A program made the translations under genes and the position numbers. Below, piece by piece: positions 1 to 64,000 of a stretch of DNA of 64,000 nucleotides. The notes below the pieces were generated by a model. That model ran no database searches, was not told the DNA's origin, and saw only the letters and a list, made by a program, of their open reading frames with translations. Source of the DNA: Christensenellales bacterium. GTDB lineage: Bacteria > Bacillota > Clostridia > Christensenellales > UBA1242. Each line of letters starts with the position of its first letter. Within the stretch, counting starts at the first letter, position 1. The DNA lies in contig JBJFDC010000003.1 of the NCBI GenBank assembly GCA_051889215.1, positions 7,456 to 71,455 of the forward strand, in the 5' to 3' direction.

Positions 1-1845
1 TTGTTCAAGAAGTGCTTTTGCCTCATCTGGGTCATGATAGTTTCCGTCAATATCAAAATATCCGCCGGTCTCATCAAAATATCTTCCTTGTGGGTCATAA
101 TATGTTCCATTTGGATAGCGATAATATCCCTCGCTGTCATAATAACCCTCATACTCATCAACAGGTGGCTGCTCTTCAGCAGTTTGGTCGCCAGTTGTTT
201 GTTCAATGTCAGGTGCAACAACTTGAGGTTCTTCTGAAACAAAATCTTGGACAGGTTCTTGATTTTGTTGTTCAACATTTTCTGAAGTTGTTTGTTCCTC
301 TTGGTTTTGAGGCAAGTCAATCTCTTCGGTTGAATCGCCGCCCTTCTTTCCAACAAGAGCGGATTTTGCTTTTTCGGCAGTTTCAATCAGAGCGTTTGTA
401 TAGAAATTTTCTTTTTCAGAAAGTTCACTATCAAAGTTTTTAATTCTGTCTTTGAGTTGAGAATTTTCATAAGTGAGTTCTTGGACTTGATCTTTGAGTT
501 CAACAATTTGTTGAGCATATGAATCTTTTGTTTCTGAAAGTGATTCACGTTCTTCTTTTTCTTTTGAGTTTGCCACTTTAAGCAAATTTTTGAACACTTT
601 TGTCGAATAGGTTTTGTATTCAGCAAGCATTGCTTTTTCAATATATTTTCTTCTTTCTTCAAGTTCTGCTTTCTTTTTGTCGATTTCGCTCGTCAATGCT
701 TCAAGCTCTTGGTTGAACCTGTATGTCTCTTCTGTGTTGTCTTTTTCAAGTTGAGTGAGTTTTGAGATTTCTTGGTCTTGTTGTTTTTTCAAATAGTTGC
801 CTTCAATACGGTTTGTTGAAGATTCTTGTTGCATACGGATTCTTTCAATGTTTTCTTTTGCCGTCTGCATTTTTCTTTGAATTTCACGTTGAGTGTTGTC
901 GTATGACTTTTTGAGCGTGTCGATTTGACTTTCGACTTGTTGAATTTCGGCAAGAAGTCTGTTTCTCAAACTGAGATAAATTTCAGTTTCTTTCATCGCC
1001 CTATCCAAAATTAGCGAGCCAGAAATATCAACCGAACCAAAATCATAAACCTCATGTTCAACAGCATTGCGTCTTGCTTTTTCAAGTTCCTCTTGCTCTT
1101 GGCGTGCACGTTTTTCCAAATATTCGTTGAGTGCAGGAATGCCTTTTGCAATTTCTTTCTTTGTGAACAAAACTTCAAAGTCAACATATTCTGGCATTGT
1201 TGTCACAGCTTTGTCGATGAGTCTTTGGAAAATGTGAAACGTTTGATATAGGTCAGAAAGATTTGCTGATTGCCTTGCATTTTGATATATGCCATAAATG
1301 CAGCCAATAAAAATCACAAGGGAAGGAATGATTGCAATTCTGAAAATGGCAACACTAACAAATGAGGATTGAGTTGCACTGAGTGCCAAAACTGCTGCTG
1401 AAAGCAAAATTGAAAGTGTTGCAAAAATGATTGTCAAAGCATTCATTGTTTTGATGTTGTTTTTGACCGAACTTGAACGAAGCGGTTTTTCAATGACATT
1501 GTTTGACGACATATAATATGAAGGGGCTTGTTCACGATACAACATATATTGTTGCCAGTGATATCTCAAAGTTTTTGGAACCCTTTTCATCTTCTTGTTA
1601 AATTCAATCAAATTGTTTTCATTTATGTATGAATTATTTAAAAGATAAATATTAATCTTATCAATCGCACGGATAAGTCTAAACTGATAAGCAAAATGTG
1701 ATTTAATCAAAAAATAAACCACGAACAACAGTTCTAGTCCAACAAAAATATAGAACAAAATATCAAGGTTTTTCATCGAACTTCCTATTCCACGGAAATA
1801 GGTTTCAATAAAATTAAACACCCCATCAAATAACAACTTTGACAT
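1..1845 (-). CDS. membrane-anchored coiled-coil protein, C-terminus cut by window edge (absent from ORF track)
   Basis: Checked codon by codon. The minus-strand frame is open from ATG 1845-1843 to position 1 (615 codons, no stop). AAGGAGTG lies 4 nt upstream of the ATG and an in-frame stop sits just upstream of that. The translation has N-terminal hydrophobic segments, a long Glu/Lys/Gln-rich coiled-coil-like middle and a Tyr/Gly/Asp-rich tail. Confidence 0.75.
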   Translation of the reverse strand, partial: MSKLLFDGVFNFIETYFRGIGSSMKNLDILFYIFVGLELLFVVYFLIKSHFAYQFRLIRAIDKINIYLLNNSYINENNLIEFNKKMKRVPKTLRYHWQQYMLYREQAPSYYMSSNNVIEKPLRSSSVKNNIKTMNALTIIFATLSILLSAAVLALSATQSSFVSVAIFRIAIIPSLVIFIGCIYGIYQNARQSANLSDLYQTFHIFQRLIDKAVTTMPEYVDFEVLFTKKEIAKGIPALNEYLEKRARQEQEELEKARRNAVEHEVYDFGSVDISGSLILDRAMKETEIYLSLRNRLLAEIQQVESQIDTLKKSYDNTQREIQRKMQTAKENIERIRMQQESSTNRIEGNYLKKQQDQEISKLTQLEKDNTEETYRFNQELEALTSEIDKKKAELEERRKYIEKAMLAEYKTYSTKVFKNLLKVANSKEKEERESLSETKDSYAQQIVELKDQVQELTYENSQLKDRIKNFDSELSEKENFYTNALIETAEKAKSALVGKKGGDSTEEIDLPQNQEEQTTSENVEQQNQEPVQDFVSEEPQVVAPDIEQTTGDQTAEEQPPVDEYEGYYDSEGYYRYPNGTYYDPQGRYFDETGGYFDIDGNYHDPDEAKALLEQ

Positions 1846-1951
1846 ATATCACTCCTTGTGTTTTTTTGTTAGTATATCACAAGGAATATATTTTAACTAA
1901 TATTTTTAAAATATTTTTTTGAAAAATCATAAAAAATTATGACAAAATTTA

Positions 1952-4900
1952 TTAAATATTTTGACATTTTATGAGTCTTGTGCGATTGACATCAACAACA
2001 TACACTTCATCAATTGTCTTGTTTGTCGCTTTTTCCACAGCAAGTTTATATAGGGCGAGTTGTTTTTTATATTTATTTATAAGTGTGTTTTCATCATTGA
2101 TTTTTGTGATTTTATAGTCGAAAATATAATTTTTTTCACCCAAAACCAAAAGGTCAATTTTGCCTTGAACAATGAGGTCATCACATTCTCCGCCTTCAAC
2201 GATTTCATTCTGGCGAATTTTTGCAATAAACTCCTTTTCGCGAAAGACTTTTCCGCATAAATATGGATTCAGAAGTTGAACAATTTTTAGCACATTTTCA
2301 CTTGAAATTAAAGCGGCATTTTCTTCGCCCAAAATATACAAAATCTCATGGTTTATTTGCTCCAAATTATAGTGTTTTGAAAAATCAATTTTTTCAAATA
2401 TCAAGTGATACAAAGTCCCCAAATCGTTTGCCGCAATTTCACTTGCTTCATGCTCATTTTTTTCAAATCGTTTTGGAGATGTGATTTTTGACGAGTATTC
2501 ATTTTGCTCAAATGCCAAACTTGAAACAGTGTTTTTTTGACATAAATTAATGCTGTTTTTATGAGAATAATTAAAGTTAATATATCGATTTAATTGTTCC
2601 ACAATTTCTTTTGAGCCGCGTGACAAAATTGGCATATTTTTTTCTTGTTCTTCTCGTTTTTGCTCATCGTTTTCAACAAAAAGTTCAACTGAATAGAAAT
2701 TATTTTCATCGACAACCAATGAAGAAGCGGAATGACCAATGTTTGTGATGGTATTTTCATCAAGCGAGCCCAAAATCAAATCCAAATAATTTGTTTTTGA
2801 ACGAACATCATCGTCGTCATCAATTTTTTCAACTTTTTCAAAATCACAAATTCCACAAAGAACAAGTGTGTTTTTCGCACGCGTCAAGGCGACATACAAA
2901 AGTCTCAACTCTTCCGCGATTTCTTCTTGATGATTTTTTGTCTTAATAAACTCATATTGTGGCGAATTATATTCAACCCCATCGTCATCAACATATTTGG
3001 TTGCAAAGCCAAAGTTCGGCGAATAATTTAATTTTTTTGTCGTGCCACCAAGATATAATTCGTGCTCGCAACCAAACAAAAACACAATGGGATACTCGAG
3101 TCCCTTGGAGCTATGAATCGTGTTTATTCCGACAAAGTCTCGCTCGCCCGTCGAAAAGTTTGGAGCGGTTGGTCCTTGGTCGCTTTCAAAATATTCGAGC
3201 AGCCAGCCGATTTTTGCATCAGCATTTGCCTCAATCAAAGAAAAGAATGCTTTGATTCGCTCGCATTTGCCCATGCCATTGATTTGCGACCCACAAAAGT
3301 CATTATATCCGGTGTCAAAAATCAGAAAATGCATCGCATTGCACAAACCCTCAAATTGATAAATTTTCTCAAACCTATCAAACAATTCGAAAAAGGATTT
3401 TAGTTTGTTCGCAATGTCGTCATGTTCGGACATATAATTTTGAACACATTCAACAAATTTTTCGCACCCTCTGTTTTTTATTCTGATTTGAGAAAGTTCT
3501 TCAAAATCAAGGCCGCCAAAAAATGATGATAATGCACAAACAAGGGCAACATCATTATTGCGGTCAAGCAAAAGTTTTGTCATGTTGACAACAACTGCTA
3601 TTTCTGGAAATGAACACAACATCTGATTGCTCGAGGCGACAATAGGCACGCCGCACGCAATGAGTTCTTCGCACAACGTGTCAATGCCAAAGCGAGAACG
3701 AACGAGAATTGTTATGTCTGAAAAGTTGGTGTCGCGCCAAATCCCGCATTTGTCATCATATATTTTTTGCGATTTGAGTTGCAAGATTTTTTGGGCGACA
3801 ACTCGCGCCTCATTTCTCAAGTTTTGACTTGTCAGAAATTCCGAATTGTCTTTTGTTAAATCATACACCCCGTCAAGAATGAATTCATCTTTGCTCTTTG
3901 TTTTTTGTGTCAAACATATTTGAACTGAAGGACTTTGTGACCTTGGATAGTTCGCTTGTGGAATAAATTGCGAATCGTTTTCATAATCCACACCGCTTGT
4001 GCCTTTTGTCATTATTTTTGAAAAAACCATATTTGCAAAATTGAGTATATCCTTGTTGCTTCGGAAGTTGCAATTAAGTGTTTTTGCCACGCCCCCGTTT
4101 CCGCTTGAATAATTGTTCATCATGTCTTGGAAAATTTTTGGGGTTGAGCCACGAAAGCCATAGATGCTTTGCTTGATGTCGCCAACAGTCATAATGGTTG
4201 AATTTTGCAGTTTGTCAAGAATTTGCATTTGAACAGGGTTTGTATCCTGAAATTCGTCAATAAAAACATATTTATAAGTCCCAGATATGCTCTGGCAGAT
4301 TTTTGGATTTTCCAAAAGCTTCAAAAATTTGTGTTCAAGGTCAGAAAAGTCCAAAAGATTTTTCTTCTGCTTTTGAGTTTCATATATGGTTTGACCTTGT
4401 TTGTAGATTTCGAGCAGATTGTCGATTATGTTTTTTGCGCGCTGGCTCAACATTTCTTCGCTTTCTGGGTCGCAAAACTTCAATCTGTCTTTGAGTCGTT
4501 TCAACTTTTTTGAAAACTTTGTTCGAACAAACTTGGTGTGAATGGAAAATTCGTCTTCGTCTTGAAATGAATATTGAGGCAAGCGCGACATGGAGAAAAG
4601 CGCCTGTTGATTTTGTTCAAAATCTTGTTCACTTTTTATCAAATCAAGAAAGTCGTAAATTTTTCTCAAATTGATTTTTAATTTTTCTCGCTCTTCCCCC
4701 GCATTGTTGATTAACCCTGCAAACACGTTTTTGTGGTGACTTGCAAAATCTATGATTTCTTTGTTGAAAAATTCCCTATAAATCTGCTTGCCTTCATGAG
4801 AATATAAGAATGTGGAAAGTTGTTCAATCCATGAATTTGGATTGATTTGATTTTCCAAAAAGTTATTAATTTGTTCAACAGCACAAACAATGTCATTATC

Positions 4901-5389
4901 ACTGCGAGACGTTGAAAAAAACTGCAACAAATCTTCATAGTCTTGTGGGTTTTGATTTTTAAATTTCAAAACCGCGCGTTTTATGCATTTGTTTGCCATA
5001 ATTTTTTGTTTGTCTTCAGAAACAAGTTCAAAATCGGCAGAAATTTTTGCCTCATAAAAATATTTTTTTAACATTTTTTGGCAAAAAGCGTGAATGGTTG
5101 AAATATCGCACACGCGAATGAGGTCAAGTTGTTCAACAAGTTCGGGGATTTCGTCCACTTTTTCCATCAATTTCTTTTCAAGACGTTGCGACATTTCTGT
5201 TGCCGATTGATTTGTGAATGTGAGAATCAACATTTCGTCAAGGTCGGCATGATTTTTGTCTCGACTCGTCAAAATTTTCATGATTCTTTCAATCATAACA
5301 AAAGTCTTGCCACTGCCCGCCGAGGCACTGACAATCATATTAACTTTGTTTTCGTCAATAATATTCTTTTGTTCAATAATCTCTTTCAT
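1952..5389 (-). CDS. addA: ATP-dependent helicase/nuclease AddA (UvrD-like helicase plus C-terminal PD-(D/E)XK nuclease)
   Basis: 1145 aa. Walker A motif SASAGSGKTFVM near the N-terminus, UvrD-type motifs, and a C-terminal GKIDLL...DYK nuclease motif. ATGA overlap with upstream addB. AGGAG ribosome-binding site (RBS). Confidence 0.9.
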   Translation of the reverse strand: MKEIIEQKNIIDENKVNMIVSASAGSGKTFVMIERIMKILTSRDKNHADLDEMLILTFTNQSATEMSQRLEKKLMEKVDEIPELVEQLDLIRVCDISTIHAFCQKMLKKYFYEAKISADFELVSEDKQKIMANKCIKRAVLKFKNQNPQDYEDLLQFFSTSRSDNDIVCAVEQINNFLENQINPNSWIEQLSTFLYSHEGKQIYREFFNKEIIDFASHHKNVFAGLINNAGEEREKLKINLRKIYDFLDLIKSEQDFEQNQQALFSMSRLPQYSFQDEDEFSIHTKFVRTKFSKKLKRLKDRLKFCDPESEEMLSQRAKNIIDNLLEIYKQGQTIYETQKQKKNLLDFSDLEHKFLKLLENPKICQSISGTYKYVFIDEFQDTNPVQMQILDKLQNSTIMTVGDIKQSIYGFRGSTPKIFQDMMNNYSSGNGGVAKTLNCNFRSNKDILNFANMVFSKIMTKGTSGVDYENDSQFIPQANYPRSQSPSVQICLTQKTKSKDEFILDGVYDLTKDNSEFLTSQNLRNEARVVAQKILQLKSQKIYDDKCGIWRDTNFSDITILVRSRFGIDTLCEELIACGVPIVASSNQMLCSFPEIAVVVNMTKLLLDRNNDVALVCALSSFFGGLDFEELSQIRIKNRGCEKFVECVQNYMSEHDDIANKLKSFFELFDRFEKIYQFEGLCNAMHFLIFDTGYNDFCGSQINGMGKCERIKAFFSLIEANADAKIGWLLEYFESDQGPTAPNFSTGERDFVGINTIHSSKGLEYPIVFLFGCEHELYLGGTTKKLNYSPNFGFATKYVDDDGVEYNSPQYEFIKTKNHQEEIAEELRLLYVALTRAKNTLVLCGICDFEKVEKIDDDDDVRSKTNYLDLILGSLDENTITNIGHSASSLVVDENNFYSVELFVENDEQKREEQEKNMPILSRGSKEIVEQLNRYINFNYSHKNSINLCQKNTVSSLAFEQNEYSSKITSPKRFEKNEHEASEIAANDLGTLYHLIFEKIDFSKHYNLEQINHEILYILGEENAALISSENVLKIVQLLNPYLCGKVFREKEFIAKIRQNEIVEGGECDDLIVQGKIDLLVLGEKNYIFDYKITKINDENTLINKYKKQLALYKLAVEKATNKTIDEVYVVDVNRTRLIKCQNI

Positions 5390-8300
5390 TCATTCTCCTG
5401 TTTTTCGGTCGGCTTTCTTGACAGGCGATATTTATTGCCGCCATTTTGGTCAAACTTGCAAATCCCCAAAAACTTGCAATAAACGCATGGCAATTTGTCA
5501 GTTTTTAGAGGCGAAGGACAGATATATCCATCGCAGATATTTTTTAGGTTTTGTTCCATGACGGACTTTGCCATGTCCATCATGTTTGAAAACTCTTTTT
5601 GAGTGACCATCGTCTTGTTGCGAGCAGAATATGTCCCGTCCTTTTTGAGTTTCACACCAAGCATCTTGCTGCAACCATTTTGTTTGAGATTTTGGTCAAA
5701 ATTTTCCGCCTCTTCATCAACAAAAAAGCCCAAAAATGTTTTTGCATTTTTCTTTTTTCGTTTGGCTGAAATTGGATAGTAAAGCGCTCCCACCGCTTGG
5801 ACTCCCTCACTTTGCTCAAGCGCTTTCAAATAGACGAAGATTTGAATTTTGTTGCCAAAGATAATATCTTGAACATTGTGTTCAGTTTTGCCAGTTTTGT
5901 AGTCGACAACGACAATTTTGTTTTCAAACTTGTCAACCCTGTCAACAATTCCACCGAATGCAATTTTTCGCCCACCAAAATCAAATTGCATTTTTCCTCC
6001 GCCAACATATTTTTCGACATATTCAATTTTAAATTTGGAATTTTCCTGTTCTTCCAAGATGTCGCGGATTGTCTGTTTGCATTCTCTTTTGAGCGAATTT
6101 AGAATTGAAGAAAATTTTTTGTAAGAGAAGAAAATTGCATATTTTTCGTCAATTGCAATTTGCTTGAAAAACTCATCGACAAAACAATCGACATCGGATT
6201 GTGGTCTGATAAAATATTTTTCCAAACACAAATGAACAATGTTCCCAAGCGTTGCCTCATCAAGGTCAATTGGCTTGTTTTCGTCAAGTTTGAGTCCATA
6301 TTTCAAGAAAAACATAAACGGACATTTTGCATAAGTTTCAAGAGCAGAAACAGAAAACTTGTCATTTGCAAAAAACAAATCGTTTTTCTTTAAATTTGGA
6401 GTGATGTTCGCCGATTGAGAATTGTTGACAAGTTTTTCTATGCTTGGGTCATTTTTCTTGAGAACATCAAACAACGAATTAAATTGTTGCTCACAAGAAA
6501 ATTTTGGATTTTGAATGTAAGCAACAAGTTGCTCTCTCGCACGTTTTGCCGAACATATTTCTTTTGCGAAATCATCACTTTGAACATCTCCGGCAAATCC
6601 AATTTTTTGTGCACTTTCCCCAAACATTTTCATGAGTCCCAAAACAAATGTTGATTCGGCGAGTTTTTTTCCATCATCAGACAGCGAAACCCATGAAACA
6701 AACAATTTTTGTTTTGGAATTGAAAGAACAGAACACAGTTTGAGGCGTTTTCTCAAATTGATTGTTCTTATTGTCGGGTCAATTTTAACTTTGTTTGCGT
6801 GCCGTGCGATATCTTTGTCCGAAAGAAGCCCAACATCTTTTTGAAAGTCCGGCATTTTGTCTTGATTTGCTCCACACAAAAAGAAAATCTTGTCACTTTC
6901 AAAAAAACTTTTTGAAACATCTCCAACAAAAACCTGGTCAACCCCCAAAGGGACACCTCCCAGTTTTGTCCCAGCAAACACGTTGTTTAACAAAACGACA
7001 AACTCTGAAAAACTCAAATTTTCATCTTTTGTTTCTTGCTCAAAAGTTTTGAGAATATCAAGAATTTTTTCATTCAGATTTTCATAAATTTTTTGATTTT
7101 CAACATCTTGTTCTTTGACAAAATAATCTCGAATTTTTTGAGTGGTTTCCAAAACGCAAAAAGCATCAAAAATTCTCCTTATAAAATCCACGAAATCTTT
7201 TCCGCAAAGTTTGTCCGAACTGCCAACATTTTTCACTGCAAGCGAGTCCAAAATTGACTTGATTTTTTCATATATTTTTGCGTCATTTTGATTCTGAAAT
7301 TTATGCAAATTGAGGTCATCGTCAATCAACCTATATCTATCAATAAATCGACAAATTTCAAAGCACTCTTCATTTGTTAGATTTGCATATACATTGGAAA
7401 ATATATCGTAAAGAATTGATGTGTCATTTTCTTGTATGTATTGAAAAATCAAATTCAAAAATTCAACAGGTTTTGTTTGTGAAAGTGTTTTGTCGGTGTC
7501 AAAAAAACATGGGATTTCGTAGTCGTCAAAAATTCTTTTGGCACAATTATAATTGCCGTCGAGGTCACTGATTCCAACAACACAGTCGCAAAATCTTCCG
7601 CCCGACACCACATGACTTTTTATTTCTTTTGCAACCGCTTCAATTTGGGCTTGATTTGTTGAACACTCCCAAAAGTGCGCAAAATCTTTTATTTCAAATT
7701 TGTGCGGGTTGGAAAGATATATGTTGGTCGAAATAAGGTTGGAAACAAAATTTGAAGATGTCGCAAATTTTTCTTCAATCTCAACATCTTGGTCTTTGGC
7801 GATGGATTTTAGGTTGTTATATAGTTGCGTGTCATAAACAAATTTATTTTTTTGATTTGACTGCGGATAGGAAAGCGCAAACTCAACACTTTTTGCTTTT
7901 TTGAGAAGTGTTCTAACAATGTTGAGTCCTTGATTTGTCATGCTGTCAAAAAATGCAAAATATATCCTCGCGTTATCAAGCTGCGCGCTCGGGAGATTTT
8001 GAACAAAAAGATTCAAAAAATCCGCCCCATCAATTCCATGTTTTTGCTTTTCTTCATAGTTTTTGTATATCAAATGAATGTCATGGATTTTATCGTCTTG
8101 CAAGCATTCTTCAAGTGTATATGGCGAAATCTCGCTGGTTTTGAGTTGAGATATGGTGTTTTTTATCTGTTGCAAAAACGAAACATCAATATTTGATTTT
8201 GGAAAAAACTTGAAATTGTTTTTTTCTTCATACACCGCCTTGCCCAAAGCAATGAGTTGACTGTTTGACGAAAGTGATTTTGGCAACACGTTTTGCTCTT

Positions 8301-8526
8301 TGAGAACGAGTGAGGCAAATCTGTTTATGCCCATCACTTTTATGTTTAGAGTTGATGAAATGTTGAGCTTGTTGAACACAAGTTTTTCGGTTATAAGTGA
8401 GAATCTGTCGGGAACAATGATGATTTGATCTTCTTCATATCGTGAAATATTCGGAGCAATGTCCAAAACAACCTGCTCCGATGCACAAGTGATGTCAGTT
8501 CCCTTTGTCAAAATTAATTTGCTCAC
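5386..8526 (-). CDS. addB: helicase-nuclease AddB (inactive helicase fold, C-terminal Fe-S nuclease domain)
   Basis: 1046 aa, sits immediately 5' of addA. The C-terminus has the cysteine pattern (C...CxxC...C) and a DYK-type nuclease motif typical of AddB. The start is a GTG with no clear RBS, so the start is less certain. Confidence 0.85.
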   Translation of the reverse strand: MSKLILTKGTDITCASEQVVLDIAPNISRYEEDQIIIVPDRFSLITEKLVFNKLNISSTLNIKVMGINRFASLVLKEQNVLPKSLSSNSQLIALGKAVYEEKNNFKFFPKSNIDVSFLQQIKNTISQLKTSEISPYTLEECLQDDKIHDIHLIYKNYEEKQKHGIDGADFLNLFVQNLPSAQLDNARIYFAFFDSMTNQGLNIVRTLLKKAKSVEFALSYPQSNQKNKFVYDTQLYNNLKSIAKDQDVEIEEKFATSSNFVSNLISTNIYLSNPHKFEIKDFAHFWECSTNQAQIEAVAKEIKSHVVSGGRFCDCVVGISDLDGNYNCAKRIFDDYEIPCFFDTDKTLSQTKPVEFLNLIFQYIQENDTSILYDIFSNVYANLTNEECFEICRFIDRYRLIDDDLNLHKFQNQNDAKIYEKIKSILDSLAVKNVGSSDKLCGKDFVDFIRRIFDAFCVLETTQKIRDYFVKEQDVENQKIYENLNEKILDILKTFEQETKDENLSFSEFVVLLNNVFAGTKLGGVPLGVDQVFVGDVSKSFFESDKIFFLCGANQDKMPDFQKDVGLLSDKDIARHANKVKIDPTIRTINLRKRLKLCSVLSIPKQKLFVSWVSLSDDGKKLAESTFVLGLMKMFGESAQKIGFAGDVQSDDFAKEICSAKRAREQLVAYIQNPKFSCEQQFNSLFDVLKKNDPSIEKLVNNSQSANITPNLKKNDLFFANDKFSVSALETYAKCPFMFFLKYGLKLDENKPIDLDEATLGNIVHLCLEKYFIRPQSDVDCFVDEFFKQIAIDEKYAIFFSYKKFSSILNSLKRECKQTIRDILEEQENSKFKIEYVEKYVGGGKMQFDFGGRKIAFGGIVDRVDKFENKIVVVDYKTGKTEHNVQDIIFGNKIQIFVYLKALEQSEGVQAVGALYYPISAKRKKKNAKTFLGFFVDEEAENFDQNLKQNGCSKMLGVKLKKDGTYSARNKTMVTQKEFSNMMDMAKSVMEQNLKNICDGYICPSPLKTDKLPCVYCKFLGICKFDQNGGNKYRLSRKPTEKQENE

Positions 8527-8564
8527 ACAATCATTTTATCACACACGCGTTTTTTGACAAAACA

Positions 8565-9428
8565 TTATGCTTTTAATTTTTGTTTATTCTTTTTGGGAAT
8601 TGTGTTGGCAAATTTTTTCAATTCGTGCATTTTGTTTGATTCAACAAAATTTTCAACCTCTTTGCTGCGTTTTTCTTGCAATCTAATTTTTAGATTTTTG
8701 TTCTCGCTTTTTAGTTTTTCCAAACTTGATGAAAGTTCTTTTATTTGACTGTCTTTTGAAGACAGGGCGACATATGCTTTGGCGAGATTATCGCTCGCGC
8801 TTTTCATTTCCAATCGATTTTGCACCTCTGCTTGCTCACATGCAGCACGCTTGACAAGTCTGACGAGCCCCATAAACAACACTTCAATATCCTTGTCGGA
8901 AAGCGAACCTTTTTGTTTTGGCATGACCAAAATGTTGTTCATTTTTGGGGACGCGTTTAACGTGCTTGGAACAACAATCCCCTCTCGCTTTAATTCGTCA
9001 ACACATTCTGAAAATAGCCGCTGATTTCCCTTCAAAACATTGCGATATTTGTTTTGAAATCTAATCATTTTTCCAAGGTCATCGCCCGACAAAGTCAAAC
9101 ACGCTTTGCGCACACTCATTCCCTTTGCACATAGTCGCAAAATGTTTTTCACAACTTCTTTTTCTTCTTTTTGGTCAAAAGGTGTTTGCTTGATTTTTTC
9201 ATGTTTTGACAAATCAATTTTGAGTCTTTGACATTTGCTCTTGTTGTTTTGCAACTCTCCCAGTTCCAGGTAGTAATAATTTCTGACACTGTTTGGCTTT
9301 CTTTTTGTCAAGTCCGCATAATTTTTAAAAATGGACAAAAGCGAGAGATGTTTTTCTTTCCCCGCCTCAACAAAACAAAATAGTTTTTTTATTTCTTCAT
9401 CTTTCCATGAACAATAAATTGTTTTCAT
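8565..9428 (-). CDS. Myb/SANT-like (RsfA-family-like) DNA-binding protein with C-terminal coiled coil
   Basis: The N-terminal W..EE...L...V......F.......R...SVRNYY pattern resembles RsfA/Myb-like HTH domains. The C-terminus is a Lys/Glu coiled coil. Start moved to the ATG at 9428, which is preceded by GGAGG. Confidence 0.55.
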   Translation of the reverse strand: MKTIYCSWKDEEIKKLFCFVEAGKEKHLSLLSIFKNYADLTKRKPNSVRNYYYLELGELQNNKSKCQRLKIDLSKHEKIKQTPFDQKEEKEVVKNILRLCAKGMSVRKACLTLSGDDLGKMIRFQNKYRNVLKGNQRLFSECVDELKREGIVVPSTLNASPKMNNILVMPKQKGSLSDKDIEVLFMGLVRLVKRAACEQAEVQNRLEMKSASDNLAKAYVALSSKDSQIKELSSSLEKLKSENKNLKIRLQEKRSKEVENFVESNKMHELKKFANTIPKKNKQKLKA

Positions 9429-9517
9429 AAATCCTCCAACACCATTATTGACATTGTCTTGTGATTTATACATATTTATGACATCATAAAAAAACGCTTG
9501 GCATCATACTTTATGTT

Positions 9518-10486
9518 ATGGAGCGAACAAGGTTTAAGTTTTCTGCAAAAACACCTTGCCTTGTCTTTTGTGACAAGGTTTTTCTTGGTGAAATAGATAA
9601 AAACGTTTGTGCAAAACTTGAGATTTTGGAAGGACAAACAAAATATATTGAAGTTTTTCCAAAATCGACAAAAGATGTCACCTATTTTATTCCTTTTGCT
9701 TTTGAGTTGTCGTCCAACACAAAATTATCTTCAAACTATGTCATCTATGATTTGCTCGATGCAAATTATGAGATTGAAATAAAACCTCGCCTCGAATTGC
9801 ATATGCCAATGTCTTTTGACAATATTTTTGAAGAAGAAAAAAGCGGCACGAATATATGCGTCCTTTCTTCTTCTGTCACAAAAATCATTCTTCAAAACAA
9901 AAAGAACAAGGTTGAATTTTGCCCAAAATGCGTGTTGCGTGACATTGCGTGCAAATCATTTTCTTGGGATAACTCCGACTATTTTGTCCTCACTGCAAAA
10001 ACTCAAGAAAACTTGCAATATCTGTTTGTCGCAAATCTCAACAATATTGATTGCTGCATTCAAAAATTTTGCGACGACATAACTTTTGATTTGCCCAAAA
10101 TCTCCACCCTGAATTTTTGTCATGACTTCTATGAGCACGCGATTATAAGCAAATATGAATTAAATCCAAGCGGACTAAAAAAACTTGATTGTTATTCCAG
10201 CCGAAAAGAACAAACATCTTTTTTGACCCCAACCCGAAAAGACACCGCAAAAGTTTTTTTTGAATGTGTGAAGGTGCGAGACTATGAACTTGCTCGGTTT
10301 TTGATGACAAAACAACTCTCGGAACTTTTGAGTGACCAACACCTAAAACGTTTTTTCCCAAAATTCGACAAAATAAAACTCGCTCCCGAGCGAGATGTTG
10401 TTTTGCTTGTTGGCGAAGAGAAAACATATTTTCAACTATCATTCGTTGACGGAAAAATTGATAATATAGAAATATTTGATAGATAA
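9518..10486 (+). CDS. hypothetical protein (322 aa, Cys-rich, no recognised domain)
   Basis: Long ORF, divergent from the RsfA-like gene. I recognise no motif. Confidence 0.6.
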   Translation: MERTRFKFSAKTPCLVFCDKVFLGEIDKNVCAKLEILEGQTKYIEVFPKSTKDVTYFIPFAFELSSNTKLSSNYVIYDLLDANYEIEIKPRLELHMPMSFDNIFEEEKSGTNICVLSSSVTKIILQNKKNKVEFCPKCVLRDIACKSFSWDNSDYFVLTAKTQENLQYLFVANLNNIDCCIQKFCDDITFDLPKISTLNFCHDFYEHAIISKYELNPSGLKKLDCYSSRKEQTSFLTPTRKDTAKVFFECVKVRDYELARFLMTKQLSELLSDQHLKRFFPKFDKIKLAPERDVVLLVGEEKTYFQLSFVDGKIDNIEIFDR

Positions 10487-10531
10487 TTTGACATTATCAA
10501 AAAAACAAGAGATAATAATATAGAGGTTGTT

Positions 10532-10759
10532 ATGGAAGATAAAAAATTCACTTGTTGCGATTGTAAAAAAGAATTTGTTTGGACTGTTGAAAATCAAAAA
10601 TTTTTCAAAGACAACAAAATTGACAAAGAGCCCGTTCGCTGCCGCGAGTGTGCAATAATTTTGAGAGACAAGCGCAAACAAGAAGCAAAAAAAGAAAAAC
10701 AAAACAAAAATCAGGCCGAAGTCAAACCTGAAAAACAAACTGAAAAAAACAAAAAATAA
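10532..10759 (+). CDS. small zinc-ribbon protein with Lys-rich tail
   Basis: CxxC...CxxC with F.W..E.Q.F......+.P.RC.EC resembles the 'probable zinc-ribbon' family. Followed directly by a terminator. Confidence 0.65.
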   Translation: MEDKKFTCCDCKKEFVWTVENQKFFKDNKIDKEPVRCRECAIILRDKRKQEAKKEKQNKNQAEVKPEKQTEKNKK

Positions 10760-10781
10760 TGGTTCCGCCATTATTTTTTTA
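10755..10781. terminator. bidirectional rho-independent terminator
   Basis: AATAATGG-TTCCG-CCATTATT (8-bp stem), flanked by an A-run and a T-run. Lies between convergent genes. Confidence 0.6.
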
Positions 10782-10829
10782 TTTTTGATTGAGTATTTTG
10801 AGATTTTAAACAAAAGAAACGCCAACAAC

Positions 10830-11798
10830 TTAACTCAATGTAAATCCCTGTTCTTCATCTGAAAAATAGTCATCAGGATATAATTCGCTATTTTCTTCTT
10901 TTTCGCCAGACTCATTGTTTTGAATTCTGTTGAGAATATTGTTGAGATGTGTGAAGTCGCGCTGATTTTGATTTGAATATTCTTGCATCAAAGTTCCCTC
11001 ATCTCCATAAAGAGTGTTCGCAAGTTCAATTTCTGGAGTTTGACCAAGTTTGTCAATTTCACTTTGAAGGCCTTTAAAAGTTTTCATAAAAAGTTGACCT
11101 TCTTTTTGGAAAAACACTGGCATCATATAAGATTTTTCGCCATTCTTTTCAATAAAAGTTTGAACAGTGCCAACAAACACAATTCCCTCTTCCGAAAGAT
11201 TTTTCATGACATCTTCAAAAAATTCTGTATTGATTTCAATCGCTTGAATGCTTGAACCTTGGAGGTGTGCAACAAGTGAACTCACTCCGTCGCTATCCGA
11301 GCCCTCTTGTTCAATATCAATTTGTGCAAAATTATTGTTGTAAACAACACAAAACACTTTTCCGTTTTCTGGTTTTATCAAAATTTTGAGTTGAGTGTCT
11401 TTTGAAGAGAATGCATCGCTTCTCATGTTTGTTTCAAACACACCCAAAACATCAAAATCGCCTTCAATCTCAAAACCCAACTTCTGCTCAATTTGCGGTC
11501 TAATTGTGTCTTTCAAAAAATTATATGCATAATTTTTGTTTTGTTCGTCAATTTGGTCTTGTTGCTTATTTTCGTCATCAACCTCGCCATTGTTTGGAAA
11601 AAGATCGCCTTTTTGTGGCAATTTGATTTCTGTTGAGTCTGCACGATTGACATAATTGTATAATTGCGTCGCCGCTTCTGGCAAAACATAGAGAAGAACA
11701 ACCGCCGACATAAGAGAATACGCCACTTTTTGAGTGGTGGTCAGTTTGCATTTTTTTGGCTTTCTTGAAAGCATTTTGTTGTAATATTTTTTTGCCAT
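10830..11798 (-). CDS. hypothetical membrane-anchored protein
   Basis: One N-terminal hydrophobic segment, then an acidic soluble domain. The track start (11843) is TTG, so I prefer the ATG at 11798. Start uncertain. Confidence 0.55.
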   Translation of the reverse strand: MAKKYYNKMLSRKPKKCKLTTTQKVAYSLMSAVVLLYVLPEAATQLYNYVNRADSTEIKLPQKGDLFPNNGEVDDENKQQDQIDEQNKNYAYNFLKDTIRPQIEQKLGFEIEGDFDVLGVFETNMRSDAFSSKDTQLKILIKPENGKVFCVVYNNNFAQIDIEQEGSDSDGVSSLVAHLQGSSIQAIEINTEFFEDVMKNLSEEGIVFVGTVQTFIEKNGEKSYMMPVFFQKEGQLFMKTFKGLQSEIDKLGQTPEIELANTLYGDEGTLMQEYSNQNQRDFTHLNNILNRIQNNESGEKEENSELYPDDYFSDEEQGFTLS

Positions 11799-11867
11799 AA
11801 TTTCTACGATACTAATTTTAACATAAATTGAATTTGTTTGCAATACAAAAAATAACCGCCCAAGCAG

Positions 11868-14800
11868 TTATTTTTTTGTTTGTTTTCTCTTTTTGTTGAA
11901 ACTTATAAACAAAGCGCATAGTGCAACGCCCAAAATCACTCCAACACAAACCGCAACAGCAATATCAATCCAGTTTTCGTTGTCGCACACAACGATAAAT
12001 TCAGAAAAGGTTGAAGTTGAAACAAGCACGTTATCGCCTTGAATTTTATATGCAAGTTCAACATAGTCGCCTGTTGCATTTTTCCCAAAAACATGAATGT
12101 TGTTGAGATTGTTCAAATTTTTCAAGTTGATTTTCATGTCCAATGCTTTGTCCAAAACAAGTGTGTTGCCACTCGCATCAAACAGTCCAACACTCATGCT
12201 TTGAACAATTTTTTTGCCAGCATATTCGTTGCCTATTTGCAAATCTTTGACAGAAAGCACTGTTCCATATTTCATTGCGGTTGAACTGTATGTTGATACT
12301 TCAACATTTTGATTTTCTAGTGTCGCATATGTTATGTCGGCATATAGTCCGGTTGGCATGATAAGATTATAATTTTTTGCTTTCGAGCCAACAAGAGAAA
12401 ATCCTTGAAGACTAACTGCGATATCATTTCCGGGTTCAATAGATGCGAAGTTGGCGCAAGCATTTTTGTCAAAATCAAGCATGATTTCATTATCGACAAG
12501 TCCAGAAACGATTGGATTTTTTATTTTGCAAGTTGTTGTGCCATCATATGTTTTGTCCAACACTTCAACATTGAGTTTGACGTCTTTTGCGAGAATGACC
12601 AAAATTGAATTTCGCGTGTGAACCTCATAGTTTTGGTCCATGCTGACAACATTGAGGACATATTCGCCAACATCTTCACTCGCGTCTCTTTGGACCTCCC
12701 ATTCAAGTTGTTCACCCAAAACCAACTCTCCTTGCAAGATTTGCAAATTGAAACAAGGGTCTGGATTGGAATAAATCTTTTGATTTGCACCGAGCGAAAC
12801 GACAAGAGCTCTTGGCAAAATGTCGTAGTATGCTTGAATGTATCTGACCTTGTAGTTTCTTCCAAGATTGATGTTGCACCTTATTGGATATCGACCCGCA
12901 TCTTCTCCTTCTGTCTTATATAGTCCGCCCGTCAAAGTGTCGCCCGCCAAAATTTCTCCGTCAAGGACATAATCAAATTCGGTTGAAATTTCTTCTCCAT
13001 AAATTGAAGAAACATTTTGAGTTGAGACAACAACTTCGCGTTGATTGATTGAAAGATTATTTCCAACATAACTGATTTCATAATTTGGATTATTTAGACT
13101 TGAAAGAAGCGGATATTTCCCAACATTTTCATAAATTTTTACGCCGACATTTTCTCTATATATGCCACCTGAAAGATCATTTGGATTAACCAGTGTTCCG
13201 CTCGTTATTTCATAAACAAATTCTGGATCGCTTTCGCCATAAATTTTTGATGCAGGAATTGCAGTGACTTCAATTTGTCTTGGCAAGATTGTCAACAACC
13301 CACAGGTGTATTTGAATTTGTAGTTTGCTGGAGTTGAAAGAGTTCCAACCTCAATCACATATTCTCCAACATCTTCGCCATATCTTCTTTTCGCTTTGCC
13401 AGAAAGGACAACATTTTTGTCCCCCGACAAAATTTCATAGTCAAAAACCGGATCGCTGTCACCATAATATTTTGTGACGTCCAAAATTTTGATGTTGAGT
13501 TCTTGAGCATAAATACAAAGTTTTCCGGGAACAAAGGTCAAAATGTAATTCCCTCCAGCCGTGAGCGTGCCTTGACTGAACATATATTCGCCAACATCTT
13601 CGCCCGCCTCGCGCGAGATTTCACCACAAAGAATGTCGCCAAGTTCTTCATCGAATTGAAGAGAACCATAATAGAGGACAAATTCAACAACTGGATCATT
13701 TTCTGAAAAATATTTGAATGTGTCTTCGGCTTTAACAGAAATCTCACAAGGAATAATTTCCAATTTTCCAGAAACAAAATTTATATTATAGTGAGGGTCG
13801 TCAAGCGAATCATATGTTATTTTGTATGTGCCGACATTTTCTCCCTTTTCTCTTTTGAGTTTAATCGTTGAAGAAACTCCTGGAACAATATTTGTTTGAC
13901 TGAATGAAAATATCGGGTCGTTTTCACCATAAATTTTTGAATGAGAATCTGCTTCTATTTCAATCTCGCGTTTTGTTATTGTTAGCACTCCGCTTGAAAT
14001 GAATTCAATTTCATAATTGTCACCAAAAGAGATTGAGCCGCGCGTATAGCAATATCTCCCAATTTCTTCACCCATTTCTCGTGTTGCAGAGCCAATCAAA
14101 AGTCCTTCAAATGTTTGTCCAAAAACAAATTCGTTCTCGTCGCAAACATATTCAAAATCTGGGTCAGCATCTCCAAACTGTTTTTGAGCTGAACAAATTG
14201 AAACTTGAATTTTTTTGGCTTTTATTTCAAGCGAAACGTCGCTTGCAAGACTCAATTCATAATTTGTGTTTTGCAATCTCATTGATTGCGTGATTTCATA
14301 GTTATATTTTCCAACATCTTCGCCCTCAAATCTTTGCAGCTGTCCATAAATTTGCTCATTTTCAATCACACCTTCAAACTGCAAATTAAGTTGAGGATCG
14401 TCATCTCCATATGTTTTTTGAAGCGAATCTGCCGTTATTTTTACTTTTTTTGCAAAAATTGATGCCATAATCAAATTTTCGTCATATTTCAGAACGTAAT
14501 TTTGTTTGTTGGAACCTTCAATTTCAATTTTGTTTATTATGATGTTTTTGTTATCCCCAACATTGCTGTCCTCAAATTTTAAATCCGTCTGAAGAACAAT
14601 GCCATCTTTTTCAAGTGTGTTTTTGAGAGTGAACGAATATTCGACGTCTGTCGTTCCGTCATAAGTTTTGTCATTTGCAACGAACTCAACATACGCATTT
14701 CTTGCGATGATTTCAAAATTTGCGGGGATAAATTCAATGTTGTAGTTCTCATTATGCAAAGTGCCTTGCTCAATTTGATATAAACCAACATTTTCGCCAA

Positions 14801-17075
14801 CTTCTCTTTTGATGTTTCCCAAAAGTTCGTCGCCTTCAACAAGTCCAAAAACCTCATAATCAAGCACAGGATCGCCATCGCCATATGATTTTGAAGCGGG
14901 CTTTGCTTCAATTTTTATATCTTTTGGAATTATATGAACAAAAGCCGCAGTCAAAACAATGTCATAGTTTGGATTTTTCAAACTGCCGATTGAAATGATG
15001 TAGGTTCCAACTTGATTTGATGAAATTCCCAGTTTTCCAACAAGTGTGTCAGAAGCAATGAGTCCTGTTGCCTCATAATCAATTTGAATTTCCTCTCCAT
15101 AGCAAAAAGTTTGGTCGTGGGTCACAACATTTGCAGTTTTTGGCATGATTGTGCCATAAAGAACAGAAGTCGTCAACCCCGAATAATAGTTTTTTGCGTC
15201 TTCACCCAAAATTTTTACATTTGTGATTTGGACTTCTTTGTTCACTCCAACATTTGGGTCTTTGAAATTTGCTTCAAATGTCACATTGACATCGTCCCCC
15301 AAAACAATGTTTGATTGTGTTGCAAAAATTTGAGCATTTTTTGTTTTGTCATATGTCTTTGCAACAACGCCGACATCGCTAAATTTTATTTCGCGTTTTT
15401 GAATAACAAATGTTGCGCCGACAAAATTAATTTTGTAATTTGGATTTTGTGAAACCAAATTTCCTTCAAGAATGCCATATTCTCCAGCGTTTTCACCTTG
15501 TTCTCTCGACAAAGTTCCAGAAACATTTTCTCCCTCAACAAGCCCACTGGCCAAAAAAGTCAGTTTTGGATCACTGTCTCCATAAATCTTTGAAAGAGCG
15601 TTCGCTTTTATCTCGAGTGGTCTTTGAGTGATTGTTGCAGTTGTTGTGGGAATATAGTTTGTGAGTTTATATAAATTCGCGTCGCTTCCCGAAAGAGTTG
15701 GGATTGAAGAGAACTCAATTGTTTTTTGTTCACCAATGCTGCTCGTCACAAAATTTGCAACAAGATTTTCCACTTTGACGTCGTGAGAATTTTCGACGCC
15801 ATCAAAAACAACGTTCTCAATTTCGGCCTTTGTTGTTGCATCATAGAGTTTTGATTTGACGATGATTTCTTGAATTTGAATTGTTTTTGTGAATTTTGCC
15901 TTGATTTGTTGATTGTTCTCAACTTTAAAAGTGTAGATTTTGTCACTTGAAACAATTTCACCATTGTTTTCCCAGCCAACAAATTCAAATCCGTCATTCT
16001 CCGAAAATGAAAGGGTTGCATAGTCTCCAACAAAATATTTTCCCTCTCCAAAAAACTTTGCAGGACTATCAAAATCTTTTTCGATGACAATATTTGTTTG
16101 TTCGACATCGAGGGCAAAAGTGATTGAATCAGAATATAGATATTCGCCAGACAAAGAGCTTTTTCGACATTTTGCGCGAACAACAATTTTCGCACCTTTT
16201 GGCGCATCGCCATTCACATATAGATAACTATCAACAACTTGGGCATAACTTTGTCCCTCAACTATTTCAAAAGTTATTTTGTGAATTTTTTTGTAATACT
16301 GAAAATATTGAGAGTTTGAACTTTGCCCAACAATCAAGTTTGTTGCCGAGAGTTTGAGAACTTGTCCAATTTTGAGCGATTGACTTTCTGTTTGAATCAC
16401 GCACTCGTTCAAGTTTGTGGCAAAAAACACGGTTGGTTCAAATATACAAAACTTTGCAGCGTTAATTCTGTTTGTCTCTTCGCGATTTTCAAAATAATAA
16501 ATTATTTTTTCTGTGTCAGCAGGAAGAGAAACAAGTTCAGTTTCAACCCAATCGGGTTCATAAACCGAGGAATTTGAAGAAACTTTTTCTGATGAAAGCG
16601 TCAAACTTTTGTATGTTTTGCCACCGGCAACGACCTCAATGGTGACGTCGACCTTGCTTCGTGCCTCATTGTTTAGAGCCAAAAGTCCGCAACTTGCCTT
16701 GAAAGACATTTGCCCTGCCGAGATGATTTTTTGCATTTCTGAACTTGGATAAATTTCGCAAACCCCAGAACTTTTTGCCTTGGTCAAAGATGTGTTTTTT
16801 CCTGTTATGTAATTATATTTGTTAACAGTTTCGCCATTTTTGTTTATGTAATTCTTGTCAGATGCAATCGCTTGTGCGTTTTGCATTGTCGACTCGCCTT
16901 TTGAGTTCGTGAAATAACTTGCGGGATTGTTTCCCGAATATCCAACAAGAACAAATTGCGCTCCATCTGTTCCGGCAATATCTGCCTGAACTTCATCAAT
17001 TTTTGGCAATAAAAGAGTTATGCCACATGTGAGCATTGTCATGAATATAATGAACATGCAAAACAGTTTTTTCAT
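11868..17075 (-). CDS. giant surface protein with about a dozen MBG/YDG-type repeats and a C-terminal membrane anchor
   Basis: Signal-like N-terminus MKKLFCMFIIFMTMLTCG. Repeats of about 80 aa (K.YGD.DP...Y ... G.L.RE.GE.VG.Y.I..G.L....NY.I.F..A.F.I..R) alternate with YDGT modules. The C-terminus is a TM helix plus a KKRKQTKK tail, with no LPXTG motif. Start at 17075 has a GGAGAG RBS, 7 nt after the upstream stop. Confidence 0.85.
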   Translation of the reverse strand: MKKLFCMFIIFMTMLTCGITLLLPKIDEVQADIAGTDGAQFVLVGYSGNNPASYFTNSKGESTMQNAQAIASDKNYINKNGETVNKYNYITGKNTSLTKAKSSGVCEIYPSSEMQKIISAGQMSFKASCGLLALNNEARSKVDVTIEVVAGGKTYKSLTLSSEKVSSNSSVYEPDWVETELVSLPADTEKIIYYFENREETNRINAAKFCIFEPTVFFATNLNECVIQTESQSLKIGQVLKLSATNLIVGQSSNSQYFQYYKKIHKITFEIVEGQSYAQVVDSYLYVNGDAPKGAKIVVRAKCRKSSLSGEYLYSDSITFALDVEQTNIVIEKDFDSPAKFFGEGKYFVGDYATLSFSENDGFEFVGWENNGEIVSSDKIYTFKVENNQQIKAKFTKTIQIQEIIVKSKLYDATTKAEIENVVFDGVENSHDVKVENLVANFVTSSIGEQKTIEFSSIPTLSGSDANLYKLTNYIPTTTATITQRPLEIKANALSKIYGDSDPKLTFLASGLVEGENVSGTLSREQGENAGEYGILEGNLVSQNPNYKINFVGATFVIQKREIKFSDVGVVAKTYDKTKNAQIFATQSNIVLGDDVNVTFEANFKDPNVGVNKEVQITNVKILGEDAKNYYSGLTTSVLYGTIMPKTANVVTHDQTFCYGEEIQIDYEATGLIASDTLVGKLGISSNQVGTYIISIGSLKNPNYDIVLTAAFVHIIPKDIKIEAKPASKSYGDGDPVLDYEVFGLVEGDELLGNIKREVGENVGLYQIEQGTLHNENYNIEFIPANFEIIARNAYVEFVANDKTYDGTTDVEYSFTLKNTLEKDGIVLQTDLKFEDSNVGDNKNIIINKIEIEGSNKQNYVLKYDENLIMASIFAKKVKITADSLQKTYGDDDPQLNLQFEGVIENEQIYGQLQRFEGEDVGKYNYEITQSMRLQNTNYELSLASDVSLEIKAKKIQVSICSAQKQFGDADPDFEYVCDENEFVFGQTFEGLLIGSATREMGEEIGRYCYTRGSISFGDNYEIEFISSGVLTITKREIEIEADSHSKIYGENDPIFSFSQTNIVPGVSSTIKLKREKGENVGTYKITYDSLDDPHYNINFVSGKLEIIPCEISVKAEDTFKYFSENDPVVEFVLYYGSLQFDEELGDILCGEISREAGEDVGEYMFSQGTLTAGGNYILTFVPGKLCIYAQELNIKILDVTKYYGDSDPVFDYEILSGDKNVVLSGKAKRRYGEDVGEYVIEVGTLSTPANYKFKYTCGLLTILPRQIEVTAIPASKIYGESDPEFVYEITSGTLVNPNDLSGGIYRENVGVKIYENVGKYPLLSSLNNPNYEISYVGNNLSINQREVVVSTQNVSSIYGEEISTEFDYVLDGEILAGDTLTGGLYKTEGEDAGRYPIRCNINLGRNYKVRYIQAYYDILPRALVVSLGANQKIYSNPDPCFNLQILQGELVLGEQLEWEVQRDASEDVGEYVLNVVSMDQNYEVHTRNSILVILAKDVKLNVEVLDKTYDGTTTCKIKNPIVSGLVDNEIMLDFDKNACANFASIEPGNDIAVSLQGFSLVGSKAKNYNLIMPTGLYADITYATLENQNVEVSTYSSTAMKYGTVLSVKDLQIGNEYAGKKIVQSMSVGLFDASGNTLVLDKALDMKINLKNLNNLNNIHVFGKNATGDYVELAYKIQGDNVLVSTSTFSEFIVVCDNENWIDIAVAVCVGVILGVALCALFISFNKKRKQTKK

Positions 17076-17082
17076 AACTCTC

Positions 17083-20000
17083 CTATCTTGGTTGTCTGAT
17101 TTTTTGATAAGCTTGAGGATCGTCCTCAATTTTTGAGTCTGGCAAAATTTCAGTTTCGCCAGAAGGGAGTGAATATCCCGTCATTTCAAATGCAACTGGC
17201 ACTCCGTAAATCTTGACCGCCCCTTCAATCTTGTAGGTCACATATTGATATGTCGAACTCATTTTCGTGATGTCAACATCAAGCACGCTTTCGTAAGTCA
17301 AAATTCCGTCATAACCCGCTTTGAAAGCAGTGATTCCTGCCATAAAGTAATATTTCCCGTTGTAATATTTTGTGAGGTGAGTTTGTTTCTTGATTATTTC
17401 GCGAAGTTGGGCTGTTGATTCGCCAAGTTCAGCGGCAATTGAATTGCCATTGATTTCATCAACATCAATCCAGTTCATGATTTTTATGTCACCTTCAAGT
17501 TTGAGTTTGCTGTGATTGCTTCCAACCTCACCTTCTTGTTTTGGGTCGAACAAAATTGAGCTGAGATAAGATGATTTGAAAATGCAATCCCGAACAGTGA
17601 CATCGGACGAAACACCGTCATCATTAACTGAAATTGTGAGACCTCCAGAATATGAGTTTCTGATTATGCACCCAGCAAATGTCACTTGTACGCCATATGC
17701 TCTTGCTGCAAATATCGCATTTTCCATAATGCTGTTTTTCACCAAAACATTTTTCACCATTTCCGCGCCCGTTGGGGTGTAAACAAGGAATGCACAACCT
17801 TTTCCTTCGAGCGAAGACAGCGAGGCATTTTCGTCAAAACTTGTTCCTCTGATCTGCAAGTTGTCAATAACAACATTCGAGCCCATGACGACAAATCTGT
17901 TATAAGCCCTTTCAAGACCATTTTCGTCATAGTCTGGGAAAGTCAAATCAAGAAGATGTCCATTTCCATAGAATGATCTTGTGGTCGTGATTCCTTCTCT
18001 AACATTATAAACTATGTCGTCTTGAATTACAATAGGCGTGTTGACCGCTTTCATTGCATATTGCAGTTGTTCTTTGCTATAGACATTGACTCCGTGAACA
18101 ATGATAAAGGTATAACTATCTTTAAGGAACAATTCCTCGTTGTCAGAAAGTTGGTCTTGTGGTTGAACGGTCACCGTGAGTTCGCCCGCTCCACCAACAA
18201 ATGTCAAAAGACCATTTTGATCAATTGTTGCAATGCTCGTGTTGCTTGAAGTCCAAATCAACTTTGCTTCATCTGAAGAAGGTGTGATTGATTTTATTCT
18301 CATCTGATAGGTGTTTGCAATTTGAAGTTGTCCATCTTGAGTTTTTACAAAGCCATTTCCAAAAACTCTATATCCTCCAATTCCGCAATCGTCATCAACA
18401 GCATCAAGTTCGAGTTCAATGTCACTGATAATAATTTTTATTCTGATTGTGATTTCGCAATAAATTTCAGGATTTTCAACAACATAAGCGCGAACAACAA
18501 CGCTTCCCGGTTTGCTTCCCGCAAACAATTTGCCAGAAGAATTTACTGTTGCAAGCGATTCGTCTGAAACGGTGTAGGCAACAGAAAATTCTTGTGCTCC
18601 ATATGGCAAATAGTCAATTCCCAGTTGCATTGAATCTCTTGCAAAAATTGAATCTGGAACATTTTTGAACATAATGAGCGAAACTTCATTTGAATATTTG
18701 ATTTTTATCGTTCGATAAATTTCGTGATTGCTTTTGAGTTTGATGACGATGTTTGCTGTTCCATAATTTGAGAAAGTGACATGTCCATATTCATCAACTT
18801 GAGCAAGTTCAATATTCTCTGAAGAGAACTCAACATCTTTATTTGTCGCATCAAGCGGAAGAACAGAATAATTGATGCTGCATTCTGGTGAGGAAATATA
18901 TAGAGATGTGTCGGTCACTATTTGTGATGCAGGTTGCTCAACAATAATTTTGAACGCGCTTGTTGTGAATGAACAAACATTGAGTTTGAATGTCGCTTCT
19001 CCACCTGCACTTGCTCGCAATATCCCGTTTTCAAATTCCAAAACAGAAAGCGCGTCATAGTTTTTGTTCTCAACTTTTTCAATCATGACGATTTGTTGAA
19101 CCTTAACATCTTTTGGAATGAAACTAACAAGTTTAAATTCAAAAATTTCACCTGCAGTCATTTTGAGAGTTGAGCCAACAAATCCAGTTGTGTCAAATTT
19201 TGCATCGATAATTTTTCCGTCTGTGAAATAGAATGATATTGTTTTGGACGAGACGTTGTCAAAACTGTCATAAGCCCTAAAAGTTATATCAACCTTTCCG
19301 CCCTTCAAGAAATTTATTGTGCCATTTTGAATGCTTGCAATTTCTTGATTGCTGCTTTCATATTCAAATTTTTTTATGTGAGCATCACTTGGATATGGAG
19401 TGATTTCAAATCCGAGATTTCCAGTTCCAACAACTTTTGTGCCATACATTTCATCAAGTTGGCGCGACAAGTTTACGTCAATATTTTGAAGCAACTGAAC
19501 AACCTCAATGTCAACAAATTGTTCAACCGCCACACCATTCGTGTTCATAAAGGACACTCTCAATTTTGCTTTTCCGCCATGGTTTGCCTTTATTCTTCCA
19601 TTTTCTTCAATAATCACAACTTGTTGTTCATCATTTTGCGGATTGTTTTCAACAACCTCATAAACAAGATTTGATTTGTCAAATTCAAAATCACTTGGAT
19701 AATATTTTGAAACTGATAATGAAATATAAGAATTTTTCAAAATCGTTATGTTTTGAGTGTTGAGTTCAAAATCTGAAAGCGCCAAATTTGTGCTGGTCAC
19801 GAAAATGCTTTTTGAAACCTCGTCATTTTGCGCATAAATTTTTACCTCAACTCGCCCCGCTTTGGAAAAGTTAATAACATTTCCTTCAAGCGTCGCAATG
19901 TCGGTTGGAACAATTTCAAAACGAAGCGTCTTGTTTGTTGCGTCTTCTGGCAAGACTTTTGCTTGAATTGCAAACTCTGTTTTTGATGTCAAAACATCAT

Positions 20001-23000
20001 CATTTTCAACATATATTTGCTCGACATTTTTATTTACGACAACGTTCAAAGTTTTTGTTATGCCGCTTGAAATGTCGACTCGAAGTTTTGCCGCACCACC
20101 CGCTTTTGCAATTATTTTGTGTCCATCAATCGCCAAAATTTCATTATTTGAAAGATTTTCAATAAAAATTTGTGTGTTGGTCGTGTTGCTTGGAATCCAT
20201 TTTGTGACTTCAATTTCAAATTCGTCACCGATTTCCATTGTGATTTCTTGCTCGCAGTTCAGTTCGACTTTTGTCGCATTCCCACCGGTGTAGCGGACGC
20301 GATATAGCTTTGAAATCCCGCTCGTGTCATCAGCGGTTGCCCGAAGAACGACAATTCCACTTTGCATAAATTGCATTTTGTCTTCGTCGATATAGGCAAT
20401 GTTGTTCAATTTTTCGCCAGCACTTGAAAAACTTTCAAATATTTCAAAATTAATTTTTTGATTTGTTGCGTCGAGCGGAAGCACAGAATATGTCAAATTC
20501 ACACTTGATAGAGCAGTTTGAAACTCTCCCCCAACATAATCAAGTTCACTCAAAATCTCAAAACTTTGAACGAGTTTGACAACTTCGACATTGATTTTGT
20601 GATAAGCAATAACGCTTCCAATTTTGTCAAAGAAATATATATCAACATTGGTTTTTCCGGTTTTTATTGAAGTGAGAACATTTGAATTAAGAGTCAAAAT
20701 TTCCTCATTTTCAATTTCAATCGAATAGGAGTCATAGTTTTGACAGAATGACGAAATATCCAAAACCAATTTTTCTCCAATTTGGACAACAACATCTTTG
20801 TTGGTTGGAGTTATGGACGAAGTGGATTTGTCAATTTTTTCAATCCAAAAAGAATATGTTATGTTTTTGTCCGCAACACATCTAGCAATAATTTCGACAA
20901 TTCCATTTTGTTTGAATATCAAAGTGTCGTTTTCAATTTCTGCAACATCAGAACCAACAACTTCAAATTCGACAGATTTGTCTGTTGTGTCATATGGAAG
21001 AACGGTTGACGACAAGGCAATCGAACTTTTTGTCGTTTGAATGTTTGACGGATAAACAACAAGTGTTTGTGGCAATCTTATGACCTCAATATCGAAAACA
21101 TATTGACAAGTCGAAACATTGACATAGAGTGTGCATGTTCCGCCAGAAATTGCTTTTGGCTTTCCATCAATAATGTCCAAAACTTTGTTTGAACTGATTG
21201 ATGAAGTCGTCTGATTTGCAATTTGATAGGTGACGTTCTTGAGAATTGCATTTTTTGGAAAAGTCGAAAGAACCTCAACCTCAAATGAGTCCCCAACAAA
21301 AATTTCACTTGGAATTTCTGATAGTGTTGCGCTGATTGGATTTGGTCCAACATATTTAACCTGAACTTGAATGTTGGCTTTTGTGTCCTCGCTTTTTCCA
21401 GTTATGATTGCAGTCCCTTTTGAACTGAATTTTATGCTTTGTCCAAAAATGACAGCCGGGCCTTGAGAAACCTCCCATTCAACATTTTTGTTGGACACAT
21501 CATTTGGATAAACAAAATAGTCAAATGCAAAAGTTGGTTGACCCGTGATATAAATATCGTCTTGCTTGTCCAAATCGCATATAAATTCAATTTTTTGAAC
21601 AAAACTTTTTACTTCAATCAAAACTTCAAACGTCTTTATGCTGCCGTCAAAAAGGGTGACTTGAATTTCAATTTCAGCCCTGCCGCCGTGAAGGGCAACA
21701 ATTTCTCCATTGCTTTCAGAAATGACATCTCCGTCACTTATGTTGCAAGATTGATTTTTTATGGTTATCGAAACATTCTTTGCTGTCGCTCCGCTTGGTT
21801 TAAAATCAAATTTTGGAATATAGGACTCGCCAACAACCAGTTCGACCTCGCTTTCAAAAAGTTGTGCCGATTGAGAATAGCCATCGGTGAAAATCACTTT
21901 GATTGTCTTTGAAATGTCGGAATAATCTTGGTTTGCATAAACCAAAATTTCAACTTCAACCACTCCGCTTTCAACTTTTTGAACAACGCCATCATGACTT
22001 ACTGTTGCTTTTGTTTCGTCGCTTGAATGAAAGAAAAAGTCTTTGTTTGTTGAAATTTGAGGATAAGCTTTTGGCTCAAGTTTAACCAAGTTTTCAGCAA
22101 CATAAATCTCATCGGCAAGAACAATGCTTTCGGCAGGATATGTGACGTTGACAAGAATTGTTTTTTCAATCCACTCCGAACTTGATTTTTGAGCTCTCAA
22201 TCGAATTGTTGTTGAACCTGTTGAAAAAACTTGCAAATAATTGTTTTCATCAACTGTGCAAATTTCAGGATTGTCACTTTTGATTTCAACATTGTTAAGC
22301 GACAAACTTTTTGGAGTGACAGAAATTTCAATAAATCTTGCCGCATCAGAAAGCGAGGTGTTTATTATTGCATCTTCAATAAAAATGTCATCAACAAAAC
22401 CATTGGTTGACTTGATGGATATGGTCTTTGACATGGTTTTGTTATGGTCCTCAATGGTGATTTGGACTTGTCCCGCTTTTTGGAAAGTGACATAACCCTT
22501 TTTGCTAACCGTGGCGATGGAAGTGTCAGAAGAAGTATAAATTAATTCAGTTTGTGTTGCATCGGCAGGATATGTTTTTGTTTTTATTTGATAGTCCAGT
22601 TCACTGACGACAACATTTTCTTCTGTCACCGAAAAACTTGTTATCGGTTTGACGACAAGGATAGACAAAAATTTTGTTATGCCGCTGAATGTTTCTGTTG
22701 CACTGAGCGTGACATATCCCGGGCTAATTGCATTCAAAAAACCATTTTCAGAAATTGTTGCGACATTTGTGTCATATGATTTATATTCAATTTCTTTGTT
22801 TTCCGCCTCGACTGGAAGCACGGTTGCTTGAAGAGCAATCATTTCACCAACGTTCACCACTTCTTTTGGCGAATAAAAGTCAAGGTCATGAGCAACATCA
22901 TCATATACATAGAAATAACAACTTGCTTTTTTGTTTCCGTCCTCTGTTGTTGCTGTGATATAGCATTTTCCATATCCGACAAAAATAACAACGCCTTTGT

Positions 23001-23247
23001 CGTCAACCGTGGCAACATTTTCATTGTCACTTTTCCAAGTTATGTTTTTGTTTGAAGCATTTTCAGGAGTCAAAGTCGCGTTTAGCGAAAAACTTTCCCC
23101 GATTTTTCCAGACGAGGTTTCGGCATTGAGTGATATGGCGTCAACAGGAACTGGCACAAAACCCGTGACAGTGTTCACAGTGAAGTTCAAAACAACAATA
23201 ATAACCAGCGGTATTGCAATCATCAAAAATATCAAAAGTTTTTTCAT
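17083..23247 (-). CDS. giant surface protein: N-terminal signal anchor, many Big_2-like Ig repeats, C-terminal parallel beta-helix-like domain
   Basis: About 2050 aa. Repeated ...ATV...G.V.....G.A.I.A... modules are typical of bacterial Ig-like group 2 domains. The last roughly 450 aa have PbH1-like repeats (NS.....I.., G..V..). Start at 23247 is 1 nt after the permease stop, with a GAGGTG RBS. Confidence 0.85.
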   Translation of the reverse strand: MKKLLIFLMIAIPLVIIVVLNFTVNTVTGFVPVPVDAISLNAETSSGKIGESFSLNATLTPENASNKNITWKSDNENVATVDDKGVVIFVGYGKCYITATTEDGNKKASCYFYVYDDVAHDLDFYSPKEVVNVGEMIALQATVLPVEAENKEIEYKSYDTNVATISENGFLNAISPGYVTLSATETFSGITKFLSILVVKPITSFSVTEENVVVSELDYQIKTKTYPADATQTELIYTSSDTSIATVSKKGYVTFQKAGQVQITIEDHNKTMSKTISIKSTNGFVDDIFIEDAIINTSLSDAARFIEISVTPKSLSLNNVEIKSDNPEICTVDENNYLQVFSTGSTTIRLRAQKSSSEWIEKTILVNVTYPAESIVLADEIYVAENLVKLEPKAYPQISTNKDFFFHSSDETKATVSHDGVVQKVESGVVEVEILVYANQDYSDISKTIKVIFTDGYSQSAQLFESEVELVVGESYIPKFDFKPSGATAKNVSITIKNQSCNISDGDVISESNGEIVALHGGRAEIEIQVTLFDGSIKTFEVLIEVKSFVQKIEFICDLDKQDDIYITGQPTFAFDYFVYPNDVSNKNVEWEVSQGPAVIFGQSIKFSSKGTAIITGKSEDTKANIQVQVKYVGPNPISATLSEIPSEIFVGDSFEVEVLSTFPKNAILKNVTYQIANQTTSSISSNKVLDIIDGKPKAISGGTCTLYVNVSTCQYVFDIEVIRLPQTLVVYPSNIQTTKSSIALSSTVLPYDTTDKSVEFEVVGSDVAEIENDTLIFKQNGIVEIIARCVADKNITYSFWIEKIDKSTSSITPTNKDVVVQIGEKLVLDISSFCQNYDSYSIEIENEEILTLNSNVLTSIKTGKTNVDIYFFDKIGSVIAYHKINVEVVKLVQSFEILSELDYVGGEFQTALSSVNLTYSVLPLDATNQKINFEIFESFSSAGEKLNNIAYIDEDKMQFMQSGIVVLRATADDTSGISKLYRVRYTGGNATKVELNCEQEITMEIGDEFEIEVTKWIPSNTTNTQIFIENLSNNEILAIDGHKIIAKAGGAAKLRVDISSGITKTLNVVVNKNVEQIYVENDDVLTSKTEFAIQAKVLPEDATNKTLRFEIVPTDIATLEGNVINFSKAGRVEVKIYAQNDEVSKSIFVTSTNLALSDFELNTQNITILKNSYISLSVSKYYPSDFEFDKSNLVYEVVENNPQNDEQQVVIIEENGRIKANHGGKAKLRVSFMNTNGVAVEQFVDIEVVQLLQNIDVNLSRQLDEMYGTKVVGTGNLGFEITPYPSDAHIKKFEYESSNQEIASIQNGTINFLKGGKVDITFRAYDSFDNVSSKTISFYFTDGKIIDAKFDTTGFVGSTLKMTAGEIFEFKLVSFIPKDVKVQQIVMIEKVENKNYDALSVLEFENGILRASAGGEATFKLNVCSFTTSAFKIIVEQPASQIVTDTSLYISSPECSINYSVLPLDATNKDVEFSSENIELAQVDEYGHVTFSNYGTANIVIKLKSNHEIYRTIKIKYSNEVSLIMFKNVPDSIFARDSMQLGIDYLPYGAQEFSVAYTVSDESLATVNSSGKLFAGSKPGSVVVRAYVVENPEIYCEITIRIKIIISDIELELDAVDDDCGIGGYRVFGNGFVKTQDGQLQIANTYQMRIKSITPSSDEAKLIWTSSNTSIATIDQNGLLTFVGGAGELTVTVQPQDQLSDNEELFLKDSYTFIIVHGVNVYSKEQLQYAMKAVNTPIVIQDDIVYNVREGITTTRSFYGNGHLLDLTFPDYDENGLERAYNRFVVMGSNVVIDNLQIRGTSFDENASLSSLEGKGCAFLVYTPTGAEMVKNVLVKNSIMENAIFAARAYGVQVTFAGCIIRNSYSGGLTISVNDDGVSSDVTVRDCIFKSSYLSSILFDPKQEGEVGSNHSKLKLEGDIKIMNWIDVDEINGNSIAAELGESTAQLREIIKKQTHLTKYYNGKYYFMAGITAFKAGYDGILTYESVLDVDITKMSSTYQYVTYKIEGAVKIYGVPVAFEMTGYSLPSGETEILPDSKIEDDPQAYQKIRQPR

Positions 23248-23248
23248 A

Positions 23249-24862
23249 TCACACCTCAATCCTTTGATATTTTTTCTCAAGACCAAAGAATAATCTAAAC
23301 ACTTCAATTATGCAAAATGGCACAGAAAATCCAAACAGCACAAGAGTTGAAGCGGAAACTGAAACAAAAATGCTCAAAACAATTCCTGCAATTCCCAAAA
23401 TTGTCGCAATGACAAACCCGATACCCAAACTTGTTGAAATATTTGAATTTGTGCCAACCATTTCTTTTGAACCAACATAAATAAATTTTGGTTTTTTGAT
23501 ATCAATGCTGATGGATTTGGCGATGTTGCCAACCATGACTATTCCAACTCCGCCAAAAACAATCATCGCCTCGCTTATACTCAAAAACCCAGCCAACCAA
23601 AGCACGAGACATGACACGAGAGTTGACGGAATGATGACCAGGCAATACATAAAGAATTTGACAGCGATTTGTTTTGTGAAAGAAACAGGAATGATTTTTG
23701 AGTGGAAAAAGTTTTCACCTTCTCTTGTCACACTGCTCGCAGCAAATGAAGAGCCAACGCTCAAAAACATTATCAAAATCAAAACCGCCACTCCCGGAAG
23801 AACGCCCGAGCCCAGTTTTGAAATTCCAATATTGGTTGCGATTGAACTTGAAAAATAAACCATGAGCGGGGTTGTTATTGCAATCGTGAGATATTGAAAA
23901 GAATAGTTGACGGAACGGAATATATTCAAAAACTCTCTTTTGAAAAGCGCCCTTGTTGGAGACATTGCAACAACTTTTGTGTTTTTCTTGAATGCCCCTG
24001 TTGGACTTTCGAGGTTTGAGATGAGAATTTTGTAATACCATTTTTTTGCAAAAAGATAGACAAGCCCCCCAAAAAACAAACAAATTGATAAATAAACAAA
24101 AAAACTTGCAAAAAAATGCTTTAGTGTTGCGATGTTCCTAAAAAGCACTTGAACGTAGAAATGACTTGCAAAATATTTTATATTCTCAACAAGTTCGCTT
24201 CCCAAAAGACTCGTGTAGTCCGATGTCTGCAAAACTGTGAGAACAACTTTCAAAAGAACAGAATAAGCATAAAACCCTGCTGCGACAAACAGGACATATA
24301 GACAAATCATAACAACAAACTTGTTGCGAAGAAACGACACGACATACATTGTTGGAATTGAGAGCAACATTGAAAGAAAGAACGGAACCAATGACATCAA
24401 CAAAACATCAACCGGAATCATGCAATAAAATCCAGCACCCGCTCCAGTCTTTACCCCAAACAAAATGAGGACAGGAAGACCGAGCACAAAAGCAAAAACA
24501 AGTTCTTTAATAAACAAATATGTAATTTTTGACAGAATTATTGCTGTTCCAGAAACTGGCAGCTTGAGCTTGTCTTCGTCTGGCGAAAAGAAAAGTGTTT
24601 TTGTCGTTATGCCGACGCCAAACAAAAGTTGAACAATTTGCGCCATAAACACAAAAAAAATCAAAAACTCGCCTTCAAGGTTTGTTTCTTTTGCCATTGA
24701 CAACACACCATCAAAAGCAAACAGCATCAGTCCAACAAACACCCCAAAAACAATCAATCCCAAAAAAAGTTTCAAAATCAATGAAAAAACTTTGGCGCCA
24801 CTTTTTGTGCGTCTTGAACTGTTCAGAAATTCAAGTTTGAGCAGAGTCAAATATTGTTTCAT
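23249..24862 (-). CDS. multi-pass ABC-exporter permease (ABC-2 / putative ABC exporter family)
   Basis: 537 aa, hydrophobic almost throughout. 1-nt overlap (TAATG) with the upstream ATPase gene. Confidence 0.8.
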   Translation of the reverse strand: MKQYLTLLKLEFLNSSRRTKSGAKVFSLILKLFLGLIVFGVFVGLMLFAFDGVLSMAKETNLEGEFLIFFVFMAQIVQLLFGVGITTKTLFFSPDEDKLKLPVSGTAIILSKITYLFIKELVFAFVLGLPVLILFGVKTGAGAGFYCMIPVDVLLMSLVPFFLSMLLSIPTMYVVSFLRNKFVVMICLYVLFVAAGFYAYSVLLKVVLTVLQTSDYTSLLGSELVENIKYFASHFYVQVLFRNIATLKHFFASFFVYLSICLFFGGLVYLFAKKWYYKILISNLESPTGAFKKNTKVVAMSPTRALFKREFLNIFRSVNYSFQYLTIAITTPLMVYFSSSIATNIGISKLGSGVLPGVAVLILIMFLSVGSSFAASSVTREGENFFHSKIIPVSFTKQIAVKFFMYCLVIIPSTLVSCLVLWLAGFLSISEAMIVFGGVGIVMVGNIAKSISIDIKKPKFIYVGSKEMVGTNSNISTSLGIGFVIATILGIAGIVLSIFVSVSASTLVLFGFSVPFCIIEVFRLFFGLEKKYQRIEV

Positions 24863-25662
24863 TAATTTTCCTTTTTATTCTTTTTTGCTTTGGTTTTATG
24901 TTTTGTTTTTGGCTTTTCTTCAACCACATCGTCTTTTGGTTGATTTGATTTGGTTTTATTCAAAAAATATTCTTCAAGTGTCACATCGCTTTCAGCCAAG
25001 AATTTTTTTACATCAATAATCTCAATCAATCTGCCTCGGTCGATTATTGCAACTCGGTCGCAAATTTTTTCAACTATTTCCAAATTGTGGGACGAAAAGA
25101 AAACAGTGTTGCCAAGTTTTTTGTGTTCGAGCATATATTGTTTTATTTCGAAAGACGATTGAGGGTCAAGTCCCATCAAGGGTTCGTCCAGCACCCAAAA
25201 CTTTGGGTTGTGAATGAGTGCTGCCATGATGCAAATTTTTTGCTTCATTCCGTGAGAATAAGAACGGATTTGATTGTCAAGAGCAAAAGCCATATTGAAT
25301 TTTGCGCCAAACTTTTTTATGCGCTGTTCGATGACGTCTTTTTCGACTCTATAAATGTTTCCCATGTATGTCACATATTCCCTTCCCGTCAAATTCTCAT
25401 AGACGGCATGATTGTCTGGGACATATCCAATGTTGAGTTTTGCGTTTATTGGGTCGCGAGCAATGTCATAGCCGCAAACACTGATGCTCCCCTCTTCAAA
25501 AGGAATGATTCCTGTGATGCATTTGATTGTCGTGCTTTTTCCTGCGCCATTTTTTCCCAAAAAGCCAAAAATCTCACCGTCTTCAAGTGTGAAAGAAAGG
25601 TTTTTGACTGAATATCTTGTTGCGTTTTTATACTTTTTCGACAAATTTTTTATCTCGAGCAT
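24862..25662 (-). CDS. ABC transporter ATP-binding protein (ABC-2 type) with Lys-rich C-terminal tail
   Basis: Walker A GKNGAGKST, signature and Walker B LDEP, and an H-loop. Confidence 0.9.
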   Translation of the reverse strand: MLEIKNLSKKYKNATRYSVKNLSFTLEDGEIFGFLGKNGAGKSTTIKCITGIIPFEEGSISVCGYDIARDPINAKLNIGYVPDNHAVYENLTGREYVTYMGNIYRVEKDVIEQRIKKFGAKFNMAFALDNQIRSYSHGMKQKICIMAALIHNPKFWVLDEPLMGLDPQSSFEIKQYMLEHKKLGNTVFFSSHNLEIVEKICDRVAIIDRGRLIEIIDVKKFLAESDVTLEEYFLNKTKSNQPKDDVVEEKPKTKHKTKAKKNKKEN

Positions 25663-25680
25663 ATTTCCCCCAATAAATAA

Positions 25681-25700
25681 TCCTTAACAATAGTTAAGGA
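25681..25700. promoter_or_regulatory. perfect inverted repeat TCCTTAAC-AATA-GTTAAGGA in the 5' leader of the ABC/giant-protein operon
   Basis: 8-bp arms, located 19 nt upstream of the ATPase start codon. Function unknown; it could be an operator or an RNA hairpin. Confidence 0.35.
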
Positions 25701-25814
25701 GATTATATATCTTTATATGCGCGATGTCAATATGCAAAAAAAAGCGGAACACAACTTTTATAAATTGCGACAAAAAAGGTCTTGTTTGCACAAGGCCTTT
25801 TCAATCCGACAATT

Positions 25815-26888
25815 TTATTGCATTATTTTTGCATAATAGTTTCTTGAAAGTTCTTTAACTCCAAAGCCATTTGCCTTTATTGTCAAATCTTTGTCAATAT
25901 ACCACTCATAATTTTCAAGCCCGTCGCAAAGCGTGAAATCTTGACGCCTTGAAAGTTTTATGACATAAATCTTGCTTCCCTCAAGATAGAAATTCAGTTT
26001 TCTTGGGGCAAAGAAATAAATCGACAAAATCATTCCGACAAGCGAAAGACTTGCAAGCAAAACCCAAATCCATAGATATGGGTGTGGCTTGTTTGCCGAG
26101 ACAACAATAATGCTATCACTTGCTATATCAGATAGTGCAAAAGAGCCACGGTTAATCACATATGAGAGTTCTTTGACTTCTCCATTTGAAGCATACTCAA
26201 AAATCCTATAATTTTTTGATGAAGAATAGTTGTTTGGAAGTTCCATCAAAAGTGACATCGTCTCATAATTTTCGCCCTGGTTGTTGGGCGAAATTCTTAT
26301 CATTTCAATGATTTCTTCGACATATTTCAAATGTTGTTTGACTGCTTTTTTCGCTGTGCGTTTTTGACTTCGCGAAATATCTGTCGCCGAGTATGAATTA
26401 TCCAAACAAAATCCATTGTCGTTGATAATTTCAATTTTTCCAATTGTTCCGCTTGACTTGTCGCTCACAAGAGTTCTTGGAAGAACGCGAACGCAAAGAT
26501 AAAGTGGGTCCGGAGCATAAAACGTCATCGTCTCGTCAGCGGTAATTTTGATTTGATATTCGCCGATGTCAACAAAATTATTTTCAACCTCAATTTCTTC
26601 TTGCCCAAGAATACGATAAAATTTGAGCTCTTGATCGGAGTTGATTGAAACCGCGAGATGATATGACGTTCCATCATAAACAAACTCGCACAATCCGTTC
26701 TCATAAGCGGTGGAAATTTGTGGTTTTGTTTTTTCGCTTTGAAGTTTGACTTTTTCTTGTTCACAATTTGCAAAATAAATGGAATTTGATTCAAATTTTG
26801 GCAAAAAAAGGCCAAAAATACCAAAAATCATTAAAATTAATAGCAAAATTGAATAAATTAATGTTATCTTTTGTGTTTTTTTCATCAT
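25815..26888 (-). CDS. bitopic membrane protein with an MBG-like extracellular module
   Basis: 357 aa. N-terminal TM, a YDGTSYHL...IGEYQIKI module, and a second TM near residue 270. 4-nt overlap with the upstream MacB-like gene. Confidence 0.65.
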   Translation of the reverse strand: MMKKTQKITLIYSILLLILMIFGIFGLFLPKFESNSIYFANCEQEKVKLQSEKTKPQISTAYENGLCEFVYDGTSYHLAVSINSDQELKFYRILGQEEIEVENNFVDIGEYQIKITADETMTFYAPDPLYLCVRVLPRTLVSDKSSGTIGKIEIINDNGFCLDNSYSATDISRSQKRTAKKAVKQHLKYVEEIIEMIRISPNNQGENYETMSLLMELPNNYSSSKNYRIFEYASNGEVKELSYVINRGSFALSDIASDSIIVVSANKPHPYLWIWVLLASLSLVGMILSIYFFAPRKLNFYLEGSKIYVIKLSRRQDFTLCDGLENYEWYIDKDLTIKANGFGVKELSRNYYAKIMQ

Positions 26889-29446
26889 TCACTCCTTAAT
26901 GCAACAACTGGGTCTTTTTTTGATGCGATGCGTGCCGGGATAAGTCCAGAGATTAGTGTCAGGACAAAACTTACCGCAATCAAAAGCAACGCATGAGAAA
27001 ATTTTAGCACTGCAATGTTTTTGAGTCCAGAAACGCTCGCAATAATCGCATTGACTGGGAAACATAAAATAAATGTCAACACAACTCCGATTATTCCTGC
27101 GGCAAAACCAACAATAAATGTTTCGGCATTAAACACTCTGGCAATGTCTCGCTTTCTTGCTCCAATGCTTCTGAGCACCCCAATTTCTTTTGTTCTCTCA
27201 ACAACAGAAACATAGGTGATGATTCCAATCATGATTGATGAAACAAGCAAGGATATTGCTGCAAATGCAATGAGGACATAAGAGATGATGTTTATCAATT
27301 CTCCAAGCGTTCCGGTCAAAACTTCTGTGGCGTCGGTATATATAATCTTGTTGTGTGCTCCATCTTCGCTGTTGTTCCAATCGTCAATAAGTTTGAGGAC
27401 TTCGGCTTTTCCGTCAAAATCTTTTGGATAAAGATAAATTCCCGTCGGGATTGTGCTCGCTCCAACCATTTGAAGTCCAAGATTCATTGCCTCCTGCGCT
27501 GTCATGTCTATGTCGAAAGCAGATTTAACAAAGCCAACAATTTCAGCAGGTGTGTTGAAATTTTGAATTCCCAGTCCAAAACCTTTGAGTTCGGAAATGT
27601 CAACTGTGAAAGGAACATAAAACTTTCCGTCCGCAACTGACTTTTGAACAATCATGGAATTTTTGCAAGTTTCTTGATAGAAAGAGGCAAGTTCAGGAAG
27701 ATACATCACTCCCGCATCAAACACCTCAACAACAATATCTTCTCTTGGCTTCATGACTCCGCATATTGAAAGCGTTTCAGAAGCGCCATCATACACGGTT
27801 TGATAATCGGATTTTGCAATTGTTGAAAAGTCTGTGAGATTTCCTTCGCCATCATAAACAGGTTTGTAATAATCATCATTTGTGACAAGTTTATAAGTTT
27901 TTCCGATAATGTCGGAATACAAAATTCTATTATATTCTCCCGATTCATTGACCGAAAAATTTATGCCGAGATTATTGAGCATGTCTGTTGAAAGTGCACC
28001 CGTTGAGTTGAGGACCAAAAGAACCTCGTTTTTATTCTCGGGATATTTTCCTTCAACAATGTCATAATTTGAAAGGACAAAATCTTTTTCGTCAAGCCCC
28101 TCATAAAACAGACTTGATGTTGTGCCATATATGCTGCTCGTTGTTGGCGTTGTGTCAACAAACACAATTCCGTCTTTTCCTTCTGTCAAAATCTTGAGAT
28201 TTGTCGCGTATGTGAATTGAACAGAAGAAAGTGATTTTTTGTCGCCTTTTTTGTTGTCCTCTTCAATGTAATTGTTGATATAGTTCACAAATTTGTCAGA
28301 GATAAAATTGTAATTTCCCATTTTGGCAATAATTGTGCTCGGGTTATAAACACCGATTGAATTATCGTCTTGGTCCGTTCCGACTTTGTTGTCTTGACCC
28401 ATGAATGAATTGAGCGAAGAGTAGTCAATCGCCACAGTTGACACTGCGATTGGATAGCCACCCAAAGTGTCCGTCTGCATTTTGTTTATGTAGTTTGTGA
28501 AACCATTTGAAATTGCAAGAACAAGTGCAACGCCAATAATTCCAATGCTTCCCGCAACACTTGTTAAAATTGTTCGCCCTTTTTTTGTGATGAGATTTTT
28601 TAGAGACAGCATGAAAGCTGTGAAAATTGACATTGATGATTTTTTCTTTTTGAACACTTTTTTGTCATTTTTTTGCAATTCTTGCTCTTTTTTTGACAAA
28701 TTTGGCTCATTTGTTAGCAAAGTTGAAACAACCCTATCAATGGCTTTTTCGTTTTCGCTTGGCGGATTATTGTCGTCAACAACTTTTCCATCAAGAAGTT
28801 TTATGATTCTTGAAGAATATTTTTGTGCAATCTCGTTGTTGTGTGTCACCATGATGACAAGTCGCTCTTTTGAAATGTCTTTGATGAGTTCCATAACTTC
28901 AACACTGGTTTTTGAATCAAGAGCACCTGTCGGTTCGTCGGCAAGAAGAATTTCGGGATTGTTGACAAGAGCACGCGCAATGGCAACTCTTTGCATTTGC
29001 CCACCGGAAAGTTGATTTGGCCTTTTCTTATATTCGTTTTTTAGTCCAACTCTTTCAAGAACTGCCATCGCCCTTTTCTTTCTTTCCTTGCTTGAAATTC
29101 CAGCAAGAGTGAGAGCGAGTTCAACATTTCCCAAAACAGTCAAGTGTGGAATGAGATTATAACTTTGAAAAACAAAACCAATGGAGTGATTTCGATAGGT
29201 GTCCCAGTCTCCACTCCTAAATTTTTTGGTTGATTGTCCTTTGATGAAAAGGTCGCCACTCGTATATTGGTCGAGTCCTCCAATAATGTTTAGCAGTGTT
29301 GTTTTTCCACAACCGCTCGGTCCCAATATTGAAACAAATTCATTGTGTCTAAAAGCAATGCTAACACCTTTTAGTGCTGGCACAACGTTGTCGGCAAGTT
29401 TGTAATCCTTTTTGATATCTTTTAGTTCAAGAATATATTTCTCCAT
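26885..29446 (-). CDS. fused ABC ATPase plus FtsX-type permease (MacB-like)
   Basis: N-terminal GPSGCGKTT, LSGGQ and DEPT motifs. Large extracytoplasmic domain between TM helices. C-terminal FtsX-like 3-TM bundle. Confidence 0.9.
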   Translation of the reverse strand: MEKYILELKDIKKDYKLADNVVPALKGVSIAFRHNEFVSILGPSGCGKTTLLNIIGGLDQYTSGDLFIKGQSTKKFRSGDWDTYRNHSIGFVFQSYNLIPHLTVLGNVELALTLAGISSKERKKRAMAVLERVGLKNEYKKRPNQLSGGQMQRVAIARALVNNPEILLADEPTGALDSKTSVEVMELIKDISKERLVIMVTHNNEIAQKYSSRIIKLLDGKVVDDNNPPSENEKAIDRVVSTLLTNEPNLSKKEQELQKNDKKVFKKKKSSMSIFTAFMLSLKNLITKKGRTILTSVAGSIGIIGVALVLAISNGFTNYINKMQTDTLGGYPIAVSTVAIDYSSLNSFMGQDNKVGTDQDDNSIGVYNPSTIIAKMGNYNFISDKFVNYINNYIEEDNKKGDKKSLSSVQFTYATNLKILTEGKDGIVFVDTTPTTSSIYGTTSSLFYEGLDEKDFVLSNYDIVEGKYPENKNEVLLVLNSTGALSTDMLNNLGINFSVNESGEYNRILYSDIIGKTYKLVTNDDYYKPVYDGEGNLTDFSTIAKSDYQTVYDGASETLSICGVMKPREDIVVEVFDAGVMYLPELASFYQETCKNSMIVQKSVADGKFYVPFTVDISELKGFGLGIQNFNTPAEIVGFVKSAFDIDMTAQEAMNLGLQMVGASTIPTGIYLYPKDFDGKAEVLKLIDDWNNSEDGAHNKIIYTDATEVLTGTLGELINIISYVLIAFAAISLLVSSIMIGIITYVSVVERTKEIGVLRSIGARKRDIARVFNAETFIVGFAAGIIGVVLTFILCFPVNAIIASVSGLKNIAVLKFSHALLLIAVSFVLTLISGLIPARIASKKDPVVALRSE

Positions 29447-29562
29447 ATTTTATATGTTATCACCGATAGTAATTATAGTCAATTTTATTTAAAAAAGTGA
29501 AAAAATTTCTCTTTCATTTTTTTTATGAATATGATATTATAAAAGCATCGCAAGGAGTCAAC

Positions 29563-30690
29563 ATGAAAAAATATCTTATCCTCACTGTCACCGCTGGCGA
29601 AGGGCACAACTCAATTGCAAAAGCCATTGAAAACGAGTTGTCAAAAAATCCAGACAATTTTGTCGAAAAAGTTGATATTTTCAAACAGTTTGCAAAACCT
29701 GCAAAAGTGAAATTCATTAATAACGGATATATCCTTGCTTGCAAACATTTGCCAAAACTCTATAATATGTTTTTCAGAATGTATCAAAAGAGAGATCCAA
29801 ATCGACGCAACACTGCCCCTGCTCAAGGAACGGTCAAAAAAGAAACACCAAAACTCTTGAAACTCATTCAAGAAAAAAATCCCGACGTCATTATTTGCAC
29901 GCATTTCTATCCCGCAACAATAATAACCAATTTGCGTAAAAAATACGAAATAAAAGCAAAAGTTGTTTCGATTTTGTTTGATTACACTGTTCACCCATTT
30001 TTTGAGTGTGCAAATGGAGTTGACTTTATGTTCACACCAGACAAAGCATTCAATGACATTTTAATCAAAAAGGGTTATCGCGAAGAGCAACTCAAAGATT
30101 TGGGGCTTCCTGTCAAGACAGAGTTTTCAGAATTTATGGATAAATCTGAAGCAAGAAAAAAACTCGGATTTGAACAAAATTTGCCACTCATCATGATTAT
30201 GCTTGGGGGCGGCGGATTTGGAGGAACAGACAAAATTCTCAAAAAACTTCTCAAATGCGAGCACAAAATCCAAATTGCGGTTGTCAACGGAAAAGACGAA
30301 GAAAGCAAAAACAAGATTGACAAATTGCTTCAAAAAACAAAAACTCAACACGTTGTCAAAAACTATGGATTTATTGATTTTGTCTATACACTCATGAGCG
30401 CAAGTGATATCTTGGTTGGAAAATCAGGCGGGGTTTCGGTCAATGAAAGCATGAACAAGAATCTTCCACTGGCACTTTCAAAAAATCTTGTCGCACAAGA
30501 GTATGACAACATGGTTTATTTGACAGAGCATAATGCTTGCATCAATCTAACAAAAAAATACACCCTAACAAAAGCGATTGATGAAATCTGCGAAAAACCA
30601 AGCCGACTTGAAGAAATCAAATCCAACATTCAAAAAATCAAAAAACCAAATGCAACGCGAGATATCGTAAAATTTTGCGAAGCGCTGTGA
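29563..30690 (+). CDS. MGDG-synthase-like (GT28, UgtP-type) diacylglycerol glycosyltransferase
   Basis: The N-terminal ILTVTAGEGHNSIAKAI and the ...PDVIICTHF... region resemble B. subtilis UgtP. Start moved to the ATG at 29563, which follows AAGGAG. Confidence 0.8.
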   Translation: MKKYLILTVTAGEGHNSIAKAIENELSKNPDNFVEKVDIFKQFAKPAKVKFINNGYILACKHLPKLYNMFFRMYQKRDPNRRNTAPAQGTVKKETPKLLKLIQEKNPDVIICTHFYPATIITNLRKKYEIKAKVVSILFDYTVHPFFECANGVDFMFTPDKAFNDILIKKGYREEQLKDLGLPVKTEFSEFMDKSEARKKLGFEQNLPLIMIMLGGGGFGGTDKILKKLLKCEHKIQIAVVNGKDEESKNKIDKLLQKTKTQHVVKNYGFIDFVYTLMSASDILVGKSGGVSVNESMNKNLPLALSKNLVAQEYDNMVYLTEHNACINLTKKYTLTKAIDEICEKPSRLEEIKSNIQKIKKPNATRDIVKFCEAL

Positions 30691-30698
30691 TTTGCAAC

Positions 30699-30750
30699 TT
30701 ATCCACATATCCACAAAAAATTATCCACCGCCATTGTGCATAAGTGGATA
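30699..30750. promoter_or_regulatory. DnaA-box cluster
   Basis: TTATCCACA (30699-30707, perfect), ATATCCACA (30707-30715), TTATCCACC (30721-30729) and an inverted AGTGGATAT-type box (30742-30750), all within 52 bp of intergenic DNA. Confidence 0.6.
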
Positions 30751-30791
30751 TTTTTTTGCATGAAAAAAGACACACGCAAGTATATTATTTT

Positions 30792-31490
30792 ATGAGATTT
30801 TTTGTTGTTAAGAAAAAACACCTGATGTGGTTTCTGACTGCTTTTTTGGTTTTTGTCATAATTATCATTGCAACTTTTTCATATATCAAAGTCTCCAGTC
30901 CCAAAAAGAAATACACCGTTGTCATTGATGCGGGACATGGCGGGATTGACGGAGGAAGTGTTGGGGTTGTCACCAAAAACGATGAAAATCATCTTAATCT
31001 TGAATATGCAAAATGCTTGAAAAGCTATTTTGAAAGTTTTGATATTGGCGTTGTCATGACAAGAACCACTCTTGATGGCCTTTATTCTCCGACCGCCAAA
31101 AACAAGAAAAAAAGCGATATGCAAAAGCGCAAAGAAATCATTGAAAAAAGTGGAGCGGATTTGGTTGTTTCAATCCATATGAACAGTTTTCCAACAAGGT
31201 CTTCGCGTGGCGCACAAGTTTTTTATGACCAGAACAACCCGTCCGGAAAAGCGCTTGCCGAATCAATCCAAAAGCGATTTGTCCTCGATGTTGAAAACGC
31301 AAGAAAAACACCAAAGCATGGGGATTATTTTATGGTTAACTGCACTCCCCTTCCTTCGGTTATTGTTGAATGTGGATATCTATCAAACCCCGATGAGGAT
31401 CGACTTCTTTCGACAAAATCATATAGAGAAAAAATATGTTATTCAATTTTTTGCGGAATTTTGTTGTTTTTTGGCTCAAATAACATCTAA
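30792..31490 (+). CDS. cwlD: N-acetylmuramoyl-L-alanine amidase, CwlD-like (germination-specific type)
   Basis: N-terminal TM, DAGHGG.DGG, and ..ADL.VSIH.NS......RGAQVFY. The architecture closely parallels B. subtilis CwlD. Start uncertain (30792 preferred over the GTG at 30744). Confidence 0.75.
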   Translation: MRFFVVKKKHLMWFLTAFLVFVIIIIATFSYIKVSSPKKKYTVVIDAGHGGIDGGSVGVVTKNDENHLNLEYAKCLKSYFESFDIGVVMTRTTLDGLYSPTAKNKKKSDMQKRKEIIEKSGADLVVSIHMNSFPTRSSRGAQVFYDQNNPSGKALAESIQKRFVLDVENARKTPKHGDYFMVNCTPLPSVIVECGYLSNPDEDRLLSTKSYREKICYSIFCGILLFFGSNNI

Positions 31491-31550
31491 AAGTTGACCC
31501 AAATTCGAATTTGTGAAATAATGTGTTTATCAACACATTGGAGGAAATGT

Positions 31551-32201
31551 ATGAAAAAAGGTTATAAAGTGAACAAAGCCGCTGGCATAATTGATATTGT
31601 TTATGCAAGTTTGGTTATGTTTGCCAGTCTCATCATGTTGGTTTATTTGATGATTGTGGGCGCTGCGGTTTCTGAAGCGGTCGGAGCGGCCGGCGGCACT
31701 CAAGGTGAAGTCGATGCGTTTTTTGCGACGACTGGAATTGTTATGCTTGTTATCACTTGTGCTTTGGCTGTCGTTTATTTGGTGTTTGGCATAAAAACAT
31801 TAAAATATTCAAATTCTTCTCAAAAACAATATTTTTCTTCAAAATCGGCCTTGCTTGCTTTTGCTATTGTTGAATCAGTTTTCCTTTTGTTTGCATTTGC
31901 ATCAATCGCAGTATCTCCAGAATTTGCATCAGTTCCATTGCTGCTTATTGCATCACTAGTTTTACGCTGGATTGGATATGCGTATTGCGTTCAAGGAGAA
32001 AAAGAAGAGGCAAACAAAGTTGTGGAAAACAACTCCCAACAAGCCGACCAACAAAACACTCAAAATGATGCTCAACAATCAGAGCCAGTTCCAAACGACG
32101 ACAAAATGTTCCAAAATCTTGAAAAGCTCAACAAGCTCAGAGTTGATGGAGCAATCACACAAGAAGAATTTGAAAACATGAAGAAAAAGATTATTGAGTA
32201 A
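31551..32201 (+). CDS. polytopic membrane protein with C-terminal SHOCT domain
   Basis: Four hydrophobic segments, a Gln/Asn-rich linker, and a C-terminal LNKLRVDGAITQEEFENMKKKI (SHOCT-like). GGAGG RBS before the ATG at 31551. Confidence 0.7.
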   Translation: MKKGYKVNKAAGIIDIVYASLVMFASLIMLVYLMIVGAAVSEAVGAAGGTQGEVDAFFATTGIVMLVITCALAVVYLVFGIKTLKYSNSSQKQYFSSKSALLAFAIVESVFLLFAFASIAVSPEFASVPLLLIASLVLRWIGYAYCVQGEKEEANKVVENNSQQADQQNTQNDAQQSEPVPNDDKMFQNLEKLNKLRVDGAITQEEFENMKKKIIE

Positions 32202-32202
32202 T

Positions 32203-32232
32203 AAAAAGTCACCCTTGATGGTGACTTTTTTG
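32203..32232. terminator. bidirectional rho-independent terminator
   Basis: AAGTCACC-CTTGAT-GGTGACTT, flanked by an A-run and a T-run. Lies between convergent genes. Confidence 0.6.
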
Positions 32233-32240
32233 TTTGCTTT

Positions 32241-32435
32241 TTATTTTATTGCCCTTCCTTTTGAATCGGTGAATGTGCCGCACAAAATCATAATGAAGTC
32301 AACGAGCGCACCAATTCCAAACAATCCGCCAGTGAAAAGCCAAATCAACCCCGTCCCAATCTTTCCGACGACAAAACGGTGAATTCCAAAAATGCCAAAA
32401 AAGAAACATATTAATGCAAGTCCAGTTCTATTCAT
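32241..32435 (-). CDS. TM2 domain-containing small membrane protein
   Basis: GIFGIHRF..G....G..W..T.G.FGIG...D motif. GGAGGG RBS. Confidence 0.7.
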
Positions 32436-32510
32436 ATTCCCTCCATTAATATGTTGCTCATTTTCTCATTTTTTATCAAACAATTAAAAACACGTCTTGA
32501 TATAAACAAA

Positions 32511-32918
32511 TTATTTCTTTGTTTGCTTCGCACCGCAATGAGGGCATTCAAATTTGTTTTCCTCAAGTTCTGACCCACAATAGGCACACGTTCTTGATTT
32601 TTGAATTTCGTTTGAAACTTTTCTAGCCATAAATTCATTTTGTTCGGATATTTTTTTCATTCTGTTTTGTTTGACAACAGGATCCATTGAATAGACAACG
32701 CTCGTCACTCCAACCGAAACAAAAAGTCCAATCATCATGAGCGCTGCGCCTCCAAATATTTTTGAAGCTTTTGCGCTTTCCGCATCAAACCAACCGATTT
32801 CGCCCATTGATGGAACATTGCCCGAGAGCGCGATGGCCAAAACGACAATCCCCAAAACAAACAAGCATATGCCCGCAACAAGCGGAATTAAAAAATATTT
32901 TTTTGGCTTTTCTTTCAT
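32511..32918 (-). CDS. membrane protein with C-terminal zinc ribbon
   Basis: Two TM helices, then C.YCG....... CPHCG. 4-nt overlap with gmk. Confidence 0.65.
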   Translation of the reverse strand: MKEKPKKYFLIPLVAGICLFVLGIVVLAIALSGNVPSMGEIGWFDAESAKASKIFGGAALMMIGLFVSVGVTSVVYSMDPVVKQNRMKKISEQNEFMARKVSNEIQKSRTCAYCGSELEENKFECPHCGAKQTKK

Positions 32919-33460
32919 ATGTTCCCTTTTGGATAAATTTTGCTTTCAATAAATTCAACCGTTTCATGAAGGTTAACATTTTCAATAACGTAGTCAAAAT
33001 TGCCCTTGTGACTCTCTTCAAAGTCAAATCTTTCAAGGCGTTTTGCAACTTCTTTTTCACCGCGCTCAACAAGGCGTTTTTCAACCTCATCTTTTGGACA
33101 AGTCAGATATATCGAAACAATTTTGACTTTGTCCTTGAGTCGTGAAACATAATATTTTTGTCCCAAAACACCAAGGTCTTTGATAAAATCTTTTTCGCCC
33201 TTTATGATTTCTTCAACCGACGAATTGAGTGTTCCATAGGTATTTCCGTGAATTTCTTCATGCTCAAAAAGTTCATTGTTTTCAAGTTTTTTTTGCATTT
33301 CGTCAAAATCGAGAAAGATATATCCTTTTCCGATTTCGTGTTCTCTTGGTTTTCTTGTGGAGCAAGACATGAGGTAGCGGAGATTGCTGTTTCTTTTTAG
33401 CAACTCCTCAATAACGGTGTTTTTCCCAACGCCTGATGGTCCAGAAATAATTACAAACAT
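32915..33460 (-). CDS. gmk: guanylate kinase
   Basis: GPSGVGKNT P-loop, S.STR.PR..E..G..Y.F and ....YGT. AAGGAG RBS. Confidence 0.85.
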   Translation of the reverse strand: MFVIISGPSGVGKNTVIEELLKRNSNLRYLMSCSTRKPREHEIGKGYIFLDFDEMQKKLENNELFEHEEIHGNTYGTLNSSVEEIIKGEKDFIKDLGVLGQKYYVSRLKDKVKIVSIYLTCPKDEVEKRLVERGEKEVAKRLERFDFEESHKGNFDYVIENVNLHETVEFIESKIYPKGNI

Positions 33461-33557
33461 ATATTCTCCTTCGTGTGTATTTTATTCTATCATTTTTGCC
33501 ATTTTTGTCAAACGATATGGTTGTTTGTCAAAAAAAAAGAACTCCAATTTTGAAGTT

Positions 33558-34343
33558 CTATTCAAAAATACGATCAAGGTCAACATTTTTGACAAAAACT
33601 GAATATCCTTGGTCAAAATCGCTTTGTTTCACGCAATTAAAATCGTCCACATTTTCGACTTCAAAAAAGCCGCAATTTTTATAAAACTTTTCAAGACTAT
33701 TTTGAGTTTGTTTTTCGTTTTCAACATCAAACGCCCCCGCTTGAAGAACGATTGAACTGATATACGAAAGAGAGCAAAGTGATGGAAGAAAAGATGTTAG
33801 CATCTTTGTGGCAAATCCATTTCCGCGGCTTTGGGAGTCGGTCTCAATTTCGTCCACAAAACATCTGGTTTGATTGTTTTTATATCCCATTTTTTCCACT
33901 TCGATTGTTGCGCCAAACAAAGGCCCCACGAGTTCTTCGTCCTCAACCTTGTAGCCCTCAATTTTTCCATGAGGTTTGAGAATGGTCAAATCATCTTCAT
34001 CTGCACTTTTGTTTTCGTGTTGTTTTGAGGAAGATTTGTTCACATAATTGACAATTCCGTCCAGTGACAACATATTCCCGCCGCCCAAAATATAATCGGT
34101 GGCAAGTTCAAGAATTTTTAAATTTTTTTGAAAATGAATTGAAAAAGCCTTGAACACTGCTTCGCCGCCGTCAATCATTTTGTTTATTTCTTCAACATCT
34201 TTTTCTGAAACCGCCTTCATTTTTTTTGTTCTTGCATTATACATTTGAACAAAAGTTCCGTGTTCATTTTGATAAACACAGACAGCCATCGGTTGAACTC
34301 CATATTCTTTGCATATTTTTTTCTTCAATTCTTTTGTATCCAT
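33558..34343 (-). CDS. hypothetical protein with C-terminal GNAT-like acetyltransferase motif
   Basis: R-G-N-G-F-A-T-K-M-L resembles GNAT motif A. The N-terminal half is unrecognised. The terminator hairpin AGAACT...AGTTCT overlaps the stop codon. Confidence 0.6.
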   Translation of the reverse strand: MDTKELKKKICKEYGVQPMAVCVYQNEHGTFVQMYNARTKKMKAVSEKDVEEINKMIDGGEAVFKAFSIHFQKNLKILELATDYILGGGNMLSLDGIVNYVNKSSSKQHENKSADEDDLTILKPHGKIEGYKVEDEELVGPLFGATIEVEKMGYKNNQTRCFVDEIETDSQSRGNGFATKMLTSFLPSLCSLSYISSIVLQAGAFDVENEKQTQNSLEKFYKNCGFFEVENVDDFNCVKQSDFDQGYSVFVKNVDLDRIFE

Positions 34344-34407
34344 AAGCCCTCAAAAGTTTTTTTATATTTCAATCTTATCAAATTATATTATTTTGTCAAT
34401 AGAATGG

Positions 34408-35460
34408 TTAAATTTTGACAACACTTGATGCGGTGAGATTGGTGTCCGAAAGTCCCTCGCCTTTTTTCATCATAAAGTATGCCGCGCTGCCAATCATTGC
34501 CGCGTTGTCCGTGCAAAGCGAAAGTTGGGGCATAAACAAATTGATGTTTTGTTTTTGACACTGGGTTGTGAGAAGTTCTTTGAGCCGAGAGTTTGCCGAA
34601 ACACCGCCTGCAACAACGAGCTTGTTGAGTTTGTATTCATTTGCTGCGCGAGTTGCTTTCTTGACGAGTTCCGAGCACACTTCTTCCTCAAACGATGCGG
34701 CAATGTCTGCCTTGTTTATTTCTTCGCCTTTTTGTTCTTTGTTGTGAACATAGTTTATTACAGCAGTTTTAACTCCGGAAAAAGAAAAATTATATGTCCC
34801 AACAAGTGGAGTTTTGCAAAATGTTATATTTGCTTTTCCTTCTCTTGCCAGTTTGTCAATTTTTGGACCACCGGGATATCCGAGCCCCAAAACTCTTGCG
34901 ACCTTGTCGAAGCATTCCCCAACCGCATCGTCAATGGTTGAGCCAATGAGAATTCGTTTGTTATAGTCTTCGACTTTGAGAATTGCCGTATGTCCGCCGC
35001 TCGTGAGCAAACACATATAAGGCGGAACAAGTTCGGGATATGTCAAATAGTTTGCCGCAATATGCCCCTCAATGTGACTGACCGCAACGAGCGGAATGTT
35101 GTTTTCAAAGGCGAGCGCTTTTGCAAAGTTAACTCCAACGAGCAGCGCACCAATAAGTCCCGCTCCATATGTGACCGCAATCAAATCGATGTCATCAAGC
35201 GAGACATTTGCTTTTTGCAATGCTTCATTAGTCACATTGGATATTGCAAGAATGTGATTGCGAGATGCAACCTCCGGCACCACCCCACCAAATCTCACAT
35301 GGATTGGAATTTGAGTTGAAACAACATTTGAAAGAATATTTCTGCCATTTTCAACAACCGCAACGCTTGTCTCATCGCATGAAGATTCAAACGCAAGCAC
35401 AAGCACGCGTTGTTTGTCCTTTAATTTTTCGAATTTTTGTTTTGCTTGGTCAAAATACAT
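34408..35460 (-). CDS. tsaD: tRNA N6-adenosine threonylcarbamoyltransferase TsaD
   Basis: FESSCDETSVAVV, GVVPE.A.R.H and G.H..GH motifs. Start set to the ATG at 35460, 1 nt after the upstream stop. The track's longer N-terminus overlaps the upstream gene. Confidence 0.9.
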   Translation of the reverse strand: MYFDQAKQKFEKLKDKQRVLVLAFESSCDETSVAVVENGRNILSNVVSTQIPIHVRFGGVVPEVASRNHILAISNVTNEALQKANVSLDDIDLIAVTYGAGLIGALLVGVNFAKALAFENNIPLVAVSHIEGHIAANYLTYPELVPPYMCLLTSGGHTAILKVEDYNKRILIGSTIDDAVGECFDKVARVLGLGYPGGPKIDKLAREGKANITFCKTPLVGTYNFSFSGVKTAVINYVHNKEQKGEEINKADIAASFEEEVCSELVKKATRAANEYKLNKLVVAGGVSANSRLKELLTTQCQKQNINLFMPQLSLCTDNAAMIGSAAYFMMKKGEGLSDTNLTASSVVKI

Positions 35461-35461
35461 T

Positions 35462-36091
35462 TCAATCTCCTCGACTTGCGCCTTGGCAAGTTTCATTTCG
35501 ACTTTGTTGCGAAAATTTTGTCTTGTTTTCAACAATTAAATTTATATTTGAGGTCTCTCTTATTTTTTTTATGTCTTTGTTGCTGTCAAGCACATAAAAA
35601 GACTTGACTGACGAGATGTCGATGCGTGGAACAACAATCAAAGAATCATAAAAATCTTTTTGTTTGCAAACATTTGAAATTTCATCTTGAATATGTTGTG
35701 AATACATTTCTTGAAGGTCAAAAAATTCTTCTTCTTTTCCACATCGCAAAACCCTTTCCATACGTTTTTCATACATGATTTTTGTCGCAATCATGTCATA
35801 AAAAGAGCGTTTGCCCAAAATCAAATATTCATTGTTATATGGCTCGAAAGAAATCATGACATTGTCATCGTCCAAATAGCGTTTGCACTCTGCCGGCGTG
35901 GAAAAAGCGCAAATTGAATCCTCAATCCAATCTTCCTTGTCAAAATACTCCAAAACAGGAGGCAATTCATATGTGTAGTCATCGTGATATGTTCCCGCCA
36001 TATCGTCACACTCAATGCTTCCCACATGGTTTTGATTTTTTGCAATTTTTTCAACAAAAACATAATTTGGAATCAAACAATATAATCTCAT
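35462..36091 (-). CDS. hypothetical protein (209 aa)
   Basis: AAGGAG RBS. Packed with 1-nt gaps between prfB and tsaD. No recognisable domain. Confidence 0.6.
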   Translation of the reverse strand: MRLYCLIPNYVFVEKIAKNQNHVGSIECDDMAGTYHDDYTYELPPVLEYFDKEDWIEDSICAFSTPAECKRYLDDDNVMISFEPYNNEYLILGKRSFYDMIATKIMYEKRMERVLRCGKEEEFFDLQEMYSQHIQDEISNVCKQKDFYDSLIVVPRIDISSVKSFYVLDSNKDIKKIRETSNINLIVENKTKFSQQSRNETCQGASRGD

Positions 36092-36092
36092 A

Positions 36093-37212
36093 TCACTCCT
36101 TCACGACTTTGTTGCTTTTGATTAGATAGTTGTTTATAAAAGGTTGAATGTCCCCATTCATAACAGCATTGATATCACTCGTCTCAAAGTTTGTTCTGTG
36201 GTCTTTGACCATTGTGTAGGGCTGAAAAACATATGAACGGATTTGACTGCCCCACTCAATTTTTTTGATTTCGCCGCGAATTGAGTTGAGGCGTTCCATC
36301 TCTTCTTGTTCCTGTTTTTCAACCAATTTGCTATAAAGCATGCTCATTGCGGTTTCTCTGTTTTGAATTTGAGAGCGCTCTGTTTGACATGCAACAATAA
36401 TTCCGGTTGGAATGTGCGTGATTCTTATCGCGCTTTCGGTTTTGTTGACGTGTTGTCCGCCCGCGCCGCTACTGCGATATGTGTCAACTTTCAGGTCTTC
36501 GGGTCTGATTTCAATTTCTGGAGCTTCTTGAATTTGTGGCATGACTTCAAGACTTGCAAAACTCGTATGACGGCGGGCATTTGAATCAAATGGCGAGATT
36601 CGAACAAGTCTATGCACACCTTTTTCGCATTTGAGATATCCATATGCGTTTTCACCTTCAACCAAAAATGTGATGCTCTTTATTCCCGCTTCATCTCCGT
36701 CGAGAATGTCATATACCGTGATTTTCCAACCTTGTTTTTCGGCATACATTTGATACATTCTGAAAAGCATTTCGGTCCAATCTTGCGCTTCGGTTCCGCC
36801 AGCACCGGCATGCAATGTCAAAATTGCATTGAAAGAATCATACTTGCCGTTAAGCATGGTTGTGAGTCTGACATCTTCAAGATTTTTTTCAAACGCTTTT
36901 AATTTTGTTTCGAGTTCGGTTTCCATTTCTCCGTCAGAAAATTCTTCGACCAACTCGACCAAAGCATTGAGGTCTTTGACCGATTTTTCAAGCCCTGAAA
37001 TTTGTTCAAGTTTTTTCTCGCAACCTCGCACTTTTCTTCCATTTTCCCCAACGCGTTTTGTGTCAGAATAAAAGTCGGGGGCGAGTTGCTCCAAATGAAG
37101 TTTTTTTAATTCTTCTTCAAGTTTTTCCGGGTCAAAGACACTCCTTGATGAAGGACAAAGTCTCTTCACCGGATTTTATTCTTTCTTTGATGTTGTCAAT
37201 AAGCATTTCCAT
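36093..37212 (-). CDS. prfB: peptide chain release factor 2, requires programmed +1 frameshift
   Basis: ORF0 runs from ATG 37212 (MEMLIDNIKERIKSGEETLSFIKECL) to an in-frame TGA at 37134-37132. After a +1 shift the reading continues as DPEKLEEELKKL... The SPF and GGQ (SGAGGQHVN) motifs are present. Confidence 0.9.
37131..37148 (-). other. RF2 +1 frameshift site
   Basis: The minus strand reads AAGGAG TGT CTT TGA C, which is the canonical internal SD-like element followed by CUU UGA C. Confidence 0.85.
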
Positions 37213-37213
37213 G

Positions 37214-39271
37214 TCAGTTCTCCTTTATGAATGAGGTTAAATTCTTGCTCGAAAGCACGACGAGTTCATGCAGTGCACGAGTTGCTGAAATATATAGGAC
37301 TTTTTTGTCAACCAAAGTTTTGTAGTTTGAGTCATCGCAATTTGGAATGATAACTTCGTCAAATTCGAGTCCTTTGCTCATTCCGCTCGATGTGAAAATA
37401 ACACCTGTTTCAATGAGCGTGTTCTGTTTGCTGAGAAGGACACATTTGAGTTTGTCCTCAAAAATGCCATAAAGTTCTTTTGCTTCTTCGTCATCTTTTG
37501 CAATGATTGCAATCCTTGAGTAGTTTTTGTTTAATCCTTGTTTGATTTGGTCCTCAAGTCGAGCCAGCATTTCACTCTTGTTTTGACATTTTTTGATTTC
37601 GACGTCAACGCCATGTCGATTTACGTTGTCAACGCCCTCAAGTCCCAAAATATTTTGAGCAAAGTGGGCAATTTCAACCGTGCTTCGATATGATTTATTC
37701 ATATATAACAACAATGAATTTGAGCCATATATTTTTTTGAGGGTTTGCAAATATTCGTCCGTGAGGTCTCGGTCAAAACATTGATATATGTCGCCAAGAA
37801 TTGTTTTTGGACATTTGAATATTTTGTTGAACAACAAGAAATGAATTGGACCATAATCTTGCATTTCATCGATGAGAAGATATTTGACAGATTTATCCGG
37901 AGTCAACCCGACAAAATAATCTTTTATAAACATGATTGGCGCGACATCTTCAAAACGCACAACACCGCTGGCAGAAAATTCAAACACGAGATTTTGAGTT
38001 GAAAGGAAATCTTCATATATTTCAACAAGGTTCGTGTTTTTGAACATCTTGTAGAGTCTGTTCTTGAGTCTTGAAAAAACACCACCACCATGTTCGTTCA
38101 CAAAGTTTATTTCATCACAACAAAAATCTGCAATATAGTCAATTCTCTTTGCAACATCAAGTTCTTTGTAGCGCTCATAATAGAGTTCGGTGAGTTTTTC
38201 TTTTGTGATTGTGCAGTCGCCAACAACAATATCTTCCGCCTCAAATTCTGCGACAATTTTTTCTTTGAGATATCTCTTGAGATTTTCACAAAACTCGTTT
38301 GACGTTTTTTGCTCAATCTCTTTTCTTCGTTTTGTGTTTCCTTTGATTAGGTCTTCAAGCATATCTTCTCGGTCCTCAAAAACAATGTCATCGCGAAGAT
38401 TTTCAAATGCAATTTCTTTGAATGTGATTTCGCAAATATTTTGTTCGCCAAGTTCTGGAAGAACGTTTGAAATGTAGTCAGAAAAAATCTTGTTTGGAGA
38501 AATAATCATAATGTCTTTTGAGCGGATTTTTTCTTTGTATTTATAGAGAAGAAATGCAACTCTATGAAGTGCAATGCTTGTTTTTCCACTTCCCGCAACA
38601 CCTTGAACAATAAGAGTTTGTTCAAGGTCTCCACGAATAATTTTGTTCTGCTCTTTTTGAATTGTGGAAACAATGTTTTTCATTTTGTTGTCGACATTTT
38701 GAGAAAGAGTTTGTTGCAAAATGTCGTCCCCAATCGTCAGATCGCTATCAAACACAAATTGAAGCGAAGAATCTTTGATTTTATATTGTCTTTTCAGCGT
38801 TATATTTCCCTCAATATCTCCAAGGGGGGCAGAGTATTTTGCTCTCCCTTTTTCATAGTCATAATACATTGAACAAATTGGAGCACGCCAGTCGCAAATA
38901 TAGGGGGACAAGAGATTATCTTCGTTCGCAAGATGAGCAACACCAACATAAATTCTGTCGATGTCGCGAGTGTCGTCAGCAACAAAATCAATTCTTCCAA
39001 AATATGGACTATCAATTTGACGTTTCAATATTGCGCGTTTGTCGACGAGTTGAATGAGTTCAACGTCCGCTTGTTCAAGCATTCCACTCGCACTCGCCTT
39101 CTCTTCTCTGTCCATGCTTGCAAACTGACTTGTTATATATTCCAAAGCATCATTAACTTTGATTTTTTGACCGCCAATTTTTTCTTCAACAACAGCGAGT
39201 TTTTGTTTGAGAACGTTCTCAACAACATTTAATCTTTTTGCTTCAGATAGATATTCTTCATCTGTTATCAT
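37214..39271 (-). CDS. helD: HelD-type (helicase IV-like) UvrD-family helicase
   Basis: N-terminal SPYFGRIDF...IYVG......DWRAPI.SMYY signature of HelD, then the VQGVAGSGKTS Walker A. AGGAGG RBS. Confidence 0.85.
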   Translation of the reverse strand: MITDEEYLSEAKRLNVVENVLKQKLAVVEEKIGGQKIKVNDALEYITSQFASMDREEKASASGMLEQADVELIQLVDKRAILKRQIDSPYFGRIDFVADDTRDIDRIYVGVAHLANEDNLLSPYICDWRAPICSMYYDYEKGRAKYSAPLGDIEGNITLKRQYKIKDSSLQFVFDSDLTIGDDILQQTLSQNVDNKMKNIVSTIQKEQNKIIRGDLEQTLIVQGVAGSGKTSIALHRVAFLLYKYKEKIRSKDIMIISPNKIFSDYISNVLPELGEQNICEITFKEIAFENLRDDIVFEDREDMLEDLIKGNTKRRKEIEQKTSNEFCENLKRYLKEKIVAEFEAEDIVVGDCTITKEKLTELYYERYKELDVAKRIDYIADFCCDEINFVNEHGGGVFSRLKNRLYKMFKNTNLVEIYEDFLSTQNLVFEFSASGVVRFEDVAPIMFIKDYFVGLTPDKSVKYLLIDEMQDYGPIHFLLFNKIFKCPKTILGDIYQCFDRDLTDEYLQTLKKIYGSNSLLLYMNKSYRSTVEIAHFAQNILGLEGVDNVNRHGVDVEIKKCQNKSEMLARLEDQIKQGLNKNYSRIAIIAKDDEEAKELYGIFEDKLKCVLLSKQNTLIETGVIFTSSGMSKGLEFDEVIIPNCDDSNYKTLVDKKVLYISATRALHELVVLSSKNLTSFIKEN

Positions 39272-39348
39272 TTTTCCTCCTGAAAAAATAAAAAGACTCC
39301 ATGCGACAAAAAACGAAAAACAACAAGTTTTTCGTTAGGTCTCTGAAG

Positions 39349-39639
39349 TCATTTTGCCGAGCCAAATCTCTTTGTGTCAACAACAGTGTCAACAAGCATA
39401 ACTTGGCAGTTTTTGTATTTGTTTGCAACTTTGCCAATCTCACTTGGGAGATTGAATTCAAGGTCATAAGAAAGAGCATTTTCAATGTATACTCTCAAAT
39501 AGTCCTTGCAATAAAGATATGCTTCTTCCACGTTTTTTCCATTGGTCGAAATTCCAAGGTCTGGAATCATGGCAACAAAGTTTTCATCTTCAAACTCGTC
39601 TTTGAACACAACCATGGGATAAAGATACAACTTTAACAT
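39349..39639 (-). CDS. HicB-like (UPF0150) antitoxin-fold protein, no partner gene
   Basis: YLYPMVVFKDEFEDENFVAMIPDLGISTNGKNVEEAYLYCKDYL matches the HicB N-terminal pattern (Y.YP..F...E.g.f...PDL....t.G....EA). No HicA-like ORF on either side. Confidence 0.6.
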   Translation of the reverse strand: MLKLYLYPMVVFKDEFEDENFVAMIPDLGISTNGKNVEEAYLYCKDYLRVYIENALSYDLEFNLPSEIGKVANKYKNCQVMLVDTVVDTKRFGSAK

Positions 39640-39693
39640 AAATACCTCTAATAGCATTAGTTTATCACATTATGCGAAATCATACAAACAAAA

Positions 39694-39726
39694 TATAAAA
39701 AAACTCCGAACAAAAAATTCGGAGTT
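39694..39726 (-). terminator. rho-independent terminator of the small-protein gene
   Basis: AACTCCGAA-N7-TTCGGAGTT (9-bp stem), followed by a T-run on the minus strand. Confidence 0.7.
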
Positions 39727-39730
39727 TTTG

Positions 39731-39955
39731 TTATCTGCACAAAAAAGTTTCTTTTACGTTTCTTTTGATTTCCTTGCAATTCTCTTGTGCTTGTCTGACT
39801 TCTGTGCTTATTGCAACGCCAGCAATAACTTGTGCAACTTTTTCTCCGTTTGGCATTGTCAAATATGTTGAATATGCTCCATCCATTTGTTTGTTTGTTT
39901 TTATCACATCGTTGACAATGGCTGAATTTCCGATTACATTTTTTACTATGCTCAT
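39731..39955 (-). CDS. small (74 aa) hypothetical protein with strong expression signals
   Basis: AAGGAG RBS 6 nt before the ATG, an extended -10 promoter and a strong terminator. I recognise no family. Confidence 0.65.
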   Translation of the reverse strand: MSIVKNVIGNSAIVNDVIKTNKQMDGAYSTYLTMPNGEKVAQVIAGVAISTEVRQAQENCKEIKRNVKETFLCR

Positions 39956-39991
39956 GTTTTCTCCTTGATGTCTTTTTGTTTTTATGGCAGA

Positions 39992-40020
39992 ATTCTAACA
40001 CAAAGTTTTGAGTTTGTCCA
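39992..40020 (-). promoter_or_regulatory. sigma-A-like promoter TGGACA-N17-TAGAAT with TGT extended -10
   Basis: Read on the minus strand upstream of the small-protein gene. An almost pure A/T tract lies further upstream. Confidence 0.45.
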
Positions 40021-40201
40021 TACCTTTTGAAAAAATTTTTTTGTTTTTCCAAAATTTGTCAAAATGAGACAAGTGTGAAAAAATAAATAAAATTAATTAA
40101 AAATAATTGAAAAATAATTATCAAAAATATTAGATTAAAAATAAATAAAATAATTAAATTAATTTTACTCCTTACAAAGTAAGGAGTAATTTTTGTTATA
40201 A

Positions 40202-41872
40202 TTAATTTATATGCAATAATTTATGAGATAATTTTTTGTCGTCAAGAAAGAATTCTTCATAAATCTTTTGCATGTCTTTGTTCTCAAAACTGCGGCGGGT
40301 GGATTTTGTTTTGTCAACATCATAAATGGATTTTGTTCTTTGCGCTTTGATATCTTCCACGCCAACACGCGAAAAATCTGTCCAAATTTGTCCTCCGCCA
40401 TTTATGCAACCGCCAGGACATGCCATGACCTCAACAAAATCATAGTGACTTTTCCCAGAGATTATATCTTCAACAACTTGCCTTGCATTGCTCAAACCGC
40501 TGACAACACAAAGTTTTAGATTTATTTTTCCCGCCTTGACTTCAATTTCTTTTCGTCCTTTGCTTCCTCTCACTTCTTCAAAGTCAACTCTGTCTTCTCC
40601 GAGAATATGACAAGCATAGCGAAGAGTGGCTTCTGTCACACCGCCCGAAACACCAAAAAGCAGAGCACCTCCCGAATATTCTGAAAGCGGACTATCAAAA
40701 GGCGACGGCTCAAGATTTTGAAAGTCAATGTTTTTTTGCATGATTAGGCGAGCAAGTTCCCTGGTTGTTATGACCAAATCAACATCTTTCGCCCTTTCTC
40801 TTTCACCCTTCTTTGCTGTGCAAGGCATGATGCCAACAGTCCTGATTTTGTCTTTTGGAATGTCATATTTTTGCGTGTAATAATTTTTTATTATTGCGCC
40901 AAGCATTTCTGTTGGACTTTTGCAAGTCGAAAGAGAAGTCTCATATGATTTGTAGTGCTCTTGAACAAACTTGAACCATGCCGGGCAGCACGAAGAAAAT
41001 TGAGGCAAGTTTTTGTTTTGTTTTATCCTTTCAACGAGTTCTTCCGCTTCTTCCTTGACCGTGAAATCTGCCCCCATGTTTACATCAAACACTTTTTGGA
41101 AGCCAAGCATTTTGAGTGCGGTCACCATTTTCCCTTCTTCAAATGTTCCAAGCGGCATTCCGAATGCCTCGCTCAAACTCACACGAACAGATGGGGCTAT
41201 TTGGCAAGTGACAAACAAATCTTTGTCTTCAAGCATTTCCAAAAGTTTTTTTGTGTCGTCTTTTTCAACGAGCGCACCCGTTGGGCACACAAGAGTGCAT
41301 TGCCCACAGCCAACACAAGGGCTGTTTTTTATTCCTGCATCAAATGCACAGCCGAGTTTTGTTGAAAATCCCCTGCCAATCTTGGTCAATGCATTAACGC
41401 TTTGAATGTTTGAACACACTTTTTCACATCTTGAACACAAAATGCATTTATTCATGTCGCGAACAATGCAAGGTGATGACAAATCAATTTCATACTCGAG
41501 CTTTTCACCGCCGTCAAACCCCTCTTCAATTCCATATTGAGCGCAATATTTTTGAAGCGAACAATATCCACTTTTTTGACAATTTGGGCAATCTTTATGA
41601 TGGTTGCTGACAAGCATTTTTAGCGTCATTTTTCTTGAATTCATGACGCGTGGAGAATTTGTTTTTATTTTCATTCCATCAACGAGTCTCGTTGAACAGG
41701 CAGTCAAAAGCTTTTCGCCCACCTCAACAACACACATTCTACAGCTTGAATTTTCGCAAACATCTTTGAGATAGCAAAGCGTCGGAATTTCAATATTATT
41801 CTCTCTGCATAGTTCAAGTATGGTCTGATTATCTCTTGCAACATATTCCTTTTCGTCGATATAAACTTTCAT
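40202..41872 (-). CDS. hydA: [FeFe] hydrogenase catalytic subunit HydA
   Basis: N-terminal 2Fe-2S domain and several 4Fe-4S Cys clusters. H-cluster motifs: FSSCCPAW, MPCTAKK and VMACPGGCINGGGQ. Start at ATG 41872, 2 nt after the hydB stop. Confidence 0.9.
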   Translation of the reverse strand: MKVYIDEKEYVARDNQTILELCRENNIEIPTLCYLKDVCENSSCRMCVVEVGEKLLTACSTRLVDGMKIKTNSPRVMNSRKMTLKMLVSNHHKDCPNCQKSGYCSLQKYCAQYGIEEGFDGGEKLEYEIDLSSPCIVRDMNKCILCSRCEKVCSNIQSVNALTKIGRGFSTKLGCAFDAGIKNSPCVGCGQCTLVCPTGALVEKDDTKKLLEMLEDKDLFVTCQIAPSVRVSLSEAFGMPLGTFEEGKMVTALKMLGFQKVFDVNMGADFTVKEEAEELVERIKQNKNLPQFSSCCPAWFKFVQEHYKSYETSLSTCKSPTEMLGAIIKNYYTQKYDIPKDKIRTVGIMPCTAKKGERERAKDVDLVITTRELARLIMQKNIDFQNLEPSPFDSPLSEYSGGALLFGVSGGVTEATLRYACHILGEDRVDFEEVRGSKGRKEIEVKAGKINLKLCVVSGLSNARQVVEDIISGKSHYDFVEVMACPGGCINGGGQIWTDFSRVGVEDIKAQRTKSIYDVDKTKSTRRSFENKDMQKIYEEFFLDDKKLSHKLLHIN

Positions 41873-41873
41873 T

Positions 41874-43703
41874 TTACACCTTCCTAACAGCAGAGAATTT
41901 GCAAGTATTTGCACAAGTTCCACACTTTATGCATTTTTCTTGATTTATTTCATGCGGACATCTGACCGCTCCGCTTATTGCATTGGTCGGACAAACCCTT
42001 GAACAGGCAGTGCAACCAATGCATTTTGTTTTGTCGATTTCAAATTTCACAAGACCTTTGCATACCCCCGCTGGACAATGCCCGTTTATGTGCGCAAGAT
42101 ATTCGTCCCTAAAAAATTTCAAAGTCGAAAGCACTGGGTTTGGAGATGTTTGACCCAGTCCGCAAAGAGAATTTTGTTTGGTGTAGTTCGCAATTTCTTC
42201 AAGCCGAGCCAAGTCATCAACATTTGCTTTGCCTTCGGTTATTTTGGTCAGAATTTCAAGCATTCGCTTGTTCCCAATTCGGCAAGGCGTGCATTTTCCA
42301 CAACTTTCGCCAACCGAAAAAGAGAGGAAGAATTTAGCGATGTCAACCATACAAGCATCTTCACTCAACACAATCATTCCACCTGAGCCCATCATCGCAC
42401 CGCAATTTGTCAAACTTTCATAATCAATTTCAGTGTCGCATAGCTGTCTTGGAATGCAACCGCCGCTTGGTCCTCCAACCAAAACCGCTTTGAGTTGTTT
42501 TCCGTCTTTCACTCCGCCGCCGCACACATCAATAATCTGATTTATTGTCGTCCCCATTGGAAGTTCAAAAAGACCCGTGTTGTTGACATGTCCTGAAAGC
42601 GCAAACACTTTTGTTCCTTTTGACCCATCTGTTCCGACACGCCTAAACCAATCCGGACCCTTGAGAATGATTTGCGGAATGCAAGCGAGAGTCTCAACAT
42701 TGTTAATGACAGTTGGATATCCCTCATATCCTCGCTCTGCTGGATATGGAGGTTTTTTTGTCGGCTCTCCCCGACGTCCCTCACAACTTCGAAGAAGTGC
42801 TGTTTCTTCTCCGCAAACAAATGCACTCGCGCCATACTTTATTTCAATGTCAAAACAAAAACTCGTTCCAAAAATGTTCTTGCCCAAAAGCCCAACACTT
42901 CTTGCATCTTTTATCGCTTTTTCAAGTCTCGCCCCAGCAAGCGGATACTCCGCCCGAATATAGACCAAGCCATGCTCTGCACCAATCGCGTGCCCAGCAA
43001 TCTCAAGCGCCTCGATTATGGCGTGAGGATTGCTTTCCATGATTGACCTGTCCATAAAAGCGCCGGGGTCGCCTTCGTCCGCATTACAAACAACATATTT
43101 TTTGTCGCTCTCACTCTGGCGCGCAAAAGCCCACTTTTTCCCGGTTGGAAATCCTGCTCCGCCTCGCCCACGGATTCCACTTTTTGTGACGATGTCAATA
43201 ATTTCTTCTCGAGACTTTTCAAGCGCCAAATATAATCCAAAATAACCGCCAGTTCCAATGTAGTCCTCAATCACTTCTGGATCAATTTCGCCAATGGCAG
43301 CACGTGCCACAAAAGTTTGCGATTTGAAAAATGGAATGTCTTTGAGACTTCGATATGTCTTTCCATTTTTATCCTTATATAAAAGTCTTTCAACAACTTC
43401 GCCACTCTTTGTTTTTTCAACAATTTCTTCGACGTCTTCAACTTTTACTCTATTATAAAAAATTTCGCCTGGATAAATCAAAACATTGGGACCAAGCCCA
43501 CAAAGACCAAGGCAACCAGTTTTGCAAACCTTTAAATTTTCGTCAGCAAAGAGTGAAAATTTTTCAAAAACACCTTTTGAGTTTATACTCTCACAACCCG
43601 ACGAATAACACACCATGATTTGATGCTTGTTTTGTTTTGGAGAAAGCGCAATATTCTTTGATAGCGCTGTGTTCTTTATCTCTTCAAGTTCAGCAAGTGT
43701 CAT
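41874..43703 (-). CDS. hydB: NuoF-like NAD(P)H-binding flavoprotein subunit HydB
   Basis: GRGGAGFPTG.KW (FMN/NADH site), the ESCGKCTPCR 4Fe-4S motif and C-terminal 2x[4Fe-4S] ferredoxin motifs. ATGA overlap with hydC. Confidence 0.9.
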   Translation of the reverse strand: MTLAELEEIKNTALSKNIALSPKQNKHQIMVCYSSGCESINSKGVFEKFSLFADENLKVCKTGCLGLCGLGPNVLIYPGEIFYNRVKVEDVEEIVEKTKSGEVVERLLYKDKNGKTYRSLKDIPFFKSQTFVARAAIGEIDPEVIEDYIGTGGYFGLYLALEKSREEIIDIVTKSGIRGRGGAGFPTGKKWAFARQSESDKKYVVCNADEGDPGAFMDRSIMESNPHAIIEALEIAGHAIGAEHGLVYIRAEYPLAGARLEKAIKDARSVGLLGKNIFGTSFCFDIEIKYGASAFVCGEETALLRSCEGRRGEPTKKPPYPAERGYEGYPTVINNVETLACIPQIILKGPDWFRRVGTDGSKGTKVFALSGHVNNTGLFELPMGTTINQIIDVCGGGVKDGKQLKAVLVGGPSGGCIPRQLCDTEIDYESLTNCGAMMGSGGMIVLSEDACMVDIAKFFLSFSVGESCGKCTPCRIGNKRMLEILTKITEGKANVDDLARLEEIANYTKQNSLCGLGQTSPNPVLSTLKFFRDEYLAHINGHCPAGVCKGLVKFEIDKTKCIGCTACSRVCPTNAISGAVRCPHEINQEKCIKCGTCANTCKFSAVRKV

Positions 43704-44149
43704 TTTTTTGCCTCCTCATAAAGCTTGTCAACAAGTTTGTTTATCAGAAGTGGTGTGACATTTGAATGAATCTCGCCGTCAATGCTCACAACTGGTGCCA
43801 GCCCGCAACAACCAAGACATCTGACATAATGAAGTTCAACAAATCCATCGCCTGTTATTTCTCCATCGCCAATTCCGAGTCTCTTTTCAAGAGTGTCGCA
43901 AATAACCCCTGCACCGAGAACAAAACACGCCGTCCCCGTGCAGATTGATATTGAATGTTTTGCGTTTGGCTTCAAACGAAATTGTGCATAAAATGTGACA
44001 ATGCCATATATTTCAGCACACGACACCTTTGTTTCTTGAGATATTTTTTCAATCGCCTCGCGTGAAACATAACCATTTTCCGTCATTTCTTTTTGCAATA
44101 GCGGAATAACTTTTTCTTGTTGATTTTGACATTTGCAATCTTTGCACAT
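43700..44149 (-). CDS. hydC: NuoE-like 2Fe-2S thioredoxin-fold subunit HydC
   Basis: ...VTFYAQF...ICTGTAC...C.GCCGLAPV pattern. The ATG at 44149 is preferred over the GTG at 44155, which lies inside the GAGGTG RBS. Confidence 0.85.
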   Translation of the reverse strand: MCKDCKCQNQQEKVIPLLQKEMTENGYVSREAIEKISQETKVSCAEIYGIVTFYAQFRLKPNAKHSISICTGTACFVLGAGVICDTLEKRLGIGDGEITGDGFVELHYVRCLGCCGLAPVVSIDGEIHSNVTPLLINKLVDKLYEEAKK

Positions 44150-44322
44150 ATTCACCTCAAAATTTAGTTTATCAAATTGAAATGTTTTTACAAAATGAAT
44201 ATTGATTTTTTTGAGCGAATGACCAATCGCGAAAAAATAATTTTGTAAATTTCATCTTTTGTTCAAATCGCGAAAAAACAAGTTATTGAAACATAAGTTT
44301 TTGATTGTAAAATTCAAATTTT

Positions 44323-44370
44323 TTACAAAATGTTGTAAAAATAATTTTCAAAAAACACAAGATATTGTGG
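44323..44370 (+). promoter_or_regulatory. two NrdR-box-like palindromes upstream of nrdD
   Basis: TACAAAATGTTGTA (44323-44336) and ACACAAGATATTGTGG (44355-44370) resemble the NrdR box consensus acaCwAtATaTwGtgt. Their centres are 33 bp apart. The second box abuts the -35 element. Confidence 0.45.
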
Positions 44371-44378
44371 TTTTTTGT

Positions 44379-44408
44379 TTGACAACAATCAATTCAAAAA
44401 ATTATAAT
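44379..44408 (+). promoter_or_regulatory. nrdDG promoter TTGACA-N18-TATAAT
   Basis: Consensus hexamers 25 nt upstream of the nrdD ATG. Confidence 0.5.
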
Positions 44409-44432
44409 GAAAACAACAAATTGGGGGGAATT

Positions 44433-46607
44433 ATGAAAATCATCAAGAGAAGTGGGAAAGAAGTCGAATTTGACCAAAACAAAATCACAAACGCAATCTA
44501 CAAGGCAAATCAAACTGTTGAAGAAAACAATCGACTTCAAGAAAAGCAAATTTTTGACATTGTTCAAGACATAACAAATCTTTGCAAAAAAACACACCGC
44601 GCCACGTCTGTTGAGGAAATTCAAGATATGGTTGAGCGAGCTTTGATGCAAGCAAAGGCATATGAGGTTGCAAAAAATTACATAACCTATCGCTATGAGC
44701 GTGCTCTCGTGCGTCAAGCCAACACAACCGACAAACAAATTTTGTCGCTGATTGAATGCGACAACGAAGAGGTCAAACAAGAAAATTCAAACAAAAATCC
44801 TGTTGTCAATTCTGTTCAACGCGACTATATGGCAGGAGAAGTCAGCAAGGACATAACAAAAAGATTCTTGTTGCCAAAAGACATTGTCAAAGCACACGAA
44901 AATGGGGAAATTCATTTTCATGATGCCGACTATTTTGCACAGCATATGCATAACTGTGATTTGGTTAACCTCGAAGACATGTTGCAAAACGGAACTGTGA
45001 TTTCTGGAACAATGATTGAGCGTCCTCACACCTTTGCGACCGCTTGCAACATTGCAACTCAAATAATCGCACAAGTCGCATCAAGCCAATATGGCGGGCA
45101 AAGCATAAGTCTGACACACCTTGCCCCATTTGTTGATGTATCGCGTCAAAAATTCAGACGTGACACAATCAAAGAATTTGAAGAATTGGGAATAGAACTT
45201 TCTGAAGAACAACTTGACTCAATTGTCGAAAATCAAGTGAGAAAAGAGATTAACAAGGGCATTCAAACAATTCAATATCAAGTCGTCACTCTCATGACAA
45301 CAAATGGACAAGCGCCGTTCATAACCGTGTTTATGTATTTGGGAGAGGCAAGGAATGAGCGCGAGAAAAAAGACCTTGCAATGATGATTGAAGAAACCTT
45401 GAATCAAAGAATTGTTGGAGTGAAAAACCAAAAAGGAATATACATCACACCCGCTTTCCCAAAACTCATTTATGTCCTCGAAGAACAAAACATTCACGAG
45501 GATAGTCCATATTTCTATCTCACCGAACTTGCTGCACGTTGCACAGCAAAGCGCATGGTTCCAGACTATATTTCAGAAAAGAAAATGCTTGAACTCAAAA
45601 TCGACAAAAACGGAGTCGGCCATTGCTACACCTGCATGGGTTGCCGCAGTTTTCTCACACCTTTTGTCGATGAAAATGGAAATCCAAAATATTATGGCAG
45701 ATTCAATCAAGGTGTCGTCACCGTAAACCTCATCGACATCGCTTTGACTTCTGGAAAAGACATGGACAAGTTTTGGAAAGTGTTTGATGAAAGAATGGAA
45801 CTTTGCCATCGCGCACTTCGTTTGCGCCACGAAAGACTTTTGGGCACTTTGTCCGATGCGGCACCAATTCTATGGCAACATGGCGCTTTGTCACGCCTCA
45901 AACCTGGCGAAAAAATCGACAAACTGCTCTATGGTGGATATTCAACTTTGTCGCTCGGATATGCCGGGCTATGGGAAACTGTTTATGCTTTAAGCGGCAA
46001 AAAACTCACCTCACCCGAAGGCAAAGAACTCGGCCTTGAAATCATGAGAAAACTCAATGAATACACAAAACGTTGGAAACTTGCAGAAAACATCGACTAT
46101 TCTCTCTATGGCACACCTCTTGAAAGCACGACATACAAATTTGCAAAATGTTTGCAAAAGAAATTTGGAATAATCGAGGGAGTGACAGACAAATCTTATA
46201 TAACAAACTCATATCATGTTCATGTCACCGAACAAATTGATGCGTTTGAAAAACTTAAATTTGAAAGCGAATTCCAAGCTTTGAGCCCAGGAGGCGCAAT
46301 AAGTTATGTTGAAGTGCCAAACATGCAAAACAACATTCCTGCCGTGCTTGAAGTGATAAAATTTATTTACGACAACATCATGTATGCCGAACTTAACACA
46401 AAAAGCGACTATTGTCAGGTTTGTGGGTTCGACGGAGAAATACAAATTGTTGAAAATGACGGGAAACTCTTGTGGGAGTGTCCAAATTGCCACAACCGAG
46501 ATCAATCCAAAATGAATGTCGCAAGACGAACATGCGGCTATATTGGTTCACAATTTTGGAATCAAGGCAGAACTCAAGAAATTCGCGACCGCGTTCTACA
46601 CTTATAA
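44433..46607 (+). CDS. nrdD: anaerobic ribonucleoside-triphosphate reductase
   Basis: N-terminal ATP-cone (KRSGKEVEFDQNKI), a C-terminal Zn ribbon (CQVCG...CPNCH) and the glycyl-radical motif RRTCGYIG. GGGGGG RBS before the ATG at 44433. Confidence 0.95.
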   Translation: MKIIKRSGKEVEFDQNKITNAIYKANQTVEENNRLQEKQIFDIVQDITNLCKKTHRATSVEEIQDMVERALMQAKAYEVAKNYITYRYERALVRQANTTDKQILSLIECDNEEVKQENSNKNPVVNSVQRDYMAGEVSKDITKRFLLPKDIVKAHENGEIHFHDADYFAQHMHNCDLVNLEDMLQNGTVISGTMIERPHTFATACNIATQIIAQVASSQYGGQSISLTHLAPFVDVSRQKFRRDTIKEFEELGIELSEEQLDSIVENQVRKEINKGIQTIQYQVVTLMTTNGQAPFITVFMYLGEARNEREKKDLAMMIEETLNQRIVGVKNQKGIYITPAFPKLIYVLEEQNIHEDSPYFYLTELAARCTAKRMVPDYISEKKMLELKIDKNGVGHCYTCMGCRSFLTPFVDENGNPKYYGRFNQGVVTVNLIDIALTSGKDMDKFWKVFDERMELCHRALRLRHERLLGTLSDAAPILWQHGALSRLKPGEKIDKLLYGGYSTLSLGYAGLWETVYALSGKKLTSPEGKELGLEIMRKLNEYTKRWKLAENIDYSLYGTPLESTTYKFAKCLQKKFGIIEGVTDKSYITNSYHVHVTEQIDAFEKLKFESEFQALSPGGAISYVEVPNMQNNIPAVLEVIKFIYDNIMYAELNTKSDYCQVCGFDGEIQIVENDGKLLWECPNCHNRDQSKMNVARRTCGYIGSQFWNQGRTQEIRDRVLHL

Positions 46608-46640
46608 CCGCGCAAAAGCATTAATCACTCTGGAGATTTT

Positions 46641-47162
46641 ATGAATTTTGGTGCAATAAAAAACAACGATATTGCAAATGGACTGGGCATTCGCATCAGT
46701 CTTTTTGTCAGCGGTTGCACCCATCATTGCAAAGGTTGTTTCAATGCAGAAACATGGAATTTTGATTATGGCAAACCCTTCACAAAAGATGAAGAAAACC
46801 AAATTATTTCACTTCTAAAAAAACCTCACATAAAAGGTTTGACACTCCTGGGTGGCGAGCCAATGGAACCACAAAATCAAGCCGAAGTCGTCAAACTTTT
46901 AAGACGCGTAAAATCAGAACTTCCGCAAAAAGATGTTTGGTGTTATTCTGGATACACTTTGGAAGAATTGCAAGACAAAAATCATCGAACTCACACACCT
47001 GTCACTGACGAAATTCTCGGCATGCTCGATGTTTTGGTCGATGGAGAATTTGTCGCAGAAAAAAAGAACCTCAAACTCAAGTTTCGAGGTTCTGAAAATC
47101 AGCGCATAATCGACATGAAACAAACTCAAAAAGACAATAAAATCGTGTTGCTCGAACTTTAA
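46641..47162 (+). CDS. nrdG: anaerobic RNR activating protein (radical SAM)
   Basis: The CTHHCKGCFN radical-SAM cluster motif. Sits immediately downstream of nrdD. Confidence 0.9.
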   Translation: MNFGAIKNNDIANGLGIRISLFVSGCTHHCKGCFNAETWNFDYGKPFTKDEENQIISLLKKPHIKGLTLLGGEPMEPQNQAEVVKLLRRVKSELPQKDVWCYSGYTLEELQDKNHRTHTPVTDEILGMLDVLVDGEFVAEKKNLKLKFRGSENQRIIDMKQTQKDNKIVLLEL

Positions 47163-47264
47163 ATGATTTGTTTGAACAATCGCCGCCATTTATGCACCAT
47201 TGCAAACGCCGATCCTTTTTTGCAAATATACATATAACAAAAACAATATTTTTTTGTTTTTTTA

Positions 47265-47293
47265 TTGACACAACAATTTTATTTTGTTATTAT
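47265..47293 (+). promoter_or_regulatory. promoter TTGACA-N17-TATTAT upstream of the tRNA-like array
   Basis: Perfect -35 (47265-47270), 17-nt spacer, TATTAT at 47288-47293. No coding gene follows. Confidence 0.55.
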
Positions 47294-47330
47294 AACAAAG
47301 CATTTCAAAATGCAAACATAAAAAAACATC

Positions 47331-47520
47331 AACAACTTAATAATGGAATGGGAGCACCGCTCTCGCGCAAGCCCGTCGTGCTCGATGCCGCAAAGCAAGT
47401 TTGCTCATTGTGCACCACCCTGTCGCCGAGCGAAGCGAACGCCATTCACACGCAAACTTCCCCGCCGCGTGAATATAAGGTGGGGGTCGGAGGGAACCAC
47501 CGACCAAAAAATTAGTTCTC
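47331..47520 (+). other. tRNA-Ile-derived unit A: D arm replaced by a 61-nt GC-rich segment, 52-nt insert in the anticodon loop, altered T arm
   Basis: Shares the leader TCAACAACTTAATAA plus TGGAATG (47344-47350), GCACCACCCTG (47412-47422) and ATAAGGTGGGGGTCGG (47475-47490) with the real tRNA. The intervening segments are foreign and GC-rich. Confidence 0.7.
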
Positions 47521-47640
47521 AACTTAATAATGGAATGTAGCTCAGCAGGTTAGAGCACCACCCTGGGCGAAGCGTTCGTAGCGTAAGCGGAGAACATAAG
47601 GTGGGCGACCCCACCGGAACCCAAAACTTTGGTGTTCAAC
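47521..47640 (+). repeat. tRNA-Ile-derived unit B1 (120 bp): exact tRNA 5' half, 30-nt anticodon-loop insert, non-tRNA 3' part
   Basis: 47531-47565 is identical to tRNA positions 1-35. The insert is 47566-47595, and ATAAGGTGG resumes at 47596. Then come the hairpins GGTGGGCGACCCCACC and GAACCCAAAACTTTGGTGTTC. Confidence 0.85.
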
Positions 47641-47760
47641 AACTTAATAATGGAATGTAGCTCAGCAGGTTAGAGCACCACCCTGGGCGAAGCGTTCGTA
47701 GCGTAAGCGGAGAACATAAGGTGGGCGACCCCACCGGAACCCAAAACTTTGGTGTTCAAC
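47641..47760 (+). repeat. tRNA-Ile-derived unit B2, identical to B1
   Basis: 120/120 identity by direct comparison of the two 120-nt blocks. Confidence 0.85.
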
Positions 47761-47770
47761 AACTTAATAA

Positions 47771-47847
47771 TGGAATGTAGCTCAGCAGGTTAGAGCACCA
47801 CCCTGATAAGGTGGGGGTCGGTGGTTCGAGTCCACTCATTCCAACCA
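47771..47847 (+). tRNA. tRNA-Ile (anticodon GAT)
   Basis: Hand fold:
- acceptor TGGAATG / CATTCCA
- D stem GCTC / GAGC
- anticodon stem CCACC / GGTGG, loop CTGATAA
- variable region GGGTC
- T stem GGTGG / CCACT, loop TTCGAGT
- discriminator A, encoded CCA
It has an unusual U1:A72 first pair. Confidence 0.9.
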
Positions 47848-47852
47848 AAAGC

Positions 47853-47886
47853 AAGCACTTAACAAAGTTAAGTGCTTTTCTTTTTT
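47853..47886 (+). terminator. rho-independent terminator after tRNA-Ile
   Basis: AAGCACTTAAC-AAA-GTTAAGTGCTT (11-bp stem), followed by TTCTTTTTT. Confidence 0.8.
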
Positions 47887-48031
47887 GTGGATAAATTGAC
47901 TTGCAAATTTAGACACTAAAAAAAGAAAAAGCATTTGCATTGAAAATGCGAATGCGAGCTTTTGAGAAAAAACAACTGGACGAGAACCATATTTAGTATT
48001 ATCCCCAAAAACCTATGTCGCACAAGCGAAC

Positions 48032-48105
48032 ATAAGGTGGGGGTCGGTGTCCTCTCCGCTTTGCTCCGAGTCGCTTTCGCTGCGCGAGTCCACTCATTCC
48101 AATCA
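48032..48105 (+). pseudogene. stand-alone tRNA-Ile 3' half (from the anticodon loop ATAA to an ATCA end) with a 37-nt GC-rich insert in the T loop
   Basis: ATAAGGTGGGGGTCGGTG (48032-48049), then the insert (48050-48086), then AGTCCACTCATTCCAATCA (48087-48105). Apart from the insert it matches the real tRNA at all but one position. Confidence 0.75.
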
Positions 48106-48111
48106 AAAACT

Positions 48112-48137
48112 AATCGCTCAAAACGAGTGATTTTTTT
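48112..48137 (+). terminator. rho-independent terminator after the tRNA 3'-half relic
   Basis: AATCGCTC-AAAAC-GAGTGATT (one G.U pair), running into a T7 tract. Confidence 0.55.
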
Positions 48138-48220
48138 ATTATATCCCCCACCTTATTATAATTAAAATTATTCCGTTTAATCGAGTTTTAGACAGTTAAA
48201 AAGGTGGTGGAATAAGTGAC

Positions 48221-48255
48221 AAAAAAACAGCACTAAAAACAATGCTGTTTTAATT
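48221..48255 (-). terminator. possible terminator of the MerR-family gene
   Basis: AAACAGCA-N10-TGCTGTTT with a short T-run on the minus strand. A weak candidate. Confidence 0.4.
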
Positions 48256-48259
48256 TTGT

Positions 48260-49057
48260 TTACTTTATTGGAATTTGAATTTCTGTTAGATAATTATTTT
48301 CGTCCTGTTCGTCCCAACAACCATGAATATAAACCTCACGGATTGGTCCTGCGATTTCAAATCCTTTCTCCTTTACATAATTTAGTGCATAGGCATAAGC
48401 TTGTGACAAATTTGCATACGACCCCCTGTGCTCAACAGATATCGCTTTGATTTCAGGGTCTCGTCTGAATTTGATGCTTTCGCTTTCCTTGCCGAAATCT
48501 TTGACTGCCTCAACATATTCAAGTTCCACATCTTTTTCCTTATATTCTTTTGCGGTGTAAGTGATGTAGCAATAGTCTTTGCACTGCAAGTTTGGATTGT
48601 GTTGTTTGACCTCCGCCCCTGCCGACAGAACAAAGTCAAAAATGTTTTGCATGGAATCGATGATCCCGTGCTTGTAATAAACAATGTTTTTTGGCACAAC
48701 AATTTCTTTTGCTTCGTATCTTTGCATAAATTCTCCTTTTTTTGCTTTCGCAATATATTTTTTTATTAAGGAGATTTGCTGTTGTTTTTTTGTGTATTCT
48801 TGCAACAAAAATTGCAAGTGGTTTTCCAAAACTTTTTCTTTTTGATTTGATTTTATAATCTTGTTGATTTCAACAATTGGCAAATCGAGTTTTCGCAATT
48901 CAACAATCATAACAAGGTCATTAAGTTGCTCTATTTCATAATATCTGTAGCCATTGTCGTCAACAAACACTGGCTTTAACAAATTTACTTCATCATAGTA
49001 TCGCAATGTTTTGACAGTTGACTTTGCAAGCTTTGAAAATTCTCCAATCTTTAACAT
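48260..49057 (-). CDS. MerR-family transcriptional regulator with GyrI-like effector-binding domain
   Basis: N-terminal IGEFSKLAKSTVKTLRYYDEVNLLKP HTH, a coiled-coil linker and a C-terminal GyrI-like/BmrR-type fold. AAGGAG RBS. Confidence 0.85.
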   Translation of the reverse strand: MLKIGEFSKLAKSTVKTLRYYDEVNLLKPVFVDDNGYRYYEIEQLNDLVMIVELRKLDLPIVEINKIIKSNQKEKVLENHLQFLLQEYTKKQQQISLIKKYIAKAKKGEFMQRYEAKEIVVPKNIVYYKHGIIDSMQNIFDFVLSAGAEVKQHNPNLQCKDYCYITYTAKEYKEKDVELEYVEAVKDFGKESESIKFRRDPEIKAISVEHRGSYANLSQAYAYALNYVKEKGFEIAGPIREVYIHGCWDEQDENNYLTEIQIPIK

Positions 49058-49127
49058 GGTTTTCTCCTTAACAATAAGATAATCAATGCTCCAGCAAGGG
49101 GAGAGTCAAGAGATTTTTTAAAATATT

Positions 49128-49382
49128 TTAAACTTTTTTCCATCTTTTTAGTGATGGAAACAATTTTTCACAATACGCTTTCATCTGTTTGTTGGTCATT
49201 CCCGCTTGCGCTCCATAGTTTGAACACATTTTTATGTATTCTTCCATGGTGACTTGGTCGACAAACTCCCCGCCGACAAAACAATATTTGCAATAGTCCT
49301 CGTTTATGCTGCCATCTTTGTTTGTGCCCAACTGGTTTTTGTCTGTGATGGGCATTCCACAACTTTGACATATTCGTTTCAT
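49128..49382 (-). CDS. zinc-ribbon domain protein
   Basis: MKRICQSCGMP...DYCKYCF, a 'putative zinc ribbon' family pattern. Start moved to the ATG at 49382, which follows GGAGG. Confidence 0.7.
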   Translation of the reverse strand: MKRICQSCGMPITDKNQLGTNKDGSINEDYCKYCFVGGEFVDQVTMEEYIKMCSNYGAQAGMTNKQMKAYCEKLFPSLKRWKKV

Positions 49383-49417
49383 GTTTACCTCCGAAATGTA
49401 TGTGTGCCAGAATAAGC

Positions 49418-49750
49418 TCACTCTTCTCTTATATAATATAGGTCGCCATCAACAAAACCATAGGATATTTCATTTGCCATTTTCAACTTTTTTTCATTCT
49501 GTTTGACAAACAACTCAATCTTGTCGTGAACGGCTTTTAGCACTTGTTCATAATCAATCGAGTTAGAACAAAGAATTGCTGGATTGTCTCTGCAAATCAC
49601 ATATTCTTCATCGTCAAAAGTCGCTTCCATTGAATAGCAATCTTCATCTTCATAGAGGTTAAACATGAGCGACTCTTCCATGTTGTTTGTTTCTTTCAAA
49701 ACCTCTTTAAAAAGTTTGTTTAGTTCTTTGTCGTTTAATTTAACATTCAT
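49418..49750 (-). CDS. hypothetical acidic protein
   Basis: ORF with a GGAGGGAG RBS before the ATG at 49750. No recognisable domain. Confidence 0.55.
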   Translation of the reverse strand: MNVKLNDKELNKLFKEVLKETNNMEESLMFNLYEDEDCYSMEATFDDEEYVICRDNPAILCSNSIDYEQVLKAVHDKIELFVKQNEKKLKMANEISYGFVDGDLYYIREE

Positions 49751-49835
49751 AACTCCCTCCATGGAATTATAACATATTTTTAACTTTGTATTGAGATTTT
49801 TTGATTTGTTTTTATAAATTTTATATAATGTTGTT

Positions 49836-51830
49836 ATGAAATTGCTTTCGCCTGCGGGCGACTTTGAAAGTTTGAAAATGGCAGTGAACTATGGCGCAGA
49901 TGAAGTGTATCTCGGCGTCAAGGATTTTAATGCCAGAAATATTGAGGGTTTTTCTCTCGACACTTTGCGTGATGCGGTTGACTTTGCTCACCTATATGGT
50001 GTCAAAGTCCACTTGGCAGTCAACATTCTTTTTTCCAACTCCGAGCTTCAAAGCGCTCTCGACCTTGTTGTTGACGCATATAATTTGGGTGTTGACGCAT
50101 TTATTATCCAAGACTTGGGACTAGCCCACCTCATTCACACAAATTATCCTGCAATTTGTATGCATGCAAGCACACAAATGGGATTGCATAATCTCGAGGG
50201 CGTTCAGTTTGCCAAAAGACTCGGATTTTCCCGCGTTGTTCTTGCCCGCGAAACACCGCTTGACGAAATCAAAAGAATAAAGCAAAATTGCGATATCGAA
50301 ATTGAATATTTCGCACAAGGCGCGCTTTGCGTTTCGTTTTCGGGGAATTGTTATTTGAGTTCATATCTTTGCAATGCGAGCGGCAATCGCGGAAAATGCA
50401 AGCAACTTTGTCGCCTGCCCTACAAATTCTTTGATGGCAACAAAAAAATCAAAGAGGGATATTTGCTTTCGGCAAAAGATTTTTGCATGCTCGAGCGTTT
50501 GGAAGACCTTAAATCTGCGGGTGTTGATGCAATCAAAATTGAGGGGCGAGCAAGACGCCCTTTCTATGTCGCAGTCGCAACGCGAGAATATCGAAAAGCA
50601 CTTGACCAAAAGGCAGCGGACACTAGAGAACTCAAACTTGCATACAATCGTGATTTTGTTGCGGGGTATTTTGACGGGAACGACAAAATTATTTCAAATT
50701 ACAAAAACCATATTGGCATAAAAATTGGCAAAATTGATAGAGTTGTCCGAGGCAAAAACTTTAATGAGATTTTCATCTCGTCAACACACTCAATTTCTCC
50801 AAAGTCAACAATCAAGACATTTGATGGAAACATTGAGAAAAACACACTCACTCTTTTTGATATAAAACAAATCAAACCGAACTATTTCAGGGCAACGACA
50901 ACTCAACATGTCGAGAGCGGGCTTGATGTGAATTTGATTATCGACGGGGCAAATTGCGAGGTTGAAAACTTCACGAGAAAAATTGATATCAATCTGAATG
51001 TATATGCTTTTGAAAATCAAAAAATAAAGACGGAATTTATCCACAACAATCGCACATATGTGTTTGAGAGAGAGACTTGCGAAAAGGCAAAAAATCAAGC
51101 ATTAACAAATCAGGATATTTGCAATAATTTTTCAAAAAATGAGTTCTTTTCTCCAACCGTTTTTGTTCAGACTCAAAACGCCTTTTTAACCAAGGCGCAA
51201 CTCAACAATTTCAGACGAAATGTCTATGAGAAAATAACTCAAATATTAACTCAAAATAACAACAAAAAATTGCATAAAACAAAAATTGCTGCAAATGTTG
51301 AAACAAAAGCGTTTGAAGACTTTGAAATAACCGAAAATTCAAGCGAAATTTATCATAATAAAAATGTTATTTATTCACCAGAAATTTACGAAATTGATGA
51401 CATAAAAAACTTTGTTTCAAACTGCAAAAAACAAAACAAAATTCCATATCTTGACACACCTAATTTTGCACTAGAAAAAGATGTTAAATTGTTGCAAAAT
51501 ATCATTGAAAAAACTCAAATAAATATTATTGCAAACAACTATTATGCACTTGCTTTCAAAACACAAATTGTGGCTGGTTGGGGACTCAATGTTTTCAACA
51601 ATATTTCAGCAAATGTTTTGGGTGTTCCAACAGTCAGTGCTGAATGTGAGGTCTTCCCAAAAATGCGAGCGCCATTCATGACTCTGCGCCATTGTCCAAT
51701 GAAGTCGAACATGGGTGCAAATTGTTCAAATTGTCCATATCGCGAGGGATTTTCCTATCAAATGGAGAATGGAAAAAAATTGTTCTTAAAACGAAAAAAA
51801 CTTTGTTCATGCACTTTTTATTTGGTGTGA
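49836..51830 (+). CDS. peptidase U32 family protein (long form with C-terminal extension)
   Basis: N-terminal LLSPAGDFESLKMAVNYGADEVYLG..FNAR and E.F.QGALC.S.SG.C..S motifs are typical of U32. Confidence 0.85.
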   Translation: MKLLSPAGDFESLKMAVNYGADEVYLGVKDFNARNIEGFSLDTLRDAVDFAHLYGVKVHLAVNILFSNSELQSALDLVVDAYNLGVDAFIIQDLGLAHLIHTNYPAICMHASTQMGLHNLEGVQFAKRLGFSRVVLARETPLDEIKRIKQNCDIEIEYFAQGALCVSFSGNCYLSSYLCNASGNRGKCKQLCRLPYKFFDGNKKIKEGYLLSAKDFCMLERLEDLKSAGVDAIKIEGRARRPFYVAVATREYRKALDQKAADTRELKLAYNRDFVAGYFDGNDKIISNYKNHIGIKIGKIDRVVRGKNFNEIFISSTHSISPKSTIKTFDGNIEKNTLTLFDIKQIKPNYFRATTTQHVESGLDVNLIIDGANCEVENFTRKIDINLNVYAFENQKIKTEFIHNNRTYVFERETCEKAKNQALTNQDICNNFSKNEFFSPTVFVQTQNAFLTKAQLNNFRRNVYEKITQILTQNNNKKLHKTKIAANVETKAFEDFEITENSSEIYHNKNVIYSPEIYEIDDIKNFVSNCKKQNKIPYLDTPNFALEKDVKLLQNIIEKTQINIIANNYYALAFKTQIVAGWGLNVFNNISANVLGVPTVSAECEVFPKMRAPFMTLRHCPMKSNMGANCSNCPYREGFSYQMENGKKLFLKRKKLCSCTFYLV

Positions 51831-51840
51831 AGTGTCAACA

Positions 51841-51879
51841 AAAAATACGGCGAAAGCCGTATTATTGTTTTGTTTTTTT
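51841..51879. terminator. bidirectional terminator (GAAA-loop hairpin)
   Basis: ATACGGC-GAAA-GCCGTAT with a flanking A-run and a T-rich tract. Lies between the convergent U32 and leuS genes. Confidence 0.6.
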
Positions 51880-51923
51880 AATAGAGTTTTTGTTTTGTTT
51901 TTTTACTGACAAAAGTGAAAACA

Positions 51924-54335
51924 CTATCCGCAAATTATATTTATGATTTTCCCAGGAACGAAAATAACTTTTCTTATTTCTCCAACAATCAAAGTTGGGT
52001 TTTGAGTTTTTATCTTTTCGATGAGTTCATCTTGAGAAATATTTCTTGATACCAAAATTATTCCTTTCATCTTTCCATTGATTTGAATTGGAAGTTTGAG
52101 TTCATCTTTTTCCAGATATTTTTCGTCATATTTTGGCCAAGCGGCATCAACAATATTGCCTCCAAACACAATTTCCAACAGTTCACTTGTGATGTGAGGT
52201 GCAAGCGGATTGAGGAGTGTCAAGAAAATTTTGTATTCATCACGAGTGACAAATCCGTCGGCTTTAACAAGTTTTACAAATGACATGAGAGAAGCAATCG
52301 CGGTGTTGAGTTTGAGTTCGTCGATATCTTCGGTCACCTTTTTGATGAGCGAGTTTATTTCATAGATATGCTTTTCTGAAACTTTTTCGCCTTTTATCAT
52401 GTCCTGCATTTCCCAAACGCGATTAAGGAAATTTGTTATTCCATTGATTCCGTCAAAAGTCCAAGGTGTGTTATCTTCATAACCGCCAAGGAAATGAACA
52501 TGGAGTCTTGCCGCATCGCTGCCATATTTGTCTATGACCTCCAAAGGCGAAACGCCATTTGCCGAACTCTTGCTCATCTTTTTGCCTTCGTCGTCCAAAA
52601 TTAATCCGCTGCCCATTTTGCGTTTGAATGGATTTCGAGTTGGGACAGCACCAATCTCATACAAGAAGTTTTGCCAGAAGAATGCATAGAGAACATGACG
52701 AGTGATATGTTCTGTTCCACCCGTATAACAATCAACCTCACCCCAATATTTGAGTTTTTCAAAATCGGCGAGCGCTTTGTCATTATGAGGATCGCAAAAT
52801 CTCAACCAATACCAACTCGAACCTGCCCAGTTCGGCATTGTGTCTGTTTCACGACGAGCAGGACCGCCGCAATGAGGACAAGTTGTGTTGACCCATGAGT
52901 CGATTTTTGAAAGTGGAGACTCACCGCCATCGCCCGGCAAATAATCTTTTGTTTTTGGAAGGCGAACTGGAAGGTCTTTTTCGTCCACTGCAACCACTCC
53001 GCATTTGTCACAAAAAACAATAGGGAATGGTTCACCCCAATAACGTTGACGATTGAATGACCAGTCTTGCATTTTGTAGTTGACAACTTTTTTGCCAGCA
53101 CCCATCGCAATGATTTTTTCTGCAATCTTTTGTTTTGCTTCCAAAACTTTCATGCCAGAAAATTCTTCGGAGTTTGTCATGACAGGGTTTTGTTTGAGAT
53201 AATCAATTTTTTCATAGGCGCAATCTGTTTTGTCGTTTTCGATGACTTTTATCATTGGAATGTTAAACTCTTTTGCAAAATCATAATCTCTTTGGTCATG
53301 GGTTGGAACTGCCATAACCATGCCAGTGCCATATCCGCAAAGAACAAAGTCTGCGATATAAATTGGCACGCTCTTGTTGTTTACTGGATTTACCGCTTTT
53401 ATCCCTTCAAGCAAGCAACCAGTCTTGTCTTTTTGGTTTGAAATTCTATCAAACTCGCTGCGATAAGCGGTTTGTTCTTGATATTTTTTTACTTCATCAA
53501 AATTTTTTATTGAGGTTGAAAGTTTTTCAATCAAACTGTGTTCTGGAGCCATAACCATGAATGTGATGCCGTATATTGTTTCGATGCAAGTCGTGAATAT
53601 GTCGGCAGTCGTGAGTTTTTTGCCACTGTCGTCCACAATATCAAAAGTCACTTGCATGCCCTCACTTCTGCCAATCCAGTTGCGTTGAAGTTCTTTGAGG
53701 TTTTCATTCATATCAATGTGGTCAACATTCTCAAGCAGTTTTTCAGAATATTCTTTCATTTTGAGAAACCAGACATTTTTTTCTTTTTGAATGACTTTTC
53801 CATGACATCTGTCACAAATCCCGCCTTGACTGTCTTCGTTGGAGAGAACAGTCTTGCAGTTTGGACAATAATTGACAACGCCTTTTTGTTTATATGCTTT
53901 TCCATTCTCAAAAAGTTTCAAAAAAATCCATTGAGTCCACTTGTAATAATCTTCATCGCTCGTGCAAAATGCTCTGTCATAATCAAATGAAAGTCCAATT
54001 TGTTTTGATTGAGCCATCGCATTTTTCATGCCGTTTGCAACAAATTCTTTTGGGTCAATCCCTGTTTTGAGCGCAGCATTTTCTGCAGGCAAGCCAAAAG
54101 AGTCGCCACCAATTGGAAACAAAACATTATAACCTTGGAGTCTCTTCATTCGAGCCAATGCATCTGCTGGGACTGAACCTTTGAGATGCCCCATATGCAA
54201 ATTGCCACTGATATTAAAGAATTCATACAAAACATAATATTTTGGTTTTGTTGGGTGAAAATCAACCGCGCAAAAACTTTTTTCCTTGTCCCATCTGTCT
54301 TGCCACTTTTTTTCTATCGCCTTGAAATCATACAT
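51924..54335 (-). CDS. leuS: leucine--tRNA ligase
   Basis: The HMGH motif (class I HIGH variant), KMSKS and an editing-domain insertion. Start at ATG 54335 (MYDFKAIEKKWQ), preceded by GGGAG. Confidence 0.95.
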   Translation of the reverse strand: MYDFKAIEKKWQDRWDKEKSFCAVDFHPTKPKYYVLYEFFNISGNLHMGHLKGSVPADALARMKRLQGYNVLFPIGGDSFGLPAENAALKTGIDPKEFVANGMKNAMAQSKQIGLSFDYDRAFCTSDEDYYKWTQWIFLKLFENGKAYKQKGVVNYCPNCKTVLSNEDSQGGICDRCHGKVIQKEKNVWFLKMKEYSEKLLENVDHIDMNENLKELQRNWIGRSEGMQVTFDIVDDSGKKLTTADIFTTCIETIYGITFMVMAPEHSLIEKLSTSIKNFDEVKKYQEQTAYRSEFDRISNQKDKTGCLLEGIKAVNPVNNKSVPIYIADFVLCGYGTGMVMAVPTHDQRDYDFAKEFNIPMIKVIENDKTDCAYEKIDYLKQNPVMTNSEEFSGMKVLEAKQKIAEKIIAMGAGKKVVNYKMQDWSFNRQRYWGEPFPIVFCDKCGVVAVDEKDLPVRLPKTKDYLPGDGGESPLSKIDSWVNTTCPHCGGPARRETDTMPNWAGSSWYWLRFCDPHNDKALADFEKLKYWGEVDCYTGGTEHITRHVLYAFFWQNFLYEIGAVPTRNPFKRKMGSGLILDDEGKKMSKSSANGVSPLEVIDKYGSDAARLHVHFLGGYEDNTPWTFDGINGITNFLNRVWEMQDMIKGEKVSEKHIYEINSLIKKVTEDIDELKLNTAIASLMSFVKLVKADGFVTRDEYKIFLTLLNPLAPHITSELLEIVFGGNIVDAAWPKYDEKYLEKDELKLPIQINGKMKGIILVSRNISQDELIEKIKTQNPTLIVGEIRKVIFVPGKIINIICG

Positions 54336-54419
54336 AATAAAAAACTCCCGTAGAACAATCTTTTGTTGAATTTTATCACAAGATGGTTCCACGGTCAAAC
54401 AATATGTTGATTTATTGGA

Positions 54420-54965
54420 TTATAGAAAAGATTTGTTTAACAAATCTTGTTTGAGTTTTTTGTATTCCTCTTCTGTTATTGCACCACTTTCTTTGAGCTT
54501 TGAAAGTTTTTCAAGTTCTTCTGTTATCATATCGACTTTGTTTTTAATCTCATACTCATCTTTGTCGAGAACAACTTCATTATCTTGACCGGCATTCTGT
54601 TCTTGTTTTGTGTTTTGTTCACCAACATGATTATAAGAAAAAGTTGAAACGCGTGAATATCTCGAGACAAGAAGTTCAACCCAAAATGCCATTGCCCACA
54701 CAATGAGATTGTTGAAAATGTTCAAAACAAGCAACGTAATGAACATTCCTCGTTTTGCAACAATATCTTTTAGCGACTTGTTTCTCATGACAAGAAAAAT
54801 TGTTCCTGTTGTCACTGAAAGAGCGCAATATATTGCGTCCATAACAATATAATATGTCGCAACATTAAAATAGAAAATGTCGCTAAAGAGTTGTGCAAAT
54901 GAAAACATTGATGAGACCAGGCAAACGATTCCAGCAACAAATAACGCTTTTTTTATTTCTTTCAT
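54420..54965 (-). CDS. polytopic membrane protein with C-terminal SHOCT domain
   Basis: Four hydrophobic segments and a C-terminal LSKLKESGAITEEEYKKLKQDLL. GAGGAG RBS. Confidence 0.7.
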   Translation of the reverse strand: MKEIKKALFVAGIVCLVSSMFSFAQLFSDIFYFNVATYYIVMDAIYCALSVTTGTIFLVMRNKSLKDIVAKRGMFITLLVLNIFNNLIVWAMAFWVELLVSRYSRVSTFSYNHVGEQNTKQEQNAGQDNEVVLDKDEYEIKNKVDMITEELEKLSKLKESGAITEEEYKKLKQDLLNKSFL

Positions 54966-55041
54966 ATTTTCTCCTCTATGTTATTTTAATACAGAAAATA
55001 TTTTTTAAAACATATTTAAGTTTTGGATTGATATAACAAAA

Positions 55042-55920
55042 TTATGCTTTCAAGACATAATAATTTATTTCGTCAACAACGACAAAATCATAATCTTTGA
55101 CATCAAGGCCTTTCAAGGAATAAGCAAATCCATTATTCTCTTCATTTCCAATGAGTGCATTGACAAATGGCGAAGCAATCATGAGATTAAAATCATCACT
55201 TGTGCCAAATTTGAACACGAGATTAAGTGTGTTCAAAAAACTCTTTGTGTCATCACTTGAAAGATTGTTGATTTCAATGTTTTTGCTCAAAATTTCATAT
55301 TCAAAAGCATTTTCGCCTTTTTTGACAGTTGATGTTGATGAAATATAGAGATAATCTGGAATCTTTTTTGCGATTAAATCCATTGGAAAAGAATTCATTT
55401 TTTGTTTGAGGTCGCGAACATCGACTTTGACAACAATGTTGATATCTGCTTCTTTTTCTCTCACTTCAACAAACTTAACTTGCAAAAATGAGATTTGAAG
55501 TTTATTTCCCGAAATATCAAGAGTCATACCCTCTTCATTTTGAGAAATGAGAGTGTTGATTATTGCCCCAAGTTGTTTATCCGAGAGCAAGAGGTCGGCT
55601 GAAATTTTGGACTCAACTCCGATGCCCTCTTCGCCAATCTTATATCCGCTTTCTTCGGAATATGAAATCAAACCTTGCATTTTTGCATTGACAGCAATTT
55701 GGGCAGATTTCATGTCGTCGTCAGAAAAGCGTGCGTCATATTTTGTTTCGTCAACCTGCTCATTCAATGTTTTTACTTGAGATATGGTTGAAAACACGCT
55801 GACATCATATTTTAATTTCACAAAGAGGCATGCTGCTCCCAAAAGCAACGCCAAAGAAAACACAATTGAGAAAATCCAAATCAAAAATCTAATAATTAAT
55901 GGTTTTTTTGTTTTTGCCAT
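55042..55920 (-). CDS. hypothetical membrane-anchored protein
   Basis: An N-terminal TM helix after MAKTKKP. AGGAGG RBS before the ATG at 55920. Confidence 0.6.
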   Translation of the reverse strand: MAKTKKPLIIRFLIWIFSIVFSLALLLGAACLFVKLKYDVSVFSTISQVKTLNEQVDETKYDARFSDDDMKSAQIAVNAKMQGLISYSEESGYKIGEEGIGVESKISADLLLSDKQLGAIINTLISQNEEGMTLDISGNKLQISFLQVKFVEVREKEADINIVVKVDVRDLKQKMNSFPMDLIAKKIPDYLYISSTSTVKKGENAFEYEILSKNIEINNLSSDDTKSFLNTLNLVFKFGTSDDFNLMIASPFVNALIGNEENNGFAYSLKGLDVKDYDFVVVDEINYYVLKA

Positions 55921-56031
55921 AAATCCTCCTAACAACATATATTATATCATAATCTTCAAAAAATGAAAAGATTAATGTCGATATGCATTTTTGTTTTTAT
56001 GTAAAAATTTGAAAAAAGATTTTCTCAAAAA

Positions 56032-57576
56032 TTATAACAATGGGAAGAAAAGTTTGAGCAATGCACACATCAATCTCACAAAAGCATTTTGTTTGTAATA
56101 CGCCATATTTATTGCTGTTTTGAAAATTTTTTCAAAATCCTTTTTTATGTCAACCAAACATTTTGTGTTTAGCATCAACATTCCGCATTCATAGTGATGG
56201 ATAAGACTTCTATAATCAAAATTAATTGTGCCAACGCATGCAAGTTTGTCGTCAACGAGCACTTGTTTTGAATGAATAAATCCTTTTTCAAATTCAAATA
56301 TTTTAACTCCGGCTTCTGACAAGTTTTTGTAGTGAGAACGAGTTATTGCCAAAATAACTTTTTTGTCTGGAATGTGAGGTGTGACAATCCTGACGTCAAC
56401 CCCTCTTTTGCTTGCACTGATGAGAGCCGCCTTAATTTTGCTGTCAATAATCAAATATGGAGTTGAAATATAAATGTATTTTTTTGCGGAATTAATCATG
56501 TTGAGATAAACATTTTCACCAATATGCTCTTTGTAAAAATATTTTGGACCATCTCCAAAAGGACAAACAAGACCGCTTCCTTTTGTTTTGCTTTTTGAAA
56601 AATATTGAGAAAAGTTTTCAGTTTGTTTTGTTTGAATGTCATATAGTTGCAAGAACAAGCAAACCAAACTTTTGACACCTTCTCCCTGCAAGCGAACAGC
56701 ACTATCTTTCCAAACCCCATATGGAGAAATATAGTTTGCATATTCGTCCGCAATGTTTATTCCACCAACATATCCAACCTTTCCATCAATCACAGTTATT
56801 TTCCTGTGATCCCTGTTGTTATATAGAGCAGATGTTGCACTTGAATATTCGTTGAATTTGACGCATTTTATTCCTTGTTTTTTGAGTTTTTTGGCAAAGT
56901 TGCTTGGCAGTTTTGCCATGGTTCCCAAGTCATCATACATCAACCTGACTTCAACGCCTTCTTTTGCTTTTTGCAACAAAACGTCATAGATTTGTTGCCA
57001 CATTTTCCCGCGTTCAATGATAAAGTATTCCATGAAAATATATTTTTTTGCATTCTTCAAATCTTGAACCAAATTTGATAAAAACTTTTCGCCGCTGTCC
57101 AAAAATTTGACTGACGAGTTTTGATATGGAGCAAAATTTGTTGTGTTATATATATACATGAATTGGCCAAAATCTTCACCTGCAACTTCACTCAACGCTT
57201 TCAATTCTTCTTCAGAAAGTTTGTTGTTTGCCGCAATTTCTCGGCTTGTGTTTTCCAAATTCTTTTTTGTTTTTCTTGGCACGTGAACTTTGACAAAAAC
57301 CATGCAAACCACAATCCCAATCAGCGGCATGATGATGCATAAAATAATAAGAGGAAGTTGTCCTTCAATGGTGATGTCGGAATTGATAATCCATATAACG
57401 ACGAACATTGATATGATTGCGATAATAATGTTGAGTGGCACAATGGCATTGTTGACGACAAGCGGAAAGAAAGCATTCAGTATAATCGGCAAAAATATGT
57501 ATAAACCGAGTTGCAAAATTATTGCAAAAACAACTAGTGTGAACCTGCTGAACAAAAGTTTGAAAAATTTTTTCAT
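56032..57576 (-). CDS. cls: cardiolipin synthase
   Basis: Two N-terminal TM helices and two HKD motifs (RDHRKITVIDG... and IHSKQVLVDD...). Confidence 0.9.
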   Translation of the reverse strand: MKKFFKLLFSRFTLVVFAIILQLGLYIFLPIILNAFFPLVVNNAIVPLNIIIAIISMFVVIWIINSDITIEGQLPLIILCIIMPLIGIVVCMVFVKVHVPRKTKKNLENTSREIAANNKLSEEELKALSEVAGEDFGQFMYIYNTTNFAPYQNSSVKFLDSGEKFLSNLVQDLKNAKKYIFMEYFIIERGKMWQQIYDVLLQKAKEGVEVRLMYDDLGTMAKLPSNFAKKLKKQGIKCVKFNEYSSATSALYNNRDHRKITVIDGKVGYVGGINIADEYANYISPYGVWKDSAVRLQGEGVKSLVCLFLQLYDIQTKQTENFSQYFSKSKTKGSGLVCPFGDGPKYFYKEHIGENVYLNMINSAKKYIYISTPYLIIDSKIKAALISASKRGVDVRIVTPHIPDKKVILAITRSHYKNLSEAGVKIFEFEKGFIHSKQVLVDDKLACVGTINFDYRSLIHHYECGMLMLNTKCLVDIKKDFEKIFKTAINMAYYKQNAFVRLMCALLKLFFPLL

Positions 57577-57587
57577 TTGTATTCCTT

Positions 57588-58382
57588 TTAAATTTGGTAT
57601 TTTTTATAATACTCATCAAGAATTCCTCGATAAGTTTTCTTCCAAGGTTTGTTTGTTCCCAGATAATGAACAATGACATTGTTGTCATCAACCCACTTTT
57701 TGTCGATTTTATTTTTATGAAATCTGTTATATCGATTTATGTGCCTGTCAGATAAATTATATATAAATTTATCCACACATTTGACTCTGTCGCCAAAAAA
57801 TTTGAATATGACATCTTGATCATAAAGAGCCATTCTCCAGCCATTTCTTTTTATGAACTTAAAAATTTTTTCTGTATCAATAACCTTTCTCAATTCTTTC
57901 AAGTTGATAAGCAAAACACCTGAATTCAAATATATTGCATTCGGTCTTGTCGTCAATCTGATTCTGTTAAAAATGGTGAGCAATTTGCCGATTTGAGTGC
58001 AACCAACAAACAGATTGCCATCAAAATCTTGATTATATAAATTTGTAATATCCTTATGCACAATCAAATCACAATCGAGATATAAAACCCTATCAAGGTT
58101 TTGCGGCAACATAATTGGCGCAAAAATTCTATAATATATTTCATACGGATAGCGTTTGACTTTTGGTGCACCACAAAACAATGACTTGTCCATATAAACA
58201 AACTCAACTCTAATATTATTTTTAACCGAAGATAAAATTTTTTTTAAATCTTCATCATTCAAGTCACTATGCATGCAATAAACAACAAAATCAGATTTCG
58301 GATTGTTTTGTGACAGTGAATTGAGCATAGTCAAAAAATGTTTGATATATGACTTATTAATACTTGTCAAAATATTAATCAC
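57588..58382 (-). CDS. glycosyltransferase family 8 protein
   Basis: The YLDCD (DxD) motif and a general GT8 pattern. GTG start 7 nt after AGGAGG. Confidence 0.8.
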   Translation of the reverse strand: MINILTSINKSYIKHFLTMLNSLSQNNPKSDFVVYCMHSDLNDEDLKKILSSVKNNIRVEFVYMDKSLFCGAPKVKRYPYEIYYRIFAPIMLPQNLDRVLYLDCDLIVHKDITNLYNQDFDGNLFVGCTQIGKLLTIFNRIRLTTRPNAIYLNSGVLLINLKELRKVIDTEKIFKFIKRNGWRMALYDQDVIFKFFGDRVKCVDKFIYNLSDRHINRYNRFHKNKIDKKWVDDNNVIVHYLGTNKPWKKTYRGILDEYYKKYQI

Positions 58383-58520
58383 AAACTCTCCTCCTGATTT
58401 TTATTAGATTTTTAATATAAAAAGCTCAAAAATATAAAACCCATCTATCAATTTCAATGATACTCGTTGGGTCGAAACTTGTCAAATATTAGCATTTATT
58501 AGATAACAATTAGCAAAACA

Positions 58521-59141
58521 TTATTTGTTTTGTTGGATTTGTTTTGTTATATGTTTTTCCATTTTTTCAAGGCATTCATTGCAGCCAACAATTCTTGGTT
58601 TTGAAGAATAAAAGTCAACGTAATTAATTATTTTGTCATAGTCTCGCGTTGAGCGCGGAGCCAAAGCATATGTTCCAAGATTTTTATGAATTGCTTTTAT
58701 TATCATGAAAGCAGAAATATCTTCTTTGCTGTCACCCAAAAAGCACGCACCACAAACATCGCTTGGTCCATATTCTTTCAGCAAATAGCAAATTCCGTCC
58801 GCTTTTGAATAAGTACTTTTATCTGTGTCGCATTTGGCGATGACTTGACATTTTTTGTTCAACACTGTCCCCGCCGAAATCACGCAATCATCAATTCGCT
58901 CATAAATTGATGATTTAAAATTTTTATAAAAATAATCTATGCGAGAAAACAAATCTGACCGGTCAACCCCTGACACAAAGTGAATTTTGATTTGACAACA
59001 TAGTTCTTTTTCCAATCTTTCAACAATGTTTACAAAATCAGAAAATTGAGCATGAGAATCTCCAAACTCGTCCGAGTTTTTGTATGCTTCAAAAGTCGAG
59101 TCCAAATCACAAAACAAAAGAAAATACTTTTTATCAAACAT
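58521..59141 (-). CDS. HAD-superfamily hydrolase-like protein
   Basis: FCDLDSTF (DxDxT motif I) and GDSKED (motif IV-like). The ATG at 59141 is preferred over the GTG at 59156. Confidence 0.6.
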   Translation of the reverse strand: MFDKKYFLLFCDLDSTFEAYKNSDEFGDSHAQFSDFVNIVERLEKELCCQIKIHFVSGVDRSDLFSRIDYFYKNFKSSIYERIDDCVISAGTVLNKKCQVIAKCDTDKSTYSKADGICYLLKEYGPSDVCGACFLGDSKEDISAFMIIKAIHKNLGTYALAPRSTRDYDKIINYVDFYSSKPRIVGCNECLEKMEKHITKQIQQNK

Positions 59142-59143
59142 AG

Positions 59144-59180
59144 AAAAACACCTCACATCATAATATGCAGAGGTGTTTTA
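59144..59180 (-). terminator. possible terminator after jag
   Basis: AACACCTC-N15-GAGGTGTT with a T-run on the minus strand. The 3' arm contains the RBS of the downstream HAD gene. Confidence 0.4.
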
Positions 59181-59190
59181 AATTTGATTT

Positions 59191-60003
59191 TTAGTGTTTT
59201 GGAGCAATAATCAAATATCTGTTTGGTTCTGTTCCTTTTGAAAAAGTTGTCACATAGGCATCGTTTTGGAGTGCAGTGTGAATTATTCTTCTCTCATTTG
59301 GCGTCATTGGTTCAAGTTTGATTTGATGATGAGTCTTTGCCACTTTTCTTGCCATTCTATTTGCAAGAGCAATGAGAGTTGATTCTCTTTTTTCGCGATA
59401 ATTTTCGATGTCGAGAACAATTTTTGTTTTTTCTCCATCGCATCGTTGTTCAATGACATTAAGAAGATATTGAACGCCATTGAGGCAATCTCCACGATAA
59501 CCAATGAGTTCGCTAACTTTGTCGCCATTCACACAAACAACAATTCTGTCGCCTTCACGATAGCAGTTTATTTCTGCCTCAATGTTCATTTTTTCACAAA
59601 GTCCGCGCAAAAATTTAACACATTTTATGTCGTCAATTTTTTCACGTTCAACATTGTTTGTTGGCTCTTCTTCTTTTTTTGTTTCAAGTTGTTTAGGATT
59701 TTCATTAACTGATTCTCTTATTTCTTCAACAATCATTGTCTCTTCAACAACATTATGTTCTTCATCTTCAGAAATCAATTTTTTGATATCCAAAACTTCT
59801 TCAACATCTTTGATTTTTTCTTTTTTTGTTTGATATTTTTCTTGGCAATCTTCACTGATTGAAACAAGCACTCTTGCTTTTTTAAAAAGTCCACCCTCTT
59901 CCAAAATTTTTATGTCGCAATCTTCTCTTGGTGCTTTCAAATTAAGCAATGCATCTTCAATGGCTTTTTCAATGGATTTGCCAACTCCTTCATAAGATAA
60001 CAT
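59191..60003 (-). CDS. jag: Jag/KhpB RNA-binding protein (Jag_N, KH, R3H)
   Basis: N-terminal Jag_N-like domain, an acidic linker and a C-terminal R3H motif (NERRIIHTALQND). Conserved position after yidC. Confidence 0.85.
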   Translation of the reverse strand: MLSYEGVGKSIEKAIEDALLNLKAPREDCDIKILEEGGLFKKARVLVSISEDCQEKYQTKKEKIKDVEEVLDIKKLISEDEEHNVVEETMIVEEIRESVNENPKQLETKKEEEPTNNVEREKIDDIKCVKFLRGLCEKMNIEAEINCYREGDRIVVCVNGDKVSELIGYRGDCLNGVQYLLNVIEQRCDGEKTKIVLDIENYREKRESTLIALANRMARKVAKTHHQIKLEPMTPNERRIIHTALQNDAYVTTFSKGTEPNRYLIIAPKH

Positions 60004-60014
60004 TTTTTCTCCTT

Positions 60015-61070
60015 TTATTTTCGAGAGTAAGTTAATTTTTCTTTTCTTTTTCTTCTTTCTTCTTCTTTCTTTTCAACAACGTCCAAAATATTATTGCAAA
60101 GAGGTGTTGTGATGACAGCAAAAACAGAACTTGCAAGCATATAGAGCCCAAACACAGAGTTATAGAAAATTCCAAATATTCCCAAAACCAAAGGAAGAAT
60201 AATCATCATAACTTTGTTGGTTGGCATTTTTTTCTCTTGAAATTCGTTGTCTGTGAGTTTTTTCTTTTTGAATCTATATTTTTTGTTTGTGACGAATTGT
60301 TGCAAAAATGCAACTGCAATAATCAAAATTGCAATTCCAAAATAACCGTTTTGGTCTCTTGTGTTTTCGTCAACGACTGAAAAAATTTTGTTGTATTCCG
60401 CTTCTGCTTCTGCTTCTTCAGTTCTTTGCTCGTCACCAAGACCTGCCATATTTGCATAATCTGAAAATTTTGGAACAGGATTTTTTAATGGGGAATCCGC
60501 CATCCAAACATTTTCAATCCACAAAAATGATTCTTTTGTTTTGTTGTATTCTTCCAAAACTCTTGCTCGTGCTTCTTCTTCGTTGCTTACTGAAAAATCA
60601 GCTGGAATTTCTTCAACACTTTCAACACCATAGTATGCAAGTCTCAAATCTTCGTATTGTTGAGCGACTTTATAACTCGACATTTTGTTTAATCCTGCAA
60701 ACAATGTGAAAAACACAACCATTGTCAGAACCATGGTAAGCAATGTGACGAGGCAAGTTCCACCAACATTATAGTTGTGTTTTTTATAAACTTCCATCGT
60801 CTTTGCGTTGAGTTCTTTTTGGTTGTTTGCATATTTTTTCTTCAAAACGTCAAGTTCTGGTTGAATTTCCGCTTGTATTTTTGTGCTTTTTCTCGTGAAT
60901 TTTCTGTTTAGAAAATCAAATGGAAAAAGAACGAGTTTTATGACGAGTGTGAGACAAATGATTGCAAGAGCATAGTTTGCAATATTTGAATTGAACGCCA
61001 TAATAATTTTTTCCCAGACTCCTGTTGGTGCTTCAACAAGAAGTCGTCCAATTTGGTTTATAATAACCAT
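60015..61070 (-). CDS. yidC: membrane protein insertase YidC/Oxa1 family
   Basis: Conserved L..K..L.PF region, multiple TM helices and a Lys/Arg-rich C-terminal tail. Position after yidD-rnpA. Confidence 0.85.
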   Translation of the reverse strand: MVIINQIGRLLVEAPTGVWEKIIMAFNSNIANYALAIICLTLVIKLVLFPFDFLNRKFTRKSTKIQAEIQPELDVLKKKYANNQKELNAKTMEVYKKHNYNVGGTCLVTLLTMVLTMVVFFTLFAGLNKMSSYKVAQQYEDLRLAYYGVESVEEIPADFSVSNEEEARARVLEEYNKTKESFLWIENVWMADSPLKNPVPKFSDYANMAGLGDEQRTEEAEAEAEYNKIFSVVDENTRDQNGYFGIAILIIAVAFLQQFVTNKKYRFKKKKLTDNEFQEKKMPTNKVMMIILPLVLGIFGIFYNSVFGLYMLASSVFAVITTPLCNNILDVVEKKEEERRKRKEKLTYSRK

Positions 61071-61333
61071 CTTTCTTCTCCTTTCATGTCAAAAGGAATA
61101 AAATCAATTCCTCCAGCATTTTTTGGATTACATCTCAATATTCTCTTAAAAGCAATAAAACTTCCGCGAAATATGCCAAAGTGTTTGATTGCAAGAATGG
61201 CGTAAGTTGAACAAGTTGGATAAAACCTGCAAGTTTTTGGAATGAGTGGAGATATGCAAAATTTATAAAAATAAATTAATCCAATTCCCAAAAGTTTCAA
61301 AGGATAAAAAACTATATTAACAAATTTCTTCAT
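61058..61333 (-). CDS. yidD: membrane protein insertion efficiency factor YidD
   Basis: YK..ISP.....CRF.PTCS.YA..A....G...G......RI.RC.P motif. Confidence 0.85.
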   Translation of the reverse strand: MKKFVNIVFYPLKLLGIGLIYFYKFCISPLIPKTCRFYPTCSTYAILAIKHFGIFRGSFIAFKRILRCNPKNAGGIDFIPFDMKGEERWLL

Positions 61334-61667
61334 TCAATAATTTTGCCTTTTTCAAAACTTTTTTCATCTCATCAACAATTTCAAAAAATGTTATATCGAC
61401 AATTTCAGGTTTTGCAATAAAAACATAATTAAAATTGGGGTCAACACATTTTTGAATTTTGTTAAATGCCTCGGTCATACGCCTTTTCACTTTGCTTCGA
61501 ACAACACTTTTGCCAACTTTTTTGCTCACTGAAAAACCAATTTTGTTTGGTTGGTTTTTTGTTTTTAAAAAAACGACAGAAAGTGTGCGTGTGTGAGAAG
61601 CTTGTCCATGTTTATAGATGAACAAAAACTGCCTATTCTTGCGTAAACGATTTTCACTTTTTATCAT
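61317..61667 (-). CDS. rnpA: ribonuclease P protein component
   Basis: 116 aa, basic, with the RLRK...F..V motif. Sits immediately after rpmH. Confidence 0.85.
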   Translation of the reverse strand: MIKSENRLRKNRQFLFIYKHGQASHTRTLSVVFLKTKNQPNKIGFSVSKKVGKSVVRSKVKRRMTEAFNKIQKCVDPNFNYVFIAKPEIVDITFFEIVDEMKKVLKKAKLLNEEIC

Positions 61668-61679
61668 ATTTTGTCCGAA

Positions 61680-61814
61680 TTAGGCAGCAAGTCTTTTTCT
61701 GCCTCTGTTTCTTCTTCTCTTGAGAACTTTTCTTCCTGAAGTTGTCTTCATTCTTTCACGAAATCCATGAACTTTGCTTCTTTGTCTTTTCTTTGGTTGG
61801 TAAGTTCTTTTCAT
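61680..61814 (-). CDS. rpmH: 50S ribosomal protein L34 (absent from ORF track because it is under 60 aa)
   Basis: Hand translation: [44 protein letters not shown], then TAA. Confidence 0.95.
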
Positions 61815-62083
61815 AATTCCTCCTTATTTTTTGACGCATGCAAAAAAGATAATCAAAATCTTTCCCCAAAAAAGTTTTAATATTTTTAACGCCTTGCGTA
61901 TTCTTTAAGTGTAAAACGAGTGATAGGAAAACTTAAAGTTGACATTTTGTCAGTCCTATATTATCCAATAAAACGTGTTTTGTCAATGATTTTTGAGTCA
62001 CGATATTTCATGAATTTATTTACACAATTAAAAACTGTTGTTATCAAATTTAAATTGTGATATAATGAAAAAAGGAGAAAGTC

Positions 62084-62548
62084 ATGAGAGGTTTTGAAAG
62101 AGTTACAGATAAATTTATTCAATATGGAGAAAAAGATATAAAACTTCCTGTCCGTGCAACAAAAAATGCCTGCGGCTATGATTTTTATAGTCCAATCGAC
62201 ATAACAATCAAGCCAATGCAAAGTGAACTTATTTGGACAAATGTCAAAGCATATTTCAACGATAATGAGGTTTTGTTTTTGTTTGTCACAAGCAAGATGG
62301 GAAAGCGTCATATCATGATTGCAAACGGCACAGGTGTGATTGAATGCGACTATTATGGAAATGAGTCAAACGATGGAAATCTTGGTTTCAGACTCATCAA
62401 TCTTGGCGACACAGACTACGAAATTCACAAGGGTGACAAAATTGGTCAAGGCGTGTTCACATATTTTTTGAAAGCAGACAATGAAGAAGAAGTCACAACA
62501 AAGAGAACCGGAGGTTTTGGTTCAACAAGCACCGGCTTTTCAAATTAA
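62084..62548 (+). CDS. dut: dUTP diphosphatase (trimeric dUTPase)
   Basis: A.GYDF, G.I..DY, G+.I.Q.VF and a C-terminal R.GGFGST motif. AAGGAG RBS and a TGATATAAT extended -10. Confidence 0.8.
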   Translation: MRGFERVTDKFIQYGEKDIKLPVRATKNACGYDFYSPIDITIKPMQSELIWTNVKAYFNDNEVLFLFVTSKMGKRHIMIANGTGVIECDYYGNESNDGNLGFRLINLGDTDYEIHKGDKIGQGVFTYFLKADNEEEVTTKRTGGFGSTSTGFSN

Positions 62549-62578
62549 TCAAATATTTGAAATAAAAATTTTAACAAC

Positions 62579-62611
62579 AAAAAAGTTAGAGTGTTGTGCT
62601 CTAACTTTTTT
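62579..62611. terminator. bidirectional rho-independent terminator
   Basis: AAGTTAGAG-N7-CTCTAACTT, flanked by an A-run and a T-run. Lies between convergent dut and dnaN. Confidence 0.65.
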
Positions 62612-62653
62612 ATGAATGTTTTATTTTGAGTTTATCTCCAAAAAGGACATTTA

Positions 62654-63757
62654 TTAGTTAATCATTCTTACTGGAAGAATAAGATACAGATATTCATTTC
62701 CTTCAACTGGTTTGATTACGCATGGGTTGATTGCGCTGTTAAAATTGATTGTGATGAACTCATCAGTGAGAACTCTCAAAGCGTCCATGAAATATGAAGC
62801 ATTAAAAGCAATATTCAGTTCTTTTCCGTCAAGAACAACATTGATATTTTCTTTGATGTTTCCAATTTCAGAATTTGAAGAAATAACCATATTTCTTTCT
62901 TTTATATCAAATTTGACAAGATTGTTTTGTCCAACTTTGCTCAAAAGTGAAGCACGTTCCAATGCTTGCTCAAGTTGTGCTTTGTTTACGGTTATTTTTG
63001 AGGCAAATGTGTTTGAAATGATTTGGTTGTAATTCAAAAACTCACCATCAATAAGACGTGTTATAATTTTTGTGTTTTTGAGGTCAACCATGAGATTATT
63101 TTGGTGAATATAAACATTAATAATGTCGTCGCTGTCTTCGAGAATTTTGCTGACTTCACTCAAACTTCTTGCTGGAACAACAACTCTAATTCTTCCTGAA
63201 GATGCAACAACTGGCTTTTGAATGTATGCAAGACGATATCCATCAAGTGCAACACCTTTGAGAATATTTTCCTCGACTTCAAGCAAGCAACCTTTCAAAA
63301 TTGGACGAGAATCATCAAGAGCAACAGCAAAATTAGATTTGTTTATAAGTGCTTTCAAATCTTTTTGTGTGATTCCAAAATAATTTCCGTTGTCAATTTT
63401 TTTGAGACTTGGATATTCAAGTGAATTCATACATTGAATATAGCCCTCACTATCACAATATTTGATTATAAGTTGATTGCTTTCATTAAGAGTGAGTTCG
63501 ATTTTTTCATTTGTAAGTTTTTTGACAAATTCAGAAAAAAATCTTCCTGGAACAACTGTTTCTCCTTCGATTTTTATATCTGCTTTTATTTTCTTTTCAA
63601 TCGAAAGTTCATAATCTGTTGCAGATAAGGTCAAAGTCCCATCTTCTGCCACAAGTTTGATTCCTTCCAAAATTGGATTTGTTGTTTTTGGATTTATTGC
63701 TTTTGATACTTTTATCACTGCATCAGACAAATCCAACCCATCACACATTAATTTCAT
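62654..63757 (-). CDS. dnaN: DNA polymerase III beta sliding clamp
   Basis: 367 aa with a three-domain clamp pattern (...NPILEGI.L......L.L.ATD......). AAGGAG RBS. Confidence 0.95.
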   Translation of the reverse strand: MKLMCDGLDLSDAVIKVSKAINPKTTNPILEGIKLVAEDGTLTLSATDYELSIEKKIKADIKIEGETVVPGRFFSEFVKKLTNEKIELTLNESNQLIIKYCDSEGYIQCMNSLEYPSLKKIDNGNYFGITQKDLKALINKSNFAVALDDSRPILKGCLLEVEENILKGVALDGYRLAYIQKPVVASSGRIRVVVPARSLSEVSKILEDSDDIINVYIHQNNLMVDLKNTKIITRLIDGEFLNYNQIISNTFASKITVNKAQLEQALERASLLSKVGQNNLVKFDIKERNMVISSNSEIGNIKENINVVLDGKELNIAFNASYFMDALRVLTDEFITINFNSAINPCVIKPVEGNEYLYLILPVRMIN

Positions 63758-63770
63758 TTTTTTGCTCCTT

Positions 63771-63960
63771 TATTAAAAGATTTATTTTATTTTTAAATAG
63801 TATTAATAGTAATAATAATTGTTGAAATGTGAATAACTTTTTTGACACACAATATATTGTTCTTGGAATATTTTCGACAATTTTCGAAACACAATATTTG
63901 GATTTTTGGAATGTGTGCAACCCTGTTTATAACCAAGTTTTTTTATACACATTTATACAT
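63771..63960. other. oriC-type element upstream of dnaN: AT-rich unwinding tract, DnaA-trio-like run, DnaA boxes
   Basis: Four elements:
- a 27-nt tract at 63771-63797 with a single G
- TAG TAT TAA TAG TAA TAA TAA at 63798-63818
- TGTGAATAA at 63828-63836 (8/9 to the DnaA box)
- TTATACACA at 63943-63951 (8/9) and TTATACATC at 63953-63961 (7/9)
dnaA itself would lie beyond the window edge. Confidence 0.55.
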
Positions 63961-64000
63961 CATTTTGTCAACAAGTCTTTTATGTCGGTGATATATACTT

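What the first reader, a model, noticed from the sequence alone, without database searches (positions are those of the whole stretch)
47331..47847. Promoter-driven tandem array of tRNA-Ile look-alikes with GC-rich loop insertions, ending in the one intact tRNA-Ile(GAU)
After nrdG there is a near-consensus promoter (TTGACA-17-TATTAT, 47265-47293). It is followed by four head-to-tail units. Each begins with the same leader plus acceptor 5' strand: (T)CAAC(AA)CTTAATAA-TGGAATG.

- Unit 4 (47771-47847) folds as a normal tRNA-Ile(GAU).
- Units 2 and 3 (47521-47640 and 47641-47760) are 120/120 identical. They copy the tRNA exactly through the D arm and the 5' anticodon stem up to CTG. A 30-nt insert (GGCGAAGCGTTCGTAGCGTAAGCGGAGAAC) then sits inside the anticodon loop. 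The sequence resumes with ATAAGGTGG. Two unrelated hairpins then replace the T arm and the acceptor 3' strand (GGTGGGCGACCCCACC and GAACCCAAAACTTTGGTGTTC).
- Unit 1 (47331-47520) keeps TGGAATG, GCACCACCCTG and ATAAGGTGGGGGTCGG. It has 61 nt in place of the 17-nt D arm and a 52-nt insert in the anticodon loop.

Only one terminator follows (47853-47886), so all four units should be one transcript.

In the B units, GGTGGG can pair either with the upstream CCACCC (a tRNA-like anticodon stem) or with the downstream CCCACC, so the sequence allows two alternative structures.

I know of no described RNA class, leader or mobile-element scar with this architecture. Candidate explanations:
- a tRNA-scaffolded structured ncRNA or leader
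- decoy or processing-competitor RNAs
- scars of repeated site-specific recombination in the anticodon loop
Basis: partly seen in the sequence, partly recalled or inferred. Interest (0 to 1): 0.85.

Follow-up and report, generated by a model that had tools for sequence, protein, structure and literature searches.

The report
Fossil integration scars at tRNA-Ile
The row of tRNA-Ile look-alikes is real, but it is most likely a pile of leftover gene fragments from mobile elements that repeatedly inserted into the anticodon loop of this tRNA gene and brought their own replacement tRNA, not a new kind of RNA.

Summary
A strong promoter is followed by a decayed unit, two identical 120-nt units, one intact tRNA-Ile(GAU) and a terminator. 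Outside the given coordinates lies a fifth piece: the tRNA's 3' half (48032-48105) with its own terminator.

The same architecture, with varying unit numbers, occurs in at least 9 related gut-Clostridia loci, so it is not an assembly artefact.

Sister loci with other alleles of this tRNA show how such arrays form. There, 9-10-kb integrative mobilizable elements (tyrosine integrase plus MobL relaxase) sit between the 5' partial unit(s) and a displaced 3' fragment that starts at ATAAGG. The common core is only 8-11 bp (CCTGATAAG). The host tRNA is split. The element carries its own tRNA-Ile about 60 nt inside its left end. Two tandem elements go with two partial units, and acceptor alleles of 5' and 3' fragments match.

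In the window the element bodies are gone and only the scars remain.

I found no support for a structured or decoy RNA. There is no covariation, fold z-scores are ordinary, there is no Rfam match, and the spacer evolves faster than neighbouring synonymous sites.

Unexplained: the GC-rich inserts sit exactly between G34 and A35, and the T-loop insert is an inverted copy of the 30-nt insert.

This is a known kind (tDNA fragments; tRNA-dependent lysogeny). Interest is modest.

The parts
47265..47293 (+). Promoter of the original host tRNA-Ile gene (TTGACA-17-TGtTATTAT). It now drives the whole array.
   Evidence: 11/12 match with TG. Conserved in L005, L006, L108, L112, L115, L116, L117.
47331..47519 (+). 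Unit 1, the oldest and most decayed displaced 5' fragment. It comprises the leader plus TGGAATG (47344-47350), a decayed D region (47351-47411), GCACCACCCTG (47412-47422), a 52-nt insert (47423-47474), the core copy ATAAGGTGGGGGTCGG (47475-47490) and a 29-nt tail (47491-47519).
   Evidence: The 5' part varies among relatives (L108 intact, L112 D-arm lost, L006 and L005 further decayed). A homologue of the 52-nt insert lies downstream of the tRNA in L108. Fold z-score 0.08.
47520..47639 (+). B unit 1. It comprises the leader plus the tRNA 5' half up to G34 (46 nt), a 30-nt insert (47566-47595), ATAAGGTGGG, and a 44-nt spacer.
47640..47759 (+). B unit 2, 120/120 identical to B unit 1. It is a recent tandem duplication or unequal crossover through the 46-nt repeat.
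47760..47847 (+). Leader (11 nt) plus the one intact tRNA-Ile(GAU), 47771-47847, with CCA encoded.
   Evidence: Identical tRNA in L005, L006, L108, L112, L115, L116.
47853..47886 (+). Terminator T2 of the intact tRNA. It is homologous to the terminator after the intact tRNA of L116, with compensatory stem changes.
   Evidence: 0/500 shuffles.
47887..48031 (+). Remnant of an element's interior and right arm. It contains GGACGAGAACCA and the hairpin CCCCAAAAACCTAT-loop-(ATAAGGTGGGG), the 'P module', which abuts the core.
   Evidence: The same module abuts ATAAGGTGG in L005, L115, L116, L118. Fold z-score -3.0 including the terminator.
48032..48105 (+). Displaced 3' fragment of the original host tRNA. 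It comprises ATAAGGTGGGGGTCGGTG, a 35-nt T-loop insert (48050-48084) and CGAGTCCACTCATTCCAATCA.
   Evidence: 90-91% identical units in L005 and L116. A 20-nt direct repeat, 19/20 identical, with 47471-47490. The T-loop insert is an inverted copy of the 30-nt insert.
48112..48139 (+). Terminator T1, the original host terminator. It is orthologous to the terminator that directly follows the intact tRNA in L006 and L112.
   Evidence: 0/500 shuffles.
48145..48156 (-). Inverted copy of the core 12-mer ATAAGGTGGGGG. Its role is not explained.
   Evidence: A similar CTCCCCCACCTTT follows the host terminator in L127.

Best explanation
The array is a fossil record of serial site-specific integrations into the anticodon loop of a chromosomal tRNA-Ile(GAU) gene.

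Mechanism, shown in sister loci:
1. A 9-10-kb integrative mobilizable element (tyrosine integrase, 88-aa protein, MobL relaxase) recombines with the tRNA gene through a short common core, CCTGATAAG(G).
2. The host gene is split. Its promoter, leader, acceptor 5' strand, D arm and anticodon-stem 5' strand stay on the left. Its 3' part, from ATAAGG onward with the host terminator, is displaced to the far end of the element.
3. The tRNA is not rebuilt at the junction. Instead the element carries a complete tRNA-Ile about 60 nt inside its left end. This copy has no good promoter of its own and is read from the host promoter through the orphaned 5' fragment.
4. Each new element that lands in the current intact copy adds one more 5' partial unit upstream and one more 3' fragment downstream.

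Inferred for the window:
- The element bodies have since been deleted.
- What is left is the host promoter, an old decayed 5' fragment (unit 1), a younger 5' fragment with element-derived spacer (the B unit, later duplicated by unequal crossover through its 46-nt repeat), the currently functional tRNA with terminator T2, about 180 bp of element remnant ending in the element's right arm, and the original 3' fragment with the original terminator T1.
- The partial units are transcribed only as passive 5' leader and are cut off by RNase P.
- The GC-rich inserts at G34|A35 are stubs of further recombination events whose exact origin is not resolved.
For: Shown:
1. L106 and L117 carry the same element in different hosts. 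Homology starts at tRNA position 8 inside the partial unit and runs through the spacer (85%), the intact tRNA (96%), the terminator, the arm repeats and the integrase (93-97%). To the left, promoters and acceptor alleles are unrelated. L117's left side is the window-type promoter plus TGGAATG.
2. Four loci found through integrase homologues (L122, L125, L127, L128) have the same order: 1-2 partial 5' units, a 55-66-nt spacer, the intact tRNA, the integrase-bearing element, then ..CCTG|ATAAGGTGGGGGTCGG.. 3' fragment plus terminator. In the three with MobL (L122, L127, L128) core-to-core spacing is 9-10 kb. L129 shows it cut at the contig end; L130 shows only the tRNA, element and 3' fragment; L126 ends before any 3' fragment.
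3. The identity shared by the left and right junctions is 8-11 bp.
4. The acceptor 3' strand of the displaced fragment matches the nearest partial unit and not the intact tRNA. Examples are L122 TGGATTG/CAATCCA, L127 AGGACTG/CAGTCCT and L128 AGAGATG/CATCTCT.
5. Second integrase: L125, L128, L129 each carry a second integrase gene in tandem. L125 and L128 have two partial units.
6. ARAGORN calls one tRNA-Ile per array. In L122 a 12/12 promoter lies upstream of the partial unit and only a 9/12 match lies in the spacer.

Window-specific evidence:
7. A 20-nt direct repeat, 19/20 identical (GAAyATAAGGTGGGGGTCGG), brackets 47491-48027.
8. T1, after the 3' fragment, is orthologous to the terminator after the intact tRNA of L006. 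T2 is orthologous to that of L116.
9. The window leader CAACAACTTAATAA resembles the end of the L127 element spacer, GAAAAACTTAATAT.
10. L116, which has the window's array type, retains a 27-aa remnant, 96% identical, of this integrase. L104 has a chimeric tRNA.
11. Unit number and composition differ among close relatives.

Precedent: PMC10865867 (cores of 8-17 bp, phage tRNA complements the loss). Islander lists 159 islands with 5' tDNA fragments, 2083 anticodon-centred sites and 125 tandem arrays.
Against: - No integrase or other element gene lies in the window. Neighbours are nrdDG, merR and leuS, and no member of the integrase family is found in 64 kb. For the window the mechanism therefore rests on analogy plus scars.
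- No intact element carrying the B-type spacer or the P module was found. Viral scans gave 0 hits or chance hits. Phage and plasmid BLAST hit only the tRNA.
- The B, unit 1, L098, L101 and L090 inserts lie exactly between G34 and A35 without duplication of the core. A junction with an 8-11-bp common core does not produce this.
- Every one of 9 loci with the TGGAATG allele and a B unit keeps the B spacer directly upstream of the tRNA. This could mean constraint rather than shared ancestry.
- Window versus L005/L006 spacer identity (81-87%) exceeds nrdD third-position identity (64-65%).
Confidence: 0.7

Rival explanations
1. The partial units are a functional, co-transcribed structured leader or decoy RNA. 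It could be an anticodon-arm mimic that titrates a tRNA-Ile-binding factor, controls maturation of the downstream tRNA through the alternative GGTGGG pairings, or pairs with the 3' fragment RNA through the 30-nt insert and the T-loop insert.
For: - The units must be transcribed from the only good promoter.
- The B spacer is present in all 9 loci of this allele group.
- Its identity between the window and relatives (81-87%) is above nrdD third positions (64-65%).
- The inserts are about 60-66% G+C by count from the sequence, against roughly 31-43% (mostly ~36%) for the window.
- The T-loop insert is complementary to the 30-nt insert over about 25 nt.
- Some related modules end in hairpins of different sequence, for example AACTTTC/GAAAGTT versus AACCTTC/GAAGGTT.
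Against: - There are no compensatory changes in 19 proposed pairs. Three helices never vary and the fourth is broken in most sequences.
- Fold z-scores are -1.86, -1.44 and 0.08.
- There is no Rfam hit.
- The minimum-free-energy fold does not use the tRNA-like stem.
- The spacer diverges faster (86%) than lysR third positions (92%) between L005 and L006.
- Unit number and the 5' part vary freely among near relatives.
- The polymorphic position in the 30-nt insert and T-loop insert pairing is swapped rather than co-varying between the window and L005.
- Sister arrays are fully explained by element integration.
Confidence: 0.12
2. The GC-rich inserts are a separate phenomenon superimposed on the scars. 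They would be a family of small elements, either a miniature transposon such as an IS200/IS605-like hairpin-ended element or an intron-like sequence, that insert precisely between G34 and A35 of tRNA-Ile genes, and in inverted orientation into the T loop.
For: - The boundary CTG|...|ATAAGG is exact, with no target or core duplication, in at least 3-4 unrelated insert sequences.
- Most inserts end in a hairpin flush with ATAAGG.
- The T-loop insert is an inverted copy of the 30-nt insert (0/2000, 10/2000 and 1/2000 shuffles).
Against: - The inserts are only 24-52 nt.
- No transposase or full-length parent was found.
- No copies exist elsewhere in the window.
- No unit with an insert is otherwise a complete tRNA, so splicing would yield nothing useful.
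- There is no group I or group II signal in Rfam.
- The 5' 'exon' ends in G rather than U.
Confidence: 0.1
3. Plain tandem duplication of the tRNA gene followed by decay of all but one copy, with no mobile element involved.
For: - The two B units are 120/120 identical and share a 46-nt repeat with the tRNA, as expected from unequal crossover.
- No element is present in the window.
Against: - Decay does not leave the 5' 46 nt perfect and replace the 3' part at one exact nucleotide.
- It does not explain the separate 3' fragment with the ancestral terminator.
- It does not explain the differing acceptor alleles of partial and intact units in sister arrays.
- It does not explain the elements found between the fragments.
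Confidence: 0.05
4. Assembly artefact that inflates a single tRNA gene into an array.
For: Short-read Logan contigs of the same organism break inside the repeat. The two B units are identical, so their number is unverified.
Against: - Unit 1 through the start of B unit 1 (to 47549), and 47815 onward, are confirmed at 100% identity by independent contigs.
- Homologous arrays with non-identical units assemble in many unrelated samples.
Confidence: 0.02

Closest known systems
Displaced tRNA-gene (tDNA) fragments and tandem island arrays at tRNA genes (Reiter 1989; Williams 2002; Islander database, PMC4383910)
   Same: - An intact tRNA gene with cognate fragments in the same orientation.
- Fragment boundaries in the anticodon loop.
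- Tyrosine integrase elements between the gene and its fragment in relatives.
- Tandem accretion.
   Different: - Here it is 5' fragments that accumulate upstream. Only 159 of 3919 Islander islands have a 5' fragment.
- The tRNA is not rebuilt at the junction.
- In the window the elements themselves are gone and only a few hundred bp of scar remain.
- The fragments form the 5' leader of the working tRNA.
tRNA-dependent lysogeny of actinobacteriophages (Guerrero-Bustamante and Hatfull 2024, PMC10865867)
   Same: - A tyrosine integrase.
- attB inside a tRNA gene.
- A very short common core (8-17 bp there, 8-11 bp here).
- The host tRNA is destroyed.
[quoted passage not shown]
   Different: - The elements here are small integrative mobilizable elements with a MobL relaxase in gut Clostridia, not phages of Actinobacteria.
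- The replacement tRNA sits about 60 nt from the crossover and appears to use the host promoter.
- Serial events leave ordered arrays.
- Dependence on the element's tRNA is not tested.
Split and multiple-intron tRNA genes of Archaea (Nanoarchaeum, Caldivirga), recalled from general knowledge
   Same: tRNA 5' and 3' halves are encoded apart. GC-rich sequence interrupts the anticodon loop and the T loop.
   Different: - Removing the inserts does not give a complete tRNA.
- The insert position is 34/35, not 37/38.
- No complementary leader pairing the halves is maintained.
- The halves here have a demonstrated DNA-recombination origin in sister loci.
Repetitive antitoxin RNAs of type III toxin-antitoxin systems (ToxI-like arrays), recalled from general knowledge
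   Same: A promoter-driven head-to-tail array of short non-coding units ending in a terminator.
   Different: No toxin gene follows. The units are tRNA-gene fragments of unequal length. There is no evidence of processing.

Membership tests
tDNA fragment / integrative-island scar (Islander criteria) | An intact tRNA gene plus a cognate fragment of it on the same replicon in the same orientation | tested here: met
   Three 5' fragments (47331-47759) and one 3' fragment (48032-48105) lie on the tRNA's strand.
tDNA fragment / integrative-island scar (Islander criteria) | Fragment boundary at a known crossover sublocation (anticodon loop, T loop or T/acceptor junction) | tested here: met
   All boundaries lie at CTG|ATAAGG, within the anticodon loop. 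The second insert lies in the T loop.
tDNA fragment / integrative-island scar (Islander criteria) | An integrase gene between the tRNA gene and its fragment | tested here: not met
   None in the window. The feature is met in sister loci L106, L122, L125, L127, L128, L129, and as a 27-aa remnant in L116. The window therefore holds scars, not an island.
tDNA fragment / integrative-island scar (Islander criteria) | A direct repeat (common core) flanking the inserted DNA | tested here: met
   GAAyATAAGGTGGGGGTCGG occurs at 47471-47490 and 48028-48047, 19/20 identical. The 46-nt repeat flanks each B unit.
tRNA-dependent integration (PMC10865867) | A common core too short to rebuild the tRNA at the junction | tested here: met
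   In sister loci the core is 8-11 bp (CCTGATAAGGT, CCTGATAAG, CTGATAAG). The left junction continues into non-tRNA spacer.
tRNA-dependent integration (PMC10865867) | [quoted passage not shown] | tested here: met
   An intact tRNA-Ile(GAU) lies inside the shared, mobile DNA of L106 and L117. It lies next to the integrase in L122-L129.
tRNA-dependent integration (PMC10865867) | The element's tRNA is required for survival of the integrant | not testable with these tools
   This needs genetics. It is also unknown whether the host has other tRNA-Ile(GAU) genes, for example in rRNA operons.
Intron-containing or split tRNA | Removing the insert leaves a complete, foldable tRNA | tested here: not met
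   Units with the G34|A35 insert lack the T arm and the acceptor 3' strand. ARAGORN calls only one tRNA per array.
Intron-containing or split tRNA | A recognisable self-splicing intron | tested here: not met
   No group I or group II match in Rfam at E<=5. The inserts are 24-52 nt.
Conserved structured non-coding RNA | Base pairs maintained by compensatory change; folding more stable than shuffled sequence | tested here: not met
   0 of 19 pairs have a change on both sides. z-scores are -1.86, -1.44 and 0.08. The depth is small, 9 distinct and closely related sequences, so helices 1-3 are uninformative rather than refuted.

The most novel reading that the evidence does not exclude
The GC-rich inserts are not debris. 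They would be a previously undescribed class of very small site-specific insertions, or hairpin-ended mini-elements or stubs made by an unusual one-strand recombination. These target the phosphodiester between G34 and A35 of tRNA-Ile genes and, inverted, the T loop. Alternatively, the resulting leader RNAs, including the roughly 25-nt complementarity between the 30-nt insert and the T-loop insert, have been co-opted to control the replacement tRNA.
Probability: 0.1. Interest if true: 0.7.

Novelty: new member of a known kind. Interest (0 to 1): 0.3.

Why it matters
- The locus shows that the working tRNA-Ile gene of these gut Clostridia has been replaced, perhaps several times, by copies brought in by mobile elements. 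Each replacement leaves an ordered scar, with 5' fragments upstream and 3' fragments downstream.
- It extends the 'destroy the host tRNA and bring your own' integration strategy. That strategy was described in 2024 for actinobacteriophages. Here it appears in small mobilizable elements of gut Firmicutes, and the integrase family behind it has hundreds of members (481 hits at E<=1e-30).
- Such arrays break short-read assemblies, produce pseudo-tRNA calls, and mimic exotic RNA genes. Recognising them avoids false discoveries.
- For the array in the window itself, the finding is ordinary.

Tried and rejected
- Rfam, at gathering thresholds on the window and at E<=5 on the window and L005 arrays: only the tRNA matched.
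- BLAST of the array against phage and plasmid collections: only tRNA genes matched.
- Viral-contig scans:
  - The B junction and the T-loop insert gave 0 hits.
  - The P-module junction GCGAACATAAGGTGG gave 40 hits, all unrelated coding sequence.
  - The tRNA core gave 3 contigs, which I did not pursue.
- Split or intron-containing tRNA idea: no unit becomes a complete tRNA after removing its insert.
- T-box-like or attenuator idea: there is no terminator between the units and the tRNA and no T-box match in Rfam; by eye I saw no Ile codon (ATC) in the 30-nt insert.
- Integron-like cassette idea, prompted by the inverted CCTTAT/ATAAGG arms: no integron integrase is present, and module boundaries between L005 and L115 are not clean.
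- First idea about the L106-type element: that it joins at the very 3' end of the tRNA. I rejected it after the L106/L117 alignment and the right-end junctions showed the crossover in the anticodon loop.
- Similarity of the 30-nt insert to the P-module loop or to the 52-nt insert: not significant (269/2000 and 169/2000 shuffles).
- L006 versus L116 as an empty/occupied site pair: the right junction in L116 is decayed, so the comparison is not clean.
- Conservation as an argument for function: it fell away once lysR third positions (92%) were found to be more conserved than the spacer (86%).
Full report
**1. The observation**

- ARAGORN and Rfam find one tRNA in the 64-kb window, tRNA-Ile(GAU) at 47771-47847.
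- Tandem Repeats Finder reports a 120-nt unit, 2.4 copies, 100% identical, at 47520-47805.
- The leader plus acceptor strand CTTAATAATGGAATG occurs four times (0.2 expected). ATAAGGTGGG occurs six times exactly, all between 47475 and 48156.
- A near-consensus extended -10 promoter lies at 47265-47293 and a terminator at 47853-47877.

Three things need correcting or adding.
- The '61-nt insert in the D arm' of unit 1 is a decayed 5' part. Relatives show a graded series: intact in L108, D arm lost in L112, further eroded in L006 and L005.
- The second hairpin of the B unit is not kept in relatives.
At 48032-48105 lies the 3' half of the same tRNA, from A35 to the end. It has a 35-nt insert in the T loop and its own terminator at 48112-48132. 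An inverted copy of the 12-mer ATAAGGTGGGGG follows at 48145-48156.

**2. Context and reality of the array**

The window is a chromosome of an uncultured gut Clostridia bacterium with about 36% G+C. The array lies between nrdDG and a merR-type regulator. A hydrogenase operon and leuS are nearby. No recombinase is in the neighbourhood, and no member of the relevant integrase family is anywhere in the window.

Two short-read Logan assemblies of the same organism are 100% identical to the window. Their contigs end at 47549 and at 47815/47854, that is, inside the repeats. The exact number of identical B units therefore cannot be checked.

The architecture itself is real. Loci L005, L006, L091, L104, L108, L112, L115 and L116 all carry the same promoter, the same tRNA, and one to two and a half B-type units with small differences. 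These loci come from two species representatives and from several unrelated metagenomes.

**3. How such arrays arise: evidence from sister loci**

A metagenome scan with the tRNA's 5' half also retrieved arrays built on other acceptor-stem alleles of this tRNA-Ile (L094, L106, L113, L117). In these, one or two units consist of the acceptor 5' strand, the D arm and the anticodon arm up to ATAAGG. A spacer of about 55 nt follows, and then the intact tRNA.

In L106 a 447-aa tyrosine integrase and a MobL relaxase follow the intact tRNA. L117 has the same integrase at 96% identity.

Aligning L106 with L117 shows where the shared DNA begins. Homology starts at tRNA position 8 inside the partial unit. 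It continues through the spacer (85%), the intact tRNA (96%), the terminator, the TTGACATCAAA arm repeats and the integrase (93-97%). To the left there is no homology. L117's left side is the window-type promoter with the TGGAATG allele. L106's left side lies in a different tRNA cluster with the AGAGATG allele. The spacer and the intact tRNA therefore travel with the element.

I then took integrase homologues and fetched their contigs. In tRNA orientation four of the loci (L122, L125, L127, L128) show the same order. L129 shows it cut at the contig end, L130 shows only the tRNA, element and 3' fragment, and L126 ends before any 3' fragment:
- one or two partial 5' units;
- a spacer of 55-66 nt;
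- the intact tRNA-Ile, the only one ARAGORN calls;
- its terminator and the arm repeats;
- the integrase, an 88-aa protein, MobL and cargo;
- downstream (9-10 kb from core to core in L122, L127 and L128; about 5 kb in L125) a junction of the form ..AACTTTCCTG|ATAAGGTGGGGGTCGGTGGTTCGAGTCC.., that is, the 3' part of a tRNA-Ile with CCA and a terminator.

Three further points fix the mechanism.
- The sequence shared by the left and right junctions is only 8-11 bp: CCTGATAAGGT, CCTGATAAG or CTGATAAG.
- The acceptor 3' strand of the displaced fragment pairs with the acceptor 5' strand of the nearest partial unit and not with the intact tRNA. Examples are L122 TGGATTG/CAATCCA, L127 AGGACTG/CAGTCCT and L128 AGAGATG/CATCTCT.
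- L125, L128 and L129 each carry a second integrase gene in tandem. L125 and L128 show two partial units.
- In L122 a perfect promoter lies upstream of the partial unit and only a 9/12 match lies in the spacer.

So these elements integrate in the anticodon loop through a short core and split the host gene. They supply their own tRNA-Ile, which is read from the host promoter through the orphaned 5' fragment. Repeated integration into the current intact copy stacks 5' fragments upstream and 3' fragments downstream.

**4. Applying this to the window**

The element bodies are absent, so this part is inference supported by scars.
- A 20-nt direct repeat, 19/20 identical (GAAyATAAGGTGGGGGTCGG), at 47471-47490 and 48028-48047 brackets the B units, the intact tRNA, terminator T2 and about 180 bp of AT-rich remnant.
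- T1, behind the 3' fragment, is the orthologue of the terminator that directly follows the intact tRNA in the simpler relatives L006 and L112. T2, behind the window's intact tRNA, is the orthologue of L116's and has compensatory stem changes. Both comparisons gave 0/500 shuffles. The 3' fragment is therefore the displaced end of the original gene.
- The sequence abutting the 3' fragment (GGACGAGAACCA ... CCCC..CCTAT-loop-ATAAGG) recurs next to ATAAGGTGG in L005, L115, L116 and L118. This is what one expects of an element's right arm.
- The leader before each window unit (CAACAACTTAATAA) resembles the end of the L127 element's spacer, GAAAAACTTAATAT.
- L116, which has the window's type of array, still carries a 27-aa remnant, 96% identical, of the integrase behind its 3'-fragment unit. 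L104 has a chimeric tRNA with mismatched acceptor strands.
- The two identical B units are most simply a recent unequal crossover through the 46-nt repeat. In L108 the two units differ and correspond to alleles found singly in L116 and L006.

**5. Tests of the RNA hypotheses**

- On an alignment of 9 distinct B units, none of 19 proposed base pairs shows a change on both sides. The three short helices never vary, which is uninformative. The fourth is unpaired in 40% of cells.
- Fold z-scores are -1.86 for the B unit, -1.44 for its core and 0.08 for the 3' part of unit 1. The minimum-free-energy fold of the B unit does not use the tRNA-like stem.
- No Rfam family matches, even at E<=5.
- The apparent conservation is not evidence of constraint. 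Between L005 and L006 the adjacent lysR gene is 92% identical at third codon positions, while the B spacer is 86% identical.
- Window versus relatives is less clear. Spacer identity is 81-87% against 64-65% for nrdD third positions. However, the lysR-tRNA region evidently has a more recent common history than nrdD.
- No insert-bearing unit is otherwise a complete tRNA, so an intron or split-tRNA reading has nothing to splice into.

**6. What remains unexplained**

- The inserts of the B unit, of unit 1 and of analogous units in L098, L101 and L090 lie exactly between G34 and A35 without any duplication of the core. Most end in a hairpin flush with ATAAGG. A normal junction with an 8-11-bp core does not give this.
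- Recombination with a partner site of heterologous overlap could give it if the integrase cuts the top strand at G34|A35 and the intermediate is resolved by replication. This is speculation.
- The T-loop insert of the 3' fragment is an inverted copy of the 30-nt insert in three genomes (0/2000, 10/2000 and 1/2000 shuffles). The polymorphic position is swapped rather than co-varying between the window and L005.
- The inverted 12-mer behind T1 has a counterpart behind the host terminator of L127.

**7. Comparison with what is known**

Displaced tRNA-gene fragments, anticodon-centred crossover sites and tandem island arrays are standard. Islander lists 2083 anticodon-centred sites, 159 islands with 5' fragments and 125 tandem arrays (PMC4383910).

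Integration through a core too short to rebuild the tRNA, with the element supplying a cognate tRNA, was described in 2024 as tRNA-dependent lysogeny of actinobacteriophages, with cores of 8-17 bp (PMC10865867). My literature searches did not find this described for mobilizable elements of Clostridia, nor arrays of 5' fragments read as the leader of the replacement tRNA. The search is limited to open-access text.

**8. Verdict**

The best explanation is a stack of integration scars at a hot-spot tRNA-Ile gene (confidence about 0.7). The functional-RNA readings are not supported.

The array in the window is a new member of a known kind, and its interest is modest (0.3). The more interesting by-products are the family of elements that replace the host tRNA-Ile in sister loci and the unexplained, exactly placed G34|A35 inserts.

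Noticed in passing
L106:1866-5454; L117; L122-L130 (for example L122, reverse complement, about 8357-18396): A family of 9-10-kb integrative mobilizable elements (tyrosine integrase, 88-aa protein, MobL relaxase, variable cargo). They integrate in the anticodon loop of tRNA-Ile(GAU) through an 8-11-bp core and carry their own tRNA-Ile about 60 nt inside the left end. L125, L128 and L129 each carry a second integrase gene in tandem. The integrase has 481 homologues at E<=1e-30.
   Followed up: partly
L104 (reverse complement) about 5190-5284: A chimeric tRNA-Ile. The 5' acceptor strand is TGGAATG but the 3' end is ..CACTTGCTTCTACCA, so only 5 of 7 acceptor pairs form. This looks like a junction made by an element that rebuilt the tRNA with a foreign 3' half.
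   Followed up: no
L088 (oriented as) 2480-2715: The tRNA upstream of tRNA-Ile ends ..CGAATCCGTGTATCTCCACCA. A GC-rich stretch of about 130 nt follows, and then a second copy of CGAATCCGTGTATCTCCACCA. This looks like the same kind of tiny GC-rich remnant flanked by a tRNA 3' repeat at a different tRNA.
   Followed up: no
L105 615-840; L109 160-290: Modules downstream of tRNA-Ile begin with an inverted copy of the tRNA's T-loop and acceptor 3' end (AGATGAGAGAACTCGAAC). They end with a direct copy (..CCACTCATCTCTACCA) plus a terminator. This suggests an inversion or an oppositely oriented integration.
   Followed up: no
L005 8216-9100 versus L006 8213-9100; nrdD in the same loci: The lysR gene next to the array is 92% identical at third codon positions between L005 and L006, and 100% between L006 and L116. 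nrdD, 2.7 kb away, is only 69% identical. The lysR-tRNA segment seems to have been exchanged recently between lineages.
   Followed up: partly
window 48050-48084 versus 47566-47595: The 35-nt T-loop insert of the displaced 3' fragment is an inverted copy (about 80% identical) of the 30-nt anticodon-loop insert of the B unit. The same holds in L005 and L116.
   Followed up: partly
window 47162-47331 versus L005/L006 6522-9100: In the window the array follows nrdG directly. In L005 and L006 three genes lie between nrdG and the array: a 153-aa protein, a ThyX-like protein and lysR. The downstream neighbours also differ: merR in the window, a histidine-kinase-like gene in L005, and a HAD hydrolase in L006.
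   Followed up: no
L108 6819-11035: Directly after an anticodon-arm-like junction (..CCTCCACCCTGA|AAGATTAC) come FtsK/SpoIIIE-like and DnaB-C-like genes. Further on lies a WYL-domain gene. This is probably a different integrated element at the same hot spot.
   Followed up: no

Follow-up and report, generated by a model that had tools for sequence, protein, structure and literature searches.

A tRNA-Ile operon and the units derived from it

The window analysed here, a 64,000-nt stretch of DNA from a Christensenellales bacterium, carries an intact tRNA-Ile(GAU) gene that is both preceded and followed by truncated and expanded copies of itself, all on the plus strand. The operon begins at a sigma-70-type promoter (47265..47293; TTGACA, 17-nt spacer, TGnTATTAT), which is 90-94% conserved in two related loci, L001 and L002. 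Behind it lies a tRNA-Ile-derived leader unit, the A unit (47344..47505), comprising the acceptor 5' strand TGGAATG (47344-47350), a GC-rich segment that replaces the D arm, the stretch GCACCACCCTG (47412-47422), a 52-nt A-type two-hairpin cassette (47423-47474), the core ATAAGGTGGGGGTCGG (47475-47490) and the fold-back cap GAACCACCGACC (47494-47505). Two B units follow. B unit 1 (47520..47639) begins with an 11-nt leader, ends with a spacer and holds the tRNA-Ile 5' half (positions 1-34; 47531-47565), a 30-nt B insert between G34 and A35 (47566-47595), tRNA positions 35-44 as ATAAGGTGGG (47596-47605) and the cap hairpin GGTGGGCGACCCCACC (47600-47615); B unit 2 (47640..47759), with its B insert at 47686-47715, is 100% identical to it. 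The intact gene itself (47771..47847) has a U1-A72 pair and an encoded CCA, scores 70.4 bits, and is followed by an intrinsic terminator made up of an 11-bp stem and a T run (47853..47886).

Downstream of the operon, a degenerate paralogue of the promoter and leader region (47881..47952) has a TTGACT box and lacks a convincing -10 box. The trailer unit, or relic, starts (48003..48049) with a cap, CCCCAAAAACCTATG, that can pair with CATAAGGTGGGG, and continues through the 18-nt core ATAAGGTGGGGGTCGGTG (tRNA positions 35-52; 48032-48049), a 36-nt T insert in place of G53-U54-U55-C56 (48050..48085), and the 3' T-loop/T-stem and acceptor 3' strand of tRNA-Ile, GAGTCCACTCATTCCAATCA (48086..48105), where CCA reads TCA. 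The relic therefore consists of tRNA positions 35-52 and 57-76, placed behind the intact gene in direct orientation, and shares with that gene a direct repeat of 24 nt (96% identical); only 238 bp, without cargo or ORF, extend from the tRNA to the relic 3' end. The trailer has its own intrinsic terminator (48112..48139), after which comes a further cap:core-like hairpin (48144..48224), in which TCCCCCACCTTAT, a reverse-complement match to the start of the core, is able to pair with AAGGTGGTGG (48201-48210).

A consensus scan found no convincing promoter for the relic, and the strong terminator at 47853-47886 stands between it and the tRNA. Rfam 15 returned RF00005 (tRNA) alone, both in the window (gathering threshold and E ≤ 10) and in 12 related loci (gathering threshold), the rest being weak chance matches. 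BLAST against phages and plasmids matched the tRNA body alone, and pattern scans of viral contigs for insert-bearing units found none. A protein-database search with a spurious ORF of the relic gave no match, whereas searches with ORFs from two related loci, L084 and L097, did give matches.

Complementarity of the B and T inserts

An earlier note on this DNA had described the B insert as nearly the reverse complement of the relic insert, and its description is confirmed: the string GCGAAGCGTTCGTAGCGTAAGCGGAGA occurs at 47567 and 47687 and TCTCCGCTTTGCTCCGAGTCGCTTTCGC at 48053, the B insert sits between G34 and A35 and the relic insert in the T loop of the 3' fragment, and 23 of 29 positions match. 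Aligned globally with the reverse-complemented relic insert, the B insert scores 14 (23 matches in 29 columns), a value reached by none of 2000 shuffles (mean -3.1 ± 2.8), while alignment in direct orientation scores -8. The note had also called for an RNA-RNA interaction prediction with shuffled controls. The predicted duplex between the 30 nt at 47566-47595 and the 36 nt at 48050-48085 has 26 pairs and an energy of -38.2 kcal/mol, against -19.4 ± 3.8 for shuffled sequences, none of which (0/500) came as low. Because the self-structure of both inserts is slight (-4 to -6.5 kcal/mol), this duplex is strongly favoured. Duplexes hold two to three G-U pairs each, and their minus-strand versions are weaker than the plus-strand ones by 2-5 kcal/mol.

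The potential persists in longer predicted transcripts. Cofolding one full B unit with the relic gave a ddG of -28.5, compared with -16.7 ± 3.2 when the relic insert alone was shuffled, and in the predicted dimer an intermolecular 7-bp acceptor helix forms as well. In the predicted fold of an 840-nt read-through transcript, the insert of B unit 2 pairs with the T insert over 24 bp and the relic 3' strand pairs with the A-unit acceptor strand over 7 bp, although minimum-free-energy folds of this kind are unreliable, and this one misses the acceptor stem of the real tRNA. The predicted fold of the L097 locus has the same topology.

Relatives of the locus and known elements that resemble it

The same layout (promoter, leader units, intact tRNA-Ile(GAU) with terminator, trailer with terminator) is shared by several lineages of uncultured gut Clostridia whose acceptor stems differ. 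A leader unit in these loci is a tRNA-Ile 5' half with an anticodon-loop insert and a fold-back cap, and a trailer is a relic with an insert in place of G53-C56 and a terminator of its own; every unit lies on the tRNA strand, and a terminator closes the trailer in every lineage. The leader unit of the window, and in most cases its trailer too, recur in L001 and L002, where NrdG is 74-78% identical, and in the metagenome loci L085-L096. Between lineages, B inserts are 87-97% and T inserts 86-94% identical, as against only 49-60% for the terminators and non-tRNA flanks. L002 and L092 have no trailer, L095 has a reduced one and L090 a truncated one, and the smaller lesions of trailers are lineage-specific and fall in the tRNA-derived parts (TCA for CCA in the window, 1-nt indels in L001 and L096). 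Unit copy number also differs among strains. Fold-back caps, which are short inverted copies, are found at nearly every truncated tRNA end, and the A-type hairpins are almost purely Watson-Crick with 3-4-nt loops; the A-type cassette shows compensatory change in at least six lineages.

A second lineage, represented by L084 and L097, has different insert sequences. L097 carries a pair of leader units ahead of an intact tRNA, then a terminator and a trailer, with the acceptor stem AGAGATA and a gap of only about 35 nt between terminator and trailer. Its inserts have no sequence kinship to B or T, yet they are complementary to each other (-46.0 kcal/mol; shuffles -26 ± 4, 0/500 as low). Pairing is largely specific to the locus: cognate pairs range from -32 to -46 kcal/mol and most non-cognate ones from -10 to -29, the exceptions being two cross-lineage combinations with the L084 T insert that reach about -41. 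In four loci, drawn from two independent lineages, the predicted arm helix measures 23-28 bp, and arm lengths co-vary across lineages (30/36, 45/47 and 65/55 nt). Within the window lineage no compensatory co-evolution of B and T was found, and the L001 B insert pairs better with the window T insert than with that of L001 itself. In L084, L102 and L103 both arms flank the 18-nt core inside a single unit, which in L084 takes the place of the intact tRNA gene.

The tRNA-Ile locus is, besides, a hotspot for the integration of islands. A 3.4-kb AbiEi/AbiEii island lies in L084 inside a two-insert unit that L102 keeps intact, with a common block of about 34 bp (hairpin 2 and core) at both junctions; another island, 7 kb or more in length, begins in L090 directly after ...CCACCCTG; and a 1.4-kb indel at the tRNA 3' end distinguishes L096 from L002. 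Pfam and NCBIfam searches found no integrase or other recombinase beside any locus examined, the L084 and L090 islands included.

Several known elements share features with the inserts. Group I introns have a core recognisable by covariance models, a length above about 200 nt, U at position -1 and G at omega. The inserts have no such core, Rfam finds no intron in them and the -1 nucleotide is G34 rather than U, so that a group I intron or its remnant was rejected. The likeness is one of position: group I introns sit in tRNA anticodon loops (CUU/.../AAAA, position 34/35) and in the T loop of tmRNA (bioRxiv 10.1101/2020.01.27.920355), the same two loops and, in the anticodon loop, the identical position, whereas the present inserts are 30-65 nt long, lack a catalytic core and, in the case of the T insert, delete G53-C56. 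The likeness of the A-type cassette to a hammerhead (CUG...GA-[G...C hairpin]-GAA...A-U hairpin) was rejected because each core strand has three to four extra nucleotides and Rfam gives no match. Inverted REP doublets of the REPIN/BIME type likewise combine inverted GC-rich segments, a short spacer and a long hairpin in an AT-rich genome; here, by contrast, the segments are not dispersed but restricted to tRNA-Ile-derived units, and the spacer is tRNA sequence. REPINs, K-turns, integron attC sites and IS200/IS605-type ends were rejected on spacing, missing conserved boxes or non-dispersal.

Candidate explanations and their consequences

The earlier note had offered two readings of the complementarity, and neither survives as proposed. 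One was that a single mobile GC-rich mini-element (of MITE, REP or GC-cluster type) had entered the anticodon loop and the T loop of separate tRNA copies in opposite orientations, which would suit two reverse-complementary segments of similar length, the more so as foreign DNA enters exactly these loop positions in relatives. The search for further copies that the note had proposed speaks against it: there are 0 others in the 64-kb window, and the 13 B-module copies in 814 kb of related loci all lie inside tRNA-Ile units, with none at a non-tRNA site. Target-site duplications are, moreover, lacking, the T insert takes the place of 4 nt instead of being cleanly inserted, and the ends of the two copies differ. 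As the anticodon-loop and T-loop sites hold another complementary pair in the second lineage, at least two modules would be needed, each inserted twice at those two sites, and we consider this reading very improbable. The other was a bacterial split tRNA, in which the GC-rich segments would unite 5'-half and 3'-half RNAs into a functional tRNA-Ile. Split tRNA genes of Nanoarchaeum equitans have GC-rich complementary segments attached to their 5' and 3' halves, together with a bulge-helix-bulge junction, a splicing endonuclease and a ligase. The trans-pairing part of this idea has fared well: the potential is strong and specific, is accompanied by the 7-bp acceptor helix of the predicted dimer, is conserved in relatives and recurs with different sequences on 5'-half-like and 3'-half-like RNAs. 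A joint like that of Nanoarchaeum, on the other hand, is missing from this bacterial locus. The relic segment lies in the T loop, after positions 35-52, and not directly 5' of a 3' half; there is no common split point (1-34/insert/35-44 in B, which thus carries its own positions 35-44, and 35-52/insert/57-76 in the relic); and with the segments in different loops the helix juxtaposes G34 with G57, so that no tRNA can be rebuilt. Add to this that the relic lacks G53-U54-U55-C56, ends in TCA and is absent in some strains, and that an intact tRNA-Ile(GAU) stands at 47771-47847 between the B units and the relic in the same operon, and a split tRNA is scarcely credible.

There are two further alternatives. 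Repeated breakage and recombination at tRNA-Ile, followed by fold-back or template-switch repair, could have left inverted duplications (the caps and the reverse-complementary inserts) as non-functional by-products, kept looking fresh by gene conversion with the neighbouring tRNA; the capping of nearly all truncated pieces, the palindromic A-type hairpins with their tight loops, the varying unit copy number and the small trailer lesions all fit such a history. Neither the B nor the T insert derives from the tRNA, so that gene conversion with it cannot be what preserves them, and yet they are 86-97% identical across species amid non-coding DNA that is only 49-60% identical. Derivation of the T insert from the B insert by a simple fold-back or template switch was rejected, the predicted junctions (...GGTG+GTTCTCCGC and ...CGCC+CAGGGTGG) being unlike those observed, and the compensatory changes in the A-type cassette also count against a by-product, which we judge quite improbable. 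The main rival, possible though on the unlikely side, is a recombination site: the arms would be dyad-symmetric half-sites, or retained ends of an integrative element, on either side of an 18-bp core (positions 35-52) that serves as crossover or recognition segment for islands targeting tRNA-Ile, with leader units and relic as attL- and attR-like products and complementarity persisting because one protein binds both arms or because they fold as single-stranded DNA. The islands in L084 and L090 and the indel between L096 and L002 favour it, as do the fold-back caps and the location of the junctions within the anticodon and T loops, which Williams reportedly described in 2002 as classic integrase sublocations in tRNA genes. 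G-U pairs are essentially absent from the A-type hairpins, whose near-pure Watson-Crick pairing fits symmetry at the DNA level as well as it fits RNA. Displaced tRNA gene fragments are well known to mark island ends, at the tDNA targets of Islander-type genomic islands (PMC4383910, PMC9897764), and the relic resembles these in being a 3' fragment from the anticodon loop that forms a downstream direct repeat of the intact gene at a locus that varies between strains and where islands abut or interrupt units in relatives. It differs from them in that neither integrase nor cargo lies in the 238 bp of the window, that 5'-half units also occur upstream, within a transcribed leader, and that the loop expansions are conserved, structured and mutually complementary, unlike ordinary att scars. 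The lack of a recombinase beside any locus examined tells against a recombination site too, as do arm sequences wholly different between lineages, which is unusual for protein-recognised sites, and the fact that none of the single-insert hybrids expected from a simple attP x attB reaction was seen.

Because the same layout recurs round the tRNA-Ile gene in many uncultured gut Clostridia, the B and relic inserts are probably the two strands of one helix, and not a jumping element or a split tRNA. The account that we tentatively favour is that they form the arms of one conserved inverted repeat, housed in a family of tRNA-Ile(GAU)-derived non-tRNA, non-coding units that flank the real gene in this clade, and that they probably act through pairing of leader and trailer RNAs. 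Leader units between promoter and tRNA would supply the 5' half with an expansion behind G34, followed by positions 35-44 and a fold-back cap; the trailer beyond the tRNA terminator would supply a cap, positions 35-52 and, beyond an expansion that stands in for 53-56, the 3' strands with a separate terminator. The arms may once have flanked the 18-nt core in one unit, or may have evolved as a leader/trailer pair, with recombination between tandem units interconverting the two layouts. On the plus strand, the leader of the tRNA-Ile precursor and a trailer RNA, made by terminator read-through or from a weak promoter of its own, would pair in the cell into a helix of 23-28 bp, alongside a 7-bp acceptor-like helix between the leader 5' strand and the trailer 3' strand, and the whole might serve as a processing or stability stalk round the tRNA, or as an sRNA/sponge pair. 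Against RNA pairing it must be said that the trailer lies behind a strong terminator, lacks a convincing promoter, is missing, reduced or truncated in some loci and carries lineage-specific lesions in its tRNA-derived parts, and that B and T show no compensatory co-evolution in the window lineage.

Precedents exist for such an arrangement: leader/trailer stalks of rRNA operons are cleaved by RNase III, and spacer RNAs of tRNA operons act as sponges (3'ETS-leuZ). As in these, a stable RNA here lies between complementary segments at least 20 bp long, the predicted duplex exceeds 20 bp, and the tRNA-linked non-coding segments are conserved; unlike them, an intrinsic terminator separates tRNA and trailer, and the arms lie within tRNA-derived pseudo-units. 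A bolder version, which we would call unlikely, is a bipartite or read-through nested tRNA-Ile-derived RNA in which a 7-bp acceptor-like helix ending in NCCA and a 24-28-bp helix of the anticodon-loop and T-loop expansions enclose the real tRNA, for example as a natural RNase III stalk or an external-guide-like RNase P substrate. It would constitute a new class of processing or regulatory RNA in gut Clostridia, with the hairpin cassette doubling as a landing site for defence islands.

On any of these accounts, the units break short-read assemblies, yield spurious "hypothetical proteins" in databases and could be mis-annotated as tRNA pseudogenes. A role at the DNA level would make them a structured attachment site of an unusual type, where defence islands such as AbiE come to land. 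Should the pairing prove functional, a clade of gut Clostridia that are abundant but uncultured surrounds its tRNA-Ile(GAU) gene with tRNA-derived RNAs whose helices co-evolve, which would represent an undescribed mode of tRNA processing or regulation and a new family of tRNA-derived non-coding RNAs.

A tRNA-Ile locus with leader and trailer units

The segment is from the chromosome of an anaerobic Firmicute (~36% GC) and carries an [FeFe]-hydrogenase operon, nrdD, nrdG and leuS, with the tRNA-Ile locus placed downstream of nrdG. A strong sigma-70 promoter (47265-47293) precedes the A unit (47344-47505), a tRNA-Ile-like leader unit in which the D arm is replaced, a 52-nt insert follows G34, and a core of positions 35-50 leads into a fold-back cap. 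In each of two 120-bp B units, 100% identical to one another (47520-47759), the tRNA 5' half (positions 1-34) is followed by a 30-nt insert, then by positions 35-44 and lastly by a cap hairpin. The sole real tRNA of the window, tRNA-Ile(GAU), lies at 47771-47847 and the first terminator at 47853-47886. Beyond it come a degenerate duplicate of the promoter/leader region and then the trailer unit, or relic, made up of a cap, positions 35-52, a 36-nt insert in place of G53-C56 (the T insert) and GAGTCCACTCATTCCAATCA; another terminator lies at 48112-48139. Caps, which are short inverted repeats of a fragment's own end, close off nearly all of the truncated tRNA pieces. Past the relic's terminator, at 48144-48224, the core start recurs as its reverse complement (TCCCCCACCTTAT), which can pair with AAGGTGGTGG ~45 nt downstream, giving a further cap:core-like hairpin.

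The A unit is reproduced by same-species contigs from independent runs, which then break within the B repeat; two independent short-read assemblies of the species (L081 4880-4909; L082 at its contig end) stop at the same point in the first B repeat. Tandem units break assemblies, and copy number in the window may therefore be uncertain.

The closest reference genomes, L001 and L002 (NrdG identity to the window of 78% and 74%), even so share with the window the promoter and a B-type leader unit, present once or twice, and their tRNA is identical; L001 has a trailer as well, bearing a T insert of the same kind. A pattern scan of metagenomes yielded L085-L096 as extra members of the window lineage, and L084 as a single distant relative. 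The arrays are in places annotated as spurious antisense ORFs of 100-170 aa, which have entered public protein sets as hypothetical proteins (P0001, P0002, P0004, P0029, P0037, P0038, P0040, P0049 and P0051), and these gave access to more lineages, whose acceptor stems differ: L097, L098, L102 and L104 (AGAGATA), L100 and L101 (AGAGATG), L106 (AGGATCA), and L099, L103 and L105. L097 is a full analogue of the window, its order being two leader units (44-45-nt anticodon-loop insert), intact tRNA-Ile, terminator, trailer (47-nt T-loop insert) and second terminator. Rfam recognised tRNAs and nothing else over the window and related loci. The comparative set is small, with two clear independent lineages having leader and trailer and one weaker cis case, and the metagenome contigs are short, many ending within repeats.

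The tRNA-Ile(GAU) of the window, L097, L100, L104 and L106 has an unusually AT-rich acceptor stem (U1-A72 in the window). This stem differs almost completely by lineage (TGGAATG, AGAGATA, AGAGATG, AGGATCA), the remainder of the tRNA is nearly invariant, and the pseudo-units always carry the local acceptor version. Several lineages co-transcribe tRNA-Ile behind another tRNA, namely tRNA-Cys (L100, L104, L105, L106) or tRNA-Ala (L103); where leader units are present in L100 and L103-L106, they sit between the two tRNAs, and the units are therefore internal spacers of tRNA operons as well as 5' leaders. At L104 753-1292, a 23S rRNA gene is divergent from the tRNA-Cys/leader unit/tRNA-Ile operon and starts a few hundred bases upstream; no 16S gene was seen near it, so the rRNA genes may be unlinked.

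Complementarity of leader and trailer inserts

The B inserts, whose cores begin at 47567 and 47687, are complementary to the relic insert, whose core begins at 48053, to a degree well above chance. Against the reverse complement of the relic insert, the B insert matches in 23 of 29 columns with an alignment score of 14 (shuffle mean -3.1 ± 2.8; 0/2000 shuffles reached 14), and the direct-orientation alignment scores -8. Both the insert strings quoted in the earlier note and the reverse-complement match it described are borne out. The full inserts of 30 nt (47566-47595) and 36 nt (48050-48085) are predicted to form an RNA duplex of 26 pairs at -38.2 kcal/mol, as compared with -19.4 ± 3.8 kcal/mol for shuffled inserts, 0/500 of which were as low. 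When one B unit is cofolded with the relic transcript, the complex is 28.5 kcal/mol more stable than the separate monomers; with only the relic insert shuffled, the difference is 16.7 ± 3.2 kcal/mol. Self-structure of the B and T inserts is small (-4 to -6.5 kcal/mol), every duplex includes 2-3 G-U pairs, and the plus-strand version is favoured over the minus-strand one by 2-5 kcal/mol. In the predicted fold of an 840-nt read-through transcript, the insert of the second B unit pairs with the T insert over 24 bp and the acceptor strand of the A unit with the 3' strand of the relic, a topology also found for L097, these folds being only indicative because minimum-free-energy folds miss the acceptor stem of the real tRNA. 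No compensatory co-evolution of the B and T inserts was found inside the window lineage.

Complementarity between inserts belongs to the system as a whole and not to any single sequence; the analysis shows the complementarity itself, its specificity, its conservation, its recurrence and its energetics. Predicted cognate duplexes elsewhere in the window lineage reach -39.6 kcal/mol (L096) and -32.3 kcal/mol (L001). In the L084/L097 lineage, both inserts are unrelated in sequence to B and T and the cognate duplex reaches -46.0 kcal/mol (0/500 shuffles as low); a third sequence pair, in L103, gives -30.7 kcal/mol (7/500). Most non-cognate combinations fall between -10 and -29 kcal/mol, with two cross-lineage exceptions of about -41 kcal/mol against the L084 T insert (L100_A and L106_r). 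Arm lengths co-vary by lineage (30/36, 45/47 and 65/55 nt). Both arms flank the 16-18-nt core within one unit in L084 (unit 2), L102 and L103, and are divided between leader units and trailer in the window, L001, L096 and L097.

Constraint on the inserts and insertion at the locus

Among the window, L002/L096 and L001, identity is 87-97% for the B insert and 86-94% for the T insert; in the same comparisons the terminators and non-tRNA flanks show 49-60% and are essentially unalignable. The commoner A-type anticodon-loop insert (47423-47474 in the window, and 11 further units) follows the pattern NN-GCCGA-[hairpin 1]-GAAC-GCC-[hairpin 2] between G34 and A35 of tRNA-Ile-like units, and occurs in the window A unit, L001, L084, L096, L097, L099, L100, L104 and L105. 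Two-sided change is seen in 7/7 pairs of hairpin 2 and 3/5 pairs of hairpin 1. In these hairpins 89% of cells are paired and the covariation score is 0.50, as against 32-48% and 0.06-0.12 with partner columns slid. The stems are almost purely Watson-Crick, G-U pairs being nearly absent.

This locus doubles as a hotspot for insertions. The two-insert unit, intact in L102 (reverse strand of 2560-2880), is interrupted in L084 (~660-4050) by a 3.4-kb AbiEi/AbiEii toxin-antitoxin island, with a ~34-bp block (hairpin 2 plus core start) repeated at both junctions and no integrase detected on the island. A truncated trailer in L090 is followed, right after its ...CCACCCTG, by an island (6750-13871; at least 7 kb) that carries FtsK/SpoIIIE-like, DnaB-like and WYL-domain genes; the small anticodon-loop inserts sit at this very nucleotide position. 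A 1.4-kb indel at the 3' end of the tRNA distinguishes L096 from L002. In L087 (reverse strand, ~4790-5000), a tRNA-Ile copy breaks off after ATAAGGTG; ~75 nt of unrelated DNA then lead into another, slightly divergent tRNA-Ile allele (TGGATTG...CAATCCA), a layout which suggests that the tRNA-Ile gene was replaced by incoming DNA.

Possible roles of the paired arms

The earlier note had proposed either a mobile GC-rich mini-element or a Nanoarchaeum-like split tRNA whose halves pair in trans. The mobile module is very improbable: no dispersed copies occur in the window, all 13 B-module copies in 814 kb of related loci lie in tRNA-Ile units, and different modules would each have had to insert twice at the same two sites. 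A split-tRNA joint is contradicted by the anatomy, and we give this reading practically no credence. Because the arms sit in different loops, the helix brings G34 next to G57; the relic is without G53-C56, its CCA reads TCA, and it is absent from some strains; the B units retain their own positions 35-44, and an intact tRNA-Ile lies between them and the relic. What survives is the idea of trans-pairing: RNAs of the 5' units and of the 3' relic could pair, and something maintains their ability to do so.

We are fairly confident that the two segments are arms of one conserved inverted repeat in tRNA-Ile-derived non-coding units flanking the real gene. The most likely mechanism, which we put forward tentatively, is that plus-strand RNA of the tRNA leader pairs with trailer RNA, the duplex serving either as a stalk for processing or stability or as an sRNA/sponge pair, and that an acceptor-like 7-bp helix can form beside it; we infer here that the trailer is transcribed and that pairing takes place in vivo and has an effect. 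It is rather unlikely that the arms instead serve at the DNA level, either as a site of recombination or as the ends of an element. This reading draws support from the hotspot behaviour, from where in the loops the inserts lie and from the Watson-Crick-only hairpins; it is weakened in that no recombinase was found near any locus examined and the arm sequences turn over. Neutral debris of fold-back and gene conversion is an improbable source, contradicted by the conservation of the non-tRNA inserts.

By sequence, the relic qualifies as a displaced tRNA fragment of the kind known from tDNA integration sites (PMC4383910; PMC9897764), but stands without island or integrase. Ordinary att scars lack the conserved, structured and mutually complementary loop expansions of the present units, and are not, like the B units, 5'-half units within a transcribed leader. 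Group I introns occupy the same two loops, although the present inserts are not introns. The leader/trailer pairing shares its logic with rRNA processing stalks, co-transcription of leader and trailer being only putative here, and a new tRNA-derived RNA family is a real, if unproven, possibility.
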